A stretch of DNA of 64,000 nucleotides from a virus. The stretch is taken from positions 1-64,000 of IMG/VR virus record IMGVR_UViG_3300035179_000003; one strand, written 5' to 3'. Made by a program: the position numbers and the translations under genes. The notes beneath the pieces were generated by a model, which was not told the origin of the DNA, did not search any database, and saw only the letters and a program-made list of their open reading frames with translations. This document shows positions 1 through 64,000 of this stretch, in pieces (position 1 is the stretch's first letter; every line of letters starts with the position of its first letter).

Positions 1-214
1 AAATTCAAAATCAAAATCATTAAAATCAATTTCAAATCCCTCACCTAGTTGTGCATATGAACCTTGATTAACGCCATCTCCACTGGAAAATTCAAAATCA
101 AAATCATTAAAATCAATTTCAAATCCCTCACCTAGTTGTGCATATGAACCTTGATTAACGCCATCTCCACTGGAAAATTCAAAATCAAAATCATTAAAAT
201 CAATTTCAAATCCC
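1..214. repeat. 87-bp exact tandem repeat, ~2.5 copies (29-aa in-frame unit)
   Basis: Identical units start at 1, 88 and 175. Confidence 0.95.
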
Positions 215-228
215 AATGTTTCTGCCAT
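1..228 (-). CDS. N-terminal part of an acidic repeat protein (runs off window edge), probably virion-associated
   Basis: ATG at 228 follows the stop of 232..1623 in a TAAATTATG junction; reads MAETL then GFEIDFNDFDFEFSSGDGVNQGSYAQLGE repeats with no stop before base 1; absent from the ORF track. Confidence 0.6.
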   Translation of the reverse strand, partial: MAETLGFEIDFNDFDFEFSSGDGVNQGSYAQLGEGFEIDFNDFDFEFSSGDGVNQGSYAQLGEGFEIDFNDFDFEF

Positions 229-231
229 AAT

Positions 232-1623
232 TTAAACCAATGATTCTGTGTGTAAAATTAAATGGTTAGCACTTGATGACCCGTTGGCATTATTTAATTT
301 TAGATATTCTTTAGTATTAATTAATCTCCAATCAAGCATCTGAGCCATTGATCCAAAAGTAAAAAATATGTTTTTTACTTTTCCGTAAAATCTATTCATA
401 GATGTTAAGGAATTTATATTATTAACATATTCCGATATTACTGGTTTCATACAGGCATACAATCCATTATCATCTGGAGATAATCTATTACTAGTCCATG
501 GAGAAAATGTAACAAAATAAATCTCGATATATATTGAGTTTCCTGAATTTTGTGGGCAAAACTGATACGTATTAGTAGGATCTGAAACATACGGAATTTG
601 ATCACAATAATATGACGTATTGGTTGTCGATCCGGTACAATAAAACCTGTGCGGATACGCTCCTATGATTGCTCCTATAGTCATATTATTCCACAACTGT
701 GTCAGTGTTATTGTATCTAAGCCATTATCTTTTGCTTTAATTTTTACATAATTGACATAGTTTCTATTGTTAAAATCATATATATAATAATAATTTCCAA
801 CAGTAAATAATGATGCTTCTCCTGTATCCAATTGAACTACCACGTCAGTTCCAAGTGATATGTTGCCTTGTACGTTTCCAATAATTCCTGGTGCTTCTAC
901 AAATTTAGTTATCCCTTCCCATTCATCAATAACTGTATATGTCCAATCGGTAGAAATTCTTGATGATATAGCCATACATTCATCGCCGCCACGGAAATCA
1001 TAAGCAAAAGAACCGGAGTCAACTGTATTGATTCTGAGAATAGACCAAAAACCCCTAGGAGTTTTATTTGTGTCATCCCAAGATAAATAAGACCAAATTC
1101 TAATGTATCCAGAATCACTGGAAAAATAATTTATTTTTAAAATTTTAGAAACCTCATTTACAGTAGCGGGTACTGTCGGGGCAACTATAATATAAGGACC
1201 CTGAAGTATAAGTGTATGAGTTCCCGCAGGAAAACTGGTTAAATTTATTGGCGTAGTGCCAAGAGTTGTCGCCCCGCTTTGTGTCGTATGCAACGTAAAT
1301 GTATCTTTATCAATTTTCTTAACATAATAAGTATTACCTGATGATATACCACCGATTGGTGTTGCGCTGCAAGTATAAACTACTCCCTCAGATGTATAAA
1401 ACTCATGATCGACGGAGGTTAAAACTTCCGTACCGGTATCAACGGCTGTGATTGTTTTATCTACCGGGAGCGTACTTCTATCAAGAAGAATTTTCCAATT
1501 AGGACCACCGGCAGCCGCATTTTTAACAACCCAGGTTTTAAATTTTGCACAAAATCCATCAACATCAACATCGGCAAAACCTCTTCCAATACATGCGCCA
1601 GACTCAATTTGAAAAATTGCCAT
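232..1623 (-). CDS. Virion/tail-associated protein
   Basis: Contains a small beta module common in phage tail proteins (HEFYTSEGVVY...GISSGNTYYVKKIDKDTFTL); coupled downstream of the tail fibre gene. Confidence 0.55.
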   Translation of the reverse strand: MAIFQIESGACIGRGFADVDVDGFCAKFKTWVVKNAAAGGPNWKILLDRSTLPVDKTITAVDTGTEVLTSVDHEFYTSEGVVYTCSATPIGGISSGNTYYVKKIDKDTFTLHTTQSGATTLGTTPINLTSFPAGTHTLILQGPYIIVAPTVPATVNEVSKILKINYFSSDSGYIRIWSYLSWDDTNKTPRGFWSILRINTVDSGSFAYDFRGGDECMAISSRISTDWTYTVIDEWEGITKFVEAPGIIGNVQGNISLGTDVVVQLDTGEASLFTVGNYYYIYDFNNRNYVNYVKIKAKDNGLDTITLTQLWNNMTIGAIIGAYPHRFYCTGSTTNTSYYCDQIPYVSDPTNTYQFCPQNSGNSIYIEIYFVTFSPWTSNRLSPDDNGLYACMKPVISEYVNNINSLTSMNRFYGKVKNIFFTFGSMAQMLDWRLINTKEYLKLNNANGSSSANHLILHTESLV

Positions 1624-1626
1624 AAT

Positions 1627-4326
1627 TTAATCCCTTGCTAGTCCAATTGTGACACTTAATCCGTAAGGGGGTAATATGCTGTGTACAGATTTGACGTCAA
1701 TAAAAAGCAAATCCCCTGTTTGAACATATTTATTTGATAAATCTACCACCCCATTGATGGAAAAATAATCTGTTGTTATGTTACAAGTAGAACTAAGCAT
1801 ATTAATATCAACGCTTGATCTATTTTTTCTTACTTGTACACTTGTCATACCCCCAACACCTTTTACAAATACTCTTGCGATTACTCCCGTTAAATAATAA
1901 CCATTAAATTCGACAGGAATAACGAATCCGGTTATACCATCGGAAATCAAAACAATATCACTTGTGTCAAAAATATGAAAACAAACTCCAGAATTAGTGG
2001 TTATAACATTATTTCCAGACAATAATCCTGCCGCATCATTTTTTACAAATCCACCGGCTCCAGCCATACCGGGTATTTTTACATATCCTAAAGCTGCAAC
2101 TGCATAACATAATAAAGTATTAGTATCGACGCCAGAAGCATCCGACAAATTCAATTTCCATTTACTTAAATAATTAGGTTCGCCATTACTTGCACAAGAA
2201 AATTCATGGTATCCTAAAGTACAAGGGGTTCCATCGGCAAAATAACCCTTACCATAAATTCTTGATTCACGTTTATCTTCGGCATCGGAAGCTATTGTGT
2301 TGGTCATATAAAAATATGGTGCTGGTGCATTATAATAAATGTATTCACTGCCTGTATTATAATTTACTTTTAATAAATCTGATGTTGTCTGACCATTTAC
2401 GGAAAAATAACCGGAAATCTTATTCAGATTAACAGTAATACCAGTATAATTAGCCGATAATATATTATAAAAGGAAATCACATTTCCAGCGGTTCCTGAT
2501 ATCGCTGTATAAAAATCATGACCACCTGCCGTTTGCTTATAAACAGATGCAAATGAACTAGCTTTATACTTCCATTCTGTTGCTCCTGTTTGAATTGCAT
2601 TTACAGCTAAATCTAAATGATTTGCATAATTACTAATTGATGATGCCGAGGAACTTCCATAAAATTCTAGTATCGAATTTACACTTACGTTCCATGTGGA
2701 ATCAGGCGTACAATTTATTCCTAATTTGCCAGTATTAAATCTGAATGCCGTATCCGCGTCAAAATCCAAATACCCATCATTCTTAGAACTGATATAAAGT
2801 GCTGTATCTCTGAATTGGAATTGACTTGTAGTGGGTATTTGTAAATTACTCGACGCTTCGGTTATAACGCTATCAGCCAATCCAATTGCCGCGAACTTTG
2901 CCAACTTCCCCGCAGTCCCCAGGTTTCCCAAATCACCGTTTACAACATTGTTATTACCCGACAACAATCCGTTCGCCGCGTTCTTGACAAACCCACCCGC
3001 GCCTGCCATACCGGGAATCAATATCAGTCCTGTTGTCCCTAACGTAAATGCGGTCAATATAGGTATTTGCGCATTCGTGCTGTTGCTCACATATAGTCGC
3101 CACTGTGATGTGTAATCGGGATTGCCCTCGCCCTGGTAAGAGAACTCATGGTATCCCAACGTGTGCCCCGTTCCCTCGGAATTGAATCCCATGCCATAAA
3201 TACGGGATTCTCTTCCTCCGGGCACGTCCTCGCTTACCGTATTTATCAACTTTACATACGGTTCAAGTCCTCTGGCTGTATATGTGGCTATGTTAGCATC
3301 AAAAGTAAAGTTGTCTATCCAAGTAACCGCCGTACCTACTGTTCCAGTTCCTCCATACGCAAAATATAAACTACCTGCCCTTAAATGTACCTTGTGAGCA
3401 ACACTACTTGAACTATTAAAAACCCAACCGGTATCTGGATCAGCGCCGGTTTGGGTAGCCCCCTTTACTAGTCTCCAACAATCTAACAAATTAGTCAAAC
3501 TTACGTTTCCGATTAATCCGTATAATTCCATCACGGTAAGCGAACTATGCCAGGCAGATGGAGTACAGTTAATTCCGAGTTTGCCTACAATACCTACACC
3601 GGATACATTAAAATTTCCTGTTTGTTGCGTTCCTGGAGTTGATGCTTGTAATTTAACATATGAATAAGGTAAATCGGTTTCCTGAATAGGGCCAAAACCA
3701 AAAGTAGTAGCACCGGTTGCTCTCAATACATTACCAGTTGTTAAACCACTTGCCGTATGTAATGGACCATCTATTTTATGTGCAGTAGGAATAAATGAAA
3801 ACGTGCTCCATACCGATCCATCAAATTTATACCAGACGTCTTCGTCTTTTACCCATGTGGCGAATCCTTCTATGGGAGTAATTTCATAATATATAATCGA
3901 AGGATCAACCTCAGTACATTCATAAATTCTATTTATGACCCATCCATTTGCCGTAGCAGTAGAGATATAGCGTTTTTTGATAACGGGATTTGCCGGCAAG
4001 CCTGTCGTTGGGTTGTATCTACTTTCTACGGGCTGCTGCCATACGCTTTCATAATCATATTCCAAACGTTTCCATCTACCGGTATCCGGATTGGAATTTG
4101 GCTTAATAACATAAAAATTATCATCTGCAGCATCTGAATCGGGATCAAAATAATATTTACCATCACCGCTATCCCCTACGGTAATCTGTCCCTTTGTAAG
4201 AACGAGATTATCTTCGTTTCTTTGTTCCGGGGTAAGTTGTGGCAGGGTAATTTTAAGATGGCGCAATTGTTCTACATTATCTAAAACGACGACGCCCATG
4301 AAATAAGGTTGATCAAAAATGCGCAT
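1627..4326 (-). CDS. Tail fibre protein with DUF2793-like N-terminal region and internal duplication
   Basis: WQQPVESR..P..RYI...W...P.EGF.TWV.DED..Y.FDG.W pattern; Gly/Thr/Asn-rich; duplicated KLGINCTP...RESRIYG...TLGYHEFS...IPGMAGAGGFVKN module. Confidence 0.75.
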   Translation of the reverse strand: MRIFDQPYFMGVVVLDNVEQLRHLKITLPQLTPEQRNEDNLVLTKGQITVGDSGDGKYYFDPDSDAADDNFYVIKPNSNPDTGRWKRLEYDYESVWQQPVESRYNPTTGLPANPVIKKRYISTATANGWVINRIYECTEVDPSIIYYEITPIEGFATWVKDEDVWYKFDGSVWSTFSFIPTAHKIDGPLHTASGLTTGNVLRATGATTFGFGPIQETDLPYSYVKLQASTPGTQQTGNFNVSGVGIVGKLGINCTPSAWHSSLTVMELYGLIGNVSLTNLLDCWRLVKGATQTGADPDTGWVFNSSSSVAHKVHLRAGSLYFAYGGTGTVGTAVTWIDNFTFDANIATYTARGLEPYVKLINTVSEDVPGGRESRIYGMGFNSEGTGHTLGYHEFSYQGEGNPDYTSQWRLYVSNSTNAQIPILTAFTLGTTGLILIPGMAGAGGFVKNAANGLLSGNNNVVNGDLGNLGTAGKLAKFAAIGLADSVITEASSNLQIPTTSQFQFRDTALYISSKNDGYLDFDADTAFRFNTGKLGINCTPDSTWNVSVNSILEFYGSSSASSISNYANHLDLAVNAIQTGATEWKYKASSFASVYKQTAGGHDFYTAISGTAGNVISFYNILSANYTGITVNLNKISGYFSVNGQTTSDLLKVNYNTGSEYIYYNAPAPYFYMTNTIASDAEDKRESRIYGKGYFADGTPCTLGYHEFSCASNGEPNYLSKWKLNLSDASGVDTNTLLCYAVAALGYVKIPGMAGAGGFVKNDAAGLLSGNNVITTNSGVCFHIFDTSDIVLISDGITGFVIPVEFNGYYLTGVIARVFVKGVGGMTSVQVRKNRSSVDINMLSSTCNITTDYFSINGVVDLSNKYVQTGDLLFIDVKSVHSILPPYGLSVTIGLARD

Positions 4327-4403
4327 ATTAATAATATATATTAATTAAACAGGTTGTTTTAATAAAAAATATGTAATAACCATTATAGGAAAGGTAGGTT
4401 TTT

Positions 4404-4769
4404 ATGCTTGTAACTAATATTATTATTATTATTATTTTATTTTTATGTATTTATTTTTTAATTAAAACAGTTAAATCTTCACGTCAAGATTTTAAGTATT
4501 TAAATGAAGATTATGCCATAGTCAGGGGAGATTTGGAAGAATGGAAAAAAAGATGCAACGCCCTCGAAGACTCCGTAGAACATGGTTTTGGAATCAAAGT
4601 AAGAAATGAGGTCACAAAAATTGATTGTGAATTTTCAAAACTGGAAATGGTAATGATCATCGCCGGTATTGAAAAATTGATTAAAGATTCAAAACACATA
4701 GATGATACAGAAATTTATATTAATTTTTTTAAAAAATTAAACATACAACTTGAAATGATGGAGGAATGA
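4404..4769 (+). CDS. Hypothetical protein with N-terminal membrane anchor
   Basis: Hydrophobic N-terminus IIIIIILFLCIYFLI; upstream AGGAAAGGTAGG RBS; first gene of the rightward block. Confidence 0.7.
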   Translation: MLVTNIIIIIILFLCIYFLIKTVKSSRQDFKYLNEDYAIVRGDLEEWKKRCNALEDSVEHGFGIKVRNEVTKIDCEFSKLEMVMIIAGIEKLIKDSKHIDDTEIYINFFKKLNIQLEMMEE

Positions 4770-4773
4770 AAGA

Positions 4774-6777
4774 ATGGCAATTACATATGACCATGTCTAT
4801 GTAGATGTAGAAACTACCGGATTGGATCCAAGGGTTGATGAGGTTATTGAGGTTACCGCAATTGAATACAATCTCTCTGGAGAAGTCGGTAAATTAATTA
4901 CTTATATGTGCCGACCGATGTCCGGGCATGTTCCTAAAAAGGTTACCGATATTAATGGTATTACTTATGATATGGTTAAGGAAAAGCCATATTATTTAAA
5001 AGATAGCATCAGGGATGAGGTGGCGAAATTTATTGCACGAAGAACGTTGGTTGGACATAATATCAACTCGTTCGATATTAAATTTTTAAAAATTAAACCG
5101 TTAAAAACAATCGACACCTTAACGATTTCAAAAGAATTATTCCCCCGATCACGTCATAGTTTGGGTTTGATGTGCGAAAAACTTAATATTAAATTTGATA
5201 AAAAAGAAGCGCATAGGGCCGAATATGATGTTAGAAAAGGAGTTGAATTACATTTGAAACTAAATAAAATCTTAATCGATAAAAGTAAAAAAGAAGAAAA
5301 TCTTCCAATTTTTTCTACGGAAAAAGAACAAATTGAAGAATCGATTAAAATTAAAAAAATCGGAGTTATACCGACCGAAGAAGATAAACAGTTTTTTTAT
5401 ACACAATCATATTCATATTCAAGAATCAAGACGTTTCATGAATGTCCGTTTAAATGGTATATGTTGTATATAAAAAAGGTGAAAGAGCCGGAACGCGATT
5501 ATCTTGTTGTCGGAAATGCTTGTCATAAAATAGCTGAAGAGGCCGGCAGATGGTGTTACAAAGAAACCATTGTCAATAAAATAATTTCTTATAAAGGACG
5601 AGATTTAACGTTTGATCCGCATATAATATTCGACGATCCATCTAAAATATCAGAATATTTTCCTGGTTGTAATGGATTATATGATCTTGTTCATAAATTA
5701 GATAGCTCGATTACCGATTATGAAAAAGTGTCGATGCCCGATCGGGAAACTTATGATAAAATTACCAATTCCATCATAGCCAGATTAAGTATTACCGATA
5801 TCAATATTATTGGCGAGATTAAGTATATAATGAATTGGTTTTATATTAAACGTAATTTTTCAATTTCAATGAATGGCGTATTAATAATGGAAAAAAAATT
5901 AGCGTTTGATAAAGACTGGAATATCATAAATGATTTTTTTGCCAATAATGTATTCTTTCGTGGTATTATCGACGTCATTAAATATGATCATAAAGTTGTA
6001 GTCATTATTGATTATAAAACTTCCAGGACTATGATAAAGGAAGAAGAATTGGAAAATGATATGCAATTAAAAATGTATGTCATGATGGTTTATCATTTTC
6101 TTCCTCGCAATAGTTATACAAAAATTATAATTAAAATTGATTATATTCGTTTCTGTAAAGAAATTGTTTATGAAATCGGTGACGTTGAAAAATATGTTAA
6201 TGAGGCGAAACAATGGGTTAAAGATTCAATTAAACTCATTGAAACCCATATTATCAATAAAGATGGAACTGCATTCCAGCCAAAACGAAATGAGCATTGT
6301 GGAACATGTTTTCTTGGCGAAGATGGTATTTGTCCGTTATTCAATAAAAAGTTCATTAACGATATCGGCGATCCGTTTAATTTTATGATTAGATCGGCAG
6401 AGGACTGTGTAGCGGCTTATAAAAAAGCAGAAGTATTGGGCGCTGAATATGCCAATCTAATAAAAAAGTGTAAAGAATTTGTTAAAACAAGCGATCTTCC
6501 GATTATCATTGATGAAAATGCGCGTCTTGGATTTTATACAAAATCAGGAATTGATATATCCGCCGAAAAATTTGTTTTACTTATGTTAGGAAAAAATTTT
6601 AAATTGAGCGATTTTATAAAAGCATTCGGCGTGACCAAAACAAGTCTGGAAAAAATCCAGAAAATATTAAAAATTACTTTGAGCGATGCCGAGATAGAAT
6701 CTATTGGTGAAAAAACTAATAGAATAGAATTTAAAGCATTGACTCAGGAAGAAATTAACAAATATATAAATATATGA
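4774..6777 (+). CDS. DnaQ-like DEDDh 3'-5' exonuclease fused to PD-(D/E)XK (RecB/AddB/Cas4-like) nuclease
   Basis: N-terminal DVETTG, GHN..FD, HRAEYD motifs; C-terminal SYSRI..F..CP, GIID, IIDYKT, QL.MY and CxxC-x6-C cysteines. Confidence 0.9.
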   Translation: MAITYDHVYVDVETTGLDPRVDEVIEVTAIEYNLSGEVGKLITYMCRPMSGHVPKKVTDINGITYDMVKEKPYYLKDSIRDEVAKFIARRTLVGHNINSFDIKFLKIKPLKTIDTLTISKELFPRSRHSLGLMCEKLNIKFDKKEAHRAEYDVRKGVELHLKLNKILIDKSKKEENLPIFSTEKEQIEESIKIKKIGVIPTEEDKQFFYTQSYSYSRIKTFHECPFKWYMLYIKKVKEPERDYLVVGNACHKIAEEAGRWCYKETIVNKIISYKGRDLTFDPHIIFDDPSKISEYFPGCNGLYDLVHKLDSSITDYEKVSMPDRETYDKITNSIIARLSITDINIIGEIKYIMNWFYIKRNFSISMNGVLIMEKKLAFDKDWNIINDFFANNVFFRGIIDVIKYDHKVVVIIDYKTSRTMIKEEELENDMQLKMYVMMVYHFLPRNSYTKIIIKIDYIRFCKEIVYEIGDVEKYVNEAKQWVKDSIKLIETHIINKDGTAFQPKRNEHCGTCFLGEDGICPLFNKKFINDIGDPFNFMIRSAEDCVAAYKKAEVLGAEYANLIKKCKEFVKTSDLPIIIDENARLGFYTKSGIDISAEKFVLLMLGKNFKLSDFIKAFGVTKTSLEKIQKILKITLSDAEIESIGEKTNRIEFKALTQEEINKYINI

Positions 6778-6947
6778 GAACGATAAATATTTTTATTTTA
6801 TTATTCATAATTTTTTTTTTCACAATATCTGCCCCGTTATATGCCGTCTTAAGTATTTTTAAACTTCCTGAAGCATTTTTAAATTCTTTATATATCGGCA
6901 TTGGATGTGGTTTATTTATGGCAATTTATTTTTCAAGGAAATTATGA
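6774..6947 (+). CDS. Small two-helix membrane protein (57 aa), not in ORF track
   Basis: MRTINIFILLFIIFFFTISAPLYAVLSIF...LYIGIGCGLFMAIYFSRKL; ATGA start/stop overlaps with both neighbours (6774-6777, 6944-6947). Confidence 0.7.
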   Translation: MRTINIFILLFIIFFFTISAPLYAVLSIFKLPEAFLNSLYIGIGCGLFMAIYFSRKL

Positions 6948-7414
6948 AGTATAAAGAATACGCCAAAACATATCATGAAATTGTAGATACTACCCGAGTC
7001 TTAAACATAAAAAAAAGAAATCTTGAAGAGTTGATAAATGAATTAAAAGAAGATGGAAAATACGGACTGGAATTTACTAGTCATGGATTTTCCCAAATCG
7101 CGGAAAAACTTGAAGATCTTGCGGGGGATAACCAAATGATTTATAATGATGTTATAAGGCCAGATTCTCCGCAAGATGCATTGATAATTCCGTCAAATCT
7201 TAAATCATTTGTTATTAGTTTATTATCAATGGCTCTTGAAGAGGGTAATGTCGTAGAAAAGGATTCACGAACAAAAGGTAAAGAATTTCACTATATAACT
7301 GTTATTAAAAAATGGTTAATAAACAAAAAGGTGATTGAATTTACCTGTATTGTAGAGAATAACTGTATTAAAACGGGGTATTTTAATTATGTTGATTTTA
7401 CCGGGGAAAAATAA
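6944..7414 (+). CDS. Hypothetical protein
   Basis: Track ORF 6905..7414; start moved to the coupled ATG at 6944 (AAGGA upstream). Confidence 0.65.
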   Translation: MKYKEYAKTYHEIVDTTRVLNIKKRNLEELINELKEDGKYGLEFTSHGFSQIAEKLEDLAGDNQMIYNDVIRPDSPQDALIIPSNLKSFVISLLSMALEEGNVVEKDSRTKGKEFHYITVIKKWLINKKVIEFTCIVENNCIKTGYFNYVDFTGEK

Positions 7415-9155
7415 GGATGAATTAATTGTTGCGTGTAACGATCGTGATAAACTCGCCATAATTCAAGCTGTTACCGATGGAAGAAAAGTACGCGGAAACA
7501 ATCAAATCATTATTCATAAAAAAGCTGCAGTTAATCTTATACGGATGTTTAACGATATTCAATATCAAGATACTCAATTGATAGTTAAACATGCGTGTGA
7601 ATTATATACCGTAAGAATTGATAATATGAAAATGATAAAAAAATCCGACGGAACGAAATTTAATTATGATTATAAAGGAATTTATCCTGAAGTAATGAGA
7701 CATCAGAAAATAATGTACAATGCGATTATGTATACTGATTGCTGTGCGCTTCTCGCTGATCCCGGAACGTGTAAAACAGGTCCGTACATTTGGGCGATCG
7801 ATCGGCGTATTAAAGATGGGAAAATAAAAAGATGTCTTATTATTACGCTTTCTTCTTTAAAAGAAAATGTATTACGGGAAATTTCCATTCAAGCACCTCA
7901 TTTAAAGGCGGTTGCTATTTATGGTAAAGCAATAGCCGATAAAATAATTAATAAAAAATATAAAATTAAAAAATATAATCAGGATTATGACGTTTATATA
8001 GCGAACTATGAAAGTATGTTTGGCCTTGTCGAGATTTTTGATAATGATTTTTTCGATATGGTTATCTGTGATGAGGCTCATAGAATAGGATCTCCGCAGG
8101 CACGACAGACAAAATCAATTATTGATAAATTTGAAAATGTCAAATATAAATACATCATATCGGGAACGTTAAATGCCAATAATTTAATGTCATTTTTTAT
8201 GCCATTCAGATTTTTAGGCGCGGATACGATACCAGTGTCTAATTATAATGCTTATCGCGCCCAGCATATGTTTACCGTTGATCCTGACGGAGGATATGTG
8301 TGGAAGCCGAGAAGCGAAAATGATATTCAATATACTTCAAAAATTATCGGACTCATTTCGCTTTCTTTTAAAAAAGAAGAATGCATCGATCTTCCCCCTT
8401 TGATTCGGGAATATATGTATTGTACCATGTGTGGAGAACAACGAAAAGTGTATGAAGACTTAAAGAATGAATTTCTGGCGATTATTGATGATATGTGTAA
8501 AAAGTGTGATCGTTTTAATAATTGCAATATGCAATGCCAGGGAGAATTAACGGCAAAAAATGCCCTGGTATTAACCAGAAAATTACAACAAGTCGCTTCC
8601 GGATATTATATCAATACCCGATTTTTGATTAATGAAGATGGCAGCGAAATTGATATGAGGAATATTATTTATTTTGAATATAATGCTAAATTGCAATTAC
8701 TTCTTGAAGTTATGAGAACCATTCCGGATGGGAGAAAAACGATTATATGGAGTTATTCCATCCCCGCTTTGGAAATTATTAAAAAAAACGTAGAAATTGA
8801 GTTTGGAGACGAATCATGCCTTACCTGTTATGGGAACCAAGACGCTTTTAAGCAAATTAATATATTTAGGGAAAATGAAAAAATTAACTGGTTGATAGGA
8901 AATCCTGCCAAAATGGGTTCCGGTCACAATATTCAGTTTTCAAATTTTCAAATATTTTTTGATAATTCGTTTTCATATATCATGAAAGACCAGGCGGAAA
9001 GCAGGCAATATCGCCAGGGACAAAAAGAAAAAGTGACTGTAATTGAATTAATAACCAGGGATACTATAGACGAAAGGGTGGTTAGGGTTATCGATGATAA
9101 AAAGGATTTGTCTTTAACATTATCGCAGTGGGCCCAGGTATTTAGAAGGGAATAA
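7389..9155 (+). CDS. SNF2-family (SF2) helicase/ATPase
   Basis: DPGTCKT Walker A variant, DEAH, SGT, G.GHN, QAESR.YR.GQ motifs. Confidence 0.92.
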   Translation: MLILPGKNKDELIVACNDRDKLAIIQAVTDGRKVRGNNQIIIHKKAAVNLIRMFNDIQYQDTQLIVKHACELYTVRIDNMKMIKKSDGTKFNYDYKGIYPEVMRHQKIMYNAIMYTDCCALLADPGTCKTGPYIWAIDRRIKDGKIKRCLIITLSSLKENVLREISIQAPHLKAVAIYGKAIADKIINKKYKIKKYNQDYDVYIANYESMFGLVEIFDNDFFDMVICDEAHRIGSPQARQTKSIIDKFENVKYKYIISGTLNANNLMSFFMPFRFLGADTIPVSNYNAYRAQHMFTVDPDGGYVWKPRSENDIQYTSKIIGLISLSFKKEECIDLPPLIREYMYCTMCGEQRKVYEDLKNEFLAIIDDMCKKCDRFNNCNMQCQGELTAKNALVLTRKLQQVASGYYINTRFLINEDGSEIDMRNIIYFEYNAKLQLLLEVMRTIPDGRKTIIWSYSIPALEIIKKNVEIEFGDESCLTCYGNQDAFKQINIFRENEKINWLIGNPAKMGSGHNIQFSNFQIFFDNSFSYIMKDQAESRQYRQGQKEKVTVIELITRDTIDERVVRVIDDKKDLSLTLSQWAQVFRRE

Positions 9156-9159
9156 GATA

Positions 9160-9336
9160 ATGAAAAAATTTATTATTCTATTGTTATTAATTACATCATG
9201 CGGATATAGAATTGTTATAACCGAATCACCAAAATACACATATGATAATTGTAGGATCATAAAAATAAAACAATATAAAAAATTGGGAGTTACTTATTAT
9301 AAAATATTGATTAAAGAGGAAAGGTGTGAAAAATAA
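9160..9336 (+). CDS. Small putative lipoprotein (58 aa), not in ORF track
   Basis: MKKFIILLLLITSC: basic N-region, hydrophobic core, lipobox-like Cys; fills the gap between helicase and 9326. Confidence 0.65.
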   Translation: MKKFIILLLLITSCGYRIVITESPKYTYDNCRIIKIKQYKKLGVTYYKILIKEERCEK

Positions 9337-9595
9337 AAAAATTTATTTTGTTGAATATCAAAAAATGAATAAAAATAAAAAATGGTCAAATATAAAATCT
9401 TTAAATATTTTATCAGAAAATGATAAAAGTGTTATTAATAAATTTAAATTATATTTTGCTCCTGGAGAATATCAAATATCTATTCATATAAATGAACTTG
9501 CAAATAGATCTGGAATAATATTTGAGAATATAAAAAGTGGTGGTATACTATGCTTGACCGGTACCGGCATTAATGAAAGAATAATAGTAAAATGA
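9326..9595 (+). CDS. Hypothetical protein
   Basis: GTG start after GAGGAAAGG; packed in operon. Confidence 0.55.
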   Translation: MKNKKIYFVEYQKMNKNKKWSNIKSLNILSENDKSVINKFKLYFAPGEYQISIHINELANRSGIIFENIKSGGILCLTGTGINERIIVK

Positions 9596-9605
9596 AAGAA
9601 AAATT

Positions 9606-9794
9606 ATGGCATTAAAAAGGGTTTGTGATTTTTGTAATAAACAAATTATTAATATAGAAAAAACCATTTTTATATATAAAAAAAAGAAATTCAGAGTTGC
9701 CATTCTTAAAATTAATATTCAAAATGGTTTACGTTGGAGAGAAGCTGATATATGTGAAAAGTGTTTTAATAAACATGTAAAAGGAAGATTATGA
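9606..9794 (+). CDS. Small zinc-finger protein
   Basis: CDFC...DICEKC pairs. Confidence 0.65.
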   Translation: MALKRVCDFCNKQIINIEKTIFIYKKKKFRVAILKINIQNGLRWREADICEKCFNKHVKGRL

Positions 9795-10237
9795 TAAAAA
9801 ATTATACTTCTACAGTGTCAATAGCTAAATCGGTTCAACATATCGAAGAACGTTTAATGAAACATGGTGCCAAGCAGATTCTTAAAATTTGTGAAAATCA
9901 AAAATTAATCGGAATAGCGTTTAGCGTGGATGTTAATGGAAAAGAAATTCCATTTAAACTTCCAGCCAGAATCGATAGGGTTGAGCAACAATTATACAGT
10001 TTTGTTAAAAGACCGCGGCCTGATACGAAAAATAGAATTGCAGAACAAGCCGGGCGATCGGCATGGAAACTGTTGGCTGATTGGGTCGATATACAAATGT
10101 CGTTAATCGAACTCGATCAGGTTGAATTGGTTGAAGTATTCATGCCTTATATTTATGACGATTTTAATAAGCAAACATTTTTCGAAAAAATGAAAAATAG
10201 CGGATTTACGTTATTAGAAGATCGGCGTACAAAATAA
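9791..10237 (+). CDS. Hypothetical phage protein
   Basis: ATGA-coupled; NYTS.V...S...I...L..HGA and R.AW..L.DWV..Q pattern resembles a conserved phage family. Confidence 0.7.
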   Translation: MIKNYTSTVSIAKSVQHIEERLMKHGAKQILKICENQKLIGIAFSVDVNGKEIPFKLPARIDRVEQQLYSFVKRPRPDTKNRIAEQAGRSAWKLLADWVDIQMSLIELDQVELVEVFMPYIYDDFNKQTFFEKMKNSGFTLLEDRRTK

Positions 10238-10239
10238 TT

Positions 10240-10554
10240 ATGAGGATCACAAAAGATCAATTTATAAAAATGATAGAAAATTTTTCTTCAGACGTCGAGA
10301 TGGGCCAGTTTTTTCATAAAAGCAGACAATGGTCATGGAGAAAAAGAAAAAAATTTAAAATATTTTTTGGTATTGAGAAAAAAAAGAGAAACAAATCAAT
10401 TATAGAATTATACGATAATAATATTCGTATGAAAGAAATAGGAAAGCAGTTTTTCTTGTCAAAATCTCAAGTTTATAGAATAGTAAAGAAGGTCAAAGAT
10501 GCTAGAAAAAGACTTGCAGGCGAAAATCTTGAAATTCCTGGAATCAAGGAATGA
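10240..10554 (+). CDS. Putative helix-turn-helix DNA-binding protein
   Basis: RNKSIIELY...MKEIGKQFFLSKSQVYRIV, a Mor/sigma-4-like HTH pattern. Confidence 0.6.
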   Translation: MRITKDQFIKMIENFSSDVEMGQFFHKSRQWSWRKRKKFKIFFGIEKKKRNKSIIELYDNNIRMKEIGKQFFLSKSQVYRIVKKVKDARKRLAGENLEIPGIKE

Positions 10555-10786
10555 AGTATTTTCGTTTAAAATTAAACAAGCCAATAGAATTGGAATTCCT
10601 GATATTTTTTTTACTACCGTAAAAACCGGTCCATGGTTTGTGGAAATTAAACTGGAAAACGAGAAACCATTGATCCATCAATATGCAATAATAGATAAAT
10701 TAAATAAATGTGGAATGCGGGCAACATGGATATCCGGATGGGATGGGTGGATTGCTTTTGTTAAAAAAATCGGTTTATTGGAATAA
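10499..10786 (+). CDS. VRR-NUC domain nuclease (Holliday junction resolvase-like)
   Basis: MLEKDLQ.KI, GIPD, FVEIK, Q motifs. Confidence 0.85.
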   Translation: MLEKDLQAKILKFLESRNEVFSFKIKQANRIGIPDIFFTTVKTGPWFVEIKLENEKPLIHQYAIIDKLNKCGMRATWISGWDGWIAFVKKIGLLE

Positions 10787-10807
10787 CAATGATATAGGAG
10801 GAAAATT

Positions 10808-12412
10808 ATGAATGATGATTTTGCGCCTTATATCATTATAGAACAATGGATGACAGATGCTTTTCCGGATTTGGAGTATATCCATTATCCAATAGCTAAT
10901 AATATGGTTGTTATAATTAATGATAATGGGTGGGAAAAAATTGTTGATAAATCTGATATAGAAAAATGTGTTCTATTTGATTCTAATATTGAAGGAGTAA
11001 AAGTTGGAGTTACTTCATTGTGGGCTAATACTACATTGTTGGAATCTATTGTAACAGAAAATGTTAGATTATCACCAACGTATTCTGATATTTTTACTTG
11101 TATTATATCAAATAATATAAGTATTAAACAAAGAATAGAGATCTTACAATCAGAAGACAAGCCAAAAGAAGAGTTTATTTTACCAATTGAAAAAAACCCT
11201 TTATTTCTTAGTCCTTATTTAACTTTTGGAGAAGACGAGGTATTTATTGATACTTGTTGTAATGTCGAAGATCTTGAAATTCCATTATTACAATTTTCAA
11301 GAAAGTTAAAGAGAAAGATTATTGTGTTATATACATATAATTATAAAATAAATGATTTTGATGTATTTAATTCTGCATTCAAAATTTTTATAATTAGTGA
11401 ACACAACAGAGATTTTGTACCAGTACAAATAAATGGCGGTGCAATTTCATGTCTTGGATTTTTAACCAATTCTATTTATATTCCAAAACAAATGGATAAA
11501 AATACTTCGCCATACATAAAATATGATGTAATATTAAAGGATTCATTTACTAATGTAATCTTTAGTATCGGTAATAATGATGAAATGTATATCGTTATTC
11601 CGGGAGCTTCTGCTTTAGTTACTTTTATAAAAGAAATATGTAAAAGGTATAAATCTTCTGAAAATTTTGAAGAATTGGATAAAATGTATTATGAAAAATA
11701 TTTAAAAGAGAATAAAAAAAACTATATCAACATGGCAAAACAATCATCCATTCAAATAAAAAATGAATTGGTGGTAAAAGCGCAGTCGCTTCAAAATGAA
11801 TATGAGATATTGTTAAACAGTGTTTTGGAAAAAGCGAAAATGTTTAATGTAGTTCAAACTCAAATTAAGTATTTCGATCAACAAAGGTTTGATGAAGAAC
11901 AGGAAAAAAAATTTTCAGAAAATTATGATATGACTGAAGCATTAGACCGTGTTCATTCGATAATAATTAATCCAAACGGTATTGTTACTGTGAACACGAA
12001 AGAAATTTATGTAAAAGACGAACGCACCGGTAAATGGCATGAAATAGGAAAATTTTCAATTGTCATAGGTATGATTTCACAAAATTATGATATTCGTACA
12101 ACTGTGAGAATTAGAAATATTAAATATGGAGATTTGATTGCTGGTTATCAGGCGCCGCATGTCTTTAGTAATTGTTTAATGTGTCATGGCAATATAGAAG
12201 CAAGTATTGCCGATGCGTATAAAAATAAAAATCTATATGAATTGGTTTTATTAATCATACAATTTTTACAACATGCCAATACCGGGGATAGGGCGGGTGA
12301 GAATATCGACAAATGGCCTGAAGTGCCAGAAGATGTTGTGAAAGGGTTTCATAAAGTAGAAATTAAAAAAATAGATATTCCAATTTTTATCAAAAAGGAG
12401 GAAAAGTCTTGA
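10808..12412 (+). CDS. Coiled-coil protein with C-terminal prokaryotic E2 (UBC-fold)-like domain, paralog 1
   Basis: YQAPHVFSNCLMCHGN resembles the E2 HPN/HPH..C active-site flap; followed by LIIQFL..N..D.AG; in operon with JAB, E1 and Ubl. Confidence 0.7.
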   Translation: MNDDFAPYIIIEQWMTDAFPDLEYIHYPIANNMVVIINDNGWEKIVDKSDIEKCVLFDSNIEGVKVGVTSLWANTTLLESIVTENVRLSPTYSDIFTCIISNNISIKQRIEILQSEDKPKEEFILPIEKNPLFLSPYLTFGEDEVFIDTCCNVEDLEIPLLQFSRKLKRKIIVLYTYNYKINDFDVFNSAFKIFIISEHNRDFVPVQINGGAISCLGFLTNSIYIPKQMDKNTSPYIKYDVILKDSFTNVIFSIGNNDEMYIVIPGASALVTFIKEICKRYKSSENFEELDKMYYEKYLKENKKNYINMAKQSSIQIKNELVVKAQSLQNEYEILLNSVLEKAKMFNVVQTQIKYFDQQRFDEEQEKKFSENYDMTEALDRVHSIIINPNGIVTVNTKEIYVKDERTGKWHEIGKFSIVIGMISQNYDIRTTVRIRNIKYGDLIAGYQAPHVFSNCLMCHGNIEASIADAYKNKNLYELVLLIIQFLQHANTGDRAGENIDKWPEVPEDVVKGFHKVEIKKIDIPIFIKKEEKS

Positions 12413-13383
12413 AAATAATAATAAGACCTAGAGTTTTTGAATGGTATCCGAAACTTTTATTTTATGGTTTTGTTCCGGATGAATTTTTTACATCCGGTGG
12501 TCGTATATCAAGATCGATAGATGACATTGTTGTTTTTCAACATGAATCTGAAGAACAATTAAGAAGAATTTTAAATAATGATTCGATTTTTAATGAGCTA
12601 ATTGTAACTACAATTGATGACGGTTTTGTAGTTAATTTGCCACCAGCTAATCTTGTAGAAACGACAAGTCCCGTAACAGACGCTGATATCGTACCGGGAT
12701 TTGATGAAACGGAAGATGAAGATAATAGAATTATTGAAGTTAACCCTGATTATAGACTTCCTAAAAAAGAGGAAGAAAGCAATTATGCTATAAAAATAGC
12801 ACAATGTTTAAATAATTCCACTACATCTGAAGCAAGAGATTTAACGTCATTAATGGATCGATTTCATACATTAACAAATGAATTAATTAAAATTAAAAGA
12901 TTAATTGATTCAAAAGGTAAAGTGCTTGATTGTGATCCTGATGTTAAAAAGATCATAGAATCGATAATATATTTAAAAAAACATCCGAAAATTGATGATG
13001 TTTTTCTTTCCCCAGAGTTCAATATTAATATCGTCACAAAAGTTATAAAAGTAGAAGTTGAACATGTTATACGAATTTTGGGAAAGATGCTTATTATCCT
13101 TCCGTTGAAATTGTTCGTAGGGAGTAACCCCAATTTAAGTGGTATAAGAATTATTAATTTAACTCATATCATTTCTTATAATAGCACTCTGTATCAGGCT
13201 CCGCATGTTTATGAAAATGAGGGGTCTTGTTTTGGCGGAGCAACTTGTGATTTAATTATAAATGCAATTGCAGCCCGCGACGTAACTTTAACATTTTCGG
13301 CAATTTTACAGTTCTTAGAACTGCCGAATATTGAAGATGAAGCAGGCGAATGTGCGTTACTTTTGCCGGAGGCAAATAAATGA
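12409..13383 (+). CDS. Coiled-coil protein with C-terminal E2-like domain, paralog 2
   Basis: YQAPHVYENEGSCFGG...AILQFL..PN.EDEAG matches paralog 1 motif for motif; TTGA overlap. Confidence 0.7.
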   Translation: MKIIIRPRVFEWYPKLLFYGFVPDEFFTSGGRISRSIDDIVVFQHESEEQLRRILNNDSIFNELIVTTIDDGFVVNLPPANLVETTSPVTDADIVPGFDETEDEDNRIIEVNPDYRLPKKEEESNYAIKIAQCLNNSTTSEARDLTSLMDRFHTLTNELIKIKRLIDSKGKVLDCDPDVKKIIESIIYLKKHPKIDDVFLSPEFNINIVTKVIKVEVEHVIRILGKMLIILPLKLFVGSNPNLSGIRIINLTHIISYNSTLYQAPHVYENEGSCFGGATCDLIINAIAARDVTLTFSAILQFLELPNIEDEAGECALLLPEANK

Positions 13384-14228
13384 AATTACGAGTAATGAAT
13401 ACTAATATAGTATTCGCCCCTAAAATTATTATTGACCAAAAAGCAAAAGAGTGGATGAAAGCCATTGTCGATCTTCATGAAACTGAAGTTGGATTTTATG
13501 CATTGTCTACGATGAGGGATGACAATACCTTTTTTATTAGCGACGTGTATTACCCGAAACACAATATCGCTAATTTGGGACATTGCGAAATAGCAGATAG
13601 TGGTCAATCCGATTTCATGAGATTGCTTATAAGTCAAGGTAGAGAAGACGATGTTGGTAAGATTAAAGTATGGGGCCATTCTCATGTTGATATGGGAATA
13701 AGCCCAAGTAAAGATGACCATGATCAAGCCATGGAATCGGCACGAGACAATAAGGATTATTTTATCAGATTAATCACAAATAAGAAACATCAGATAGGCG
13801 TTTCTTTTTATGACTATAAAAAAAATCTGATTTATGATGAAGTAGGTTGGGAAATAGAAGTATCAAATGCCGAATCAATTTATGAAACCAAGGTAAATCA
13901 GATAATAAATATTATTACAGCAAATCAAAATTATACACAGGCGATAAAAGAAATTCGTCTGGTATTGGATAATAATGTTTTTTATCAAGAGGCATGTGAA
14001 TATATAAAATTAAAAAAAGAAGAAAACATGCCACAGCCTACATTTAATGGACAAACAAATTTGTTTGCGCATTCATATGATTTCGGTTTTAAAAATGATC
14101 AAAGATTTTTTTCAAAAAAAAACAAAACAAGTTTTACGCCATTTTTCGAAAGAGATCCCGTCGATCAGATGGGATTAGAAAACCTATTGGATGAAGATAG
14201 TTATTACGGAAAGGGGTTTTACGAATAA
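13380..14228 (+). CDS. JAB/MPN+ (JAMM) metallopeptidase, putative deubiquitinase/Ubl maturase
   Basis: EVGFY glutamate plus WGHSHVDMGISPSKDD = H-x-H-x7-S-x2-D zinc motif. Confidence 0.9.
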   Translation: MKLRVMNTNIVFAPKIIIDQKAKEWMKAIVDLHETEVGFYALSTMRDDNTFFISDVYYPKHNIANLGHCEIADSGQSDFMRLLISQGREDDVGKIKVWGHSHVDMGISPSKDDHDQAMESARDNKDYFIRLITNKKHQIGVSFYDYKKNLIYDEVGWEIEVSNAESIYETKVNQIINIITANQNYTQAIKEIRLVLDNNVFYQEACEYIKLKKEENMPQPTFNGQTNLFAHSYDFGFKNDQRFFSKKNKTSFTPFFERDPVDQMGLENLLDEDSYYGKGFYE

Positions 14229-14956
14229 TGGATTACAATCGTCAAAACAAATTATTGAATGTTGCAAAAATAGGTAAAAAAAGTATCACTTTAATAGGAG
14301 CCGGGGCTGTTGGATCACACGTTGCCTTGTTATTGACCCAAATGGGATGGGGCGATCAAAGCAGTGACCAAGGAGTTATTAACGTATTTGACTTTGATAA
14401 AGTCGAAGAGCATAATCTGGCAAATCAGATATATGATCCGTCTCATGTCGGAAAATTCAAGGTTGATGCTCTTAATGAGGCAATTAAGAAAAAGTGTGGT
14501 TTCGGAATTAATACTTTTAATGAAAAAGTAATTAATCAAACCGCGAACGTTCAATCTACCTATGTTTTTCTTATGGTGGATACCATGGCAGGCAGAAAAG
14601 AAATTTTTGATAACTGCCTGCGTTATAGTTTCGATACCCAGTTGGTAATCGAGACTCGAATGGGGTTAGATGAAGGTCGAATTTATGCATTCAATCCCGC
14701 AAATAGGGAGCATTTACGTGAGTGGGAATTTTCCTTGTATTCAGATCAAGAGGCCGAATTATCATTATGCGGGACCAGTATGGCTATAGCGATGACCGCT
14801 TGGTATATTGCAAGTCTTGCAGTTTCCAGAGTAATTCAGCATTTTAATGATAAAAAAGATTTATGGAATGAATTTCACTTTTGTTTATGTCCCGAATCAT
14901 ATTATTATAGAAGGTTTAGTGAAAAACCTTTTATGTTACAACAATTTAATTCATAA
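14228..14956 (+). CDS. ThiF/MoeB/E1-family adenylyltransferase (Ubl-activating enzyme)
   Basis: RQ, GAGAVGS, DFDKVEEHNLANQ, K, VDTM..R motifs; candidate catalytic Cys in LSLCG. Confidence 0.93.
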   Translation: MDYNRQNKLLNVAKIGKKSITLIGAGAVGSHVALLLTQMGWGDQSSDQGVINVFDFDKVEEHNLANQIYDPSHVGKFKVDALNEAIKKKCGFGINTFNEKVINQTANVQSTYVFLMVDTMAGRKEIFDNCLRYSFDTQLVIETRMGLDEGRIYAFNPANREHLREWEFSLYSDQEAELSLCGTSMAIAMTAWYIASLAVSRVIQHFNDKKDLWNEFHFCLCPESYYYRRFSEKPFMLQQFNS

Positions 14957-14968
14957 GGAGTAATAAAG

Positions 14969-15424
14969 ATGATTCTGGTAAAATTGATGAAGTTGGGAAT
15001 TCCGGTTGTTGAATACAGCATGGAAGATGGAGCAACCGTTTCCGATTTATTTGAAACGGCTGATGAGGAGTTCAAGGGAACAGTAACCATTCTTGACCGT
15101 CCCGTAGATGAAGACACGGTTCTTCGTGATGGTGACCGGGTTTTCGTATCGGCCAAAGTAAAAGGCAGCACCCCTCTTGAGGTAAAACTCTTGAGGGTCG
15201 GCGGCGCTACAACCAAAACCTATGTAGTGGAATCTGGGACAAGTCTCGGGGATTTCATTAATGGGTTGGAAGACAAGGATGATTACATAGACGCAAGCGG
15301 TAATCACAAGTGGACCTACACCGATGTTGTGGGCGTCGTATTGAGCCTTGGATATACATTCTCTGGCACTCCGGAACAGGTAATACGCATTCTCCTGTCC
15401 AAAAAGACCAAGGGAAGCAGGTAA
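14969..15424 (+). CDS. Tandem two-domain ubiquitin-like (beta-grasp) protein
   Basis: Domain 1 VKL..G...EY.MEDGATVSDL...LRDGDRVFV..KVKGS; domain 2 VKLL.VG....Y.VESGTSLGDF...ILLSKKTKGSR; strong TAAGGAG RBS; adjacent to E1. Confidence 0.85.
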   Translation: MILVKLMKLGIPVVEYSMEDGATVSDLFETADEEFKGTVTILDRPVDEDTVLRDGDRVFVSAKVKGSTPLEVKLLRVGGATTKTYVVESGTSLGDFINGLEDKDDYIDASGNHKWTYTDVVGVVLSLGYTFSGTPEQVIRILLSKKTKGSR

Positions 15425-15503
15425 ACCTCAAAAAAAGGAGTTTCAAATGGTACAGGATGCTATGTATCAGCTAATTTTTAACCTGATGTTATTCCTTTTT
15501 GAT

Positions 15504-15527
15504 AGGGGGCCGAAAGGCTCCCTTTTT
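15504..15527 (+). terminator. Intrinsic terminator closing the Ubl operon
   Basis: AGGGGGCC-GAAA-GGCTCCCT hairpin followed by T run, between convergent genes. Confidence 0.85.
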
Positions 15528-15532
15528 AGCTA

Positions 15533-17566
15533 TCAAATGCCAGCTGTTGGAGATCGCGGGGGCAATTGCTCTGGTAAAGATTGTGATTGTGATTCAATAG
15601 GTTCGGTTTCTACAACCTGATCTTGCTCTGTTGTAACCGGTTGTTGTGTTTCTGGATCTATTGGTACTATCTGCGGAATTCCTGCTAATAAATCAGCTTC
15701 TATCATTTGTAATTCTTTGAGATTTTTATAGACTTCTTGATAAGTATGTGGCATTGATTTGCTCATAATAAACATTCTTAATGTAAATTCTTCACGACTA
15801 AGACGGGATAGCGTGGCAAATCTTTGTGTAAGCATCATTATGATTTGCTGAACAGTAAATTGTTGAACTCCACCCATTTCCTCACTAAGTTTTGATCCAT
15901 CTTCCTGTGTTTTATTAATCGACGATTTATTATGGCGTTCTCTGGATTCCTGTTCGGCGGAATACATTTTATTATTGAATTCAACCTGAGCATCGGCGTT
16001 GAATCTCTGTTGTATTATACCCGCTTTACCACCTGCCGATGCCTCGCCTTCCAATTCTTCAATTCTTAATTCAATCGATTGACTCGTTTCTTCCATTATA
16101 TTTTTAAACTCAGTTTCCGGATCCATATCCAGTTCTTGTATTGCCGTCGTTCTTGATACGACGCGCTGTGATGGTGTTCCGGAAGAAGCCTGCAGGAGCA
16201 TACCTTTTCTTTGTATATCATCAGCCATTTTGAATGGCGACATTTTAATATCGATTTCAGGAATATTAAAATAAATCGCCAAATGATTTTTTACCCAATC
16301 TATCAATTCATGCATACTGGTTCGATGATTGATAAATCTATTTTCAACAATTCTGAGAGAAACATTGCTCCCCGACCATGATGCGCCACCCCTTATAATT
16401 TCAGGTATTACGCCCATGCCGGTAATAATTCCATCTTCGGTCTGTTTTATTTCAGGAGTAGTCATTAATAATCTGGCTTCTCCGCTGAAGGTCTGAAAAC
16501 CAACCGGTAACGGCATGATGGATATATGGTTAGGATCTACCTTCCATTTTCTAAGCTCTTCTTCAATTTTCTGTCTCCAACTGGTTAAATTAATAGTGGC
16601 ATGGGGAGAAACATCACCTGTTCCCTGTGGAAATATAATTCTCAATGGAACGATATGATCGAGCGAAATCATTTCGTTTCCCTTTTTCAGAATTTTAAGA
16701 TGAAACACGTCTTTTAAAACAGGCAATACCGTCGGAATCCCCCATCCACGTTCAGATGGATAAAAGTATTGCGGTCCGGGTTGTTTAAAATAAAAAACAT
16801 TATCATTTTTTAATTTTAATTGTTTGTTCTGTTTTACAGCGTCTAAAATTTCAATACGCAAGGAGTTGACTATATCAAGATCGCCCTTTTTAACAGCCTC
16901 TACGAGAAACGGGGGTATCTGATAATAAAAAAAATGTTCATTTGTTATATTATTATATTTAATTTCAATAAACAGAAGATCCCATAAAATAATACTTAAT
17001 TTATCTGTTTCTTTAGTCTGCATGTCGCTGATTTCAAAATCGGTTAATGATCCACAGGATGAGCATTTTCCTTTATATATATAATTTTTATATTCAAGAT
17101 CAGTCTCTGATTCGACAGTATTTATAGTGTTACATTTTTTACATGTTAATAATCTCTTAAATGGAAAATGTATGGAAATAAGGCTGGATCCATATGCATG
17201 ATAATCCATTCCTATTTGATGCATGACTTTGATGAATTTTAATTTTTTCTCAAAAATATCTTTCCATTTATCAACCGTTTTATCGCCTTCGATAAATGAT
17301 TTTTTTTGATCGGTAAATTTGAGCGAAGTAATGGGGTATTCGGACATTCGTGCAATACATTGATATACAAGCGGATCAGAAAGAATACTGGAGGCTATAA
17401 ACCGGAACATACCTTTAATTGTTTTAGGTATGAATGTATTGGTCATATCTAGGAACGGGGAATCGTATTTAATAGACGATCGGGTGAAAGAAACTTTAGT
17501 TTCCCCACCGCCCCCTGGGACACCACTCGGACTCAATACGTTTCCAGCTAAGCCTTCTGCTGCCAT
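15533..17566 (-). CDS. Putative portal protein with zinc-ribbon insertion
   Basis: Size, DYHAYGSSLISI, GWGIP, acidic Q/P-rich tail and position in the head block are portal-like; CKKC/CSSC insert. Confidence 0.65.
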   Translation of the reverse strand: MAAEGLAGNVLSPSGVPGGGGETKVSFTRSSIKYDSPFLDMTNTFIPKTIKGMFRFIASSILSDPLVYQCIARMSEYPITSLKFTDQKKSFIEGDKTVDKWKDIFEKKLKFIKVMHQIGMDYHAYGSSLISIHFPFKRLLTCKKCNTINTVESETDLEYKNYIYKGKCSSCGSLTDFEISDMQTKETDKLSIILWDLLFIEIKYNNITNEHFFYYQIPPFLVEAVKKGDLDIVNSLRIEILDAVKQNKQLKLKNDNVFYFKQPGPQYFYPSERGWGIPTVLPVLKDVFHLKILKKGNEMISLDHIVPLRIIFPQGTGDVSPHATINLTSWRQKIEEELRKWKVDPNHISIMPLPVGFQTFSGEARLLMTTPEIKQTEDGIITGMGVIPEIIRGGASWSGSNVSLRIVENRFINHRTSMHELIDWVKNHLAIYFNIPEIDIKMSPFKMADDIQRKGMLLQASSGTPSQRVVSRTTAIQELDMDPETEFKNIMEETSQSIELRIEELEGEASAGGKAGIIQQRFNADAQVEFNNKMYSAEQESRERHNKSSINKTQEDGSKLSEEMGGVQQFTVQQIIMMLTQRFATLSRLSREEFTLRMFIMSKSMPHTYQEVYKNLKELQMIEADLLAGIPQIVPIDPETQQPVTTEQDQVVETEPIESQSQSLPEQLPPRSPTAGI

Positions 17567-17585
17567 TATAATCCCTTACCAGACG

Positions 17586-17840
17586 CTATCTTAAACCACT
17601 TGTTAATTTTTTACGTATTTCAGAAAAGTGTTTGAAGGTTTGCTCAATATCTTTAAGATTGCGCTTAGAAAATTGCACATTATTAATAACACGCTTTAAG
17701 GTGTCTCGATTCGCTGAACCAATCATTGTATGCAAAGGACCATTCACTTTACCGCTAGACCTGAGTATTTGAACAATCTTACTATTACTCAACGCAACCT
17801 TCTCAAGTTCACCCTTTAATGCATTCCCAATCTTAACCAT
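17586..17840 (-). CDS. Small hypothetical virion protein
   Basis: In structural block; contains ELEKVA. Confidence 0.6.
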   Translation of the reverse strand: MVKIGNALKGELEKVALSNSKIVQILRSSGKVNGPLHTMIGSANRDTLKRVINNVQFSKRNLKDIEQTFKHFSEIRKKLTSGLR

Positions 17841-17861
17841 AATTTATCTCTGCTTTGATCG

Positions 17862-19028
17862 TTATGTTAAATAAATTGAACCTGTATGAAATATAGTGGT
17901 AATTTTTTTTATTCCAAAATTTCCATCACTACAACAAACAGTTTTTCCATATGTTGAACACCCTTTAACAATATGTATTTTTCTTTTTATAAATACAAAA
18001 TCACCAGGCTGTATTGAATATCTTTGTTTACGGATAGATGGCTTAAAACCCTTTCTATTCAACTGCAAAACCCTATTATTTCTATGTTTCTGCTTAAATA
18101 TAATTGGAGCCACTTTTCTCTGTTCGTTTCCACCAGCTATTACAAAAGCATCGTTATAATGGCTTTTTTCTAACCTCAAAATATTTCTTTTAACAAAAGT
18201 CTCATTTCCATAAATTAACTTACAATTTGATAAAATATTTCTGAATTTATTCCTTATTATACTCATAAATGTTGCATCTTTGTAAACCTTATTCTTTTTT
18301 AACACATCATACAACTTGTTCTTATGCAATTTCTTATGACATCTCTCATGCAACAAAGCCAAATTCTTCTCCCGGTCTATTCCACCGTTACTCCTCGATA
18401 TAATGTGGTGAATATGAAAACTGTTACCTTTTGAAAACTCTTTACCGCATAACTGACATCTTCCCTGCTCCCGGAACATTAAAAAACTTCTCATGTTTTG
18501 ATATTCAAACAACGATCCTTGTTGATATTGTATTCCTGCTATATCTGGATTCTCTATTTTCTGAATATCAAAATTACCTACTTCAATTACAACATTCTTA
18601 ATTGGTAATAGTTTTTTTAGCTTGTTAATCAAGGTTATGTGGGTGTTGAATCTTCTCTGTGTTGAAGGTGGTAAATAACCAATAGCTGTTTTTCTATTGT
18701 TAAATCTTGGCTTTCTATACCACAATCTACTCCTTCTACCCCTTCGATACATTCTCTTTTCTATAAGTCTCTCAGATGTCCTTTGATCCAAAAGAAGCGT
18801 TCCTGCTACTATTTCTTTTTTATCAGTTATTGCTGAAAAACCTATATTCTTAAAACCGCTGTCTATTCCCAAAGAACAATCTTGAACCTGATTCTCACAC
18901 TCAAAATTCAATTTAATAACAAATGGATTCTGCTTTACAACATGCGCTTTTCCTCCTTCTAAAAGATGCCTTGCCTTTGTACTTGTGCATGGCATTAAAG
19001 GTTTTCCATTAATTGACAATACAAACAC
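17862..19028 (-). CDS. iscB: RNA-guided endonuclease IscB
   Basis: VFVL...GKPLMPC (PLMP), RuvC-I GIDSG, RRGRR bridge helix, RuvC-II IEVG.FD, HNH with CQLC..HH..N..H, RuvC-III HYNDA; start set at GTG 19028, though the frame is open to ATG 19202. Confidence 0.93.
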   Translation of the reverse strand: MFVLSINGKPLMPCTSTKARHLLEGGKAHVVKQNPFVIKLNFECENQVQDCSLGIDSGFKNIGFSAITDKKEIVAGTLLLDQRTSERLIEKRMYRRGRRSRLWYRKPRFNNRKTAIGYLPPSTQRRFNTHITLINKLKKLLPIKNVVIEVGNFDIQKIENPDIAGIQYQQGSLFEYQNMRSFLMFREQGRCQLCGKEFSKGNSFHIHHIISRSNGGIDREKNLALLHERCHKKLHKNKLYDVLKKNKVYKDATFMSIIRNKFRNILSNCKLIYGNETFVKRNILRLEKSHYNDAFVIAGGNEQRKVAPIIFKQKHRNNRVLQLNRKGFKPSIRKQRYSIQPGDFVFIKRKIHIVKGCSTYGKTVCCSDGNFGIKKITTIFHTGSIYLT

Positions 19029-19286
19029 AATGCTTTTAAAGCCGGGTGCTTGTTCCCGTTGATCCACTTCGAGATTGTTTAAAGTCCGTACTTTATCCTG
19101 TACACTGACTCTTTCAAGTCTGTTTAATACAGGATTTACAGAGCAAGGAACTAGTGGAGTATTCCTTGGTGTGTTCTTAAACTTTACTTTAAACTGCTGC
19201 ATAGATAAACAACCTAAGCCCTCTAATCAACTCTTACGTTGAATCTCACGATTCAAGCTCCGGCCCTTGTGGCCGGAGTAGTTGAC
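19029..19286 (-). ncRNA. Predicted omega-RNA scaffold of IscB
   Basis: Lies between element left end and PLMP start; begins GTCAACTA-CTCCGGCC-ACAAG-GGCCGGAG-CTTGAATCGTGAGATTCAA (consecutive hairpins). Confidence 0.75.
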
Positions 19287-19990
19287 GCTGAAAGTTCTGT
19301 TCTTAAAAGTCTTTTTGCTTGTATACTTACCATATTATCCTCAATATCATTTTTGTAATTCCCGGTTATGAATTCCGCGAACCTCTTATAAATCGCCGGC
19401 CACTCATCTGACATTGAAACCATCTTCCTCATTTCTAAGGCAATCAATGCCGCTAAAGAAGGGGGAGGGCAATAAATGCCTTCCTGATAAAATATAATAC
19501 AAATATACTTCTCGACATCTATACTGAATTCACCGTTTCGATCCGGACGAATGTGGTTCATGGTTTTTACGCACTTAATAACATCACCTGGTGAAGGAGA
19601 CCTTAATAGTTCAAAGTCCGCTATAGAGCCTCCAAATGCGTTACAGAGTTGATTGAATTCGAACCAATCGAAAAATGCCGCGTCATTACGGCATAGGTGT
19701 CTGATTGCCAAAACCTTATCTCTGTTTACGTCTTCCAGGGCAAGTCCATAATCCGTCCAGAGTTTATGAAATATAGTTTCTATTTCCCACTCCCACCAAT
19801 CCTGACCAAATTCTTTATTTAAAAAATCATAAATATCGATGGTTGATGATGCTTCATCATTAAGCAAGGTGTTTATCTTGGTAATATTAACGATAGGTTT
19901 AGGTCGCTCCAGTTGTTTCTGGATCGTTTCAATAAGTGATTGATCACCAAGAAGATGGGCATCGTATAGTTGTTCAGACAATTTTTTCAT
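19253..19990 (-). CDS. Hypothetical virion/head-region protein; last ~10 aa supplied by the IscB element
   Basis: 245-aa ORF in structural block; the terminal STTPATRAGA* is read from the element left end. Confidence 0.75.
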   Translation of the reverse strand: MKKLSEQLYDAHLLGDQSLIETIQKQLERPKPIVNITKINTLLNDEASSTIDIYDFLNKEFGQDWWEWEIETIFHKLWTDYGLALEDVNRDKVLAIRHLCRNDAAFFDWFEFNQLCNAFGGSIADFELLRSPSPGDVIKCVKTMNHIRPDRNGEFSIDVEKYICIIFYQEGIYCPPPSLAALIALEMRKMVSMSDEWPAIYKRFAEFITGNYKNDIEDNMVSIQAKRLLRTELSASTTPATRAGA

Positions 19991-20024
19991 TTGTAAAAAG
20001 CCGTTTTCAACATTTCGTTCTTTA

Positions 20025-20690
20025 TTACAACAGTTTACCTTTGAATAAAACTTGATCGATCGGTTTTAATTCCTGAAAAGCCTTCACAGGATTGTCGCTA
20101 TACGATTTAGAAAATTTTTCACCGAATATAGACGCGACCTTCTCCATCTTAACCTTCTTACATGCCACCTTCCTAAGATCAAGCGAAGACACTTTAATAT
20201 GTTCGGATATCCGCTCCTCGGAAGGATCGAATCCAAAAACAGTAAGAACCGGATCCGGTATTTCTTTGTCATACCCAGACTGCAGGTTCGCCAGTTTATC
20301 GAATTCAAGTAAGGCATGTAGAACTACAAGTCCAGGAAAGTTGTCAGTGGCCAATGATGCTATCTTATCAAGCATCTTGATTGCATCGACACCGACCACG
20401 GTAGTCTTCATTGGATGGCATGCAACTTTCCGAAACTCAATCCCCTTCTTAAAAAAGTCAGAGATATTTGCCTTTAGATTCGCAACCTTAGCATAATTAG
20501 AAACGATCTGATTGTCGATGACGACATTAAGATCGTTCGCTCTCTTTTCGAGATTGGTTGCAAAAGTAATTCGATCCTGAACATCAAATCTTTCAAGAAA
20601 TTTTACAAAATAAGCCGCAGCCAATTTGACATGTTCAGCCGTCTCTATCGGATAACGTTCACGTATACAATAATGCATTTTTTGCTCCAT
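20025..20690 (-). CDS. Hypothetical head-associated protein
   Basis: RYPI.T..HV..A..YF N-terminus; multiple K-[VIL]-A motifs. Confidence 0.65.
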   Translation of the reverse strand: MEQKMHYCIRERYPIETAEHVKLAAAYFVKFLERFDVQDRITFATNLEKRANDLNVVIDNQIVSNYAKVANLKANISDFFKKGIEFRKVACHPMKTTVVGVDAIKMLDKIASLATDNFPGLVVLHALLEFDKLANLQSGYDKEIPDPVLTVFGFDPSEERISEHIKVSSLDLRKVACKKVKMEKVASIFGEKFSKSYSDNPVKAFQELKPIDQVLFKGKLL

Positions 20691-20692
20691 TT

Positions 20693-21580
20693 TTATGTAC
20701 TCGAAATTAAGATACCCTTTTTAAAAACCATTTCACCGGACGTATCGTTTGGTTTTACATAAGTAATTGTTATGTCTATCCCGGACTGTTCGACAGCGCC
20801 TGTTATAACAGAAAGCTCGGAATCAGCCCCAAGAGTTAATTTACTATCCTTTCCCGATACGGTCGCCACTCCTTTTATATCTAATGCATCATAAATGGTC
20901 GTTTGTGTCTTGAATACCGAATCTAAAACCGATTCAATACCGTCTGTTCTCATTCTATTAACATTAAGAGCAGGCGCGAATCCACGAAGCGTTGTAGGAG
21001 TTACACTGGATATTTTTCCATCATTATCTAAAACAACGGTACCCAATAAAACCGAATAATCATTTGGGGCCGAAGCCGTATAAACTGAAATTACGTCATC
21101 GACAATACTTTGTATCGCATCACCGGCAGCGGCAGCTTTATCATCGTAAACTATTTCGGTCTCACCTTCAATATTAATGAGCGTTATTTTTTTACCTTCA
21201 GGATTTAATAAAGATTCCCGGAATTCAGCCATATCATGGTTTGCATAAATGTATTTTGTCCCTGGGCCATAAACACTTTTTGTAATATCTTTATTAAAAA
21301 TTATAATGTTTCCTGACGGGGTAAACGCTAATCCGCTTGAAACACTGATTGAAGATTTTGTTTTTTCAGATAATACCATTCCGCGTAAAACCCGCCCTTC
21401 GTCAGAATCGCCAACGACACCTCGAACGACACGGCGAACATTTTCCATCATTGCGGATTGAATCGACCATTTGGTAATATCTACAAAATCCCCTGTTCCA
21501 TATGACGGGGAAGGGTAATCGGTTCCCAGGATTTCATGTATACGTTCTTTAATACCAATCTTTACATTAACCCTTCTCAT
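20693..21580 (-). CDS. Putative structural (tail/baseplate-associated) protein
   Basis: Beta-rich, SVSSGLAFTPSG.II motif; coupled within the structural operon. Confidence 0.55.
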   Translation of the reverse strand: MRRVNVKIGIKERIHEILGTDYPSPSYGTGDFVDITKWSIQSAMMENVRRVVRGVVGDSDEGRVLRGMVLSEKTKSSISVSSGLAFTPSGNIIIFNKDITKSVYGPGTKYIYANHDMAEFRESLLNPEGKKITLINIEGETEIVYDDKAAAAGDAIQSIVDDVISVYTASAPNDYSVLLGTVVLDNDGKISSVTPTTLRGFAPALNVNRMRTDGIESVLDSVFKTQTTIYDALDIKGVATVSGKDSKLTLGADSELSVITGAVEQSGIDITITYVKPNDTSGEMVFKKGILISST

Positions 21581-21908
21581 TCAATAACTCCTGTGGAGAA
21601 TCCGGTGGAGGATTTATGTTTTTTGTTTCGGATACATATTTTGCGGCCCATTCTTTTTGTTTATTTTTATCAATAAATTTTTCAGCCACCCCAACAAGGG
21701 CCTCAATAGCTCCAATGGTTTTTTGAAATTCTTTATTAAGTTTTTCAATTGCCGTATACGCATCCTTTAAAGCTGCGTCGATATTACTTGCCTGTCGATC
21801 GTACATCATTAATTTTTCAAAAATACTTTTTGATTCGTCTGGTTGTTCGTCAACGTGCCGTGATAAATACGCGATCGCCAATCTTGTTTCTTTTTCCATA
21901 AACATCAC
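21567..21908 (-). CDS. Hypothetical coiled-coil protein
   Basis: AAAGGTGA RBS; helical heptad pattern. Confidence 0.65.
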   Translation of the reverse strand: MMFMEKETRLAIAYLSRHVDEQPDESKSIFEKLMMYDRQASNIDAALKDAYTAIEKLNKEFQKTIGAIEALVGVAEKFIDKNKQKEWAAKYVSETKNINPPPDSPQELLNEKG

Positions 21909-21912
21909 CTTT

Positions 21913-22980
21913 CTAAACTAGTTGATAACGGTAATAATAATTATATAATTCAGAATTACCATCTTGTGCATAAATGTTTTCTGCGACGGTAAATCTTTCA
22001 TTGTTCGAATCATCAATATCAAATATATTTTGAAAAATTCCATCATACAATAATACTTTTTCAATAATTTGTGGAGGATTATTAATCGTAGAACTAAGAT
22101 ATCGTGAAGACCTCCACCGTTCAAGAATAATATTACTTCCGTCCGTTCCCAGAACAATACCAAACCATTTATCACTATCGACTAGTCTTAATTCAAGTAT
22201 ATCTCCTATTGATATTTTAGCGGTCATTTCATTATAAATGTCGCTTGATCCCGTTATAATAACAATATCCTGACTTGTTATGGGATCAAATTCAATATCA
22301 GCACTTTGCGTCGAACCGATATAAAATTTTGGTAATGACGGTACCAGTGAAAAATAATCGATCGGTACAAGAATTCTTGAATCCTTTTTAAAACGAATGC
22401 CTGGAACGCCAGCCCATCGAATACGTTTATATTGAGAACTTACGGATGTTAATGGGGCAAAATATTCAATATCAAATCGAGTGGTTGTAATTCTCGAATC
22501 TTCACTGAAATTAAAAAATTTTGCTATGTTCAATAATTCGTTTTCAGAATCAACTATGCCCGAAATATCAACGTCGTATATTGGAAATATATTTCCAAAT
22601 TGAAATATATCGATAAATTCAGGTTCGATTTGAAGAAAACATTTAAAATTGTTTAATTTTTCAATATTTAACAGTCCGGTAAACGACGTCAACGTCGTTA
22701 TATAATTTTCTTCATTCGGTTTATAACACTGAATTTTTGACTTATCCACTATATGATATGTTCGAGTTATTCGTATGCCGGATTCATAAATATCATATGT
22801 ACCATCCGGCAATGGCGAACTGATAAAATAACCATTGTCATCTGATTTTATCGAATCAACAATAACAGAACCGGTTGTAGGATTTGATGTTTTAATAACT
22901 ATTTGAGCATTGCGCAAAATGTTGCCGGCACTATCCGTAATATAGCCTTGAATTGATTTAGATCGAAGATTTGATCCCAT
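21913..22980 (-). CDS. Structural protein with N-terminal carboxypeptidase-regulatory/prealbumin-like fold
   Basis: IQGYITDSAG..L.NA.I...SDDNGYF....LPDGTYDI. Confidence 0.65.
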   Translation of the reverse strand: MGSNLRSKSIQGYITDSAGNILRNAQIVIKTSNPTTGSVIVDSIKSDDNGYFISSPLPDGTYDIYESGIRITRTYHIVDKSKIQCYKPNEENYITTLTSFTGLLNIEKLNNFKCFLQIEPEFIDIFQFGNIFPIYDVDISGIVDSENELLNIAKFFNFSEDSRITTTRFDIEYFAPLTSVSSQYKRIRWAGVPGIRFKKDSRILVPIDYFSLVPSLPKFYIGSTQSADIEFDPITSQDIVIITGSSDIYNEMTAKISIGDILELRLVDSDKWFGIVLGTDGSNIILERWRSSRYLSSTINNPPQIIEKVLLYDGIFQNIFDIDDSNNERFTVAENIYAQDGNSELYNYYYRYQLV

Positions 22981-22996
22981 AATAGTAATATACCAT

Positions 22997-25900
22997 TTAT
23001 TTGGAAACTAATTTAAAATAAGTTATGCCAAACTTTTTAATATCTTCTTGGATATTATTTTTATTATAAAGAAACGCTTGATCATTTAACCATGGATAAT
23101 TTCCATTTGGCCAATTATCTAATGTTCTTTTTCCTACATATTGCATAGTAGTTCCATCTGCAGGATATTCTTTTTTTCGAACTACTCTAATTCTAAACAG
23201 ACAATGTTGTTCTAAATCATCAATGTCCAGATATTTAATAATATAATTATTATTATATTTTATGGAGCTAAATATTTCAAAATTTTGATTTTTACTAATC
23301 ATATATCTTGCTTCTCCGATATTTAATTGCGATATATAAGTATTCGTCGGAGTATTGGCAAGATCAATAACTATTGTATCATTAATAAATAATTCATTAT
23401 CAAGCGTGGCTTTGTCTTTTTTTACATATAATTTAATAAATGAATATTGAGAAAGATAATCATATGTTTCCGCGTAAATAATATGATATGAAGTGTTGCT
23501 ATAATTATTGGTAAGAACACCATTTGTCAAACTATTAATAACATCATCAGAAAGTTCAATATCAAACCGTGCATTATAAAAATCAGCATTCGCCACGACA
23601 AAAGAAGTTATTTCACCGACTTTTTCTTCGGTAATTGTTCCTGCCACGATAAAAAGATTGTTATGTATTATTTTATCAACAATTTTTTCGGTATCGGTGG
23701 AAATGGTATTAAGAGATTTCCAATTATTGGTTTTCCATGTTTCGATAACGATATCCGATTTATAATTATCGTCGATCATGTATGCAAAACCTGAAAAATA
23801 AGAATAAAGCCATTTCTTTTTATCTGGAACGCCATTGAAATCTTTATGGTTAAATTCTTGAAATAATGTTGATAAATCAATATCAGTAATATAAGAAGGG
23901 TTTTCCCGATCGATATAAGAAGAATATTTATCTCCGAATTTCCATACCTTGTTATCAATTAAAAAATTTAATCTGATATCATATTCTTTACTATCAAACT
24001 CTACGATATAAGTACCAAATTTTTCAAATTCTTCTTGCTGCGGTCTTATAAGACTTAAAAAGCGATATGGTCTTTCATGATATATTAAATGAGCAGGATA
24101 TTCAAATCCATCATATTCAATTTCGGAATAATCCGATTGAATTACGTTTAAAATACCAAATGTAAATGATTTATCCCCATAATATATATATCGATCATTA
24201 TTTGCGTCATATACTGTTTCTTCGTACAATCTGTGGGATCCGGCTTTTATATAATTTTGTTTACAATAAATCTGAGTTTTTTTATATCCTCCGGTAAAAT
24301 CCATTATAATACGTTCGGAAACCGAACCTGGGCAAAATGGAAATTCTACGTTATAAACCACGAGATGATTTCCGTCTTTTGCGCGTATGGTTTTAAAAGA
24401 ATCATTTTTTTGAAGAATTTTAATATACCCGTTGATTCCGGGTAATTTTAACATTGGACGGAATAACTCATATTCCTGAACATCGTTATAATTTGGATAA
24501 TTTAATAACCGCGACACGCTGTTTGGTATAGGAATATGATTAGGGTCATCCGGTAAGTATGATGATTCGGGATGATAGTTACTACAATAAAGTTTAATGA
24601 ATTCCGATATCGATCCATTATTTAAAACATCAAAACCATAACCCATTCCGGAAACGGTCATTTTATTATCAGTATATAAACCGGTATCCGCAAGATCGGT
24701 AATCCAAAATAATTTTCTCACACCAGTACCGACAACACCACCGATTAAATCATCAAGACATGCATCTTGTCTTCTTAAAATATTTGAAAAATTATTATAA
24801 AATCCGGTTCCATGAATAAATAAATTGGTATCCGGGCTTCGTATGGTTACTGTGTGAATAATATCGGTATTATATTCATGTTCGTTTAATTTACTATCAA
24901 GCTCTTTAATAAAAGAATAAGGAGCCTTGATTTCGAGAAACATGGTCGGATTTTCATAAAACGTTTCGGCATTTTCAAATTTTATTGGTTTTCTATCTTC
25001 ATTTACAAAACTAAATTCAATAATTTGTCCATCCGATAATGGCTTAACCATCATATATGGTTGGGTCATAACGATTGCAGAATGCCGCCTATTACGTTCG
25101 GTATCGATATCGATTCCCTCAAGCATTATATTACTTAAATTATCAGGATCCATCGTTTGTATTGAATATAAATTTTCATTATCCCGAATCATATATTTAC
25201 AAATACTAAATGAAATCCTTGATTGATCATCATATTCTTTAAGATGAATCCCGGGGTGGCGTATTAATTTTATGGTATCATAAAGTATATCAGACCATGC
25301 TCTGGCATATATTTTTTTAGGTATGACACGGCCGCAATCTTTAATTTCTGGATAAAATGAAATAATATTACTGGAATCATCTGGTGGATGCCTAAATGGA
25401 TATGTATTACTCCAATCCGATGAATTTATAAATGTTAAAAATGGATTGTGCGGATCATAATCATTAGTACCGCAAACAATTTCATCATATTCATATTTAA
25501 AATTTTTTAATTGAGTAATTTCTTGTTTATCGATTATAATTTTATAATCTATCAACATTTTAATATCATTAGGATAGGAGAAAAAATAATTCCTAATATT
25601 ATCCCCGGTTATACCACAAAATAAATTTTTAAATGCCGGAATATTAATTTTAAAATAGTCATCGGATAGGGTATGCGATACTATATATTCATATCCCCAG
25701 ATATATTTATTATATCCAACATAAGACGCTTTATCGAGATTACATTTAAAGCCTAGCGCTTTATAAACAGGAAGCCTTCCAAGCCAATGATTAACGGTCA
25801 ATACGTGGTCAATATCATTACCTGGTTCGTATGATTCCGTTATTAAATCGGATTTATCTAAAAATTGAATTAAATCATATTCTGAATAATTTTGTGATAT

Positions 25901-26233
25901 ACTACGATATTGTTTCGTCGTTAATTCAAAAGTATGGGGTGAATATTGTTCCCTAACCGCATCTGCAAAAAATGGAAATTGATTTGATAGCTCGGTAACG
26001 TCTTTGTATTCCTGATACATTATACTTTTATCACTAAAAAAAGAAACATAACAGGTATGTTTATTAATAAATGTATTATTGTTATGTTTGAATAAAAAAT
26101 CAGCTAACCATGAATATTTCTCAGAAGAAAATCCATATGATAACCCAGCAGCTATCGGCTTGCTTAGATTATTAAAATTACTGATAATCGAATGATAATA
26201 TGATGAACGTTTTGGATTTATAAGTTTTAACAC
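22997..26233 (-). CDS. Large hypothetical virion protein (1078 aa)
   Basis: Long ORF coupled within the structural block. Confidence 0.7.
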   Translation of the reverse strand: MLKLINPKRSSYYHSIISNFNNLSKPIAAGLSYGFSSEKYSWLADFLFKHNNNTFINKHTCYVSFFSDKSIMYQEYKDVTELSNQFPFFADAVREQYSPHTFELTTKQYRSISQNYSEYDLIQFLDKSDLITESYEPGNDIDHVLTVNHWLGRLPVYKALGFKCNLDKASYVGYNKYIWGYEYIVSHTLSDDYFKINIPAFKNLFCGITGDNIRNYFFSYPNDIKMLIDYKIIIDKQEITQLKNFKYEYDEIVCGTNDYDPHNPFLTFINSSDWSNTYPFRHPPDDSSNIISFYPEIKDCGRVIPKKIYARAWSDILYDTIKLIRHPGIHLKEYDDQSRISFSICKYMIRDNENLYSIQTMDPDNLSNIMLEGIDIDTERNRRHSAIVMTQPYMMVKPLSDGQIIEFSFVNEDRKPIKFENAETFYENPTMFLEIKAPYSFIKELDSKLNEHEYNTDIIHTVTIRSPDTNLFIHGTGFYNNFSNILRRQDACLDDLIGGVVGTGVRKLFWITDLADTGLYTDNKMTVSGMGYGFDVLNNGSISEFIKLYCSNYHPESSYLPDDPNHIPIPNSVSRLLNYPNYNDVQEYELFRPMLKLPGINGYIKILQKNDSFKTIRAKDGNHLVVYNVEFPFCPGSVSERIIMDFTGGYKKTQIYCKQNYIKAGSHRLYEETVYDANNDRYIYYGDKSFTFGILNVIQSDYSEIEYDGFEYPAHLIYHERPYRFLSLIRPQQEEFEKFGTYIVEFDSKEYDIRLNFLIDNKVWKFGDKYSSYIDRENPSYITDIDLSTLFQEFNHKDFNGVPDKKKWLYSYFSGFAYMIDDNYKSDIVIETWKTNNWKSLNTISTDTEKIVDKIIHNNLFIVAGTITEEKVGEITSFVVANADFYNARFDIELSDDVINSLTNGVLTNNYSNTSYHIIYAETYDYLSQYSFIKLYVKKDKATLDNELFINDTIVIDLANTPTNTYISQLNIGEARYMISKNQNFEIFSSIKYNNNYIIKYLDIDDLEQHCLFRIRVVRKKEYPADGTTMQYVGKRTLDNWPNGNYPWLNDQAFLYNKNNIQEDIKKFGITYFKLVSK

Positions 26234-29200
26234 ATCATCACCGCGCTTCCGCCAAATTTAACATTATTAATGATATTACTTTTTCCTTTATCATAAGTAT
26301 TATTTATATAAATAATTAAAAGATTTTGGATGTCATCAAAATAAAATTCATATCTTCCGTCATTAAAGATCGAATTAAGCAATCCGCCGATATATTTATC
26401 CGTTTTAAATAATATAATCGATCGTGTTCCCGAATCAAAATAGGCGGTTACCTGATATATGATCTTATTTGGCTTATCAGATAAATAAGAATAATCTTTT
26501 CTGAATTCTTTTAATCTAATTACTACCTTCGATTCCCGACAAAATTCATATCTGTGTATTATTTCCAGATCCCTATAAACTTTTGTTCTGGTTTTAAAAT
26601 TTTGATCAAAGACAGAAAATTTATCCTGAAAAATAGTCTCTATGTCATCTGATTTTATAATCATGTTATTTACTAATAATTCATAGGGGCCGATATCGAC
26701 AATTCCTGATATATAAATCCTTGGATTACCGATAATATCAAATTGTTCAGTAACATATGAGTTATCGCCGGCATCATATATAGGAGACGATTTTTTACAT
26801 AGAAAAGACCGCTCCATAAGATAAAGAACATCAAACAATCTTTCTGTTAATGTAACATATTTAAATTCAGGATCGATGCTTTCAAGAGAATCAATTGCTG
26901 TTTGTACAAAAACAAATGGATAATCGCTAAAATTATAAGTCAAATTATTTTTAATAATATCATTATTATTAGGAGACGTCTGAAACTTTAACGTATCATT
27001 ATAATAAGATATTATTTTGGTATTAATACAGGTATTCGGGTCGTCTGATTTAAGAGATAACTGCATGGTATCTACATTTGAGGTATTCCGATATATTAAT
27101 AATGAATTAATCGTTTCTATTACGCCTTCTTCTATTATTGCATCATTATTTATCTGTACGATACAATTGACAAATCTGAGTTTATGAACATCATTAATAA
27201 GATAATCCTGCGAAACATCATAAGTACTGAAAATTTTTAAATTTTTAAATTCAACAATACTTTGATTTGAATCATTATCAATAAGAGGCCCTTGATACGC
27301 TAACGTACTTGGACCTCGTTTTATTTCCCGTGGAAATGTCGCAATAGTAACGGTTCTGGACTCTCTATCATAAAGTGTAAACGTTCCAGCAAAAGTCTCG
27401 CCGCCCTGGGCGTATATGATTAAATTATCGACTAATTTTAAATTACCATTTTGGGATTCATGTTTCAGGAATTCATTTAATGAATATCGCGGATTCCCAC
27501 TATAATATTCATTGGTATTAAATTGAACCAATGGATTAACGTCGGTTAAAAAATTAGCTTCCGGATTCCCATCATCTCCTATTTTTCTTAAATATAAAAT
27601 CATTGTTCCTGGAATTGTTCCGTTAAAAGCATTAACGTTAAAAAATATTTCTCCGACGTTTAAATCTCCGAAACCGGTAATATCAAGCGATTCAAAGGCT
27701 CCGATATCCCATTTAAGCAATTCCCTTAATGATCCGAAAATATCATCAACAAATAGGCGACTTATATCAGCCGCATTATCGACGGCATAAAAGTCTTCAT
27801 ATTCATCAAGATAATAATTCCCTTCCCATCTATTTAAAAATTTAATTTGTCGATCTTCTGATATAATATTGTTTCTAAAATAAAAATTTCCTTTTCTGTT
27901 TGAGTATTCGCATGCCACATTTCTTAATTCGGAATATTGGAATAAATTATTTCTAACATAGGCTGTTGTCGTATATTTATAATCGCTTTTATAAAAACGA
28001 AGGGCCTGTCTGCATCGTGAAATGGTATTATTTAAAATAAAAACACTCGACCAGTCCCTTTCATCATAAATATTATTAGAATAATCGTTCATGTTTCCTG
28101 TATTGATCCCGTATCCGGAACATTCATAAATTAAATTATTAATAATATAATTTTCTTTCGTGAAATCGATTCTTAATCCAATATTTTTAATAATATTATA
28201 CCAAACGCATACTCCTCCTGAATTAAGAATCGTAACGCCATTCATTATTTGCATTCCGGATATTTCCGAGCATTCACATCCGGTTAATATAATTGAATTT
28301 ATTGCAGCGCCAATGCCAAGCATACCATTATGTTTTTGTGATTTATTACATTCCGTTTGTTCATTTTTAGGAGCAAAAATTTGCACAAAATGATCGACGT
28401 CGGCATTTACGTTTGTTAATGAAAGATCGCTATTTAATATATTATCATCAAAATACACAATACCAAATCGTACTTTACCAACTATTAAATCTGAAAAGCG
28501 AAGAATAATATCGTTTGATAAAGAAATGTTTGGTATATAAATTTTACTAACCACTCCATGATTTCTATCGGTTAATGAATACCCATACATGTCGCATACG
28601 ATCCAATGTCGAAGAGATAGTTTTCGTGTAAGAATACAACTTAATGGAAATGGATTATTATTATCGACTACTTCGCATCCAACGGCAAGTTTATTATTTA
28701 CTTGATCTTCTGAAAAAATAATTAAGCTATAATGCTCAAATGTTTTAACTTGGTAGGTTACTATACTACTTGATTTTTTTGTTTTAAGATCGGTATTATA
28801 CGAGCTTATTCCTATATTTACAAGACATGGAATATATTCTAATGCGCCAATATCCCAAACACGATCTCGTATCCAGTTCGTCGCATCAATTGAAAATTTT
28901 TCAATTAATGAAAATCCCGTTCCACGCATTGATATACTATCATTTTTCGGACGATAATTACGAAGAGGGTATTCTGATTGATAATCAACATATTCAAATG
29001 GAACAAAACTCATGCATTTATTTCTATAACCAGCTGATGAATCACTGGAAAGGCAATATTGAATATTTTCATTATTAAAAAATGAACATCGGGTCGAAAT
29101 GTTATTAATTAGATCATCAGTTGGTTTATTATAAAAACCAATAACATCACATTCATCAACAGTATTATTATAAACATAATCTTTTCCGGAACAGATTATT

Positions 29201-31026
29201 CCATATTGCCCCATTCCATATATGACATTATTAATAAAAGAATTGTTTTCATTGGATCCGACATTAAGATATGTATTGGTATCTGCAATGCCCCATATTT
29301 TAATGTATCCTATTCCATGCATCGCGGATGATTTGATTTTAAAATTACAATCCGCAGATATATTAATATAATCATCATTGACATAATTCCATTTATTATT
29401 ATAAAAATAATATAATGAAATTCTTTTTTCATAATATGATGATTTTAGAAAAATACCATCTGGATATAACAAACCACCTCTTATAATTCTAAATTTATAT
29501 TCTTGGCCGTATTTATGATTTCTTAAAACTGTTTTAGTATTAAAAATAAGTGAAGTCAAGTTAAAAGTCATTTCAGCAACAATATTGGCGTCGTCACAGA
29601 TTGTCATTTTTACATATCCGCTTGATTGAGAAATTACTGAAAATTCAAAATCAAAATCACCCGAATATTCAACAGCAGCTGGCAATATAGATTCATAAGC
29701 TGCGCTAATATTACTTTTTCTATAAATGATATCATTGTCGCCATATTTTTTAATTAACCAATTATTAACTATGTCCGGTCCCCATATCACAGGATCGATA
29801 CCATCTGAGAAATCACTTTTTATAGCCGAATCAATATGGCCGTCATTTTTTGATACAATGCCATTTCCAGCATCAAATATAATATTATTTTGAATTTTAA
29901 CATTATGACAATTATTAAGAGTTGCACAACTCGAATTATCATCGACAGTCATTATTATGCCATCAATTACGGTATTATCAACAAAAATATTTATACTACC
30001 TTCATTGATAAAATTTGCATTTTCCGGATCAGCACAATGAATTTGTGGTATATTACATTCGTCGGTAAGATTTCTTGGAGTAAAAATTTTTATATAACAA
30101 TCAATATCAGTATCAAAATTTCTAATAAAGAAACCAAGTTGACTGCGCACCTCACCTTTATAAACAGTAACATTAAGGCGATATCTAACCGTTCGAAGAT
30201 TAAATCCAGTAATATCATTAATCGGACTTATGCCATTAAATAAATTATAAAGTGAATTATACGCATATTTAATACTAATAACATCAGTTGTCCCAAGATC
30301 GGAAACTGATTCTCCGAGATTTGTTTTGACAAGCCACTTTGAATCATTGATTTTTTTATAAATATAACACGCGCTACCTCTATAATATATTACACAACCA
30401 ATTCCAATAAAATCATTAGTTTGTGGAGCTGAAAAGGTAGCAATATCATTATTAATTCTTATTGTTACGTTTGATCCGGTTAATAAATTGCTCTCATCTG
30501 TTCCGACTGAAAAATATAAATCTTTAATTTGTACATCAGGTATTGAATCGGCGCCAACACTTAAAGCATCTATTTTTTCAGAATCTATATCGATATCGAC
30601 GTCAACCAGATCAAATCCACGATTAAGAGTATTATAATAATCTCTTTTAATGTGATAATCAAAAACATTTGATGTTGTATCGCTGGCATAAGTAAAATCT
30701 TCAAAGTTCAAGCTATCAATACATCCGGTAGGAACAACAAAGGTTCCTATTCGAAAATAAAAATCCTCTCCAGGAACCGAGTCCGGCGGAATTAAAATAT
30801 CACTAGGCTCCCCAGCGACATATACAACCTTGGTTGGCGTAATAAAAATGGCGTCGGCGCGATCATATGTTTCATCCGCTGCATCAACAGCCATTATCGA
30901 TTCACCATAATTAATCTCAATATTATTAAGACGCCCAATGCCAACTGATGAATTAATATTCATATAACCAGGCACGGGGCTTATTAATAAACCGGAAATT
31001 ATTCCATCTTGAATATATTCGCTCAA
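26227..31026 (-). CDS. Giant right-handed beta-helix (pectin-lyase-like) virion protein (1599 aa)
   Basis: Repeated I.NN.IY...GI and YNNT stacks; three (W/V)DIG(A/P).E closing motifs. Confidence 0.75.
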   Translation of the reverse strand: MSEYIQDGIISGLLISPVPGYMNINSSVGIGRLNNIEINYGESIMAVDAADETYDRADAIFITPTKVVYVAGEPSDILIPPDSVPGEDFYFRIGTFVVPTGCIDSLNFEDFTYASDTTSNVFDYHIKRDYYNTLNRGFDLVDVDIDIDSEKIDALSVGADSIPDVQIKDLYFSVGTDESNLLTGSNVTIRINNDIATFSAPQTNDFIGIGCVIYYRGSACYIYKKINDSKWLVKTNLGESVSDLGTTDVISIKYAYNSLYNLFNGISPINDITGFNLRTVRYRLNVTVYKGEVRSQLGFFIRNFDTDIDCYIKIFTPRNLTDECNIPQIHCADPENANFINEGSINIFVDNTVIDGIIMTVDDNSSCATLNNCHNVKIQNNIIFDAGNGIVSKNDGHIDSAIKSDFSDGIDPVIWGPDIVNNWLIKKYGDNDIIYRKSNISAAYESILPAAVEYSGDFDFEFSVISQSSGYVKMTICDDANIVAEMTFNLTSLIFNTKTVLRNHKYGQEYKFRIIRGGLLYPDGIFLKSSYYEKRISLYYFYNNKWNYVNDDYINISADCNFKIKSSAMHGIGYIKIWGIADTNTYLNVGSNENNSFINNVIYGMGQYGIICSGKDYVYNNTVDECDVIGFYNKPTDDLINNISTRCSFFNNENIQYCLSSDSSAGYRNKCMSFVPFEYVDYQSEYPLRNYRPKNDSISMRGTGFSLIEKFSIDATNWIRDRVWDIGALEYIPCLVNIGISSYNTDLKTKKSSSIVTYQVKTFEHYSLIIFSEDQVNNKLAVGCEVVDNNNPFPLSCILTRKLSLRHWIVCDMYGYSLTDRNHGVVSKIYIPNISLSNDIILRFSDLIVGKVRFGIVYFDDNILNSDLSLTNVNADVDHFVQIFAPKNEQTECNKSQKHNGMLGIGAAINSIILTGCECSEISGMQIMNGVTILNSGGVCVWYNIIKNIGLRIDFTKENYIINNLIYECSGYGINTGNMNDYSNNIYDERDWSSVFILNNTISRCRQALRFYKSDYKYTTTAYVRNNLFQYSELRNVACEYSNRKGNFYFRNNIISEDRQIKFLNRWEGNYYLDEYEDFYAVDNAADISRLFVDDIFGSLRELLKWDIGAFESLDITGFGDLNVGEIFFNVNAFNGTIPGTMILYLRKIGDDGNPEANFLTDVNPLVQFNTNEYYSGNPRYSLNEFLKHESQNGNLKLVDNLIIYAQGGETFAGTFTLYDRESRTVTIATFPREIKRGPSTLAYQGPLIDNDSNQSIVEFKNLKIFSTYDVSQDYLINDVHKLRFVNCIVQINNDAIIEEGVIETINSLLIYRNTSNVDTMQLSLKSDDPNTCINTKIISYYNDTLKFQTSPNNNDIIKNNLTYNFSDYPFVFVQTAIDSLESIDPEFKYVTLTERLFDVLYLMERSFLCKKSSPIYDAGDNSYVTEQFDIIGNPRIYISGIVDIGPYELLVNNMIIKSDDIETIFQDKFSVFDQNFKTRTKVYRDLEIIHRYEFCRESKVVIRLKEFRKDYSYLSDKPNKIIYQVTAYFDSGTRSIILFKTDKYIGGLLNSIFNDGRYEFYFDDIQNLLIIYINNTYDKGKSNIINNVKFGGSAVMMC

Positions 31027-31038
31027 AATTAAGCCATT

Positions 31039-34000
31039 CTATAAAAATTGTTCAACAACACAATTAATAAATTGACCAACACCATGAAAATTCTCAATAG
31101 AAGCCAATGATCCAATACAATTAATAATTTCATCATTAACATCATGGGAATTATAACTATAATTACCCGTATCCACACAGGTGTTATTATATGATTCACT
31201 TTCATCCAAATCAATTCCGGAAATGGTCTGGTGATATACTATATTACTGATTGCCGTATTTCCGGATTTTAAATCAATTCCAATATTTCCTCCAGCGATA
31301 ATATTACATTTAATCAAACAATTATCATATGTATTTCCAATAGATATAGCCGGAGACGTATTTGTAATTTTATTTAAAACAAATCCTTCAAGAATAATAT
31401 ACGAATTATCCAACTGAATCGTATCCTTATAATTAAAAACAACGCCACCATAATATCCATGATGGCGTTGTCTAACCATACATTCGGTAAAAACATTATA
31501 AGGAGTTGCTAATTTTAATTTATAAACACTATTAGTAATCCAATTAATTATATAAATAGAATCTTCAAATTCCGAATCATCTTTATAAAACCAAATTATG
31601 ACATTGGTCTCGTTTAATGCAAGATTTCTAAAACCAAGAAGCGTTTCAAGATCATTAACTCCGCTACCATTAATACTTGACGTTGAATTAAATACTCTTT
31701 TAATTTCAGTAATATCTTGTGGTGTTGTAACATCAGCAGGTAATTCACCCTCAGCCGTGAGAACAAGCCATATAAAATCAGTTCCCTTTTCGGACAGATA
31801 AACCGTAGTAGCATTAAATGTGACCTTATCACCAATTCCTATTTTTGAACTCATTGAGGATCCAATAAATGTCGCAATACCATTTTTAATAATAATTTGA
31901 AGAGAAGTATTATTTAGATTTGAATCATCATTACCTAATGAAAAATTTGCCATTTTACCATTTCTTAAAGGATTATAATTAAGAAAACCATTATTCCACC
32001 TGTCCAATCTGTCATAACCGGTTGCGTCATAATTAAAAGAAAAATTTGGATCGGCTTCAAGATTTATTGAATTTGTTTTTAACGATTCATAAAGAGTAAT
32101 ATCTATATCGATTTCGTAAGGAAAATAATTACTATATCCAATAAATTTATTTAATGTATCATCGTTTCCAATACAGCAATCGGCTGTTATATGCGGGGAC
32201 TTGGGACTTCTATTAATATATGCATCAGATATGCATTTATTAACTATATTGTTCTTTAAAGAACAGCGATTATAAAACCTATTAATCGGATGGGAATCAA
32301 TTACAATTCCTTGGTAACAATTAAAAATAGTATTATTATATATGTTCAAATAATTGTTTTTATTTCCGGAATTGCCTATAAGAAAATTGTCCGCTTCTGA
32401 TATTTTTTTATCAAAACCAGTTGGTTTGACGTCGCTTAAATATGACAATACGCCCCATGGCTCGCCATAAACTTTAGCAGTATCGATAAGTTGACTTAAT
32501 GTAATTGGATCCCCCTCATTACATATTATTTCAACCCTTTCCGGCAACCATCTGATTTCCGGATATAAAAGACCGCCAAAATAAGGCCAAAAACATACTT
32601 CATAATCTGAATTCTTATCAGTATGGTCAATAGTTTCTATAATTAAATCTTCGAATCGCGCGGTTGTCGATCTGCCGATGTTTTCTTTAAATTCAATCCC
32701 AATTCCATTACAATCATAAACAAAATTATTAATAACAGAATTACTGTCTTCTCCATTATTAGAATCAAACGTAATGCCATTCTTTTTGCAATCACGGATA
32801 ATATTATTTTTTATCAAAAACCCGACCTCTTCTCCATAAATACCGTATTGCCCCCCTCTTATCTGCAGACCATCTATTATAGTGTATGGACACATTATTC
32901 GAATTGATTTTTCACCGCCGTCTTCACCATAATGAATAAATAAATTTTCATCCCATTTTCCATTATGCCTTCTATTAGCAGGGGTTTGAATTGTTACAAA
33001 TCTTGTTATATCGGTATCAAAATCAATATCTATACATTTTGTGGATTTGCCCTCGGAACAGTTGATGATAATTTTGACGTCATCTGCTATCGGATTAATA
33101 ACAGAAAGATCATCTATAGCTGAAAATAAATCAGAATGAGAAAAATAAATATGATCTATCGTATACTCGGTAACCCCGTCTCCACTAATAGGATCACCTT
33201 CTGAATTAATTGCTTCCCAAATATCATTATCTATTTTTCTTTTTAAATAATATCTGTTTATTCCGATATAAACAACACAACCCGGACACAGGTATTCGCT
33301 CAATTGATCTTCTGAAAACGTTATTATACCTATTGAGGATATCGTACACGTTGCAGGGCCTTCTAATAAGTCAATGTCTAAAGAACCGATTGAATATATA
33401 ACTTCTTGTACTTCATGATATGCGCCAATACAATAAGTATTATCAAATAAATTACCGAAAATATCAATATTATTATATAATGAAACGGCAATTCCGGTTT
33501 TAACATAATCGAAAAATCCAAATAAAACCCGAAGATTATCAGTAGCCGTATTTAAAAATTCAACAACTACTTCAGATAAATTCCCTTGATCGCTTCCTGC
33601 CGTGCCATCACTTGTAATGCAATTAAAAACAGGAGAGAGCCCGATTGCATTATCGTTTAAACACGTTGAACCGCCCTTCATCAAATTATTTTTAATTTCA
33701 AGTTGTAAGGATTTATATTCGATAGACGTATCACAATTATTAAAAGTATTATTATATAAATGACATTGAATGGAAGTGGTTATCATACAATTGATACCAA
33801 TAGTATTTCCATTGAAATAATTATTGGATATATAAGCCTTTTCAATTGTTTCAATTGAAAATAATACCCCGTTATCCCATGCCCCTGTTATTATATTACA
33901 TGTCGCCGATCCTCCAAGCGCAACGTTGATTGCCGACCCGCCCGATCCTGTTTTTTTAAATATTAATCCCTGTATATGAACATTGGAAGTAATAAAAATC

Positions 34001-34767
34001 GTTCCTCCCATAATATAACCGGACGTCGAATCTCCTTGATGCCTTTGAACTTTATTACAATCGGTTTTTATATTTATTGGAGTATAAATAGTTATCGTAT
34101 TGTCTTTAGAAAGCGTCCAATCTGTAGATATTGCTATACTACCTGAATTATCATCCATTTCATAACAACATATTCTCAACGAACTGGATATTGAAATTAA
34201 ATTTTTAGTACCCAGCTTATTACCAACTCCGGAAAGCGCACTTACAATAGAATGAAAACTTTTATCAATTTTTACTACAGTTAAATTAACGCTATAACTA
34301 TCGGGAATACATCCACTGCCATCATGAACTAACCAAATAGAGCAAGTCAATTTATTATTAATAACGACGTCAAAATTTGAATTTCCATCATTTAAAGTAA
34401 CAACATCGCCAATCCCAAAATAGGGATGTGTCTGTGGTATATCGAATTTTAAAATACCATTTTTAATCATTGCCTTTGGCATTGTATTATTAATATCTTT
34501 TGTAATATACGAATCATCCGATTCCGCGGCAACGCCAATTGAAAATGTAATGATGTCATAAACCGGTTTGATTCCATGTGATGATAACCCCGAGCGGCCG
34601 GCTATATTTGAATATGAATGAGTAAATCCGGCGGCTACGTCTTCTATCGTAAACGGACCATACGTATACCACCATCCGTCGGTCATCGCCTCAAGATAAC
34701 CGCTGACGTTACCGTCGGTAAACCAACCCCCGGTCTGAGTTGTTAAATAATTTCCTGGAAGGATCAT
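31039..34767 (-). CDS. Giant right-handed beta-helix virion protein (1242 aa), paralogous modules to the neighbour
   Basis: IKNNII.DC..NGI and YNNT..NC..GI repeats; three copies of the TP...C...QRH.G module (one shortened). Confidence 0.75.
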   Translation of the reverse strand: MILPGNYLTTQTGGWFTDGNVSGYLEAMTDGWWYTYGPFTIEDVAAGFTHSYSNIAGRSGLSSHGIKPVYDIITFSIGVAAESDDSYITKDINNTMPKAMIKNGILKFDIPQTHPYFGIGDVVTLNDGNSNFDVVINNKLTCSIWLVHDGSGCIPDSYSVNLTVVKIDKSFHSIVSALSGVGNKLGTKNLISISSSLRICCYEMDDNSGSIAISTDWTLSKDNTITIYTPINIKTDCNKVQRHQGDSTSGYIMGGTIFITSNVHIQGLIFKKTGSGGSAINVALGGSATCNIITGAWDNGVLFSIETIEKAYISNNYFNGNTIGINCMITTSIQCHLYNNTFNNCDTSIEYKSLQLEIKNNLMKGGSTCLNDNAIGLSPVFNCITSDGTAGSDQGNLSEVVVEFLNTATDNLRVLFGFFDYVKTGIAVSLYNNIDIFGNLFDNTYCIGAYHEVQEVIYSIGSLDIDLLEGPATCTISSIGIITFSEDQLSEYLCPGCVVYIGINRYYLKRKIDNDIWEAINSEGDPISGDGVTEYTIDHIYFSHSDLFSAIDDLSVINPIADDVKIIINCSEGKSTKCIDIDFDTDITRFVTIQTPANRRHNGKWDENLFIHYGEDGGEKSIRIMCPYTIIDGLQIRGGQYGIYGEEVGFLIKNNIIRDCKKNGITFDSNNGEDSNSVINNFVYDCNGIGIEFKENIGRSTTARFEDLIIETIDHTDKNSDYEVCFWPYFGGLLYPEIRWLPERVEIICNEGDPITLSQLIDTAKVYGEPWGVLSYLSDVKPTGFDKKISEADNFLIGNSGNKNNYLNIYNNTIFNCYQGIVIDSHPINRFYNRCSLKNNIVNKCISDAYINRSPKSPHITADCCIGNDDTLNKFIGYSNYFPYEIDIDITLYESLKTNSINLEADPNFSFNYDATGYDRLDRWNNGFLNYNPLRNGKMANFSLGNDDSNLNNTSLQIIIKNGIATFIGSSMSSKIGIGDKVTFNATTVYLSEKGTDFIWLVLTAEGELPADVTTPQDITEIKRVFNSTSSINGSGVNDLETLLGFRNLALNETNVIIWFYKDDSEFEDSIYIINWITNSVYKLKLATPYNVFTECMVRQRHHGYYGGVVFNYKDTIQLDNSYIILEGFVLNKITNTSPAISIGNTYDNCLIKCNIIAGGNIGIDLKSGNTAISNIVYHQTISGIDLDESESYNNTCVDTGNYSYNSHDVNDEIINCIGSLASIENFHGVGQFINCVVEQFL

Positions 34768-35327
34768 GACTCTTCAACTACCATGTATCTGTGAACGGCG
34801 CCCCTATGGGTTACCCTGCTCGGATGGGTGGCATATACTTCCCCAACGCCGCCCTCAAAAGCCGAAGCAATATATAATGCATGATTAATATCGCCAATAT
34901 AACCGTCTTCATACCATATAAATGAAGCGGTTCCGTCTGATATTACAATTTCATATGGCAATGAAAATAACGTATTTTCAAGATCGTCATGGTAAACGGT
35001 AAATTCAAGAATTTTAAAATCACGCATACCAGCCGATGCAGGAATATATTCCGATACTTTACCAACAAATTTATGTTTATCAATTAAAATTCCAACATCG
35101 GTTAAGTCTACCGTCCAATGATCCACTTCGGAATGATACGTCATCACAATATTTGAAACGGAAGAATTCGAATTGGTCATTAAATCCCAGAGATTGATAT
35201 CAATCTGAACGGTTTCAATAGACAATTCCCTTCCAATCTCTTTTTGATCGGAATCCCTTATAACATTATATCCATCAAAGATCATGACCGTATCGTTGAA
35301 TGGGTTTATGATTTGAGCGTTTACCAT
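34764..35327 (-). CDS. Hypothetical structural protein
   Basis: ATGA overlap with the next gene; AAGGA RBS. Confidence 0.65.
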   Translation of the reverse strand: MVNAQIINPFNDTVMIFDGYNVIRDSDQKEIGRELSIETVQIDINLWDLMTNSNSSVSNIVMTYHSEVDHWTVDLTDVGILIDKHKFVGKVSEYIPASAGMRDFKILEFTVYHDDLENTLFSLPYEIVISDGTASFIWYEDGYIGDINHALYIASAFEGGVGEVYATHPSRVTHRGAVHRYMVVEES

Positions 35328-35341
35328 ATTAAAATTCCTTA

Positions 35342-36562
35342 TTATTTTATAATATAAGATATAGAAAACGATGGTAATATTAATAATTTAGTAGATGCCA
35401 ATATTATATTACTTAAATTAACCAACCAAATACCCACACCTTCACCATTTGCATATGGCGGAGATATAAGGCATGGTGTTATATTATTATCATTAATAAA
35501 ATTAAAACTTTTAAAAATTCCCGGCCATGTTACAATATTATTATCTATCAATATTTCTTCAATATCAATTGGTATCCAAATATTTAATGCAGTAATTGAA
35601 AAACCAGTTGAATTTGTAAATGATATATTATTGGACGCACCAGAACGATAGACATCTAAAGTTACCATTTTTCCACATTTAATAATATCTACTTTAATAT
35701 TAACATCTAAAGTATCAAGACTAGCTACGGCGTCTTTTCCAATCCATTCTTTATAATCTTCAAGAAAATTCTCAAATAAATCACCCGGGCCCTGTGCTCC
35801 AATATGTATTCCTTCAAATAATGGAGCGTCACCTGTTCCGATATTTTGATCCAAAGATTGTAAATAAGTCCAGTTATCCACCGTAATTTCAGAAGTGTCA
35901 ATATGCGTTAATTGTCCAGCCTCATTGGTCGTTAGGGTGCCGAGGGTTATCCATGGTTCTTTAATCATTTCATATTCCGTGAAATGATCAAGAAGAACAT
36001 ATACCCATGTAAATAAATCCCTTAAAGATTGGGATGCATCATTATCATCATTAGCAAACGCATCTCCAAGATAAGACGTTGTCCCATAAGCCGTATTCCA
36101 TTTTGTAATACCTAATAAGGCTGATGGTGATTCTAATTTAACGGTAGGATCAAGTTCCGATGATCCGCCAACAATAAACTTATCAAGCATGTAATTCTTT
36201 TTTGTATTAGTATTAAGTTCAACCCTTACCGCACCAGCCTTATCTTTAATTTTAAATTCAACGCCAACGCCCGCCCGCTGAGCAAATAGTGAAAAATCAG
36301 TACCAGGACCACCGCCGGATGCTTCATTGCGTAATCCCAGCCAATAAGCGGCATGGACATTATTTGCCTGGACGGATGCAATTCTATGATTCGATCCAAT
36401 GACAAAGTTTTCACCATCGATGCTTCCCGTTCCGGTAGACCCTGAATGGGGAACCCTTAAATAATCCGTATATAAACCGTCTATCCAGTTTATAGTTCCG
36501 CCAAAAATTTTATCACCGGATATTGACTTATCAAGCATATCTCTTCTAACTGTAGTAAGCAT
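35342..36562 (-). CDS. Putative tail fibre/appendage protein
   Basis: Gly-rich beta segments, LDQNIGTGDAP.F motif, C-terminal K.GKMVTL head-like domain. Confidence 0.55.
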   Translation of the reverse strand: MLTTVRRDMLDKSISGDKIFGGTINWIDGLYTDYLRVPHSGSTGTGSIDGENFVIGSNHRIASVQANNVHAAYWLGLRNEASGGGPGTDFSLFAQRAGVGVEFKIKDKAGAVRVELNTNTKKNYMLDKFIVGGSSELDPTVKLESPSALLGITKWNTAYGTTSYLGDAFANDDNDASQSLRDLFTWVYVLLDHFTEYEMIKEPWITLGTLTTNEAGQLTHIDTSEITVDNWTYLQSLDQNIGTGDAPLFEGIHIGAQGPGDLFENFLEDYKEWIGKDAVASLDTLDVNIKVDIIKCGKMVTLDVYRSGASNNISFTNSTGFSITALNIWIPIDIEEILIDNNIVTWPGIFKSFNFINDNNITPCLISPPYANGEGVGIWLVNLSNIILASTKLLILPSFSISYIIK

Positions 36563-36570
36563 AGGGCCTC

Positions 36571-36966
36571 TTATTTAATTGAAAAAAACAATTTGGTCAA
36601 TGTTACTATTGAACCTTGCGGCCAAATTAATCTATTGAATTTGATATCGCTATTTGATCCATAAGTTCCGACACTGCCTTCAACGGCATTTATTAATGCA
36701 TTATTTATAGCGCCGGTAATTTTAAAATGGTCTACGGTACCTGTATTTTCAACAGAACTTTTTAATGAATTAGAACTATTATATGAAAAAATATATTTTT
36801 CGAGATCAGCACCGGATCCCTGCGAAACGTTATCATATAATATTCTACACAAAACAGTATTATCCTGGGAATAAAAATAAATAAATTTTGGAACGTTTGA
36901 TGGGTCCAATAAGGAATCCGCCATTTTACCAAGCATTTGCATTTTTAATTCTAAATTGATATTCAT
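36571..36966 (-). CDS. Hypothetical structural protein
   Basis: TG.V..F.I....A..G.VG..GS.DI pattern; start moved from 37041 to ATG 36966 to remove the long overlap. Confidence 0.6.
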   Translation of the reverse strand: MNINLELKMQMLGKMADSLLDPSNVPKFIYFYSQDNTVLCRILYDNVSQGSGADLEKYIFSYNSSNSLKSSVENTGTVDHFKITGAINNALINAVEGSVGTYGSNSDIKFNRLIWPQGSIVTLTKLFFSIK

Positions 36967-36970
36967 ATCT

Positions 36971-39121
36971 TTAAATATAATACTTTGTTTGAGATTGTTC
37001 GCTCGGAAAATATTTTCCAAATTCGGCGCCCGGTATAGCACTAATCATTTCAAGAAGATCCGCGTCAAGATTTATTCCGCTTTGTCTTCTAAAATAATTA
37101 AACTCTTCCCATCCGCTGAATTTTTTCATTGAAACATTGCGGGCTATAATATCGAATTTTTCCAGTTTATCATCAGTGTCATAAATAGTATCGATTGGGG
37201 CGTCAAGATATGCTTTATAATAAACGCCGGATTCAAGCAATAGATAAAGAAATTTATGTGTCGGCCACAATAAATGAACATATCCTGCGTTTACATTTTC
37301 ATGAACAAATGGAATATAATCATTATATTGTGATCCGCAAATAATCAGAGTAGCAATTTCACTATCCTGAATCACATCTAATACATGATAAATACCATCT
37401 ATTTCCGATCCATAAACAAGGATTTCCGGATATCTGTTTTTTGCATGCATTATATCAATCATATGTTCCAGATATCCTATTTTATTACTATTAAAATAAC
37501 CCATACGTTGATCGCTGTATACGGAAATACTTTCTTGATAAAAACTAATAATCTTATTTTTATTTACCAGTTTTAAATATAATAAATCACCAATCGACAA
37601 TCCTGAAGAATCTTCCAACCTAATAATACCATTAAGACGATCGACTACTTCAAGAATTTTTACATGACCAATCGATTCATTCATCATTTCACAGCCCTCG
37701 GCCGCAAAAGGACTGAGTTTATTTATTATATCTAAAGTAATATTATTACCATCAATAACGGTTATTTTATAACCATATGATTCATACAATCCTATTACTT
37801 TACATTTTTCAGGAGAAATCGGAAGGCCATAATAAACGTTTAAAGCCTTTTCCATGTCATCAAGATTTTGATTAAATTTCATCAAACCATGAATTGCGGC
37901 TTTTCCGGATATATTATTATAATTATATTCTTTCCATCGATTAATATCGACCAACGCTCCATACATTTCATACATATAATCTTCAATAATAGGAGTCGTT
38001 TTACAATAGAACGTATCCTCTATTTCAATATCGTTAAATAATTCAAGCGTATTATTATAAAATATAAAATCCTGATCTTTAATAAGCGTTATGCCATCTT
38101 CCGATTTATCGATATAATTACTGATTTCAAGAATATCGACAACATTTTCATCTATTTTATAAACTTTTGCATTTGTTAAATAAAAATTAAATGGGTTGTT
38201 TTCGAGGTAAGCAAGGCTTCCATTGATTTTTATCATATATTTTAATTTATCATAAGTATAATATCCATTATCTTCCGTTCCATTGAACGAATTATACCCC
38301 TCATACCAATTCCATGTTTTTATTTCAGGCGGATAAAATCTTTCGTTTGCTTCTTCAAATTCAATAAATTCCGGAAGTTCACTGAAGATATAAGCATTAT
38401 TTGGATATGTATCGATAGCATAATTTAAAATAGGAACATTCGGTTGTGTGCTTTTACTATATAATTTTCCCCATTTACCGGTTTTTGAATTTGCCAGTGT
38501 AATAATATCATTAACGGTATCGCCAGGATCAACAATAATTTCAATACCGTCATCATGCCACGTTACTTCGGATATGGTCCCTTGTTGAATAAATATTTTA
38601 AAATCAGAAGCGTCCATTTGCGCTTTAATTCCGAATTTACCGATATCGTCTTGTGTAATTTTATTAATTGTCGAATTTATTTCTATAGAACAGGATGTTT
38701 CTTCCGGCTCTTCGGAGGACATAAGCAGATTTATTTTAAAATATTTATTACCTATGACAATATACTGGTTTTCCCCAATCGATCTGATACGATAATAATC
38801 TTCAGGGGTAATTTCTATAAAATCATAAAACAGCCCATTGATCGGTTCCAAAACGACGGTTCCAAGAGGTTTTATTATATTATTCGAATTAATATCAGTA
38901 GGATCGAGATCGGTTGGCTTTGAATATAATGGACCAATTTTTATATCATAATAATCCGTAATATCATGTTGATTAATTAAGGCAGTAACATTTACGAATC
39001 TCCCTACCTTAACGATAAGATCGGATGACATTTTACCAAGGCCATTCCAGAAATTTTCCCAAATGTCAACATCTTTATCGGATAGATAATTCCAGAAAGT
39101 AGATAAATAATTCCAGAACAC
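36971..39121 (-). CDS. Putative baseplate wedge protein
   Basis: Immediately downstream of the baseplate J-like gene; FW.YL..FW N-terminus; LNVYYGLP motif. Confidence 0.5.
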   Translation of the reverse strand: MFWNYLSTFWNYLSDKDVDIWENFWNGLGKMSSDLIVKVGRFVNVTALINQHDITDYYDIKIGPLYSKPTDLDPTDINSNNIIKPLGTVVLEPINGLFYDFIEITPEDYYRIRSIGENQYIVIGNKYFKINLLMSSEEPEETSCSIEINSTINKITQDDIGKFGIKAQMDASDFKIFIQQGTISEVTWHDDGIEIIVDPGDTVNDIITLANSKTGKWGKLYSKSTQPNVPILNYAIDTYPNNAYIFSELPEFIEFEEANERFYPPEIKTWNWYEGYNSFNGTEDNGYYTYDKLKYMIKINGSLAYLENNPFNFYLTNAKVYKIDENVVDILEISNYIDKSEDGITLIKDQDFIFYNNTLELFNDIEIEDTFYCKTTPIIEDYMYEMYGALVDINRWKEYNYNNISGKAAIHGLMKFNQNLDDMEKALNVYYGLPISPEKCKVIGLYESYGYKITVIDGNNITLDIINKLSPFAAEGCEMMNESIGHVKILEVVDRLNGIIRLEDSSGLSIGDLLYLKLVNKNKIISFYQESISVYSDQRMGYFNSNKIGYLEHMIDIMHAKNRYPEILVYGSEIDGIYHVLDVIQDSEIATLIICGSQYNDYIPFVHENVNAGYVHLLWPTHKFLYLLLESGVYYKAYLDAPIDTIYDTDDKLEKFDIIARNVSMKKFSGWEEFNYFRRQSGINLDADLLEMISAIPGAEFGKYFPSEQSQTKYYI

Positions 39122-39129
39122 GCGGCTCC

Positions 39130-42063
39130 TTACAATTTTTGAACTGATAGACTGTCTATGTTAAAAAAATCAATATCACGTATTTTAAGCGTATCATTAA
39201 ATGTTCCGGCAATCTCTTCACCATTATCGTCAAATCTACGATATGATATTTCAATAGGAGTTTTTATGTTATTTACCAAATTATTATTATAAAAATATGA
39301 AATCATATTATTAATTGAAAATGTACCGTCAATATTCTGATCTACATATTTTTTAATTTCATCCGCTATTTCATTAATTGTTTTTGATCCAGTAAAATAA
39401 AAAGTAAAGCTGAGAAAACACGGAAATTTATGTTTTATTAAAACGCTTCCGTATACCGTATCTTGAAAAAATTGTTGAATAATTGAAATTTCAGGATAAA
39501 GAATATATTCAACATTAATAATCGTTGCAGTAGAATTATTTAACACTATTCTTTTCTTTTCCAGATATGATCCAACGATATTCGGATCCGGATCTATAAT
39601 GGTGTAATCTGAATCGGAAAGAACCTCGCCATTTAATGTAACCGACAATATTTTAAAAACTGGACCATCGATTTCAAAATAAGAACCGCTAGTGGCCACG
39701 GATACGACAATCGATTTATACTCTTCAATATTTTTAATGGTCGAAACGTATAAATCAGATTTTGTATTTGAATGATAAGTATCGACATTATCACTTTGTA
39801 ATTTTAAATATTCAACCCTTAAAAGGGAATAAATATCATCATTGATATTTCCATTATACCGGATACTTGCCTGAGATCTTCCTGAAGCAGCGATAAGAAA
39901 ATAAACATAATTCTCATTTACACGATAGCGGTTAAGGTTTCCCAATCTATGACTCAATAAACCGGTAACCGAAGTTTTTGATCCATCCGGATTGGTCATT
40001 CCACTCAGTTCAGACCATCCACCACGAGTAAGCTCGGAATTAACTGGAGAAGAAACAAATTGTGCTTCTTTATCCCATATAAAAGCCTGGTATCCATCAT
40101 TTAAACCATTATTTAACGATCCCCGACCATACGATCTTAAAAAGGCAATCACCGGATCTTCAAGATCTTTAACATACAAAGCAAACAACGCTATTGCGCG
40201 CGCGGGATTAATATCAAACGCTTTTAATCCGATTACTTTCCATATATCGGTCTTTTTCGGTGATTTGGTATCAAGAGATACTTTCATCATTGTTCCATAC
40301 CTGGTCGATGCCACCGCAAGGATCCCTCCGCGACTTTTATCGGAAAAAATCGATAATATTTTTCCAGGAAGTTGAAAATGAAGTTCGTTTTCCAACTCAT
40401 CAGGATCATTAAATATTTTGGCGCTGGTTTTATTTAAATATAAAGTAATTCGTAAATCATCATATAAAATAAATTCAAATTCATATTCAATTCCTGGCTG
40501 AATTCTGAAATGGCGTTCCGCGAGAGCGCCCATTCCTGTAATTGAAACATGGTCAATGATATCCTGATCCGTCGCAAATACCTGAGCAGTTCCATATTTT
40601 TCAGAATGAGCCATATATACAACGCCATTTAAAGTGGTTTCATCATAACCTTTGGTAACCATAATACCAAATCCTATACCGGTATAGCCATCAACTATAT
40701 AATTATTAACTCCACCTAACATAATCTGTAATTTACTGTCTTTATTTTCATCAGTAAACGCCGGCCAGATGAATGAGCCGGTTAATTTTATTCCAGTTCT
40801 TTTTAATATATCTTTACCGGCAACGATCGGGTTTGTACATCCTCCGGCAAGATTAATGGTATCATTTAAAAAATTTAAAACATCAGTTGACGATATTCCG
40901 CTTAAAAGATTAGCAAACCCACCATTTTTAGAACCATTCGTTCCATATTTCCAATTCTCATTTGGAACCTGTATTGCCGTAAATCCAATATTTTCATTTA
41001 AAATATTAAATAAATCCGAAGTCTTAACCTCCATATACCTTTTATAATCATTAAAATATAACCCCCGATACATATCATTATCCGACTCCTGATCCAGTGG
41101 AAAACCATAGAATGCCGCATCGCTTGCCTGTATATTTGGACTATCTGGATTAAATACGGTTGTAGATGGATCAATGGTTAAAGGTATCGGATACACAGAA
41201 TAAGATGAATGTGGACCCCAATAGGTGTCTGATTGAAAACTACCAGGATTTGGCGGGAAAATTCCCCAATAAGCTATGTGCTTTACAATTCCATCACCAG
41301 TAAGTTTTCCCAAATAATCGGCTTTTCTAATCTGTTTTGACAAATCGGTTGCCGTTACCAAATCACGTACCATATATTGGTCGCCTGCACCAGCGGCATA
41401 TATAGAATCAATATTCGTAAATACTGATTTTAAAATATTAAACAGACTCCGTTTATTTACTAAACTTCTATCATTAAGGGAATATCTAAGCCTAGAATAA
41501 TATTGATCGTTATTTTCATGAATGGATCCACCGACTGTATCTTCCGGATTGGTTGCAAATTTATAAACAAAATCAATATTTGTTAATTGAGAAATGGTAT
41601 TTTTCTCTGCGACATATTCATTCCCAGGACTGACGGCAATAATATAAATATCGATACAATACAATGCCGATGAATCATCGGAATTTTTAAATGAATTTTT
41701 ACTTATAAATGACGGTATTGACGCTTTATATTGTAATCCACCGTTTGACACTGCCCGAAAATTTTCCGTTATTGTTAAATTTTTTTTCTCATCAAAATAA
41801 ACACGAACATATGTCGAGACTAAAGAACCGGCTATTCTTTCATTAAAAAATTTATTACCAAAAAAATCAAGCTCTTCTTCGCTCATGTTTTTATATTCAT
41901 CGATATTATTAATTTTTCGTTGTTCCACTAAGGAATTATAAAAATCCCTCATTAAAAGAGCGGAAGGTTTAACCGCAAGATCGTCAAGTACCGTTCCTTT
42001 TCTTCCGCTTGATTTTGAATATTCCGCCCATTTTTTGCGTATAAAAGCGTAAAAATCAAACAT
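39130..42063 (-). CDS. Baseplate J/gp47-like wedge protein with large insertion
   Basis: GTVL.DL.VKP, L......FF.ER..G, A..PG.EY, TNP....GG...E.N..Y..R pattern of baseplate J proteins. Confidence 0.75.
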   Translation of the reverse strand: MFDFYAFIRKKWAEYSKSSGRKGTVLDDLAVKPSALLMRDFYNSLVEQRKINNIDEYKNMSEEELDFFGNKFFNERIAGSLVSTYVRVYFDEKKNLTITENFRAVSNGGLQYKASIPSFISKNSFKNSDDSSALYCIDIYIIAVSPGNEYVAEKNTISQLTNIDFVYKFATNPEDTVGGSIHENNDQYYSRLRYSLNDRSLVNKRSLFNILKSVFTNIDSIYAAGAGDQYMVRDLVTATDLSKQIRKADYLGKLTGDGIVKHIAYWGIFPPNPGSFQSDTYWGPHSSYSVYPIPLTIDPSTTVFNPDSPNIQASDAAFYGFPLDQESDNDMYRGLYFNDYKRYMEVKTSDLFNILNENIGFTAIQVPNENWKYGTNGSKNGGFANLLSGISSTDVLNFLNDTINLAGGCTNPIVAGKDILKRTGIKLTGSFIWPAFTDENKDSKLQIMLGGVNNYIVDGYTGIGFGIMVTKGYDETTLNGVVYMAHSEKYGTAQVFATDQDIIDHVSITGMGALAERHFRIQPGIEYEFEFILYDDLRITLYLNKTSAKIFNDPDELENELHFQLPGKILSIFSDKSRGGILAVASTRYGTMMKVSLDTKSPKKTDIWKVIGLKAFDINPARAIALFALYVKDLEDPVIAFLRSYGRGSLNNGLNDGYQAFIWDKEAQFVSSPVNSELTRGGWSELSGMTNPDGSKTSVTGLLSHRLGNLNRYRVNENYVYFLIAASGRSQASIRYNGNINDDIYSLLRVEYLKLQSDNVDTYHSNTKSDLYVSTIKNIEEYKSIVVSVATSGSYFEIDGPVFKILSVTLNGEVLSDSDYTIIDPDPNIVGSYLEKKRIVLNNSTATIINVEYILYPEISIIQQFFQDTVYGSVLIKHKFPCFLSFTFYFTGSKTINEIADEIKKYVDQNIDGTFSINNMISYFYNNNLVNNIKTPIEISYRRFDDNGEEIAGTFNDTLKIRDIDFFNIDSLSVQKL

Positions 42064-42068
42064 GATTT

Positions 42069-42515
42069 TTATCCTTTTTTAATAATAGGAAGACGCCATA
42101 TTAAATCCGTATAAGCCTCGACTTCTATCGGATAAATCCGTATAGTGGCATAAACGGTATAATTAATAATATCAACACTGACAAGTTCAGCTTTTTCAAT
42201 TTTTTCCGTTTTGGGAGTAAATTCGGTCTCATCGCTCTGCATACTTTTAACGGTTTCATTGATGGTAATAATCAGAGCCGCGGAAAGACTTTGGGAGTCT
42301 AAAAATACATTTTGTTTATTAATAATCTTTTCCGCATCGCCGCCGTATGAATCGATAATGACTTCTTTATTATAAACAAATTGACGTTTCTTTGTTAAAA
42401 AAGTGATTTCAAATATATTCAAAAGAAGCCTATTTCCATAAACTTCTTGGGGGTTATCGCCAATGGTAACCGAGAAATCTTGTGTTAAATCAGTAATAAG
42501 ATCAATATCGCTCAT
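42069..42515 (-). CDS. Putative gp25-like baseplate/sheath initiator
   Basis: V.G...L......FLT...YGG...I...Q...P.EKI pattern; size and position upstream of baseplate J. Confidence 0.55.
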   Translation of the reverse strand: MSDIDLITDLTQDFSVTIGDNPQEVYGNRLLLNIFEITFLTKKRQFVYNKEVIIDSYGGDAEKIINKQNVFLDSQSLSAALIITINETVKSMQSDETEFTPKTEKIEKAELVSVDIINYTVYATIRIYPIEVEAYTDLIWRLPIIKKG

Positions 42516-42576
42516 AGTATAAATATAATATTAATTCACATTAATTATATTATTTTATAGAAGAATGTGATTATTT

Positions 42577-43719
42577 ATGATACAAAAGAAATCCTACAAA
42601 TTCCGCATTTATCCCAATAATGCCCAAAAAGTCTTACTATCTAAAACTTTCGGATGTGTTCGATATATCTGGAATCAATTTGTAGAATCATTCAATAAAA
42701 AAGAAAATCCTAAATCTACTACTATTTTTAGAAAAGAAATAGAATGGTTAAAAGAAGTATCTTCTGCGGCTATTCAACAAAAAGAAATTGATTTTAAAGA
42801 ATTTAAAAATCAGTTTTTCTCTAAAAAGAGAAAGAAAAAAATAGGAAAGCCTTCTTTTAAAAAGAAATTTGAAAAACAATCTTATCGATTACCTAATCAG
42901 AAATTTATCTTAAAAAATAATAAGATCAGACTTGAAAAGATAGGATGGATAAAAATCATTCTTGATCGAGAAATTCCTTCTTGTAAATTTTTATCAGTTA
43001 CTATTTCAAAAGATAAAGTTGGAGATTATTATGCCTCAATCTTAGTTGAAGAGAATGTCCAAGAACTACCTAAAACAAATAAAATAGTAGGAATAGATTT
43101 AGGAATACAAGATCTTATTACTACTTCAGATGGATTACAGATAAAAATGTTTGATGAAAGTGAGAACCAAGCTAAAATTAAGCATTTATCCGGACATCTA
43201 TCAAGGAAGAAAATAGGATCTTTGAGATTTAATAAGACAAAGATTAAGATAGCTAAAATCTATCGTAAAATAGCAAGAAAGAGAGAATGGTTACATCATA
43301 ATATTTCTTCTTATCTTGTAAAAAATTATGATAAGATTATAATAGAAGATCTTAATATTTCCGGAATGATGAAAAACCATAATTTAGCAGGATCTATTCA
43401 AAAACAGGGATGGTTTACTTTAGGAAAACAGATTGATTATAAGTCAAGATGGTATGGTAGAAAATTAACTAAGATAAATCGATTTTATCCTTCTTCTAAA
43501 TTGTGTTCATTATGTGGTAGAATAAAAAAAGATCTAAAATTGTCAGAAAGATTTTATATTTGTAAATGTGGAAACAATATTAATAGAGACTTAAATGCAT
43601 CTCTAAATATTCTATCTTCAGGAGTTACTGAAGATTATCGATCATTGATGGAAAGTAAGACTTTTAATAATCAGGAGACATTAAAAGCAATTCCAGATGA
43701 AATGATTAACTTTTTATAA
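42577..43719 (+). CDS. tnpB: IS200/IS605-family RNA-guided endonuclease TnpB
   Basis: YKFRIYP..FGC.R..WN HTH, RuvC GIDLG / IEDL / RDLNA, Zn finger CSLC...CKC; antisense insertion in the structural block; no tnpA nearby. Confidence 0.93.
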   Translation: MIQKKSYKFRIYPNNAQKVLLSKTFGCVRYIWNQFVESFNKKENPKSTTIFRKEIEWLKEVSSAAIQQKEIDFKEFKNQFFSKKRKKKIGKPSFKKKFEKQSYRLPNQKFILKNNKIRLEKIGWIKIILDREIPSCKFLSVTISKDKVGDYYASILVEENVQELPKTNKIVGIDLGIQDLITTSDGLQIKMFDESENQAKIKHLSGHLSRKKIGSLRFNKTKIKIAKIYRKIARKREWLHHNISSYLVKNYDKIIIEDLNISGMMKNHNLAGSIQKQGWFTLGKQIDYKSRWYGRKLTKINRFYPSSKLCSLCGRIKKDLKLSERFYICKCGNNINRDLNASLNILSSGVTEDYRSLMESKTFNNQETLKAIPDEMINFL

Positions 43720-43744
43720 ATTTTTGTAGAAAGTGTAACTATAA

Positions 43745-45712
43745 CTAATCCGGTGGAGTAATAAAACTTTTTTCATCAATCAAATTTTGAACACTGAAAT
43801 TCTGAGCATATTTTCTAGCGCCCATTCTATCAAATAGTTTTTCTTCCGTATCCTGAATGTATTCATTATTATATTGAGGAATGGAAACATCTTCCATAGA
43901 CATGACAAATGTTTCGGCCACAGCCGGATCGCCATAAAGATCTTTATAATATTTACTACAATTTTTTAAAGTGGGTATTGATTCGTTGAATTTTCCGGCC
44001 CTAGTATTGGATATGATATTTTCAATTATATTTGCAACACTAAGGCCCTTTGCAAAAATATCTAATAAACCGGCGCTTGATAACATTCTTGTTAAATCAC
44101 CGGCTTCTGATGTTTTATACGGCTGGTACGACTCGAGAACGTTTTTAACATAATTGTTATGATTAAAAAGTTGCCTGAATCGTGATTCCATCGTAGTAAT
44201 TATGTTATATGCATTTTCTTTATCGGACATTACGGTCGTAATTAAAGTAAAAGCATCCGCTATTAATTGGATATAAGGAGGCGTAGCCGAATATAATACA
44301 TCAACAGTCCATACCCCAATCTTGGTATCCCAATCCGGTATATTATACAATTTATGAATAAATTCATCAAATTCCTGATTTGAGCTTTGTAAAACATCAT
44401 CCGCATTTATCATATCGATAAGGCTTTGAGTAATGGTAGCGTGGAGCGTTTCATCGGCGATCCCGATGGTAGTATGACCAAGAATTATTTTTGACGCCAT
44501 TTCAAAATTAGAATCTTTCACGGTAATTTTAGAAAACATATCCCTGGTAACTTCCAACAAGGTACTTGCCGAATCAAGCGGGCCGATTAATGTCGCACCA
44601 GCGGCATTTCCAGATCCTTTTAATATAGAAACTATCTCATTAATCAAATTTTTTATTAAATTCCTGATGTTATATATTGTGTTACATAAATTATGATATT
44701 CAATATATTGTTCGTAAGCATTTTTCATATTTTCATATACATTACTGATTTCATCTCCCAGCAGCTTAATATCGAAGGAAAATTCCGATGCTATTCCACC
44801 AACCGCTTTTGCATAAGAACTTAAATTAACCGATGCGCTAGCGTTTGTTTCCAGTTCGGCTACATTCAATTTTTCTTTCCATTCGGTCTGTAAACCAGTG
44901 TTATAAGCATCATATTTATTTTTAATTATTTCTGTTTGAGTAATGCTTAATTTATCTGAAAATTGATTATTATACCAATGTTTAAGATCGGATGTTTTTG
45001 CTATATATATTTTATCAATCGCGGCTTTTTTCTCTTGAAAGACAAGATAACGTTCTTCTTCAACACGTTTAGTAACTTCTCCGATATCATCAATCAACGA
45101 ATAGGGTTTTGTTATTTCATAAGCCTGCTGAATATTAAAATGAATTTTTTTATATGTCGATTCATTAAAAAAAGCATTATCGGCTCCAAGATCCCTTATC
45201 ATATCGGCCAATAGATTGATCGCATTATTAAGATATGGAATAGCGTCTTTTATCTGTTTATAATATTCAGCATTTGATATTCTAAGAGCCCATTTCCCCA
45301 ATATACCCATGACAATAGAAATACTTTTTTGAGCGCGGAATAAATAATAACGTTCATCATTGATAGCTTTTAAAGCGGCTTCATGTGGAATAGCAACCAG
45401 GGAAAATATTGCAGTTGGAAACGATAATAATATTTTTAAAATCTGAGAAAGAATGGCTTCTACAAATGTTGACGCTATTCTTGATATTGGTCCAATCAAT
45501 GATTCGGCGACCGACGCCGCAAGGGATCCTATAGCCGATACGGCTTCAGCGCCTATAATATCGAGAAGGCTTATAAAACCAAATTTTTTTTTAGCCCTTT
45601 CACCGGCATAGGTATTAACCCGTAATCTATTCTCTTCAATTTTTTTAAGAATGGTATAAATTTTATTATGAAGAGTTAAAAGAATTTCACATGCTTGTCT
45701 CGGAGGAGCCAT
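43745..45712 (-). CDS. Hypothetical helical protein in the baseplate/tail block
   Basis: 655 aa; hydrophobic N-terminal helices, coiled-coil middle; AAAGGA RBS. Confidence 0.7.
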   Translation of the reverse strand: MAPPRQACEILLTLHNKIYTILKKIEENRLRVNTYAGERAKKKFGFISLLDIIGAEAVSAIGSLAASVAESLIGPISRIASTFVEAILSQILKILLSFPTAIFSLVAIPHEAALKAINDERYYLFRAQKSISIVMGILGKWALRISNAEYYKQIKDAIPYLNNAINLLADMIRDLGADNAFFNESTYKKIHFNIQQAYEITKPYSLIDDIGEVTKRVEEERYLVFQEKKAAIDKIYIAKTSDLKHWYNNQFSDKLSITQTEIIKNKYDAYNTGLQTEWKEKLNVAELETNASASVNLSSYAKAVGGIASEFSFDIKLLGDEISNVYENMKNAYEQYIEYHNLCNTIYNIRNLIKNLINEIVSILKGSGNAAGATLIGPLDSASTLLEVTRDMFSKITVKDSNFEMASKIILGHTTIGIADETLHATITQSLIDMINADDVLQSSNQEFDEFIHKLYNIPDWDTKIGVWTVDVLYSATPPYIQLIADAFTLITTVMSDKENAYNIITTMESRFRQLFNHNNYVKNVLESYQPYKTSEAGDLTRMLSSAGLLDIFAKGLSVANIIENIISNTRAGKFNESIPTLKNCSKYYKDLYGDPAVAETFVMSMEDVSIPQYNNEYIQDTEEKLFDRMGARKYAQNFSVQNLIDEKSFITPPD

Positions 45713-45798
45713 TATTGTTCCTTTCTATTATATAAATATAGTTAAAAAATCATAAAATCTGGTATAATAATAATGAACAAACTCAATAGGAGGATATA

Positions 45799-46152
45799 AT
45801 GAAAATTTTAAATAAAGAAAATTTCGACTGGGCAATAGAAACGGCCATTCGAAATAATAAATTAGAAGATATCGGATTCTATACCTTATCTGATTCTCGT
45901 GCATTGCAGTCAAGCGAACACTCTCCGCTGTGGCGTTGCGAGTTGATCTTGACAGATCGATGCAATTTCAAGTGTCCGTATTGTCGTGGACTACGGAATG
46001 ATATTTTGGGGGAAATGCCTTACGAAAACGCGTTGTCAATAGTTAATCAGTGGATTAATGAAGGGTTGCAAAATGTTCGATTTTCTGGTGGGGAACCAAC
46101 TTTTATGGAAGGAAAATGTCATGATAAAATGGAAAAATCTTCAAAAGGGTGA
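45799..46152 (+). pseudogene. Truncated radical SAM protein
   Basis: CNFKCPYC and FSGGEPT present, then the ORF ends at 117 aa inside the next gene; strong AGGAGG RBS. Confidence 0.7.
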
Positions 46153-46507
46153 TATGAAAATTATTCATGAAATAGCAATTCGTGCCAATGGATTAACGAA
46201 AGTGTCAATAAAAGAATATGACATGGACATCGCGGCATGTCATATATCCGGCAATCCATTAAATTTGGAGGGATTGCTTTTGGCGGATGATTATAATTTT
46301 TTCCATGATGTTTGGGGAATTCATGAAAATATAGACAAGGAAACAGGGGTGTTAAAAAATTTGTTTTATCCAAGATATTCAAACAACGCATGTCCCAAAA
46401 AACGTGCATTTGGATATTGCTTCAATCTATTTGATGACTGCCCCAATTGTCCGGAACCGTATTTTTCCGCTTGTCGGAATGTTAAAGAGCAGGAAAATGT
46501 GGTATAA
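46121..46507 (+). CDS. Conserved phage hypothetical (DUF6874-like) with Cys-rich tail
   Basis: MDI.ACH...PL.L..LL.ADD.NF.HDV.GI...ID..TG.L...F.PR; start moved to ATG 46121. Confidence 0.65.
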   Translation: MIKWKNLQKGDMKIIHEIAIRANGLTKVSIKEYDMDIAACHISGNPLNLEGLLLADDYNFFHDVWGIHENIDKETGVLKNLFYPRYSNNACPKKRAFGYCFNLFDDCPNCPEPYFSACRNVKEQENVV

Positions 46508-46809
46508 CAAATATGTAATAATTAATCTTTCTAAGGTTGCCATGCCACACATAAACAACGGCCTGGACGCAGGATTAGGGCAGTGTGTGGCACAAGCAAC
46601 CGCATTAGCAGTAGAAATTCAAAAATATATACTTAAGCACAGTTGGTCGAAATTTTCCCTGGCTATTATTGGAAACCAGAACACAGGAAAACATCGACGA
46701 GCGTTGGAGGCATTGTCCGGAACAAGGGGAACCAGCCTTATCAACTACGTGTATTGAGAATTTCTACTGTATTTTTATAATTAATAAAATAAGGAAAAAA
46801 AGGAGTTTT

Positions 46810-47973
46810 ATGATAACAAAATTAACAAAAAAGCAAGAATTAAAAATCCCTGAATATTTCGAGAAGTGGAATAAAATAGCATTTGACAATAAAGCTATTG
46901 ATAGGAAAAAAGCAAAAATGTTATTGAAAAAATATTTAGGTTTTGCTGATATAAAACCAGAAATATTTTTGTTTTTGGATTCTCCAATGACATGTGAATT
47001 AGCGATTAATATATTGAAAAATATAGGAGATTCGCAGTTGGATTTGCAGTTGGATTCGCAGTTGGATTCGCAGTTGTGTTCGCAGTTGTATTCGCAGTTG
47101 TATTCGCAGTTGGATTCGCAGTTGTGTTCGCAGTTGTATTCGCAGTTGGATTCGCAGTTGTATTCGCAGTTGCATTTGCAATTGTGTTCACAGTTGCATT
47201 CGCAGTTGCATTTGCAGTTGGATTTGAAAAAAAAAAAATATTATAGCTTGGAATGGTTTTATCAAAGTGGGAATATTTGTTCTGGGTATTGTTGTTTTTA
47301 TGATTATTTAGGTTCTGAGTTAATATCTTTAGACAAAAAAACTAATGTTGTATTTGATATTTTTAAAAATATAACAAAAGAGTTACATTTTTTCTTTGTT
47401 TTCGAAAAAATTGTGTTTATTTCAGAAAAGCCTAAGTATATAAAATATAATAGTAATAATCAATTACATTGTGAGAGCGGTCCATCTGTAGAGTATGGTG
47501 ATGGGTATAGTATGTACAATTTAAATGGTGTTTTAGTAAATAGAAATATAGTAGAAACATCATTTGATAGATTGGATGCAAGACTTTTATTGTCAGAGAG
47601 AAATGCAGAAGTCCGCAGGGAAATTGTAAGAAAAATAGGCATAGAGCGTATATGTAAAGATTTGGGAGCACAGGTAATTGAAAAGGGAACAGATCAAATT
47701 GGTCAGCCATGTGAATTATTAAAGTTGGATATAGGAGATGGGAATAAGAGGCCATATTTGAAAATGATAAATCCGTCTATTGGAACATATCATATAGAAG
47801 GAGTTCCGCCCGGTTGTGATACAATTGAGAAAGCATTTAATAGTAGAAAGCCGAAAGTAATAAGAGATATACCTATTAATGATAAAGGTAAAAATTGGTA
47901 TCAACAAGGTGATGTTTATATATGGCCGAAAAATGTAAAAAGTTTAAAAAAAAATCCTAAAATATTAACATAA
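46810..47973 (+). CDS. DUF6745-like protein with xSQL tetrapeptide repeats
   Basis: MI.KLT..Q...I.....W, DSP, repeats, then S.KP......LH...GP...Y.DG and NAE.RR; AAGGAG RBS before ATG 46810. Confidence 0.8.
   Translation: MITKLTKKQELKIPEYFEKWNKIAFDNKAIDRKKAKMLLKKYLGFADIKPEIFLFLDSPMTCELAINILKNIGDSQLDLQLDSQLDSQLCSQLYSQLYSQLDSQLCSQLYSQLDSQLYSQLHLQLCSQLHSQLHLQLDLKKKKYYSLEWFYQSGNICSGYCCFYDYLGSELISLDKKTNVVFDIFKNITKELHFFFVFEKIVFISEKPKYIKYNSNNQLHCESGPSVEYGDGYSMYNLNGVLVNRNIVETSFDRLDARLLLSERNAEVRREIVRKIGIERICKDLGAQVIEKGTDQIGQPCELLKLDIGDGNKRPYLKMINPSIGTYHIEGVPPGCDTIEKAFNSRKPKVIRDIPINDKGKNWYQQGDVYIWPKNVKSLKKNPKILT
47029..47220 (+). repeat. 12-bp tandem repeat x16 (consensus NRTTCGCAGTTG)
   Basis: Encodes [D/Y/C/H][S/L]QL sixteen times. 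Confidence 0.95.
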
Positions 47974-47983
47974 AGGAGTTGTT

Positions 47984-48226
47984 ATGAAAAAGAAATTAGA
48001 TCGTCCGGTATTGGCAGAGGGAGAAATGACGGGACATGCCCATATGTTGGATGGTGAAGTTGATGTTTATGATATCGATATGATAAGGGAGTTTACTTTG
48101 AAAGATGAAACAAGGTTGGTTCATGAGGAGCATGAAACAATAGAGATCCCTCCCGGTGAATACCAGTCGGATACCGCTGTTGAATACGATCATTTTGCCG
48201 AAGAGGCAAAAAAGGTTCGAGATTAA
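47984..48226 (+). CDS. Small His-motif partner of the DUF6745-like protein
   Basis: VLAEGEMTGHAH...LVHEEH..I..PPG.Y....EYD; AAGGAG RBS. Confidence 0.8.
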   Translation: MKKKLDRPVLAEGEMTGHAHMLDGEVDVYDIDMIREFTLKDETRLVHEEHETIEIPPGEYQSDTAVEYDHFAEEAKKVRD

Positions 48227-48228
48227 AA

Positions 48229-49227
48229 TTGAGAAAAACTCATTATGAAGCAGCAAGGGAATATCTTAAAGATATCGGTTATGATATTCCCGAGCTTACA
48301 CGAAAGACAAGGATATCATATCCTGAAAAAATTACTTTTGCCGAATTTCAAATCTTAATACTAGCAGAAATATCTTCATTAAAATTATTAAGCGATATTC
48401 AATTTGCCTATTATAGCAATCTTTTTTTTCATTTGTGTCAATTAAAAAGAAATGAAGAAAAGATTTTTTATATAACAAAAGACCTATCAGTTAAACTGGC
48501 TGATACTAATTTGAATATTTCATCAAGATTTCTGAAATCGCCATTTTCTGAAATCTATGTTCAAATTGAACGCGGATTATTTGAAATCATTGATGCGGAT
48601 GATTTAACAAAGGTCGCTGTAGATGGATTTTATGTATTTTTTAACAACCAGGAAATTCGTATAATGGTTGTTGGAATACTTGAATCAACGGAACTGATTC
48701 CATTTAATGATAGCGTATTTTACTTTCGGTTTGATTTACCGGAAGGAAAATTACATGATATAGTGGAAAGGCAAATGGAAATGGCATCGCCTCAAGAATT
48801 AAAAGCGACAAAGGGCGATATTAATCAACATAAATTAAAAGAATTAACTTTTTTTATTTTTAATGTCTTATTATATATAACCAGTAAAGACCCCGATATT
48901 ATTAATATGCTACCCGAAAAAGTGGATATTAGTAATAAAAAATCTAAAAAGAAAATAAAAAAAGCTATTCAAAAAAACAATAAAACGTCTTCATTGCCTT
49001 ATATTCTTGTAGGCAAAAAAATAAAATCGGAAGAAGTAAACGCCGTTGCCAATGCCGGTGGTATCGTTCATTGGAAATTAGAAAAACGTATTTATGTCGA
49101 AGGTTATTGGAGAATACAATGGTATGGAAGTAAAGATGATAAATACGCCAAACACATTTTTATTGAACCATATTATAAAGGGCCGGAATTAGCGGAATTA
49201 ATCAACAAAAAATATAAAGTCATTTAA
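48229..49227 (+). CDS. Hypothetical phage protein
   Basis: C-terminal V.G.WR.QWYG...K.IFI.PY.KG motif typical of a phage family. Confidence 0.7.
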   Translation: MRKTHYEAAREYLKDIGYDIPELTRKTRISYPEKITFAEFQILILAEISSLKLLSDIQFAYYSNLFFHLCQLKRNEEKIFYITKDLSVKLADTNLNISSRFLKSPFSEIYVQIERGLFEIIDADDLTKVAVDGFYVFFNNQEIRIMVVGILESTELIPFNDSVFYFRFDLPEGKLHDIVERQMEMASPQELKATKGDINQHKLKELTFFIFNVLLYITSKDPDIINMLPEKVDISNKKSKKKIKKAIQKNNKTSSLPYILVGKKIKSEEVNAVANAGGIVHWKLEKRIYVEGYWRIQWYGSKDDKYAKHIFIEPYYKGPELAELINKKYKVI

Positions 49228-49239
49228 AAAGGAGTTTCT

Positions 49240-49614
49240 ATGGAAAGGAAAAATCTCATCAATCTATTAAAAGGTAATACAAAAATTACCATTTCAGAAT
49301 TTCGAAAAAAACATCCAGGCATTAAAATGTCTGATTTTCAATTTTATGATTGTAGGCGTTTGGCTATGAATAAGCCTTACAAAAGAGACGGAACGACTAT
49401 TGTAAAAACGTATCGTCGTTCATCAATGATATTTAAACTTCTTCCCGTTGAAGAAGTGGAGTATGATGCAAAGAGTATTCAATTAGTTCAAAAACTAATC
49501 GATGTAATCAATACAACCGCTGAAATCAATCAACGCTTAAGTCTTGTTGAGATTGTAAATCATAACGGTGATATAAATAAACTTGAATTTAGAATGAGCC
49601 CAAAGAGAGGTTAA
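49240..49614 (+). CDS. Hypothetical protein
   Basis: AAGGAG RBS. Confidence 0.7.
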   Translation: MERKNLINLLKGNTKITISEFRKKHPGIKMSDFQFYDCRRLAMNKPYKRDGTTIVKTYRRSSMIFKLLPVEEVEYDAKSIQLVQKLIDVINTTAEINQRLSLVEIVNHNGDINKLEFRMSPKRG

Positions 49615-49621
49615 AAAATTT

Positions 49622-50008
49622 ATGACAAAAATAGATTTAATACAAAGAATGAGTGATATAGGATGGATTGTCACCAGTCAAGAAAAACTTATTTTTACCA
49701 GAAATTTTGGCGGTAGAAAAAGGGGACGTTCCATAACTATTATGTTTAGTCATAGTGGTAATACCAATCATGTTACTATGTTCCATCCATTTTATAATTT
49801 TTATTCCACAATATCACATTTTAAAAGCGCTTATGAAGATCGAAGATTATCTTTGAATAAAAACTTTTTAATAAAGATAATCAAAGAATTCAAACGCGAA
49901 GGTATATGGGATGTGGTTATTAACAAGGATTTTCTTGCCGTAAACGATTTTAATAAAAAATCGTCGAAAGCAAAAATAAGAACAGAATTAAAAGAGTTGT
50001 TATCGTAA
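49622..50008 (+). CDS. Hypothetical protein
   Basis: Packed ORF; GAGG RBS. Confidence 0.65.
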   Translation: MTKIDLIQRMSDIGWIVTSQEKLIFTRNFGGRKRGRSITIMFSHSGNTNHVTMFHPFYNFYSTISHFKSAYEDRRLSLNKNFLIKIIKEFKREGIWDVVINKDFLAVNDFNKKSSKAKIRTELKELLS

Positions 50009-50012
50009 AAAC

Positions 50013-50078
50013 AACCCCAACCACCCTGCAAGGTTTTCTCAAGAAATTCCTTCGCCTTGCAGGGGAGTGTTGGGTTTT
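50013..50078 (+). other. Long GC-rich intergenic stem-loop (terminator or processing/regulatory element)
   Basis: AACCCCAAC-CA-CCCTGCAAGG ... CCTTGCAGGG-GAGT-GTTGGGTT followed by T run. Confidence 0.65.
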
Positions 50079-50086
50079 TATAGAAA

Positions 50087-50872
50087 GTGGGTTATATGAA
50101 AAACATCAGAAGAGGTGTTTTTGAAACAAATTCGTCAAGCACACATTCCGTTACCATATCAGGTTTTGATCTTATGCTTGATGTATCATTGGTTCCTGAT
50201 ATAAATGGAAATATTATTATTCAAGGGAAAGAATTCGGATGGAAATGGGAAAAGTTTAATGATGCTTATTCAAAAGCATCATATTGTTTTTTGAATTTTA
50301 AAGAACGTCGTGAAGAATTAAAAGAAATAATAAAAAAACAAACCGGCGCCAATAACGTTATTTTTGACGAACATGACGGATATATCGATCATGTTGGCGA
50401 GCATTGTTCTATAGAAAAAATAGAAGATTTTCATTTTTTTATATTTGATAAAAATTCATGGCTTTTTCTTGGTAACGATAATGAATATGCCCCAAACGAA
50501 TTCTATGACCTGCCAGGAACAAAATATAATTATCTTCTTACCACAGAAGGATTACCATTTGTTTTAAAATGGAAATTTAAGGACTTGCCTACAGATGAAG
50601 ACGCTGAAGAAGCAATTTCTTCTCTTGTACAAAATATTAGATTTAATCAAACAAAAAATTGCTGGGAAAGAGATTGGATTTTTAGCAATTCCAGAGAAGT
50701 ATATTATATTTATAGCAAATATTATCTTCCGGCAAAAAATAATAAAATCGTTTTTCTCAAAGACAACCTTTATCATGAAGCATATAAATTAAAAACAAAA
50801 GTATCCGAATTAATATTGAAAAAGGAGAATCAAATTGAAATTTCCTATACAATACAAAAACGGAAATGTTAA
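50087..50872 (+). CDS. ETNSSS-motif phage protein
   Basis: IRRGVFETNSSSTHS N-terminus, EFGW, GYIDH, GNDN. Confidence 0.8.
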   Translation: MGYMKNIRRGVFETNSSSTHSVTISGFDLMLDVSLVPDINGNIIIQGKEFGWKWEKFNDAYSKASYCFLNFKERREELKEIIKKQTGANNVIFDEHDGYIDHVGEHCSIEKIEDFHFFIFDKNSWLFLGNDNEYAPNEFYDLPGTKYNYLLTTEGLPFVLKWKFKDLPTDEDAEEAISSLVQNIRFNQTKNCWERDWIFSNSREVYYIYSKYYLPAKNNKIVFLKDNLYHEAYKLKTKVSELILKKENQIEISYTIQKRKC

Positions 50873-51692
50873 AATTACTCTCCATTCCGACGGTACTAAA
50901 ATCAGAACATTTACCGGCGAGCCAATGCCGGAATTTCCGGAAAGTATTGATCTGAAAATTACCAATAAATGTGATATAAATTGCCCATATTGCCATGAGT
51001 CGTCACTACCTGGGGCAAGAGGCGGTAATATTTATCGTATCATTCAGGAATTAGAAACCCTTCCTCCTGTCGGTATCGAATTGGCAATCGGCGGTGGAAA
51101 CCCCGGCAGCCATCCCGATCTTATATTTCTTTTGGAAACATTAAAAAAAAGAAATTTTATTTGTAACATCACCCTTCATAGGGAACATGCATGGCGTATT
51201 GAAGATTTTATACTCCAAGATCTGGTTCATGGTATCGGAATTTCCGGAGCGAAGGTTCCTGAATTTTTATGGAATAATGTTATTTATCACTTTATTGCTG
51301 GAATAAATAATATAGAAGACATAGAACCGTTTAAAAAAATTCTTGTTCTTGGTTTTAAAAATTTAGGAAGAGGAAAAAAGTGCAATCAAGAAAAAATTAA
51401 AAAAAATCTTGATAGATGGTATAAATATATTCCAATGTATTTTAAAGAAAAAATTATTAGTTTTGACAATCTCGCAATTGAACAATTAGGTATAAAAAGA
51501 TTTTTTACTGATGAAGGATGGAAATATTTTTACATGGGCGATGATGGCCAATTTTCAATGTATATCGATGGCGTGCGTGGAGAATTTGCTATTTCAAGCA
51601 CCAGCAAAAAACGCGTCTCGTGGAATGAGACGTCTATTATAAATTTTTTTCAAAAGGAGTTTTTGTGGACAAAGAACTTAAAGAACTTTTAG
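50835..51692 (+). CDS. Radical SAM protein
   Basis: IDLKITNKCDINCPYCHE (CxxxCxxC), ELAIGGGNP; start uncertain (TTG). Confidence 0.88.
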   Translation: MKFPIQYKNGNVKITLHSDGTKIRTFTGEPMPEFPESIDLKITNKCDINCPYCHESSLPGARGGNIYRIIQELETLPPVGIELAIGGGNPGSHPDLIFLLETLKKRNFICNITLHREHAWRIEDFILQDLVHGIGISGAKVPEFLWNNVIYHFIAGINNIEDIEPFKKILVLGFKNLGRGKKCNQEKIKKNLDRWYKYIPMYFKEKIISFDNLAIEQLGIKRFFTDEGWKYFYMGDDGQFSMYIDGVRGEFAISSTSKKRVSWNETSIINFFQKEFLWTKNLKNF

Positions 51693-51841
51693 AGAGAATC
51701 GCAGAAGGCCTTGAGACGATAAACATTACCCTGGAAGAACAACTTACTCATATTGACATAACCCTTACCTCATTATTTGAATCCATAAACGATGGGACGT
51801 CAAATGGTCCACTTGGTAATGACAATGCAGTCGGGGGATAA
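51665..51841 (+). CDS. Small acidic helical protein (58 aa), not in ORF track
   Basis: AAGGAG RBS then GTG; VDKELKELLERIAEGLETINITLEEQL... Confidence 0.5.
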   Translation: MDKELKELLERIAEGLETINITLEEQLTHIDITLTSLFESINDGTSNGPLGNDNAVGG

Positions 51842-52037
51842 TGGTCCAATTTTTTTAGATGTAATTGGGTGTTTTTCGACGCTTAAACGTGCAAAAGAAA
51901 TTATTGACATGATCGAATCCGGGATGAAAATTCCTGGACTCGATTATGATACACTTCAACCATGTGATGGAGTAGCAATGGTTGGATCGTTTGAGATAAA
52001 TAAAACCGTTAGGAAGACAAAACATGAATTGGGATAA
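51792..52037 (+). CDS. Hypothetical protein
   Basis: VIG.FST...A pattern common in small phage proteins. Confidence 0.6.
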   Translation: MGRQMVHLVMTMQSGDNGPIFLDVIGCFSTLKRAKEIIDMIESGMKIPGLDYDTLQPCDGVAMVGSFEINKTVRKTKHELG

Positions 52038-52950
52038 AATTAATAAAATAGTAAAAGAAGCAAAAAATACGATAGATGGAAAAATTAAAAATCATTTATG
52101 CGCTTTTGACAATTGCATTACCAGGACCAGGGGCAAGGATAAGTATTGTAAAAGACATAAAAAAAGCTTCAAATCAATAATATTTATATTATTAAGCGCC
52201 ATGATATATGCGGAACAACCAAAATCCATAGGACCAACCGTTGAATTTATTTCTAAACGATTTCATATGCAGGAACCAAATTATCTTATATTCGGATTTC
52301 AAAAATCCGATTCCAGTATTAAATATAAAAATCAGGTAAAAATTCTTATAAGTATGAAATTTGACATTGTCGATTGGAAACTGGATTCGATTAAGAAGTT
52401 TCAAATTACCTTTGGGTATCGCCAAAAAAGTTTCTGGAACGTATACGATGGCGCCGTAAGTCGTCCTATGTACGAGAATGATTATAGTCCATCATTCTAT
52501 TGTTCTTATCAAACTATGGCTCGCGCGCTTCCTATAGCTTTCCTGGGCGGTTATGTCCATGAATCAAATGGTAATACCGATAAATTATCCAGAAGCTGGG
52601 ATAGAATTTGTAGTAGCATGTCGCTTGGAAATTTAGAATCAAACCAGGCTTTTGCCCAACTTGATTTGTGGTATCCATGGGGAATGGAAGAAAATCCTGA
52701 AATATGGAAACATTATGGAATTGGGGAATTAACCATTTATTATAAACCATATAATTTCTTTTGCTGTTCAATAATTTGGAAAATAATTTCTGATAATTTT
52801 GAATTTGGATTTTATGGAAATCCGTTTTATCGGACGAAAACAATCAAACCGACTATTTATATTCAGTTATATATCGGCAGTGGTGAAAATATGTCGGATT
52901 ATAAAGAAAGGCATACATGTTTACGAATAGGAATGGCGACATTATTGTAG
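52024..52950 (+). CDS. pldA: Outer-membrane phospholipase A (OMPLA) with an extra ~45-aa N-terminal segment
   Basis: VK..IS.K, FGY.QKSFW.VY..SRP..E.DY.P and catalytic HESNG...SRSWDR; alternating beta-barrel strands; internal signal-like KKSFKSIIFILLSAMIYA. Confidence 0.85.
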   Translation: MNWDKINKIVKEAKNTIDGKIKNHLCAFDNCITRTRGKDKYCKRHKKSFKSIIFILLSAMIYAEQPKSIGPTVEFISKRFHMQEPNYLIFGFQKSDSSIKYKNQVKILISMKFDIVDWKLDSIKKFQITFGYRQKSFWNVYDGAVSRPMYENDYSPSFYCSYQTMARALPIAFLGGYVHESNGNTDKLSRSWDRICSSMSLGNLESNQAFAQLDLWYPWGMEENPEIWKHYGIGELTIYYKPYNFFCCSIIWKIISDNFEFGFYGNPFYRTKTIKPTIYIQLYIGSGENMSDYKERHTCLRIGMATLL

Positions 52951-53357
52951 CAAGTTGTAAAAAAGAAGCAATCGGTAAAGTATATAATGAGATAAGTTTT
53001 CCAGATAATAAAATTTTTGAAGGCTGTCTTCCAATTACTAATATCTTATCATTTCGCTCCTCAGAAACTATTTTAGAAATAAATAAATATAGTTATCATT
53101 ATTCATGGTTAAATATATTAAACCCGGATTATGGAACAATAAAAAATGTTCCCAAAGACAAGCGGGATGAATATTGTAGTTTTGTAGAAAAAATGACTTC
53201 ATTTATTGGCAAAAGACTTATGTTTATAAAAAAGAACGAGCCTGATAGAACTATATATCAAATGATCGGTGATGGATCATGGCTTTTTGCCGAACAATGG
53301 ATAAATTTTTCAATAATTTCTATAAAAATTTTAGGAGAGGATATTCATATTTTATGA
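52917..53357 (+). CDS. Hypothetical protein
   Basis: Packed ORF; start uncertain. Confidence 0.5.
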   Translation: MFTNRNGDIIVASCKKEAIGKVYNEISFPDNKIFEGCLPITNILSFRSSETILEINKYSYHYSWLNILNPDYGTIKNVPKDKRDEYCSFVEKMTSFIGKRLMFIKKNEPDRTIYQMIGDGSWLFAEQWINFSIISIKILGEDIHIL

Positions 53358-53515
53358 CAAGAAAAGGATTTCCAACAATTGAAAATGCAAAACAAGCTAC
53401 GGAAAAACGATTAAAATATTGGAAGATTTATTTACAAAAACCAATAGACGACGATGAGAAAATTGTTGTTGATATAATTAACGAAAGATTAAAAAAAAAT
53501 AAAAGGAGATTTTAA
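53354..53515 (+). CDS. Hypothetical protein
   Basis: ATGA-coupled start at 53354 within track ORF 53279..53515. Confidence 0.5.
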   Translation: MTRKGFPTIENAKQATEKRLKYWKIYLQKPIDDDEKIVVDIINERLKKNKRRF

Positions 53516-53517
53516 AA

Positions 53518-53775
53518 TTGGAAAATAAAGAATGGTTAGAAGCTGTAAAATTATTAAAAAATCCAGAAATCATCTCTTTTATTAAGAGAAAAAAATCATA
53601 TTGGTGCAGAAATAAAAGGGGAACGTTCGGAAAAGAAGTTCCCCAAGAAATTATAATCCAATGGATTTCTGAAAAAATCATCAGTCAAATCGTTGTTGGA
53701 TTACATAAACAACCAATAGAAGAACTCTGCAAACTAAGAGAAAAATACCATGAAAAGATATCTGTTAAAGATTGA
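53518..53775 (+). CDS. Hypothetical protein
   Basis: AAGGAG RBS, TTG start. Confidence 0.6.
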   Translation: MENKEWLEAVKLLKNPEIISFIKRKKSYWCRNKRGTFGKEVPQEIIIQWISEKIISQIVVGLHKQPIEELCKLREKYHEKISVKD

Positions 53776-53950
53776 AAATAACACCACGCCTTATGTCAGT
53801 TATTCTTTTAAAAACGATAAAAAAAGAATCGAAATGGCAAAAGAACACAGAATAATTGATCGGGAAAAAAGAGATGGATTATTCCGAGTAGATGTTTTTA
53901 AAAATGGAAAAATCAGGGTTGAATCTTTTAAAGCCATAAAACTCAAGTGA
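53750..53950 (+). CDS. Hypothetical protein
   Basis: Packed ORF ending at the tnpB remnant. Confidence 0.5.
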   Translation: MKRYLLKIENNTTPYVSYSFKNDKKRIEMAKEHRIIDREKRDGLFRVDVFKNGKIRVESFKAIKLK

Positions 53951-54189
53951 CTGCTCCCAAGCATTTTTTCTAAGTGCAAGAGTTTCATTGTATACCCAAC
54001 GAGTTTGTTCCAAGATATTGCTCATCTTGGTGGTTTGGAATTTGGTGGGGTATAATCGGTATTTGAAAGTTTTGCGCATTAGAGGTAATATATTACATTT
54101 TGCACAAAGAGTGTGACTATTTTTAATAGATAGTACTGGTTCGCTTTCATCCCACGGTTAAAACCGTGGGTTTTCTCGCTCACAGGAGC
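53945..54189 (-). mobile_element. Degenerate IS200/IS605 element: end hairpin plus 5' fragment of tnpB
   Basis: MRKTFKYRLYPT..Q.......L...RWVYN..L..R...W from 54079 (TnpB N-terminal HTH) truncated after ~44 aa; palindrome CCCACGGTT-AA-AACCGTGGG at ~54151-54170; TTTAT 5' of the inferred left end. Confidence 0.8.
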
Positions 54190-54193
54190 ATAA

Positions 54194-54532
54194 ATGATTA
54201 AACTTGAAGATTGTAAAGATGGATTTCTTTATTTTATTGAAGCCAGAAATGCAACAATCGGAATTTATGATAAAAAAGAATTAGGATTTATAATAAGTAG
54301 ACATAAATTTAAAAGTAATTTTCTATTTATAGAATATCATTGGGATATTGGTAAAATAAAACCAGACATGGAATATTTTGGTACTGTTAAACCACTTAAA
54401 GAACTTTGTCCCACAAATATATCTTTTTTATCAGAAGATGAAAAATTAAAATTTTTAAATGAGATGGAAATATCTAAAAAAGATGAAATAGATATCTATA
54501 AATGCGACAACCCTGAAACGGAGATTTATTAA
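54194..54532 (+). CDS. Hypothetical protein
   Basis: AGGAG RBS; EYHWD...GTVKP motif. Confidence 0.7.
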   Translation: MIKLEDCKDGFLYFIEARNATIGIYDKKELGFIISRHKFKSNFLFIEYHWDIGKIKPDMEYFGTVKPLKELCPTNISFLSEDEKLKFLNEMEISKKDEIDIYKCDNPETEIY

Positions 54533-55065
54533 TGTTTTTTTTCACTGCAGATCAACATTTTAATCATGAACGAATTATAAATTATTGCCATAGACCATTT
54601 ATTGATATTGTCGAAATGAACGAAGTATTAATTAATAAATGGAATAATAAGGTAACGCCAAAAGATTCCGTTTATGTTCTCGGTGATTTTTATTTTAAAG
54701 ATTTGCCATCGTATCATTATTATGATATACGAAATAGATTAAATGGAAAAATATTTCTTATTACCGGAGATCATGATGATTATATAGGCTCGCCGTCTTC
54801 TTACCAATTAGAAACAAAAACGCCATATCTTTTCTTAAACAATCAAATTGCCTTATTTCATTGGTGTATCAGGAATTGGCAAAGATCGCATTTTAATTCC
54901 TGGCATTTATATGGACATAGCCATGGGAAATTATTTCCTATTGGTAAATCATGGGACGTCGGCGTTGATAATAATAATTTCGAACCGTTGTCATATAGGG
55001 AAATTGAAACGATTATGAATAATCGTCCCGATAATCCAAACCATATCAAAAAGGAAAAATCATGA
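54532..55065 (+). CDS. Calcineurin-like metallophosphoesterase
   Basis: ADQHF.H, LGDF, GDHD, HLYGHSH, DVGVD. Confidence 0.9.
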   Translation: MFFFTADQHFNHERIINYCHRPFIDIVEMNEVLINKWNNKVTPKDSVYVLGDFYFKDLPSYHYYDIRNRLNGKIFLITGDHDDYIGSPSSYQLETKTPYLFLNNQIALFHWCIRNWQRSHFNSWHLYGHSHGKLFPIGKSWDVGVDNNNFEPLSYREIETIMNNRPDNPNHIKKEKS

Positions 55066-55259
55066 AAAAATACAAAGTCACGGTTGAAAAGCAAACATAT
55101 CAAAACGGATCCGTCGAAATTGTTGCTGAAGACGAAAAAAAAGCTATTGAAAAAGTAAACATATTGATTATGGGAGGCAAATTACAAACTACCAATATAA
55201 AATGGGACGACCCAGTTTATATCGATTTTAGTTTTCAAACGACGGGAGATGTAGAATAA
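55062..55259 (+). CDS. Hypothetical protein
   Basis: MKKYKVTV...VEI.AE.E..A small phage family pattern; ATGA overlap. Confidence 0.7.
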   Translation: MKKYKVTVEKQTYQNGSVEIVAEDEKKAIEKVNILIMGGKLQTTNIKWDDPVYIDFSFQTTGDVE

Positions 55260-55291
55260 AATTTTTAAATGAATAAAAAAAGGAATTTCTT

Positions 55292-55687
55292 ATGTCAAAA
55301 TTAATAGATTATGTTTTAAGCCACACAGAACGCGGAGAATGTATTTGTGGAAAATGTTGTGATTCTTTAGGATCGCAACAACCCGATGGTCATACGGTTG
55401 ATTTAACATTTTTCAAAGTAAAAGCAATTAATAATGCGGATGCCAAAGAATTTCTAGCTTTGATAAATGATGGATATTCAAATCTGCTTGATGGAAAAGA
55501 ATATAATTACTTAACACTTGGCGGAATTCTTGGAAGTCAGGAGGCTGCACTAATGACCATAGGACTTGGCCATTTACTTGGAATATGGTCAGCGCTTACT
55601 CCGGAAATCATGATGCCGTTTTTATCTAAAGATTTAAAATTACAAATGGCTAGATGTGGTATGGTTGCATTACAAAAAAAAGAATAA
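55292..55687 (+). CDS. Hypothetical protein
   Basis: RG.C.CGKC.D motif; AAGGA RBS. Confidence 0.7.
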   Translation: MSKLIDYVLSHTERGECICGKCCDSLGSQQPDGHTVDLTFFKVKAINNADAKEFLALINDGYSNLLDGKEYNYLTLGGILGSQEAALMTIGLGHLLGIWSALTPEIMMPFLSKDLKLQMARCGMVALQKKE

Positions 55688-55719
55688 AATAGATTTTAGT
55701 TTTAAAACAACTATTAACT

Positions 55720-55754
55720 AAAAAAGGGGATAAATCCTATCCCCCCTTTTTTTT
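55720..55754. terminator. Bidirectional intrinsic terminator
   Basis: A6-GGGGATA-AATCC-TATCCCC-CC-T8 between convergent blocks. Confidence 0.85.
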
Positions 55755-57111
55755 AATTAATAAACATTTTTGTTAATAATCCATAAAATGTAGAAACCTT
55801 CTCAAGGTTTTTTTCAACATCCATTGTATAAAATGCGGGTGCGCGCAATGCGCCTGAAGAATATTGTTGTGGAGATTTAACCCTGGCAACCATTCCAACA
55901 TAATTTTCCGGATGAGCCAACATGTCTTTTCGTTTTTCCTGAGTGAAACCTGTACCGACATTGCCAACAATTTTACCTTTTGGCGTCAAACTATACTGAA
56001 AACCACCGGCTTCATTCTTTTTTACTTGTGGATAAATATTCCGTATATAAACGTCATGGGTATCCCGGAATTTTTGCTTTCTTGGCGAACCGCCCGGTTT
56101 ATTTAAATCCCACTCGACGACGCCTTCAACGGTATCCGGATGTTTTTGTTTCTGTATTTTATTAAGCAGATCCTGTTTGTCCTTTTGTGTTATGACAGTT
56201 TCAGCAACACGCATCGCAGGAATCTTTAATTCTACCTGTTTCATCATTTTCAACTTATCGGCATAAGGCGCGCTCGAAACATCCTTGCCTTTAAATTTTA
56301 CTATATCGAAAATATATGGTTTGAGCGGAGCTGTTTGTTTTTGTTTTTCCAAACTCTTATCAACATTTGAATTTAATATTCCACTGATTTGTTCTGCAGG
56401 AAGAGGGCCTTTGGACGTTGTTCCATATAAATCACCCCTCAATACCGTTCCGCTCAATGATTCAGGAACTTTTAAATCGCGTAAATGTGGAACCTGATTA
56501 GTATGTTCAATGGGTTTGCCGGTTTTTTTACTGGTACGATATGAGTAAATATCATTTTCTTTATTAGCATTTAATTGAAATATTGAATGACTGCCATCGA
56601 CCTTTGGTTGTAAAACTTTATTTTCATCGGAAAAATCCAATGATTTTTTAACGGTTTGATATTTTGGCTTTGAAGTAACGGGATTTTTAATTACTGACGT
56701 CTTAATCATCAGCCAATGTTTATCATCAGCGCCTTTTGGACGTATCATTGTAAAATAACCTTCAGGCAACTTCATTTTAATTTTATCATTCGTCGCTGAA
56801 ATAACTTTTATTTTTTCATCATATACTTTTTTAACTGTCCCGGCGCCATATCCCTTTTTAATCTTTCCCTCAAAATCCATATAGCTTGATAAATGTGTAG
56901 GCTGTCGTATAGCAAGAGTTTTCTGTTTTTCACCAGGCAATGATCTGGTTACCCAACTATGTGCAATTCCTTTATCTTTTAAACGTATATCATAATGTTC
57001 GGTTTTTGCTTTGTGTTTTTGAACAACAAGACGCGTGGTACCTTTTTGATTTATAGGATCAAATCTGGTACGGGAGGGGAGGCCTGGGGCATCATGTTTA
57101 TTTTCATCCAT
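55753..57111 (-). CDS. ATP-dependent DNA ligase with N-terminal LigD-type 3'-phosphoesterase domain
   Basis: N-terminal VVQKH.A...HYD.RL...SW...H..Y.DFEG.I..GYGAG.V; ligase motifs KVDG, FDI, EGVV, VGTGF, LRAP.F. Confidence 0.88.
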   Translation of the reverse strand: MDENKHDAPGLPSRTRFDPINQKGTTRLVVQKHKAKTEHYDIRLKDKGIAHSWVTRSLPGEKQKTLAIRQPTHLSSYMDFEGKIKKGYGAGTVKKVYDEKIKVISATNDKIKMKLPEGYFTMIRPKGADDKHWLMIKTSVIKNPVTSKPKYQTVKKSLDFSDENKVLQPKVDGSHSIFQLNANKENDIYSYRTSKKTGKPIEHTNQVPHLRDLKVPESLSGTVLRGDLYGTTSKGPLPAEQISGILNSNVDKSLEKQKQTAPLKPYIFDIVKFKGKDVSSAPYADKLKMMKQVELKIPAMRVAETVITQKDKQDLLNKIQKQKHPDTVEGVVEWDLNKPGGSPRKQKFRDTHDVYIRNIYPQVKKNEAGGFQYSLTPKGKIVGNVGTGFTQEKRKDMLAHPENYVGMVARVKSPQQYSSGALRAPAFYTMDVEKNLEKVSTFYGLLTKMFIN

Positions 57112-57800
57112 TATCTATAACTCGCAATTTTATTCGACATGGCGCGCTTTCGTCGCGTTATCCACATATCATTTACGTTCAATTTTTTAGCTATGTCCTT
57201 ATTACTCAATATCGGTTTGCCGGCATATCCGAATGTATGCTCGAAAATAACCTTGTCCTTATCTTCCAACTCCTGATATAAATAATCGGCAAGCGCCTTG
57301 TCCTTACTTTCGGCCTGCACCGCGTTTCCGTAAAAATCAAACGACGCCTTGGATGCAGTCGTTTCTCCGCTCAACTCGTTAATCATCCTCGCCGATTCTT
57401 TACGGTTCCACCCAAGCTCGTCTGATATCTGATCGATATTAGGTTCATACCCTAAACGATCGGTGAGATTTATCACTGCCGTGCGAAATGTAGCGCGTTT
57501 TAAATTACGCGCTTCTGGTATATGGCCGGAAATCAAACTCTCGGAAGCAACGCGCTGCACTTTTTTCAAATTATTATATATATGCGTTATTGGTTGGGTA
57601 CCCAGAGTCGGATCATAAGAATTAAACGCTTTAATCATCTGGGATTGAGCATTAGCCCTTAATGTAGAAGGGGAAACGCCGACCGTGCGATAATGGCCGA
57701 CAACACTTTCAATGACTGGTTTATATCGCATTGATAATTCAGAAAACAGTACGGGATCTTTAGTTTTCTGCCATTGCATAATCATGTCTACTTCATTCAT
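57111..57800 (-). CDS. Phage sigma-70-family RNA polymerase sigma factor
   Basis: Region 2 (A..SYDP..G....T), region 3 (LG.EP...I.DELG), region 4 HTH (LSNKDIAKKLNV); start moved from 57836 (inside the mini-element) to 57800. Confidence 0.88.
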   Translation of the reverse strand: MNEVDMIMQWQKTKDPVLFSELSMRYKPVIESVVGHYRTVGVSPSTLRANAQSQMIKAFNSYDPTLGTQPITHIYNNLKKVQRVASESLISGHIPEARNLKRATFRTAVINLTDRLGYEPNIDQISDELGWNRKESARMINELSGETTASKASFDFYGNAVQAESKDKALADYLYQELEDKDKVIFEHTFGYAGKPILSNKDIAKKLNVNDMWITRRKRAMSNKIASYR

Positions 57801-57810
57801 TTTTTGGTAT

Positions 57811-58099
57811 CTACGCAAGGATACCCCGCCCCTCATGGGCAGGAATGAATTGCGCCCTTATGTTAAATAAATTGAACTTGTATTAAAAATTTTTTCTATC
57901 CTCTTAATTCCAAAATCAAACTTGTTTAATCCATCTGTACAAATAACACTTTTTCCATACGAATGACACCCATTTACTGTATACTTTTTTCTTTTAACAA
58001 ACACAAAATCACCGGGTTGTATTGAATATCTTTGTCTACGAATTGAAAGCTTAAAACCTCACGATTCAAGCCCCGACCCTCGTGGTCGGAGTAGTTGAC
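57811..58099 (-). mobile_element. 289-bp internally deleted IscB element (non-autonomous)
   Basis: Left ~42 bp match 19245-19286 except at four hairpin-region positions; joined directly to an iscB 3' end (GFKLSIRRQRYSIQPGDFVF...SIYLT*); then right end GCGCAATTCATTCCTGCCCATGAGGGGCGGGGTATCCTTGCG. Confidence 0.9.
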
Positions 58100-60639
58100 T
58101 AGGCATTTCGTGTAAATCTCCTTGAATCAATAACCTTGTCTCTATATCTTTCTACGGCCTCACGTCGCTCTTTAATAAAATACGTTACCGGCATATTTTC
58201 ATTAATAGTGCTGAAATCTCCAGGGCCTTTCATTAAGCCGCCATTCTCTTCTTTCAATTCACAAGAATCATCGCTATTCCAAAAATCATTTGTAATCCCA
58301 TAATAACGATCATAAATGACGGTATCATCAAAATCTTTAACTCTGGAAATATATTTACCGCCAACAAGCGACGATACCCCAAGAATGCCATGATAAAAAG
58401 CATCGGCCGAACAAACGTCCCTATAAATATAATCCAAACACCAGCCATAATCAGCCTTCATATTTTTTCTAAGATTAACGACAGCCTCATGAATACTGTC
58501 AAACATAAAATATTTTATTTTATTGTCTTCGGTATATTCCCCTACCATAAGACTGTTTCTTCTATGACGAAGAACAAGTTTATAAAACCGCGCAATCCTG
58601 TTGACTTCATAAACCCGATCAAGAAACATGGACGTTCTTTTGTTGTTAGAAAAATCATCCTCACTTATAGAAAGTAAATCTTTAGCATAAATATATTCAG
58701 GATTTCCAGTTACCGACAAAACATCATACGCCGAATTTTTAGCTTTAGGATTTTTTATAACCATTTGTTTTGGATTTTGAACATAATACGGTTCTTTTTT
58801 ATACAACATATTATTAATATCAATCTCAGCCGTCTTTTTATCTGTCTCTTTCATAAACAGAGGGTTGCCATTTCCATCCATATCTGTCGGGTCATCGACA
58901 AAACGCGGATTAGACAACACTATACTTGTCGCAGCCTCCCCGCCGGCAGTAGTCATAATAATAGAATGACGCACTTGCTGAACCATACCGATAATATCTT
59001 TAATCGGTTTTCCACTATCCGGTTGAGAACCGGCTATTATAAGAGAAGGGAATCCGCAAATTATAAAAGGATTGAACATCATATCAACCGACGCGACCCT
59101 GCCAAGATATTTTGAGTTTAAAAATTTAATTATAGCATGCCTTTTAATAGCACACTCTTCAAGATTTACCTTTTCACCTGTTCCAAATTTTAATCGCTGT
59201 TTTTCCTCATTCTTATTCACAATGTCTTCTTCAAGTTTTTTCTTATCGGCTTCAGACATGCCTTTTAAATTTTTTTTAGATTTAAGTCTTTCGTTTAATT
59301 TATTAATTTCACTTTGTAATTTGTCCCGTGTTTTTTTTATCAACATTTTTTCTTCAAGAGTTTTTTCGGCATCGGAACAAGCGAGGGCGTGTTCGATATT
59401 ATCAAATAAAATATTAACACCCTTATATTTTTCTTCCTCAGTAATTGGAGGCTTAGAACGATTCAGTTTATCCTGATTGGCAAATTTCGATTTAAATAAT
59501 TCATTAGGGACCTGATAACTAATAGTAAACGGATCACCTTCGGATCCTTCTGAAGACAATAAATCAGTTAATTTAAAATATCCACGAGTATAATCGATAT
59601 CATAATCCTGCCTCCATTCCAACCTATCATACATCGATGGAAACACGATATTGCAATTCGGAGGAGCGGTAAATTCGAGAGGCGGTAAAAGCATCGATTC
59701 GTTTATTATATATTTAGCGCCAAATTCCTTTGGATGTTTATCAACGATAAAACTTCTGACTGATCCTGACATTACAAAATCATTCGATTGTTCCCCCGAT
59801 TCAACCGGTATTAACGAAGGCGTATTACATGAATAAACCCTGGTATTGAATAAGGCGCCAAGACGCATAATAGCAGCCTCTACACTAGTGAATACCGCGT
59901 TGCCTAATAAATAAGATCCAAGCGTTGCGTTTGAGTGATTACGATTCCAGAATCTTGTACCCGCCTGATTAACCGGTATTAAAAATTTCTTTTCTACCCG
60001 AAGGCGTTTATTTAAAAATGTACAAATCGATGTTCCGCCAACCGCTTCAAGCCACAATCCACGAACGACCGCATCAAGAAAATAACCAATATCAGCGCCC
60101 TGAAATGCCTGATACGAATACTCGCCTTGTTTTTGCGGACTGACTTTATAATTTGCCGTTCCCGCAAGAAGATGCACCATATAAGAAATGGTAAACAATT
60201 TACTATCGACTTCTTTTATATCCCCCTTTACCTTACCATCAATTGCATAATTTTGGAAAAGACCCATTTTATAATATACGGTTGAATTACCAAGAGTATC
60301 TTCCCCGGTAAACGATAACGCTGCCGGAGTTTTCCGAATATCCATTCTAAAATCCCGGCATATCATTGTTAATGCCCGGGCTTCGGATGCTTCATCGATT
60401 TCATAAAAACTGGAAAACGAACCGTCAAAAAATAGTTTCCACTCAGGCCTACTGCCGAACCATTCACGATAAAAAATCTGTATCGCAGTTTTAGGTTTTA
60501 TATCATAAATATTTTCGCTCGAATAAACATTAATACTTGCCTCGTTACCATTTGGCGTGCAGGTAACGGTAGCGCTTTTGAAAGGAATCTCAATACCCTC
60601 CATTAATAATTTAAAATCTAATTTATAACCCTTGCGCAA
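58099..60639 (-). CDS. Putative baseplate hub/tail-associated protein
   Basis: KL.MEGIEIP, LFFDG, FNPFI.CGFP, G.V..V.H pattern of hub (gp27/gpD-like) proteins; two genes downstream of the tape measure. Confidence 0.55.
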   Translation of the reverse strand: MRKGYKLDFKLLMEGIEIPFKSATVTCTPNGNEASINVYSSENIYDIKPKTAIQIFYREWFGSRPEWKLFFDGSFSSFYEIDEASEARALTMICRDFRMDIRKTPAALSFTGEDTLGNSTVYYKMGLFQNYAIDGKVKGDIKEVDSKLFTISYMVHLLAGTANYKVSPQKQGEYSYQAFQGADIGYFLDAVVRGLWLEAVGGTSICTFLNKRLRVEKKFLIPVNQAGTRFWNRNHSNATLGSYLLGNAVFTSVEAAIMRLGALFNTRVYSCNTPSLIPVESGEQSNDFVMSGSVRSFIVDKHPKEFGAKYIINESMLLPPLEFTAPPNCNIVFPSMYDRLEWRQDYDIDYTRGYFKLTDLLSSEGSEGDPFTISYQVPNELFKSKFANQDKLNRSKPPITEEEKYKGVNILFDNIEHALACSDAEKTLEEKMLIKKTRDKLQSEINKLNERLKSKKNLKGMSEADKKKLEEDIVNKNEEKQRLKFGTGEKVNLEECAIKRHAIIKFLNSKYLGRVASVDMMFNPFIICGFPSLIIAGSQPDSGKPIKDIIGMVQQVRHSIIMTTAGGEAATSIVLSNPRFVDDPTDMDGNGNPLFMKETDKKTAEIDINNMLYKKEPYYVQNPKQMVIKNPKAKNSAYDVLSVTGNPEYIYAKDLLSISEDDFSNNKRTSMFLDRVYEVNRIARFYKLVLRHRRNSLMVGEYTEDNKIKYFMFDSIHEAVVNLRKNMKADYGWCLDYIYRDVCSADAFYHGILGVSSLVGGKYISRVKDFDDTVIYDRYYGITNDFWNSDDSCELKEENGGLMKGPGDFSTINENMPVTYFIKERREAVERYRDKVIDSRRFTRNA

Positions 60640-61402
60640 GATTAAGTCCTATTTCGTTAAGGTTTAATCTTCCAAAATTTGACATGCCGTTAAATCGTTG
60701 TTCGTATTTTATTTTACCATTACCATCGGAAATAATAATTAAATTATTTCTTACCCAATAAACATTTCTTACAAGAAGAGAGAATGAGAAATCTTTTTTC
60801 AAACTTGTTTCTGCGGTTTTAGTGGCGGAAATATTAATCATATATCCTTCAATAACTTTATTATCGCAGGAAAGATACATACGGGTTTTATTTTCAATAC
60901 ACTTCCTGCCGGCAAGTAATTTTTCATAAGCTACCATGAATTCCTGATAATACGGATATTCAATACTGTCGATAAATACTCCGTTAAAATTATAGACAGC
61001 CGGCCGCTCGCCAAAAAAGAAAACATTCCAGCTATTATCAAAGTTCTGATGTATCTTAATAATTTCATCATGGGCTTCACGAACGGCCAAAAGGGAAAAA
61101 TTATTAAAAACGCCATAATAATTATTTACTCCATCAAGAGACGTACCATCTTCCGGAGTCGCAACATAAATATTACCTCCGGGCATATCGTCTTCTTTAA
61201 TCATAGCGCTTTCGGTAGATTGGGCCAGCAACTCATTGATTGGAGAAGAAAAATCAGATAGAAAATCTCTTTCATTAATTTTCTCGTCTATTACATTATC
61301 AAAATTATCCGTAAATAATATAATAGACGATAAATTTTGCGGTTGCTCCGTCATCCCGACTGAATATGGTCTTATTTTAAAATCATCCATTATAATACCC
61401 AC
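60623..61402 (-). CDS. Putative tail tube initiator/baseplate protein
   Basis: F.L..V.E...E......F.....FFGERP..Y.F.G pattern; directly after the tape measure. Confidence 0.5.
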   Translation of the reverse strand: MGIIMDDFKIRPYSVGMTEQPQNLSSIILFTDNFDNVIDEKINERDFLSDFSSPINELLAQSTESAMIKEDDMPGGNIYVATPEDGTSLDGVNNYYGVFNNFSLLAVREAHDEIIKIHQNFDNSWNVFFFGERPAVYNFNGVFIDSIEYPYYQEFMVAYEKLLAGRKCIENKTRMYLSCDNKVIEGYMINISATKTAETSLKKDFSFSLLVRNVYWVRNNLIIISDGNGKIKYEQRFNGMSNFGRLNLNEIGLNLAQGL

Positions 61403-64000
61403 CTATTATTCCAATAATTAGTAATTGGAGGATTGACATTTACATATCGACCCTTGCCAGCGTCTCCTGTAACCGATGAAGCCGTTTGATCCATACGTTG
61501 TAATGCCTGCGCAGCTACATTAATATCTTTAACTTTATCTAAATCAATAATTGATTTACCCAATGCATCTGTAAATATAGATTGGCTTCTTATATCTCCA
61601 GCACCCTTTCCCTGTAATATTGCAATATTTAAAGCCTGCGCCATTTGACCCCTACGCTCTTTTTCGATACTCTCTGTTCCGGCAGCAAATCCCGGATCAC
61701 GAACAATGTTACTAACTAAACCTTCCCATGTTTTGGCTTGTGTAAAATATCCTTTGGTTGCACCACTTAATTGGGAAAGCATCCAGGCATTTTCTTTTGC
61801 CCATTGCGGGCCGACAATATCTCTGTTTTGTGAAAATGCACCTCTACCGGTTAAAAGATCAACATAATCACGCCTGAAAGCATCAGTCATTTTGATACCA
61901 CGACGATCGCCAGCAGCAATAAAAGCTTGTCCTCTGGCCTCAAGCGCTACAGTAGTGTCTTTCGCAGCTATTTGGTTTCTGGCAGATTCAATGCCGGTAA
62001 AAATACTCTCTTTACCTTTAAATAATTGCATAAATCGTAATTCATCAGATTTTAATACGCCCGTTTTTCCCGATATTGCCGATAATTCAGCATAACGATT
62101 TGCGAGGACGTCCATTCCTACGCCGGTTTCAGGATTAACGGAAATACCAAAACTTCTTATTTTTTGAACCAACTCATCGTTCCACCCAACATTGGCACCG
62201 GCATGACTATAGGGTAAATGCTCTCTCCATCCTGCAGTTGCCCTGGTCGGTAATTTTCCATAAAACATATTACGCGCGGACGCCTTTAAAACTTCTTTTT
62301 CCGTCAATCCAGCCTGCATAGCATTTACTAAATAATTAGGCATATCATCGTATTTTTTAAATGCCTTTTCAGCTTCCAAAACTCTTCTTTGTAATTGTGT
62401 AATACTATCAGAGTACTTACCGGACAAGAGACCATCCCGGCGGGCGTTCTCCATTATTCTTTGTTCTTTTTTAAGATTACCAGGAGAAAAATCGAGTTGA
62501 ACATTATACTCTTTCATCGTATTATCTAATTCAAGCTTAGCCTTTTGTCTTTCAGCGCCGGTTTGATTAAAAATCGATATTGAAAATTCAGAAGGGTTCC
62601 CTTTCAACGCAGCATAAGCCGTAGATTTTTCTCCGCCTAACGCGCGAATAACATCCTTGTTAAATGGTAATTCTCCAAGAGTTTGATTAAATGAAGCTGC
62701 GCTGGTTGCTTGTAATACGGTTTCAAGATCTTCGCGTGACATTTTACTTGTATTAAGATATTTTATTCTCGAACCAGTACGCCGAGCGGAAGGAGCTACA
62801 TTACCCTCAGCAATAACCTTTATACCTCTAGCCAAATCTCCATACGTCTCAGCGCCCCAGGCTCTTGCCAATCCAGTTTTTATATCGCCAATGTCTCCAC
62901 GGCCAAATACAGATGCGCTATATGGATCGACAATACCAAGAACCTTACCTCCCCATAACAAACTCTTATCAATAAAGGTACCGGCGCCATAAGATTCAGC
63001 GGTCCATTGGGCAAGTTTATTTGCATTACTCATCATTTTAACGCCCATGTCTTCTCCGGCATCAACAAAACCCTGATAAGTTTTTTGTATCATCCCGGCC
63101 AAACCATATGGTTGTATCGGACGCCGTTTTAAACCAATCATAGCGTCTTCAACATTAGCGGTAGCGTTCATTATCTCATATCCCTTCGGACCAATTAAAT
63201 AATCGGATACTAATCGACGCTCCCGCTGATCATTCGTGCCTAGGCCGGCAAATACCCATGCTTTAGCCTCTTCGGTTCCCGGTTTATGTGAACCCCATGC
63301 CTTAAATAAATCCATCATTGCTGCATCACGTTGCCATCCTTTAATTCTTGGATCATTCCAGAAGTCTTCTTTGCGTTTTTCAAATAAAACACGATTCGGA
63401 CCCATGGCATAACCAAGACGACCGGCGCCGCTAACCATTTCATAAGCACCAACCCCGCCGGCAGTTAATTTATTTAATTTATCAAAATTAATCGTTCCAT
63501 CCGGATTCATCGCGTATGCAGTCATTTTCGTTCCCATTCCTGACGACATCATATTCATCTGGAACCGAGCTATCGCGCCGCCGGCGGCAGCTACGCCACC
63601 CGCACGATCAACAACATATTGCCCTCCCATGCTCGCCTTTGCCATAAGCGCCGCCTGCGCAGCACCCTGTTGATACATATTAGCGCCAACAGCAGCCGAA
63701 TACGGAGTTCCCTGAACAGCCTGGGCCCCCGCCGCGCCTATCATCATCATATTTTCGGCGCCCATGCCGGTAATTCCGCCAAACGCCTTTACCTGAAGAA
63801 CTTGATTACGCACATCCTTTAACGATCTGAATCCGGTATTCTGCAGATTTTTAATAACCGACATACCACCTTCGATCGTAGTCTGCAAAAGCTTAACAAC
63901 GTCTTCGGTCGTTTTTTTAAGATCTTCGAAGTTTTGTTGATATTGTTTCATCGTACCAGCGTCGGCGCCCCAACCGCGCGCGTTAAGCATATTGTTCGAT
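61390..64000 (-). CDS. Tape-measure-like protein, C-terminal part (5' end outside window)
   Basis: Long Ala/Gly/Met/Gln-rich helical ORF; frame stays open from 63990 to the window edge; upstream of hub genes. Confidence 0.65.
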   Translation of the reverse strand, partial: SNNMLNARGWGADAGTMKQYQQNFEDLKKTTEDVVKLLQTTIEGGMSVIKNLQNTGFRSLKDVRNQVLQVKAFGGITGMGAENMMMIGAAGAQAVQGTPYSAAVGANMYQQGAAQAALMAKASMGGQYVVDRAGGVAAAGGAIARFQMNMMSSGMGTKMTAYAMNPDGTINFDKLNKLTAGGVGAYEMVSGAGRLGYAMGPNRVLFEKRKEDFWNDPRIKGWQRDAAMMDLFKAWGSHKPGTEEAKAWVFAGLGTNDQRERRLVSDYLIGPKGYEIMNATANVEDAMIGLKRRPIQPYGLAGMIQKTYQGFVDAGEDMGVKMMSNANKLAQWTAESYGAGTFIDKSLLWGGKVLGIVDPYSASVFGRGDIGDIKTGLARAWGAETYGDLARGIKVIAEGNVAPSARRTGSRIKYLNTSKMSREDLETVLQATSAASFNQTLGELPFNKDVIRALGGEKSTAYAALKGNPSEFSISIFNQTGAERQKAKLELDNTMKEYNVQLDFSPGNLKKEQRIMENARRDGLLSGKYSDSITQLQRRVLEAEKAFKKYDDMPNYLVNAMQAGLTEKEVLKASARNMFYGKLPTRATAGWREHLPYSHAGANVGWNDELVQKIRSFGISVNPETGVGMDVLANRYAELSAISGKTGVLKSDELRFMQLFKGKESIFTGIESARNQIAAKDTTVALEARGQAFIAAGDRRGIKMTDAFRRDYVDLLTGRGAFSQNRDIVGPQWAKENAWMLSQLSGATKGYFTQAKTWEGLVSNIVRDPGFAAGTESIEKERRGQMAQALNIAILQGKGAGDIRSQSIFTDALGKSIIDLDKVKDINVAAQALQRMDQTASSVTGDAGKGRYVNVNPPITNYWNNRWVL

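Follow-up and report, generated by a model that had tools for sequence, protein, structure and literature searches.

Paired E2-like proteins open a probable Ubl-conjugation operon in an uncultured phage

To our knowledge, experiments on Ubl conjugation in prokaryotes have so far shown it as a weapon of bacteria against phages, in type II CBASS and in Bil, and for Bub the same role is indicated by context; we know of no dedicated E3 in type II CBASS either. The Ubl of the Bil system can have two beta-grasp domains. BilABCD (bacterial ISG15-like) is an anti-phage ubiquitination operon (Chambers et al., PMC10557695). Its authors suggest that the E2 itself confers specificity, through a disordered loop of BilB, no dedicated E3 being present (PMC10557695).

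The window analysed (the whole stretch of 64,000 nucleotides, positions 1 to 64,000 of the IMG/VR virus record IMGVR_UViG_3300035179_000003) hosts, inside this virus record, five genes in the order E2a-E2b-JAB-E1-diUbl. Gene overlaps measure 4, 4 and 1 nt, and the cassette sits between replication genes and a conserved gene of 677 aa.

10808-12412, plus strand: E2a (P0001), open reading frame with translation, 534 aa
12409-13383, plus strand: E2b (P0002), open reading frame with a TTG start and a Shine-Dalgarno sequence, 324 aa
13380-14228, plus strand: JAB/MPN+ metallopeptidase, 282 aa, with the motif H100-S-H102-x7-S110-x2-D113
14228-14956, plus strand: minimal E1, a ThiF-type adenylation domain, 242 aa (Pfam ThiF, 2.3e-21)
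14969-15424, plus strand: putative tandem di-Ubl, 151 aa, aligning with the Ubls of locus L002

With a probability of roughly 0.6, the first two genes encode a pair of E2-type carriers, which belong to an unnamed UBC-fold family and open a translationally coupled phage operon. P0001 starts with ATG and has the ribosome-binding site AGGAGG; P0002 starts with TTG, is preceded by AAGGAGG at 6-7 nt, and overlaps the P0001 stop by 4 nt. Residues 300-506 of P0001 and 120-322 of P0002 align in BLASTP over about 218 residues (E 5e-8, 25% identity), and no BLASTP alignment covers the N-termini. The preliminary description of two paralogs sharing a C-terminal module, which proved to be about 200 residues long, and having unrelated N-termini is confirmed, as both ORFs are as described. 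The motifs that it quoted (QAPHV-x6-C-x-G, QFL, D-x-AG) are found in the sequences, and the acidic linker FDETEDEDN of P0002 is real, and falls within residues 82-116, where pLDDT is below 50.

The codons of the JAMM motif have been checked, and the motif is invariant in the alignment with two JABs of L002. The JAB protein carries a C-terminal extension of about 130 aa, has no Pfam match, and has orthologues in L003-L009. Cys181 of the E1 (14768-14770) is conserved in all 7 sequences aligned, and the protein matches E1-E2 models of PADLOC with values down to 2.7e-13. The first domain of the di-Ubl ends KVKG66-S, the second KTKG149-SR; the protein aligns with the 74-75-aa Ubls of L002, which end GGSR and GGR, and its orthologues end VKGN, some with extensions. 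The cassette holds JAB, E1 and a Gly-tailed di-Ubl, and, other than the paired proteins, no E2.

The organization of the two proteins, as deduced from predicted structures, is the following.

E2a: N-terminal domain 1 (1-115), disordered loop (119-140), alpha/beta domain 2 (142-283), helices 288-354 and 358-377, UBC-like core (about 378-510), C-terminal tail with an IPIFI motif
E2b: small alpha/beta N-terminal domain (1-76), disordered acidic linker (82-116), helices (123-190), UBC-like core (about 191-322)

AlphaFold models of the shared module are confident in both proteins (block pLDDT mostly 89-98). AF2 mean pLDDT is 88.9 for E2a and 85 for E2b, in which block means reach 92-98 over residues 181-320. 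A long helix is followed in both models by a UBC/E2-type fold (best Z 7.5-7.9). E2s are the best Foldseek matches of the E2b model (Ube2S, prob 0.99), and are matched by the E2a model too. In a wide VIA search with E2b, nearly all of the 50 matches listed are E2, UEV or RWD chains, and the few others concern the N-terminal domain only; in matches to the module, 100-131 residues are aligned and nearly the entire E2 core is covered. E2b was matched to UbcH10 (Z 7.9, rmsd 3.3, 122 aligned) and to Ube2S (Z 7.6-7.8; model 176-322, chain 10-153), and E2a to Ube2S over 361-505 (Z 7.5), all values in a range, Z 7-8, that counts as middling by the tool's own note. Bacterial CdnG-E2 (Z 6.2), UBE2O (Z 5.7-5.8) and a chain of the Bub complex (9eav_D, Z 5.2) are also among the matches listed for E2b, and the E2 domain of Cap2 (7to3_A, Z 5.7) among the VIA matches listed. 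Assignment to the UBC fold has been accepted despite Z values below 8, because the matches agree with one another and extend over entire domains. Judging from the models, the shared module belongs to the UBC/E2-fold superfamily, which includes E2, UEV and RWD proteins and is defined by a helix at the N-terminus, an antiparallel meander of four strands and helices at the C-terminus.

Membership in this superfamily may also go without catalysis. Modules of UBC fold could be RWD- or UEV-like, serving for helix-plus-RWD dimerisation or as Ubl-binding scaffolds with a structural His and Cys, while Ubl would come directly from the E1, as in E2-less systems of the SAMP/TtuB type. The non-catalytic RWD domains of Knl1 score in VIA as high as E2s (Z 7.1-7.6) and feature the same helix-then-domain layout, as kinetochore RWD proteins do. 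The lack of matches to E2 sequence families is also in line with scaffolds of this sort: 60 relatives matched none of the Pfam E2 families (UQ_con, Prok-E2_A to E), and 10 module-only sequences matched no E2 family even at E<=10. On the evidence of residues and gene neighbourhoods given below, we hold this explanation unlikely.

The pair of E2-type carriers is supported by the residues conserved in the module, located in the window as follows (codons checked).

12158-12184, plus strand: E2a His451 (CAT, 12158-12160) to Cys459 (TGT, 12182-12184)
13204-13230, plus strand: E2b His266 (13204-13206) to Cys274 (13228-13230)

In both models the motif P-H-x7-C-x-G follows the last strand and precedes the next helix. 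Cys is present in 174 of the 177 modules examined, and 163/177 have a His 8 residues before it. P450, H451, C459, G461, F486, D494, G497 and W503 (E2a numbering) are invariant or nearly so in the family as a whole. The distance of His from Cys mimics the HPN-Cys spacing, a likeness that speaks against scaffolds, and His451 and Cys459 of E2a are a putative HPN-like His and catalytic Cys. Both proteins have a candidate catalytic Cys past the last strand, with an HPN-like His ahead of it. The following helix begins 2 residues past the Cys in the paired-E2 family, and lies farther from the catalytic Cys in canonical E2s, a difference that counts against the E2 reading.

Two modules are found in a single chain in 6 of about 150 representatives and in L010, for a total of 7 fused relatives. 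The L010 fusion aligns end to end with the split pair of L013, E2a (137-611) plus E2b (106-301). In a tree, the modules of E2a and those of E2b fall into clades of their own, with support values of 0.80 and 0.915. The second module has no Cys in 3 of the 7 fused relatives, and these are the only Cys losses detected. Second modules of fusions may lose Cys, His or both, first modules keep them, every unfused protein examined keeps its Cys, and E2a and E2b of the window both retain His and Cys. Modules missing the Cys fit non-catalytic scaffolds, but the three losses occur only where the same chain holds a Cys-bearing module. Occasional fusion of the two modules and restriction of Cys losses to second fusion modules are new findings. 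The preliminary description had suggested that the two proteins act together, possibly as an E2-to-E2 relay. Concerted action is favoured by the presence of the pair in every related locus, by the seven fusions and by the end-to-end alignment. The relay finds no support: since Cys loss is confined to second fusion modules, an active E2 with an accessory partner is likelier. As far as sequences can tell, fusions and losses thus support work as a pair rather than a relay.

The same five genes are found in the same order in seven related viral-type contigs (L003-L009), and, with duplications, in L002. The same gene set is hosted by the distant metagenomic loci L010, L014 and L019 (46-59% GC). Among the 13 loci with enough flanking DNA, 11 have JAB and E1, at least 10 also a detectable Ubl, and no other E2 candidate was found, which argues for carriers and against scaffolds. 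In contrast, the pair is accompanied in the bacterial loci L012 and L013 by a conserved protein of about 800 aa, and neither E1 nor JAB nor Ubl is found within 7 kb, as non-catalytic modules would allow. On balance, the E2-like character assigned in the preliminary description is upheld for the carriers by the UBC-type fold, the nearly invariant His-x7-Cys and an operon with JAB, E1 and Gly-tailed di-Ubl otherwise devoid of E2.

The paired-E2 family includes 2180 clusters (50% identity) in a library of 1.84 billion proteins, in which source names say nothing beyond "hypothetical protein". P0001 and P0002 have no Pfam (E<=0.01), NCBIfam or PADLOC match, and one weak PHROGs match was obtained, for P0002 alone (E 0.0027). 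Prok-E2_D is absent from the record; an Atlas neighbour cluster, 39% of whose members carry Prok-E2_D, scored 0.80, below the reliability line of the tool. Searches of PDB sequences by phmmer and profiles returned coiled-coil noise only, and the three E2 chains retrieved (E 2.2-2.6 over 11-12 residues) do not count as evidence. A word-based homologue search found two near-identical proteins only. One genome each of 185,579 species has been scanned, with a single match, a 168-kb contig binned as Thermoplasmatales MAG, which hosts the full cassette and is probably a phage contig. No match to the cassette (blastn) or to a typical family member (tblastn) was found in 50,697 GenBank phages, and literature searches brought up no publication about an E2-E2-JAB-E1-Ubl cassette of phages. 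E2a and E2b evolve fast: between phages they are 35-37% and 24% identical, respectively, whereas E1, the SNF2 helicase and the 677-aa neighbour are about 50% identical.

The paired proteins could also be themselves the substrates, if JAB exposed the conserved D-x-A-G found near their C-terminus and E1 adenylated it for ligation to targets, in the way Cap2 of type II CBASS treats the C-terminus of a CD-NTase. G497 shows 99% conservation, the tails behind it vary in length, the Gly lies 12 residues from the end of E2b, and the minimal 242-aa E1 has no obvious E2-docking domain. This arrangement is nevertheless very unlikely. The kit comes with a dedicated Ubl, which has a K-G tail of its own (a Ubl is detectable in at least 10 of the 13 loci), and the invariant Cys is left unexplained. 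W503, P504 and V506, which follow the Gly, are conserved too and lie in a confident part of the model (blocks pLDDT 93-96), which makes them part of the fold. A structural metal site shared by the His and Cys of two protomers at a dimer interface would agree with the pairing of the proteins and with the conservation of just one His and one Cys per module, but is most improbable, as a four-ligand site would be destroyed by the loss of Cys, His or both in second fusion modules, a loss which an active/accessory pair tolerates.

Returning to the carriers, their N-termini are very diverse, falling into 50 BLAST clusters among 137 proteins; they are highly variable, without conserved catalytic residues. 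Such diversity plausibly fits a role as targeting or substrate-adaptor domains. An Atlas search with the E2a N-terminus gave no usable match. Domain 2 of E2a was considered as a glutamine-amidotransferase-like Cys hydrolase and discarded: the Foldseek match to Pdx2 had prob 0.35 only, VIA gave a GH42 domain (Z 6.4), and the Cys of 'SCLGF' is found in just 44 of 68 occupied positions, replaced elsewhere by V, L or I. Long helices are predicted by AlphaFold at 288-354 and 358-377 of P0001 and at 138-175 and 177-190 of P0002; of the coiled coils proposed earlier, the helices are thus retained, but a heptad a/d test was not significant, the observed value being reached in 564/2000 and 133/2000 shuffles. 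No RING or HECT gene had been noticed initially, and none emerged when the cassette and most of the genes upstream of it, other than the 62-aa CxxC ORF at 9606-9794, were scanned with Pfam. The missing E3 is nothing special: according to its description, Bil needs no dedicated one (PMC10557695).

The operon would work as follows. The JAB peptidase would trim the di-Ubl after the K-G tails. The minimal E1 would adenylate the exposed Gly and take the Ubl onto Cys181, from which it may pass to the conserved Cys of the E2 modules (E2a C459, E2b C274) by transthioesterification. The E2 could then deliver the Ubl to a target with no separate E3. The two modules probably act as a single hetero-oligomer, joined through the long helix that precedes each core, and the divergent N-terminal domains probably provide partner or target binding. 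As the operon lies in a block of phage replication genes, its targets are probably proteins that it encounters in the infected cell, of host or phage origin. The near-constant pair, or two-in-one fusion, suggests an unusual tagging machine with two E2s and no need of a separate E3. More tentatively, one may imagine a phage-encoded, E3-independent Ubl ligase whose core is an obligate E2 module pair, either split or fused into a chain in which the second module sometimes lacks its Cys, and whose rapidly swapping N-terminal domains direct the tag to defence proteins of the host or to rival phages; such a viral counterpart of Bil, based on a new UBC-fold family of more than 2000 sequence clusters, is possible though doubtful.

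A full Ubl-tagging kit is placed in the replication block of large uncultured phages, and, if the kit is active, phages tag proteins too. The carrier enzyme would be a member of a large family named in no database; given its 2180 clusters, many metagenomic "hypothetical proteins" would gain annotation. Paired or fused E2s would offer a natural minimal model of how E2 specificity is gained without E3, and of how pairs of the E2-UEV type arise by duplication.

UBE2O and BIRC6 are E2/E3 hybrids, in which the UBC core is part of a larger protein and other domains bind substrates with no separate E3; they are eukaryotic single-chain enzymes, and outside the core they are not homologous to the phage E2s. 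Two UBC-fold paralogues making up one unit recall Ubc13-Mms2/Uev1, an active E2 with a Cys-less UEV, as does the Cys-less second module of three fused relatives; however, there is no sequence relationship, both paralogues of the window have His and Cys, and the phage pairing is inferred. Type II CBASS, with Cap2 and Cap3, is comparable in that conjugation is E3-independent and antagonized by a JAB protein, the fold of the Cap2 E2 domain matches the phage module, and the phage E1 matches PADLOC E1-E2 models. In contrast, Cap2 is an E2-E1 fusion that conjugates the CD-NTase C-terminus, not a Ubl, and no CD-NTase was seen in the cassette or in the flanks examined. Bub, or Iyer-Aravind type 6e, resembles the cassette in having a poly-Ubl made of two or three beta-grasp domains, together with a partner of UBC fold, a peptidase and an E1 (PMC11601596; PMC1779556). 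The E2-like domain of Bub, however, has no Cys and follows an oxyester route, whereas Cys is nearly invariant in the phage E2s, and peptidase and E1 are fused in Bub and are separate ORFs in the phage. BilABCD resembles the phage cassette in gene content only, as Ubl, E2, JAB-type peptidase and E1 are all in one operon. PADLOC models, BilB and BilC included, match neither the E2s nor JAB, the match of BilD to the E1 is weak (2.2e-4), and the phage E1 is minimal (242 aa), unlike that of BilABCD. BilABCD is found in bacterial defence islands and has one E2 gene, whereas the cassette is found in a phage record and has two, whose products both carry a long helix and additional N-terminal domains.

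The source virus record is 80 kb long, with an estimated completeness of ~44% (CheckV), and the window is its first 64 kb. In it, a gene run is closed by five tightly packed + strand ORFs:

10808-12412, + strand: P0001, here E2a, 534 aa
12409-13383, + strand: P0002, here E2b, 324 aa, TTG start
13380-14228, + strand: predicted JAB/MPN+ peptidase, 282 aa, JAB motif
14228-14956, + strand: E1, ThiF-type, 242 aa, Pfam 2.3e-21
14969-15424, + strand: putative di-Ubl, 151 aa, alignment with the Ubls of the more distant phage L002

The first four ORFs overlap by 4, 4 and 1 nt, and Shine-Dalgarno sequences precede E2a, E2b and the 151-aa gene. The E1 also matches many PADLOC 'E1-E2' models, and BilD weakly; its Cys181 is kept in 7/7 aligned sequences. 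The 282-aa protein has no Pfam match, and is assigned from sequence to the JAB/MPN+ peptidases because the motif H100-S-H-x7-S110-x2-D113 is invariant in the alignment with the two JABs of L002. A C-terminal extension of ~130 aa (window 13830-14225), found also in the orthologues of the related contigs L003-L008, ends in several of these in an acidic-aromatic tail, YEEF, and in the window in GFYE. The 151-aa protein aligns with L002 proteins of 74-75 aa ending GGSR and GGR, and looks like two Ubl domains, each with a K-x-K-G-S end; its orthologues finish in VKGN, some with an extension beyond it and some without. A 62-aa ORF (9606-9794, +) of zinc-ribbon-like appearance (CxxC...CxxC), located upstream and separated from the cassette by three genes, is too short, and too poor in ligands, to be a RING.

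The preliminary description had assigned to E2a and E2b a common C-terminal module, here a long helix followed by a compact core, and unrelated N-termini. Both points hold. BLASTP aligns ~218 residues (P0001 300-506, P0002 120-322; E 5e-8, 25% identity) and yields no alignment between the N-terminal regions. The motifs originally quoted are found, and the acidic linker of P0002 is real, lying within residues 82-116, where pLDDT is <50. Of the coiled coil proposed ahead of the core, the helix stands, as AlphaFold2 predicts a long one in both proteins; a simple heptad test was not significant when compared to shuffled sequences. The models, built from family alignments, have mean pLDDT of 88.9 (P0001) and 85 (P0002), with block means of 92-98 for P0002 residues 181-320. 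Helices are predicted at P0001 288-354 and 358-377, and at P0002 138-175 and 177-190, ahead of a compact alpha/beta core.

No match to the module was found in Pfam, NCBIfam and PADLOC, and only a weak one in PHROGs; module-only sequences likewise matched nothing in Pfam at E<=10. Structural comparisons agree with one another. E2 enzymes rank first in Foldseek searches of the PDB (Ube2S, prob 0.99, E 0.012, ~150 columns). The independent VIA search covered 48,161 chains; among the 50 rows listed, almost all are E2, UEV or RWD chains, the best being UbcH10 (Z 7.9, rmsd 3.3, 122 aligned) and Ube2S (Z 7.6); both matches span model residues 176-322 and nearly the whole target. Also on the list are bacterial CdnG-E2 (Z 6.2), a chain from a Bub complex (Z 5.2) and, noted on re-inspection, Cap2 (Z 5.7). 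The E2a model agrees (Ube2S, Z 7.5). The tool itself cautions that Z values of this size are middling; because the match list is uniform and the full domain is covered, a UBC-type fold is nevertheless the clear reading of the models. In the predicted fold, P-H-x7-C-x-G follows the last strand and comes before the next helix, at the position where E2s have HPN...Cys.

A profile made from four modules, searched against 1.84 billion representative proteins, retrieved a family of 2180 proteins at E<=1e-3, of which 365 reach E<=1e-10. The module is mostly C-terminal, following 0-740 residues, and the most frequent form is an E2a-type protein of 600-690 aa. No real Pfam or PHROG family was found in 60 sampled members, and the sole source name encountered was 'hypothetical protein'. 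GenBank phages yielded no relative; one genome per each of 185,579 species yielded a single one, on a 168-kb contig hosting the whole cassette. Of the 177 modules counted (top representatives plus loci), 174 have the Cys and 163 the His; T397, G414, N437, G461, D494 and G497 are as constant. Each of the three Cys-less modules is the second one in a fusion, where two modules form one chain.

BLAST clustering of N-terminal regions of 80 aa or more, from 137 proteins, gives 50 clusters: 70 proteins belong to the E2a type, 13 to a second type and 5 to the P0002 type, and the remainder are singletons or pairs. The E2a N-terminus has two domains, and its moderately conserved residues give no recognisable catalytic set; many members have V, L or I in place of the 'SCLGF' Cys. 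The small N-terminal domain of E2b resembles an Nmd3 and eL22 domain (VIA, Z 5.6-6.9). E2a-type proteins also terminate, 20-40 residues past the UBC-like core, in a short conserved hydrophobic motif fitting (I/L)-P-(I/V)-x-(I/V), as in IPIHI, LPININV and IPLNISI, which is missing in E2b and may be a docking peptide; in the window it is IPIFI (residues 524-528, 12377-12391).

Gene order is kept in L003-L009, six viral contigs and one MAG contig: polymerase/exonuclease, 169-aa gene, SNF2 helicase, HTH, VRR-NUC, E2a, E2b, JAB, E1 and di-Ubl. A 677-aa gene (15533-17566, -), convergent with the cassette, is found in all related phages, and its product has no PHROG match at E<=1e-5. E1, SNF2 helicase and 677-aa protein are ~50% identical between these phages, E2a 35-37%, in most with only the C-terminal half alignable, and E2b 24%; judged from these identities, the E2 pair diverges much faster than neighbouring genes. 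Further along, at 17862-19202 (-), is encoded a 446-aa protein with very strong PHROG HNH-endonuclease matches (1.8e-63). L009 (CAZUBH010000002.1, 168 kb), binned as an uncultured Thermoplasmatales archaeon, carries the full cassette and is roughly as long as a complete phage in this clade; it is probably phage DNA placed in the wrong bin. In L002 the sub-cassette is partly duplicated (3787-8907): around a single E1 lie two E2-like genes, two JABs and two single-domain Ubls, the latter ending GGSR and GGR.

Metagenome loci of 46-59% GC (L010, L014, L019) have this gene set too: each hosts a JAB, an E1 and a Ubl candidate, that of L010 ending VKGN. Two modules occur in one polypeptide in six representatives and in L010. 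The L010 fusion aligns to the split E2a (137-611) and then to the split E2b (106-301) of the high-GC locus L013, by sequence a Rosetta-stone relation. In a FastTree phylogeny of the modules, phage E2b modules make up a 14-tip clade (support 0.915) free of E2a, E2a modules a 60-tip clade (0.80) free of E2b, and the first modules and split E2a genes of the high-GC group a clade of exactly 7 (0.877). The high-GC and L002 pairs look like separate duplications, and pairs therefore seem to have arisen more than once. L012, also of high GC, and L013 lack JAB, E1 and Ubl within 7 kb; their E2a and E2b are accompanied by a conserved ~800-aa protein and flanked by ordinary bacterial genes. Such pairs tell against a strict link to E1. 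In the high-GC branch the ~800-aa protein, for which Pfam gives no family, is always found ahead of the E2 pair or fusion (L010 4596-6926, L012 2934-5372, L013 4453-6843); in L012 and L013 the trio has an aminopeptidase-like gene (identified by eye) on one side and a cation-efflux gene on the other.

The most likely mechanism can be proposed by combining the genes present with the established workings of Bil, CBASS and eukaryotic cascades. JAB would trim the di-Ubl after G66 and G149; E1 would adenylate the Gly and hold it on Cys181; the Ubl would move to C459 of E2a and/or C274 of E2b, and be passed to a target lysine with no E3. E2a and E2b would act as one unit, both chargeable in the split form, and in fusions the second module could turn into a Cys-less accessory, as in Ubc13-Mms2. 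Nothing was found in favour of the sequential E2-to-E2 relay initially suggested. Target or partner binding would most obviously fall to the N-termini, which are variable and evolve fast; this matches the proposal that Bil specificity resides in the E2 itself (PMC10557695). Location of the cassette in the replication block suggests that it acts inside the infected cell.

No paper describing this phage cassette was found in a literature search. Bil is the closest system in gene content, and 6e/Bub operons resemble the cassette in having a poly-Ubl and an additional UBC-fold protein (PMC1779556, PMC11601596). The cassette fails the sequence tests for each of these systems. It differs from both in being phage-borne, in E2 modules that bear a Cys, have long helices and come paired or fused, and in its minimal E1.

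Follow-up and report, generated by a model that had tools for sequence, protein, structure and literature searches.

Polyubiquitin genes, such as yeast UBI4 and human UBB and UBC, encode head-to-tail units that each carry the same tail, followed by a short cap, and their product is processed by a tail-specific peptidase. The two-domain modifiers ISG15 and FAT10 are used uncut and carry their conjugation tail on the second domain only. In sampylation, a single-domain ThiF-type E1 (UbaA) and a JAMM peptidase (HvJAMM1) act without an E2, and the modifier, SAMP2, consists of one uncapped unit with a Gly-Gly end, its terminal glycine being the conjugated residue.

Operons that combine such functions are also described from bacteria. 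The Bil operons, a form of bacterial anti-phage defence, encode a ubiquitin-like protein (Ubl; BilA), an E2 (BilB), a JAB peptidase (BilC) and an E1 (BilD); the end of BilA is masked and is trimmed by BilC after a conserved glycine, and BilD is a large E1 with an inactive and an active adenylation domain and a CYS domain (10.1101/2023.09.26.559546). Type I BilA has two beta-grasp domains (PMC11601603). In type I Bub, a system with a Ubl-E2 fusion (BubAB), oxyester intermediates on Tyr/Ser and a DUF6527 protease, the JAB of the operon cuts an internal bond after the Ubl domain and thereby frees a reactive end (PMC11601596). Among the papers searched, none was found on phage-encoded poly-Ubl precursors or on a K-G-N tail.

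The DNA analysed here (the window) comprises positions 1 to 64,000 of the IMG/VR virus record IMGVR_UViG_3300035179_000003, an 80-kb record with a completeness of 44% (CheckV) whose source is a large phage, uncultured and with a GC content of 33%. It contains a two-domain Ubl gene as part of an operon with a ThiF-type E1, a JAMM-type peptidase and two E2-like proteins.

The operon and its Ubl gene

The Ubl gene (14969..15424, + strand) is a 151-aa ORF in which the same tail occurs twice, as K-V-K-G-S at residues 63–67 (nt 15155-15169) and as K-T-K-G-S at residues 146–150 (nt 15404-15418), the latter followed by R151 and TAA, in agreement with an earlier note on this DNA that had read both domains as ending in K-x-K-G-S. 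Two matches to K.KGS occurred at a frequency of 1e-5 among 300,000 shuffles of the protein, and chance recurrence of the tail was ruled out on this count. Unit 1 (14969..15169, + strand; residues 1–67) is a SAMP2/ThiS-like beta-grasp domain ending in K63-V-K-G66-S67, supported by the strands and helix of an AlphaFold2 model and by profile matches, and unit 2 (15170..15418, + strand; residues 68–150) is a longer beta-grasp domain ending in K146-T-K-G149-S150, supported by AlphaFold2 and Foldseek; the cap Arg151 and the TAA stop (15419..15424, + strand) were read from the sequence.

Upstream, four genes are tightly packed with the Ubl gene, and together they form a five-gene operon. Two of the four are paralogs (BLASTP 5e-8), E2-like a (10808..12412, + strand; 534 aa) and E2-like b (12409..13383, + strand; 324 aa, with a TTG start), which share a C-terminal module of ~130 aa and have different N-termini. 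In the module, an invariant Cys-x-Gly follows a conserved His (APHV) by eight residues, a spacing found in both window paralogs and in the E2-like a of a distant relative (L007, below), and an HMM of the module gave one match per protein. No Pfam, PADLOC, NCBIfam or PDB-profile match was obtained for it; a weak lead came from the protein-atlas neighbours of paralog b, viral clusters partly annotated with Prok-E2_D (scores 0.79–0.85). Of the proposal that the window encodes two E2 paralogs, the paralogy is borne out, whereas no sequence library recognises the two proteins as E2; on the conserved His and Cys-x-Gly and the weak atlas lead they are candidate carrier (E2) enzymes.

The JAB protease postulated earlier is indeed encoded in the operon, as a JAB/JAMM metallopeptidase (13380..14228, + strand; 282 aa) with a weak match to Pfam Prok-JAB (E 0.08) and an intact HxH..S..D motif (H100-S-H102...S110..D113) that is invariant among six phage homologs. 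It is followed by the short ThiF-type E1 (14228..14956, + strand; 242 aa), directly upstream of the Ubl gene, which has a single adenylation domain (ThiF domain, residues 12–210; Pfam ThiF, 2.3e-21). The nucleotide-binding and catalytic residues of the E1 (GxGxxG, D55/D57/E60/N63/Q67 and R144) are, like C181, invariant among five phage homologs, and its best NCBIfam matches are ThiF models, all below cut-off.

The Ubl gene is preceded by a Shine-Dalgarno site, AAGGAG (14955..14960, + strand), 8 nt before the ATG, which was read from the sequence and compared with the neighbouring genes; the strong ribosome-binding site remarked on previously is therefore real, but its standing as a peculiarity of the Ubl gene was rejected, since sites just as good precede three of the four genes upstream in the operon. 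The higher GC content that had been suspected was confirmed (0.47, versus 0.28–0.36 in the four upstream operon genes), and the GC3 of the Ubl gene (0.49) is the highest among the 46 window ORFs, compared to 0.20–0.31 in the four upstream genes. The next-highest GC3 values in the window belong to a sigma-factor-like gene at 57111-57836 (0.44) and to a gene at 20025-20690 (0.40). The codon usage of the Ubl gene, the most biased in the window, suggests that much tag is made, although the cause of its high GC3 may be either high expression or recent acquisition. An intrinsic-terminator-like hairpin (15504..15533, + strand; an 8-bp stem with 6 GC pairs, then TTTTT) lies 80 nt downstream and closes the operon, of which the Ubl gene is the last and probably the most highly expressed member. 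A 57-aa ORF at 15447-15620, between the Ubl stop and the terminator, has its own AGGAG site, runs into the end of a convergent portal-like gene and is probably not a gene.

Fold and kinship of the two units

An AlphaFold2 model of the 151-aa Ubl from its single sequence had a pLDDT of 40; with 34 homologs the pLDDT rose to 91.6 and two beta-grasp units were predicted, with matching order of strands and helix. Confidence in the latter model dips only at the junction (mean pLDDT 74 for residues 61–70) and at the extreme C-terminus, the pTM of the two-domain arrangement is 0.74, and each K-x-K-G-S tail lies directly behind the final strand of its beta-grasp domain. The best Foldseek matches in the PDB were linear di-ubiquitin, ISG15 and FAT10 (E about 5e-7), with a probability of 1.00 for di-ubiquitin and ISG15 and alignments that cover both domains.

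By sequence, units 1 and 2 of the window Ubl have no BLAST similarity to each other, and the single sequence reached Pfam ThiS only below cut-off (E 0.02). A profile of the family restricted to K-G-N tails matched SAMP2 in the PDB (5lda, 8e-5; 2l32, 1.2e-3), and a broader unit profile that included GG-ending relatives matched MoaD (5e-5) and ThiS (1e-2), so that, judged by sequence profiles, unit 1 has SAMP2 as its nearest relative of solved structure. On the modelled beta-grasp fold and these profile relationships, the Ubl would fall within the ThiS/MoaD/SAMP superfamily. With regard to the C-terminal glycine, a conserved glycine is present, and the position of the last glycine is occupied by Ser here and by Asn in 92% of the unit ends.

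Relatives, unit number and tail motif

An exhaustive HMMER search returned 71 relatives (representatives) of the window Ubl, all of them uncultured. These carry one, two, three or four units, some with mixed unit types (e.g. D1-D1-D2) and some with units up to 97–100% identical within one protein (P0014, P0018 and P0055), a pattern that fits independently acting units. Together with the occurrence of the same tail at the junction and the C-terminus, it upholds the comparison with a polyubiquitin precursor made in the earlier note. In 34 relatives with two domains there is no variation at G66, K148 and G149, conservation reaches 90% or more at K65, N67 and N150, and the order of unit 1 then unit 2 is constant. 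In searches with other methods, a word-based search gave only near-identical proteins for the Ubl and an E2-like protein, scans of IMG/VR with the window Ubl, P0002, P0039 and an E1 peptide pattern gave nothing new, and the scan of a single metagenome returned solely a 97%-identical relative (L006). Among deposited phages there was no match for the operon DNA or for three Ubls of the family.

Unit ends were defined by a match to [K/R/V]-G-[N/S/G] combined with spacing filters, so that the glycine is part of the definition, and 138 ends were counted in 70 proteins (74 internal and 64 terminal). The glycine is preceded by Lys in 130/138 ends (68/74 internal; 62/64 terminal) and followed by Asn in 127/138 (69/74 internal; 58/64 terminal), by Gly in 8/138 and by Ser in 3/138. 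Internal sites thus match the motif as closely as terminal ones, whereas a lack of conservation of the internal K-G had been named beforehand as grounds for abandoning the precursor reading. The tail itself is repeated at both ends as claimed, but the family motif is K-G-N, and the Ser that had been taken as part of the motif is a lineage-specific variant, present at both sites and only in the lineage of the window (the window, P0001 and L006). Similarly, in one two-domain relative of 155 aa (P0038), K-A-N stands at the junction and again at the C-terminus, with the otherwise conserved glycine changed at each. Such concerted changes argue that one partner reads both sites.

None of the 64 terminal sites ends at the glycine, while 14 genes stop one residue later. 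Beyond the Asn/Ser column the tail comprises 0–5 residues that are variable in most relatives, and 10–24 residues in six. In a protein of 2488 aa (P0050), five stretches match the Ubl query and the K-G-N/S/D/T tail motif is absent; this protein may use beta-grasp units as structural repeats.

Genomic context of relatives

The genomic context was compared for three independent relatives. In an IMG/VR phage (L007) with a Ubl 35% identical to that of the window and ending in ..TKGN, the same five genes occur in the same order, and its E2-like a is an ortholog of the window protein (E 6e-44). The two phages also share neighbours: upstream, an SNF2 helicase gene and a VRR-NUC-like gene, and, in convergent orientation, the putative portal gene of the window or its homolog. 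In both of these distantly related phages the operon is placed between replication genes and the portal gene.

A further record (L001, IMGVR_UViG_3300035208_004993) encodes two separate GG-type Ubl genes, two E2-like proteins, two JABs and one E1 at 5787-10907, in the order Ubl (..SGGSR), E2-like, JAB, E1, Ubl (..EGGR), small ORF, E2-like and JAB, with the duplicated copies being paralogous (Ubl, 5e-18; JAB, 3e-25; E2-like, 6e-10). The HMM of the E2-like module found exactly two modules each in the window, L007 and L001. Two Ubl moieties are therefore matched by two candidate E2 modules in three independent lineages, a small sample that would fit pairing between Ubl and E2.

A related ThiF beside a JAMM protein was found in Flavobacterium phage FpV4 (L004 1613-5624) and in the crAss-like phage cr111_1 (L005 1785-5660), each with one protein that has a similar His...Cys-x-Gly motif. 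In these cultured or named Bacteroidota phages the ThiF is annotated as ‘thiamine biosynthesis protein’, and the set is preceded by a protein of 211-289 aa with an N-terminus that appears Ubl-like by eye; this stretch ends in ..KSGG or ..IRSG, and a long extension comes after it. The reading of this gene as a Ubl with an extension was by eye, received no support from Pfam and was set aside. In L006, the portal-like gene is almost directly followed, across 12598-12623, by a 235-aa gene, without the ~1.6 kb that occupy 17586-19252 in the window and contain an 84-aa ORF and a 446-aa IscB-like HNH protein (PHROG HNH endonuclease, 1.8e-63); as far as the sequences go, the absence of this segment fits a recent insertion in the window.

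Comparison with described systems

Unit 1 resembles SAMP2 as a small ThiS-like beta-grasp domain, with the SAMP2 tail (..I-K-G-G) lining up with K-G-N/S, and the operon shares with sampylation the single-domain ThiF-type E1 and the JAMM peptidase. Unlike SAMP2, the window Ubl is a two-unit precursor with Ser/Asn in place of the last glycine, and unlike sampylation, the system includes two E2-like proteins and has a phage as its owner; the NCBIfam UbaA model scored 18.5 bits against the window E1, compared to a cut-off of 450. The likeness to Bil operons lies in the presence of a Ubl, a JAB, an E1 and a putative E2 in one operon and in the masked end of the Ubl, with the E2 identity in the window resting on the conserved His...Cys-x-Gly module and the protein-atlas lead. 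The differences are ownership by a phage rather than a role in bacterial defence, an E1 of 242 aa with one ThiF domain in place of the large BilD, and a tail at the junction, where an internal tail or internal cut is unreported for BilA. Among PADLOC models, the Bil set gave only a partial match of the E1 to BilD (E 2e-4) that ranked below many CBASS E1-E2 models, and BilA, BilB and BilC gave no match for the Ubl, the JAB or either E2-like protein. With respect to PRTRC cassettes and operon class 6d (Iyer et al. 2006), PRTRC_ThiF scored 43.4 bits (cut-off, 144.75) and the other four proteins had no PRTRC match. On sequence criteria, the system resembles Bil or sampylation in outline and falls outside Bil, PRTRC and UbaA.

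In common with polyubiquitin, the units are arranged head to tail, the K-x-K-G-S tail is repeated and a cap (R151) follows, with up to four units in relatives. The two window units, however, are different and without detectable similarity, identity of units (97–100%) being confined to some relatives, the tail is K-x-K-G-S/N as opposed to R-L-R-G-G, the sequence is nearer to SAMP2/ThiS, and the predicted peptidase is a JAMM of the same operon. ISG15 and FAT10 are, with linear di-ubiquitin, the best structural matches to the whole two-domain model, but here both domains carry the tail. As in type I Bub, an operon-encoded JAB is predicted to cut an internal bond, while a Ubl-E2 fusion, oxyester intermediates and a DUF6527 protease were not seen in the window.

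Proposed cleavage of the precursor

The explanation that we favour, at about even chances, is that the gene encodes a polyubiquitin-style precursor of two different tags that would be cut at both junctions, more likely after Ser67 and Ser150. The JAMM peptidase would cut both K-G-(N/S) junctions and release unit 1 (~67 aa) and unit 2 (~83 aa), and the E1 would adenylate the new C-termini of both units and, through its Cys181, hand them over to the conserved Cys in each of the two E2-like proteins, which would attach the tags to phage or host proteins. The working end, where SAMP2, MoaD and ThiS have their terminal Gly, would be Ser in the window and Asn in its relatives.

The earlier note had placed both cuts after the glycine. 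In that version, which we think unlikely though well worth entertaining, cleavage by the JAMM peptidase follows Gly66 and Gly149 and leaves tags with a Lys-Gly end, and the peptidase needs the Ser/Asn at P1'. All Ubl-type tags that have been mapped experimentally are, to our knowledge, activated at glycine, and UFM1 is matured between the Gly and Ser of Val-Gly-Ser-Cys, both of which speak for this site. So do BilC, which cuts BilA between G97 and A98 at a single conserved glycine and removes one residue (10.1101/2023.09.26.559546), and BubCD, the JAB domain of which cuts BubAB immediately after G229 (PMC11601596), as well as the invariance of the glycine in the 34 two-domain relatives and the fact that ..GG-SR of L001 and ..KG-SR of the window can be aligned by their ends. 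A cut after glycine, however, leaves unexplained that 0/64 terminal sites end there. It also sits poorly with 92% Asn at the next residue, compared to type II BilA, in which the residues after the glycine are not conserved (10.1101/2023.09.26.559546), and dependence on P1' is ruled out for a peptidase that strips tags off lysines as well. In the unit ends the Asn/Ser column matches the Gly column in conservation and keeps a constant spacing from a conserved DGD turn (+10, Gly; +11, Asn/Ser/Gly), and it aligns without gaps with the last glycine of GG-ending relatives, of which P0062 and P0057 stop there and the L001 Ubls are capped (..GGSR and ..GGR). The K-G-N-only profile likewise sets K-G-N on K-G-G66 of SAMP2, a register that is a gapless alignment of a flexible tail and valid for unit 1 only, because the last strand of unit 2 is longer. 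From this register, the lack of genes ending at the glycine and the 14 that end one residue later, cuts after Ser67 and Ser150 rather than after Gly66 and Gly149 seem probable, and we would rate the former site about twice as likely as the latter.

Another reading is an uncut protein. ISG15 and FAT10 offer the model of a single two-domain tag, shared with type I BilA, in which only the C-terminal cap is removed and the internal K-G-S is a structural or binding motif. The bacterial two- and three-domain proteins Ubl2 and Ubl3 do act as whole proteins (PMC11601603), the pTM of 0.74 allows for a fixed arrangement of the domains and the order of units is constant in the 34 two-domain relatives; nevertheless, we consider an uncut tag quite improbable, given that the tail motif is kept as closely at internal sites as at terminal ones, that the first domains of ISG15 and FAT10, in contrast, have no tail, that unit number and type vary freely (one to four units, identical repeats, D1-D1-D2, single-unit genes), that the Ubls of L001 are two separate genes and that model confidence dips at the junction. 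The units could also be sulfur carriers of the ThiS/MoaD/TtuB type, converted by the E1 to thiocarboxylates for thiolation of phage nucleic acids or cofactors and not used as protein tags, and the nearest solved relatives (SAMP2, MoaD and ThiS) and the short ThiF-type E1, with ThiF models as its best if sub-threshold NCBIfam matches, are in line with this. The operon, however, lacks a cysteine desulfurase, a rhodanese and a thiolation enzyme and instead contains a JAMM and two conserved-Cys proteins, and sulfur carriers are not known to come as multi-unit precursors or with a non-Gly end, which makes this use very improbable. Least credible, with only a slender chance, is that the residue after the glycine acts chemically, with Asn forming a succinimide in a self-cleaving precursor or, after adenylation, as in the E1-like enzyme MccB, which activates a C-terminal Asn by adenylation via a succinimide intermediate (PMC4010828). 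The Asn at 127 of the 138 sites would suit such a route, but Ser stands at both sites in the window lineage and Gly in other relatives, and neither residue can form a succinimide. These variants argue against Asn-specific chemistry in the family and suggest that the residue is recognised for its size, with Asn chemistry not needed, at least here; self-cleavage dependent on Asn was rejected on the Ser of the window lineage.

Implications

If two different tags are indeed released after the serines, then one phage polyprotein might supply two orthogonal tags, each with its own E2-like enzyme and each activated through a C-terminal Ser instead of a Gly (in relatives, through Asn), a fuller scheme that we regard as possible but doubtful. 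Nature would then have set up, in the two different units, a test of how two tags and two carrier proteins share one E1 and one peptidase. Whether the E1 of this family can activate a non-glycine end is the question posed by the conserved residue that follows the glycine, and here the Ser variant of the window is useful, as it already argues against Asn-specific chemistry. Type II CBASS, Bil and Bub are bacterial systems and, where a role has been shown, act in defence against phages, whereas here the kit is owned by the phage. Should the scheme of two orthogonal tags hold, it would be the first case among ubiquitin-type conjugation families of a working end other than glycine, with a bacterial virus running the system for purposes of its own, such as the tagging of virion or host proteins.
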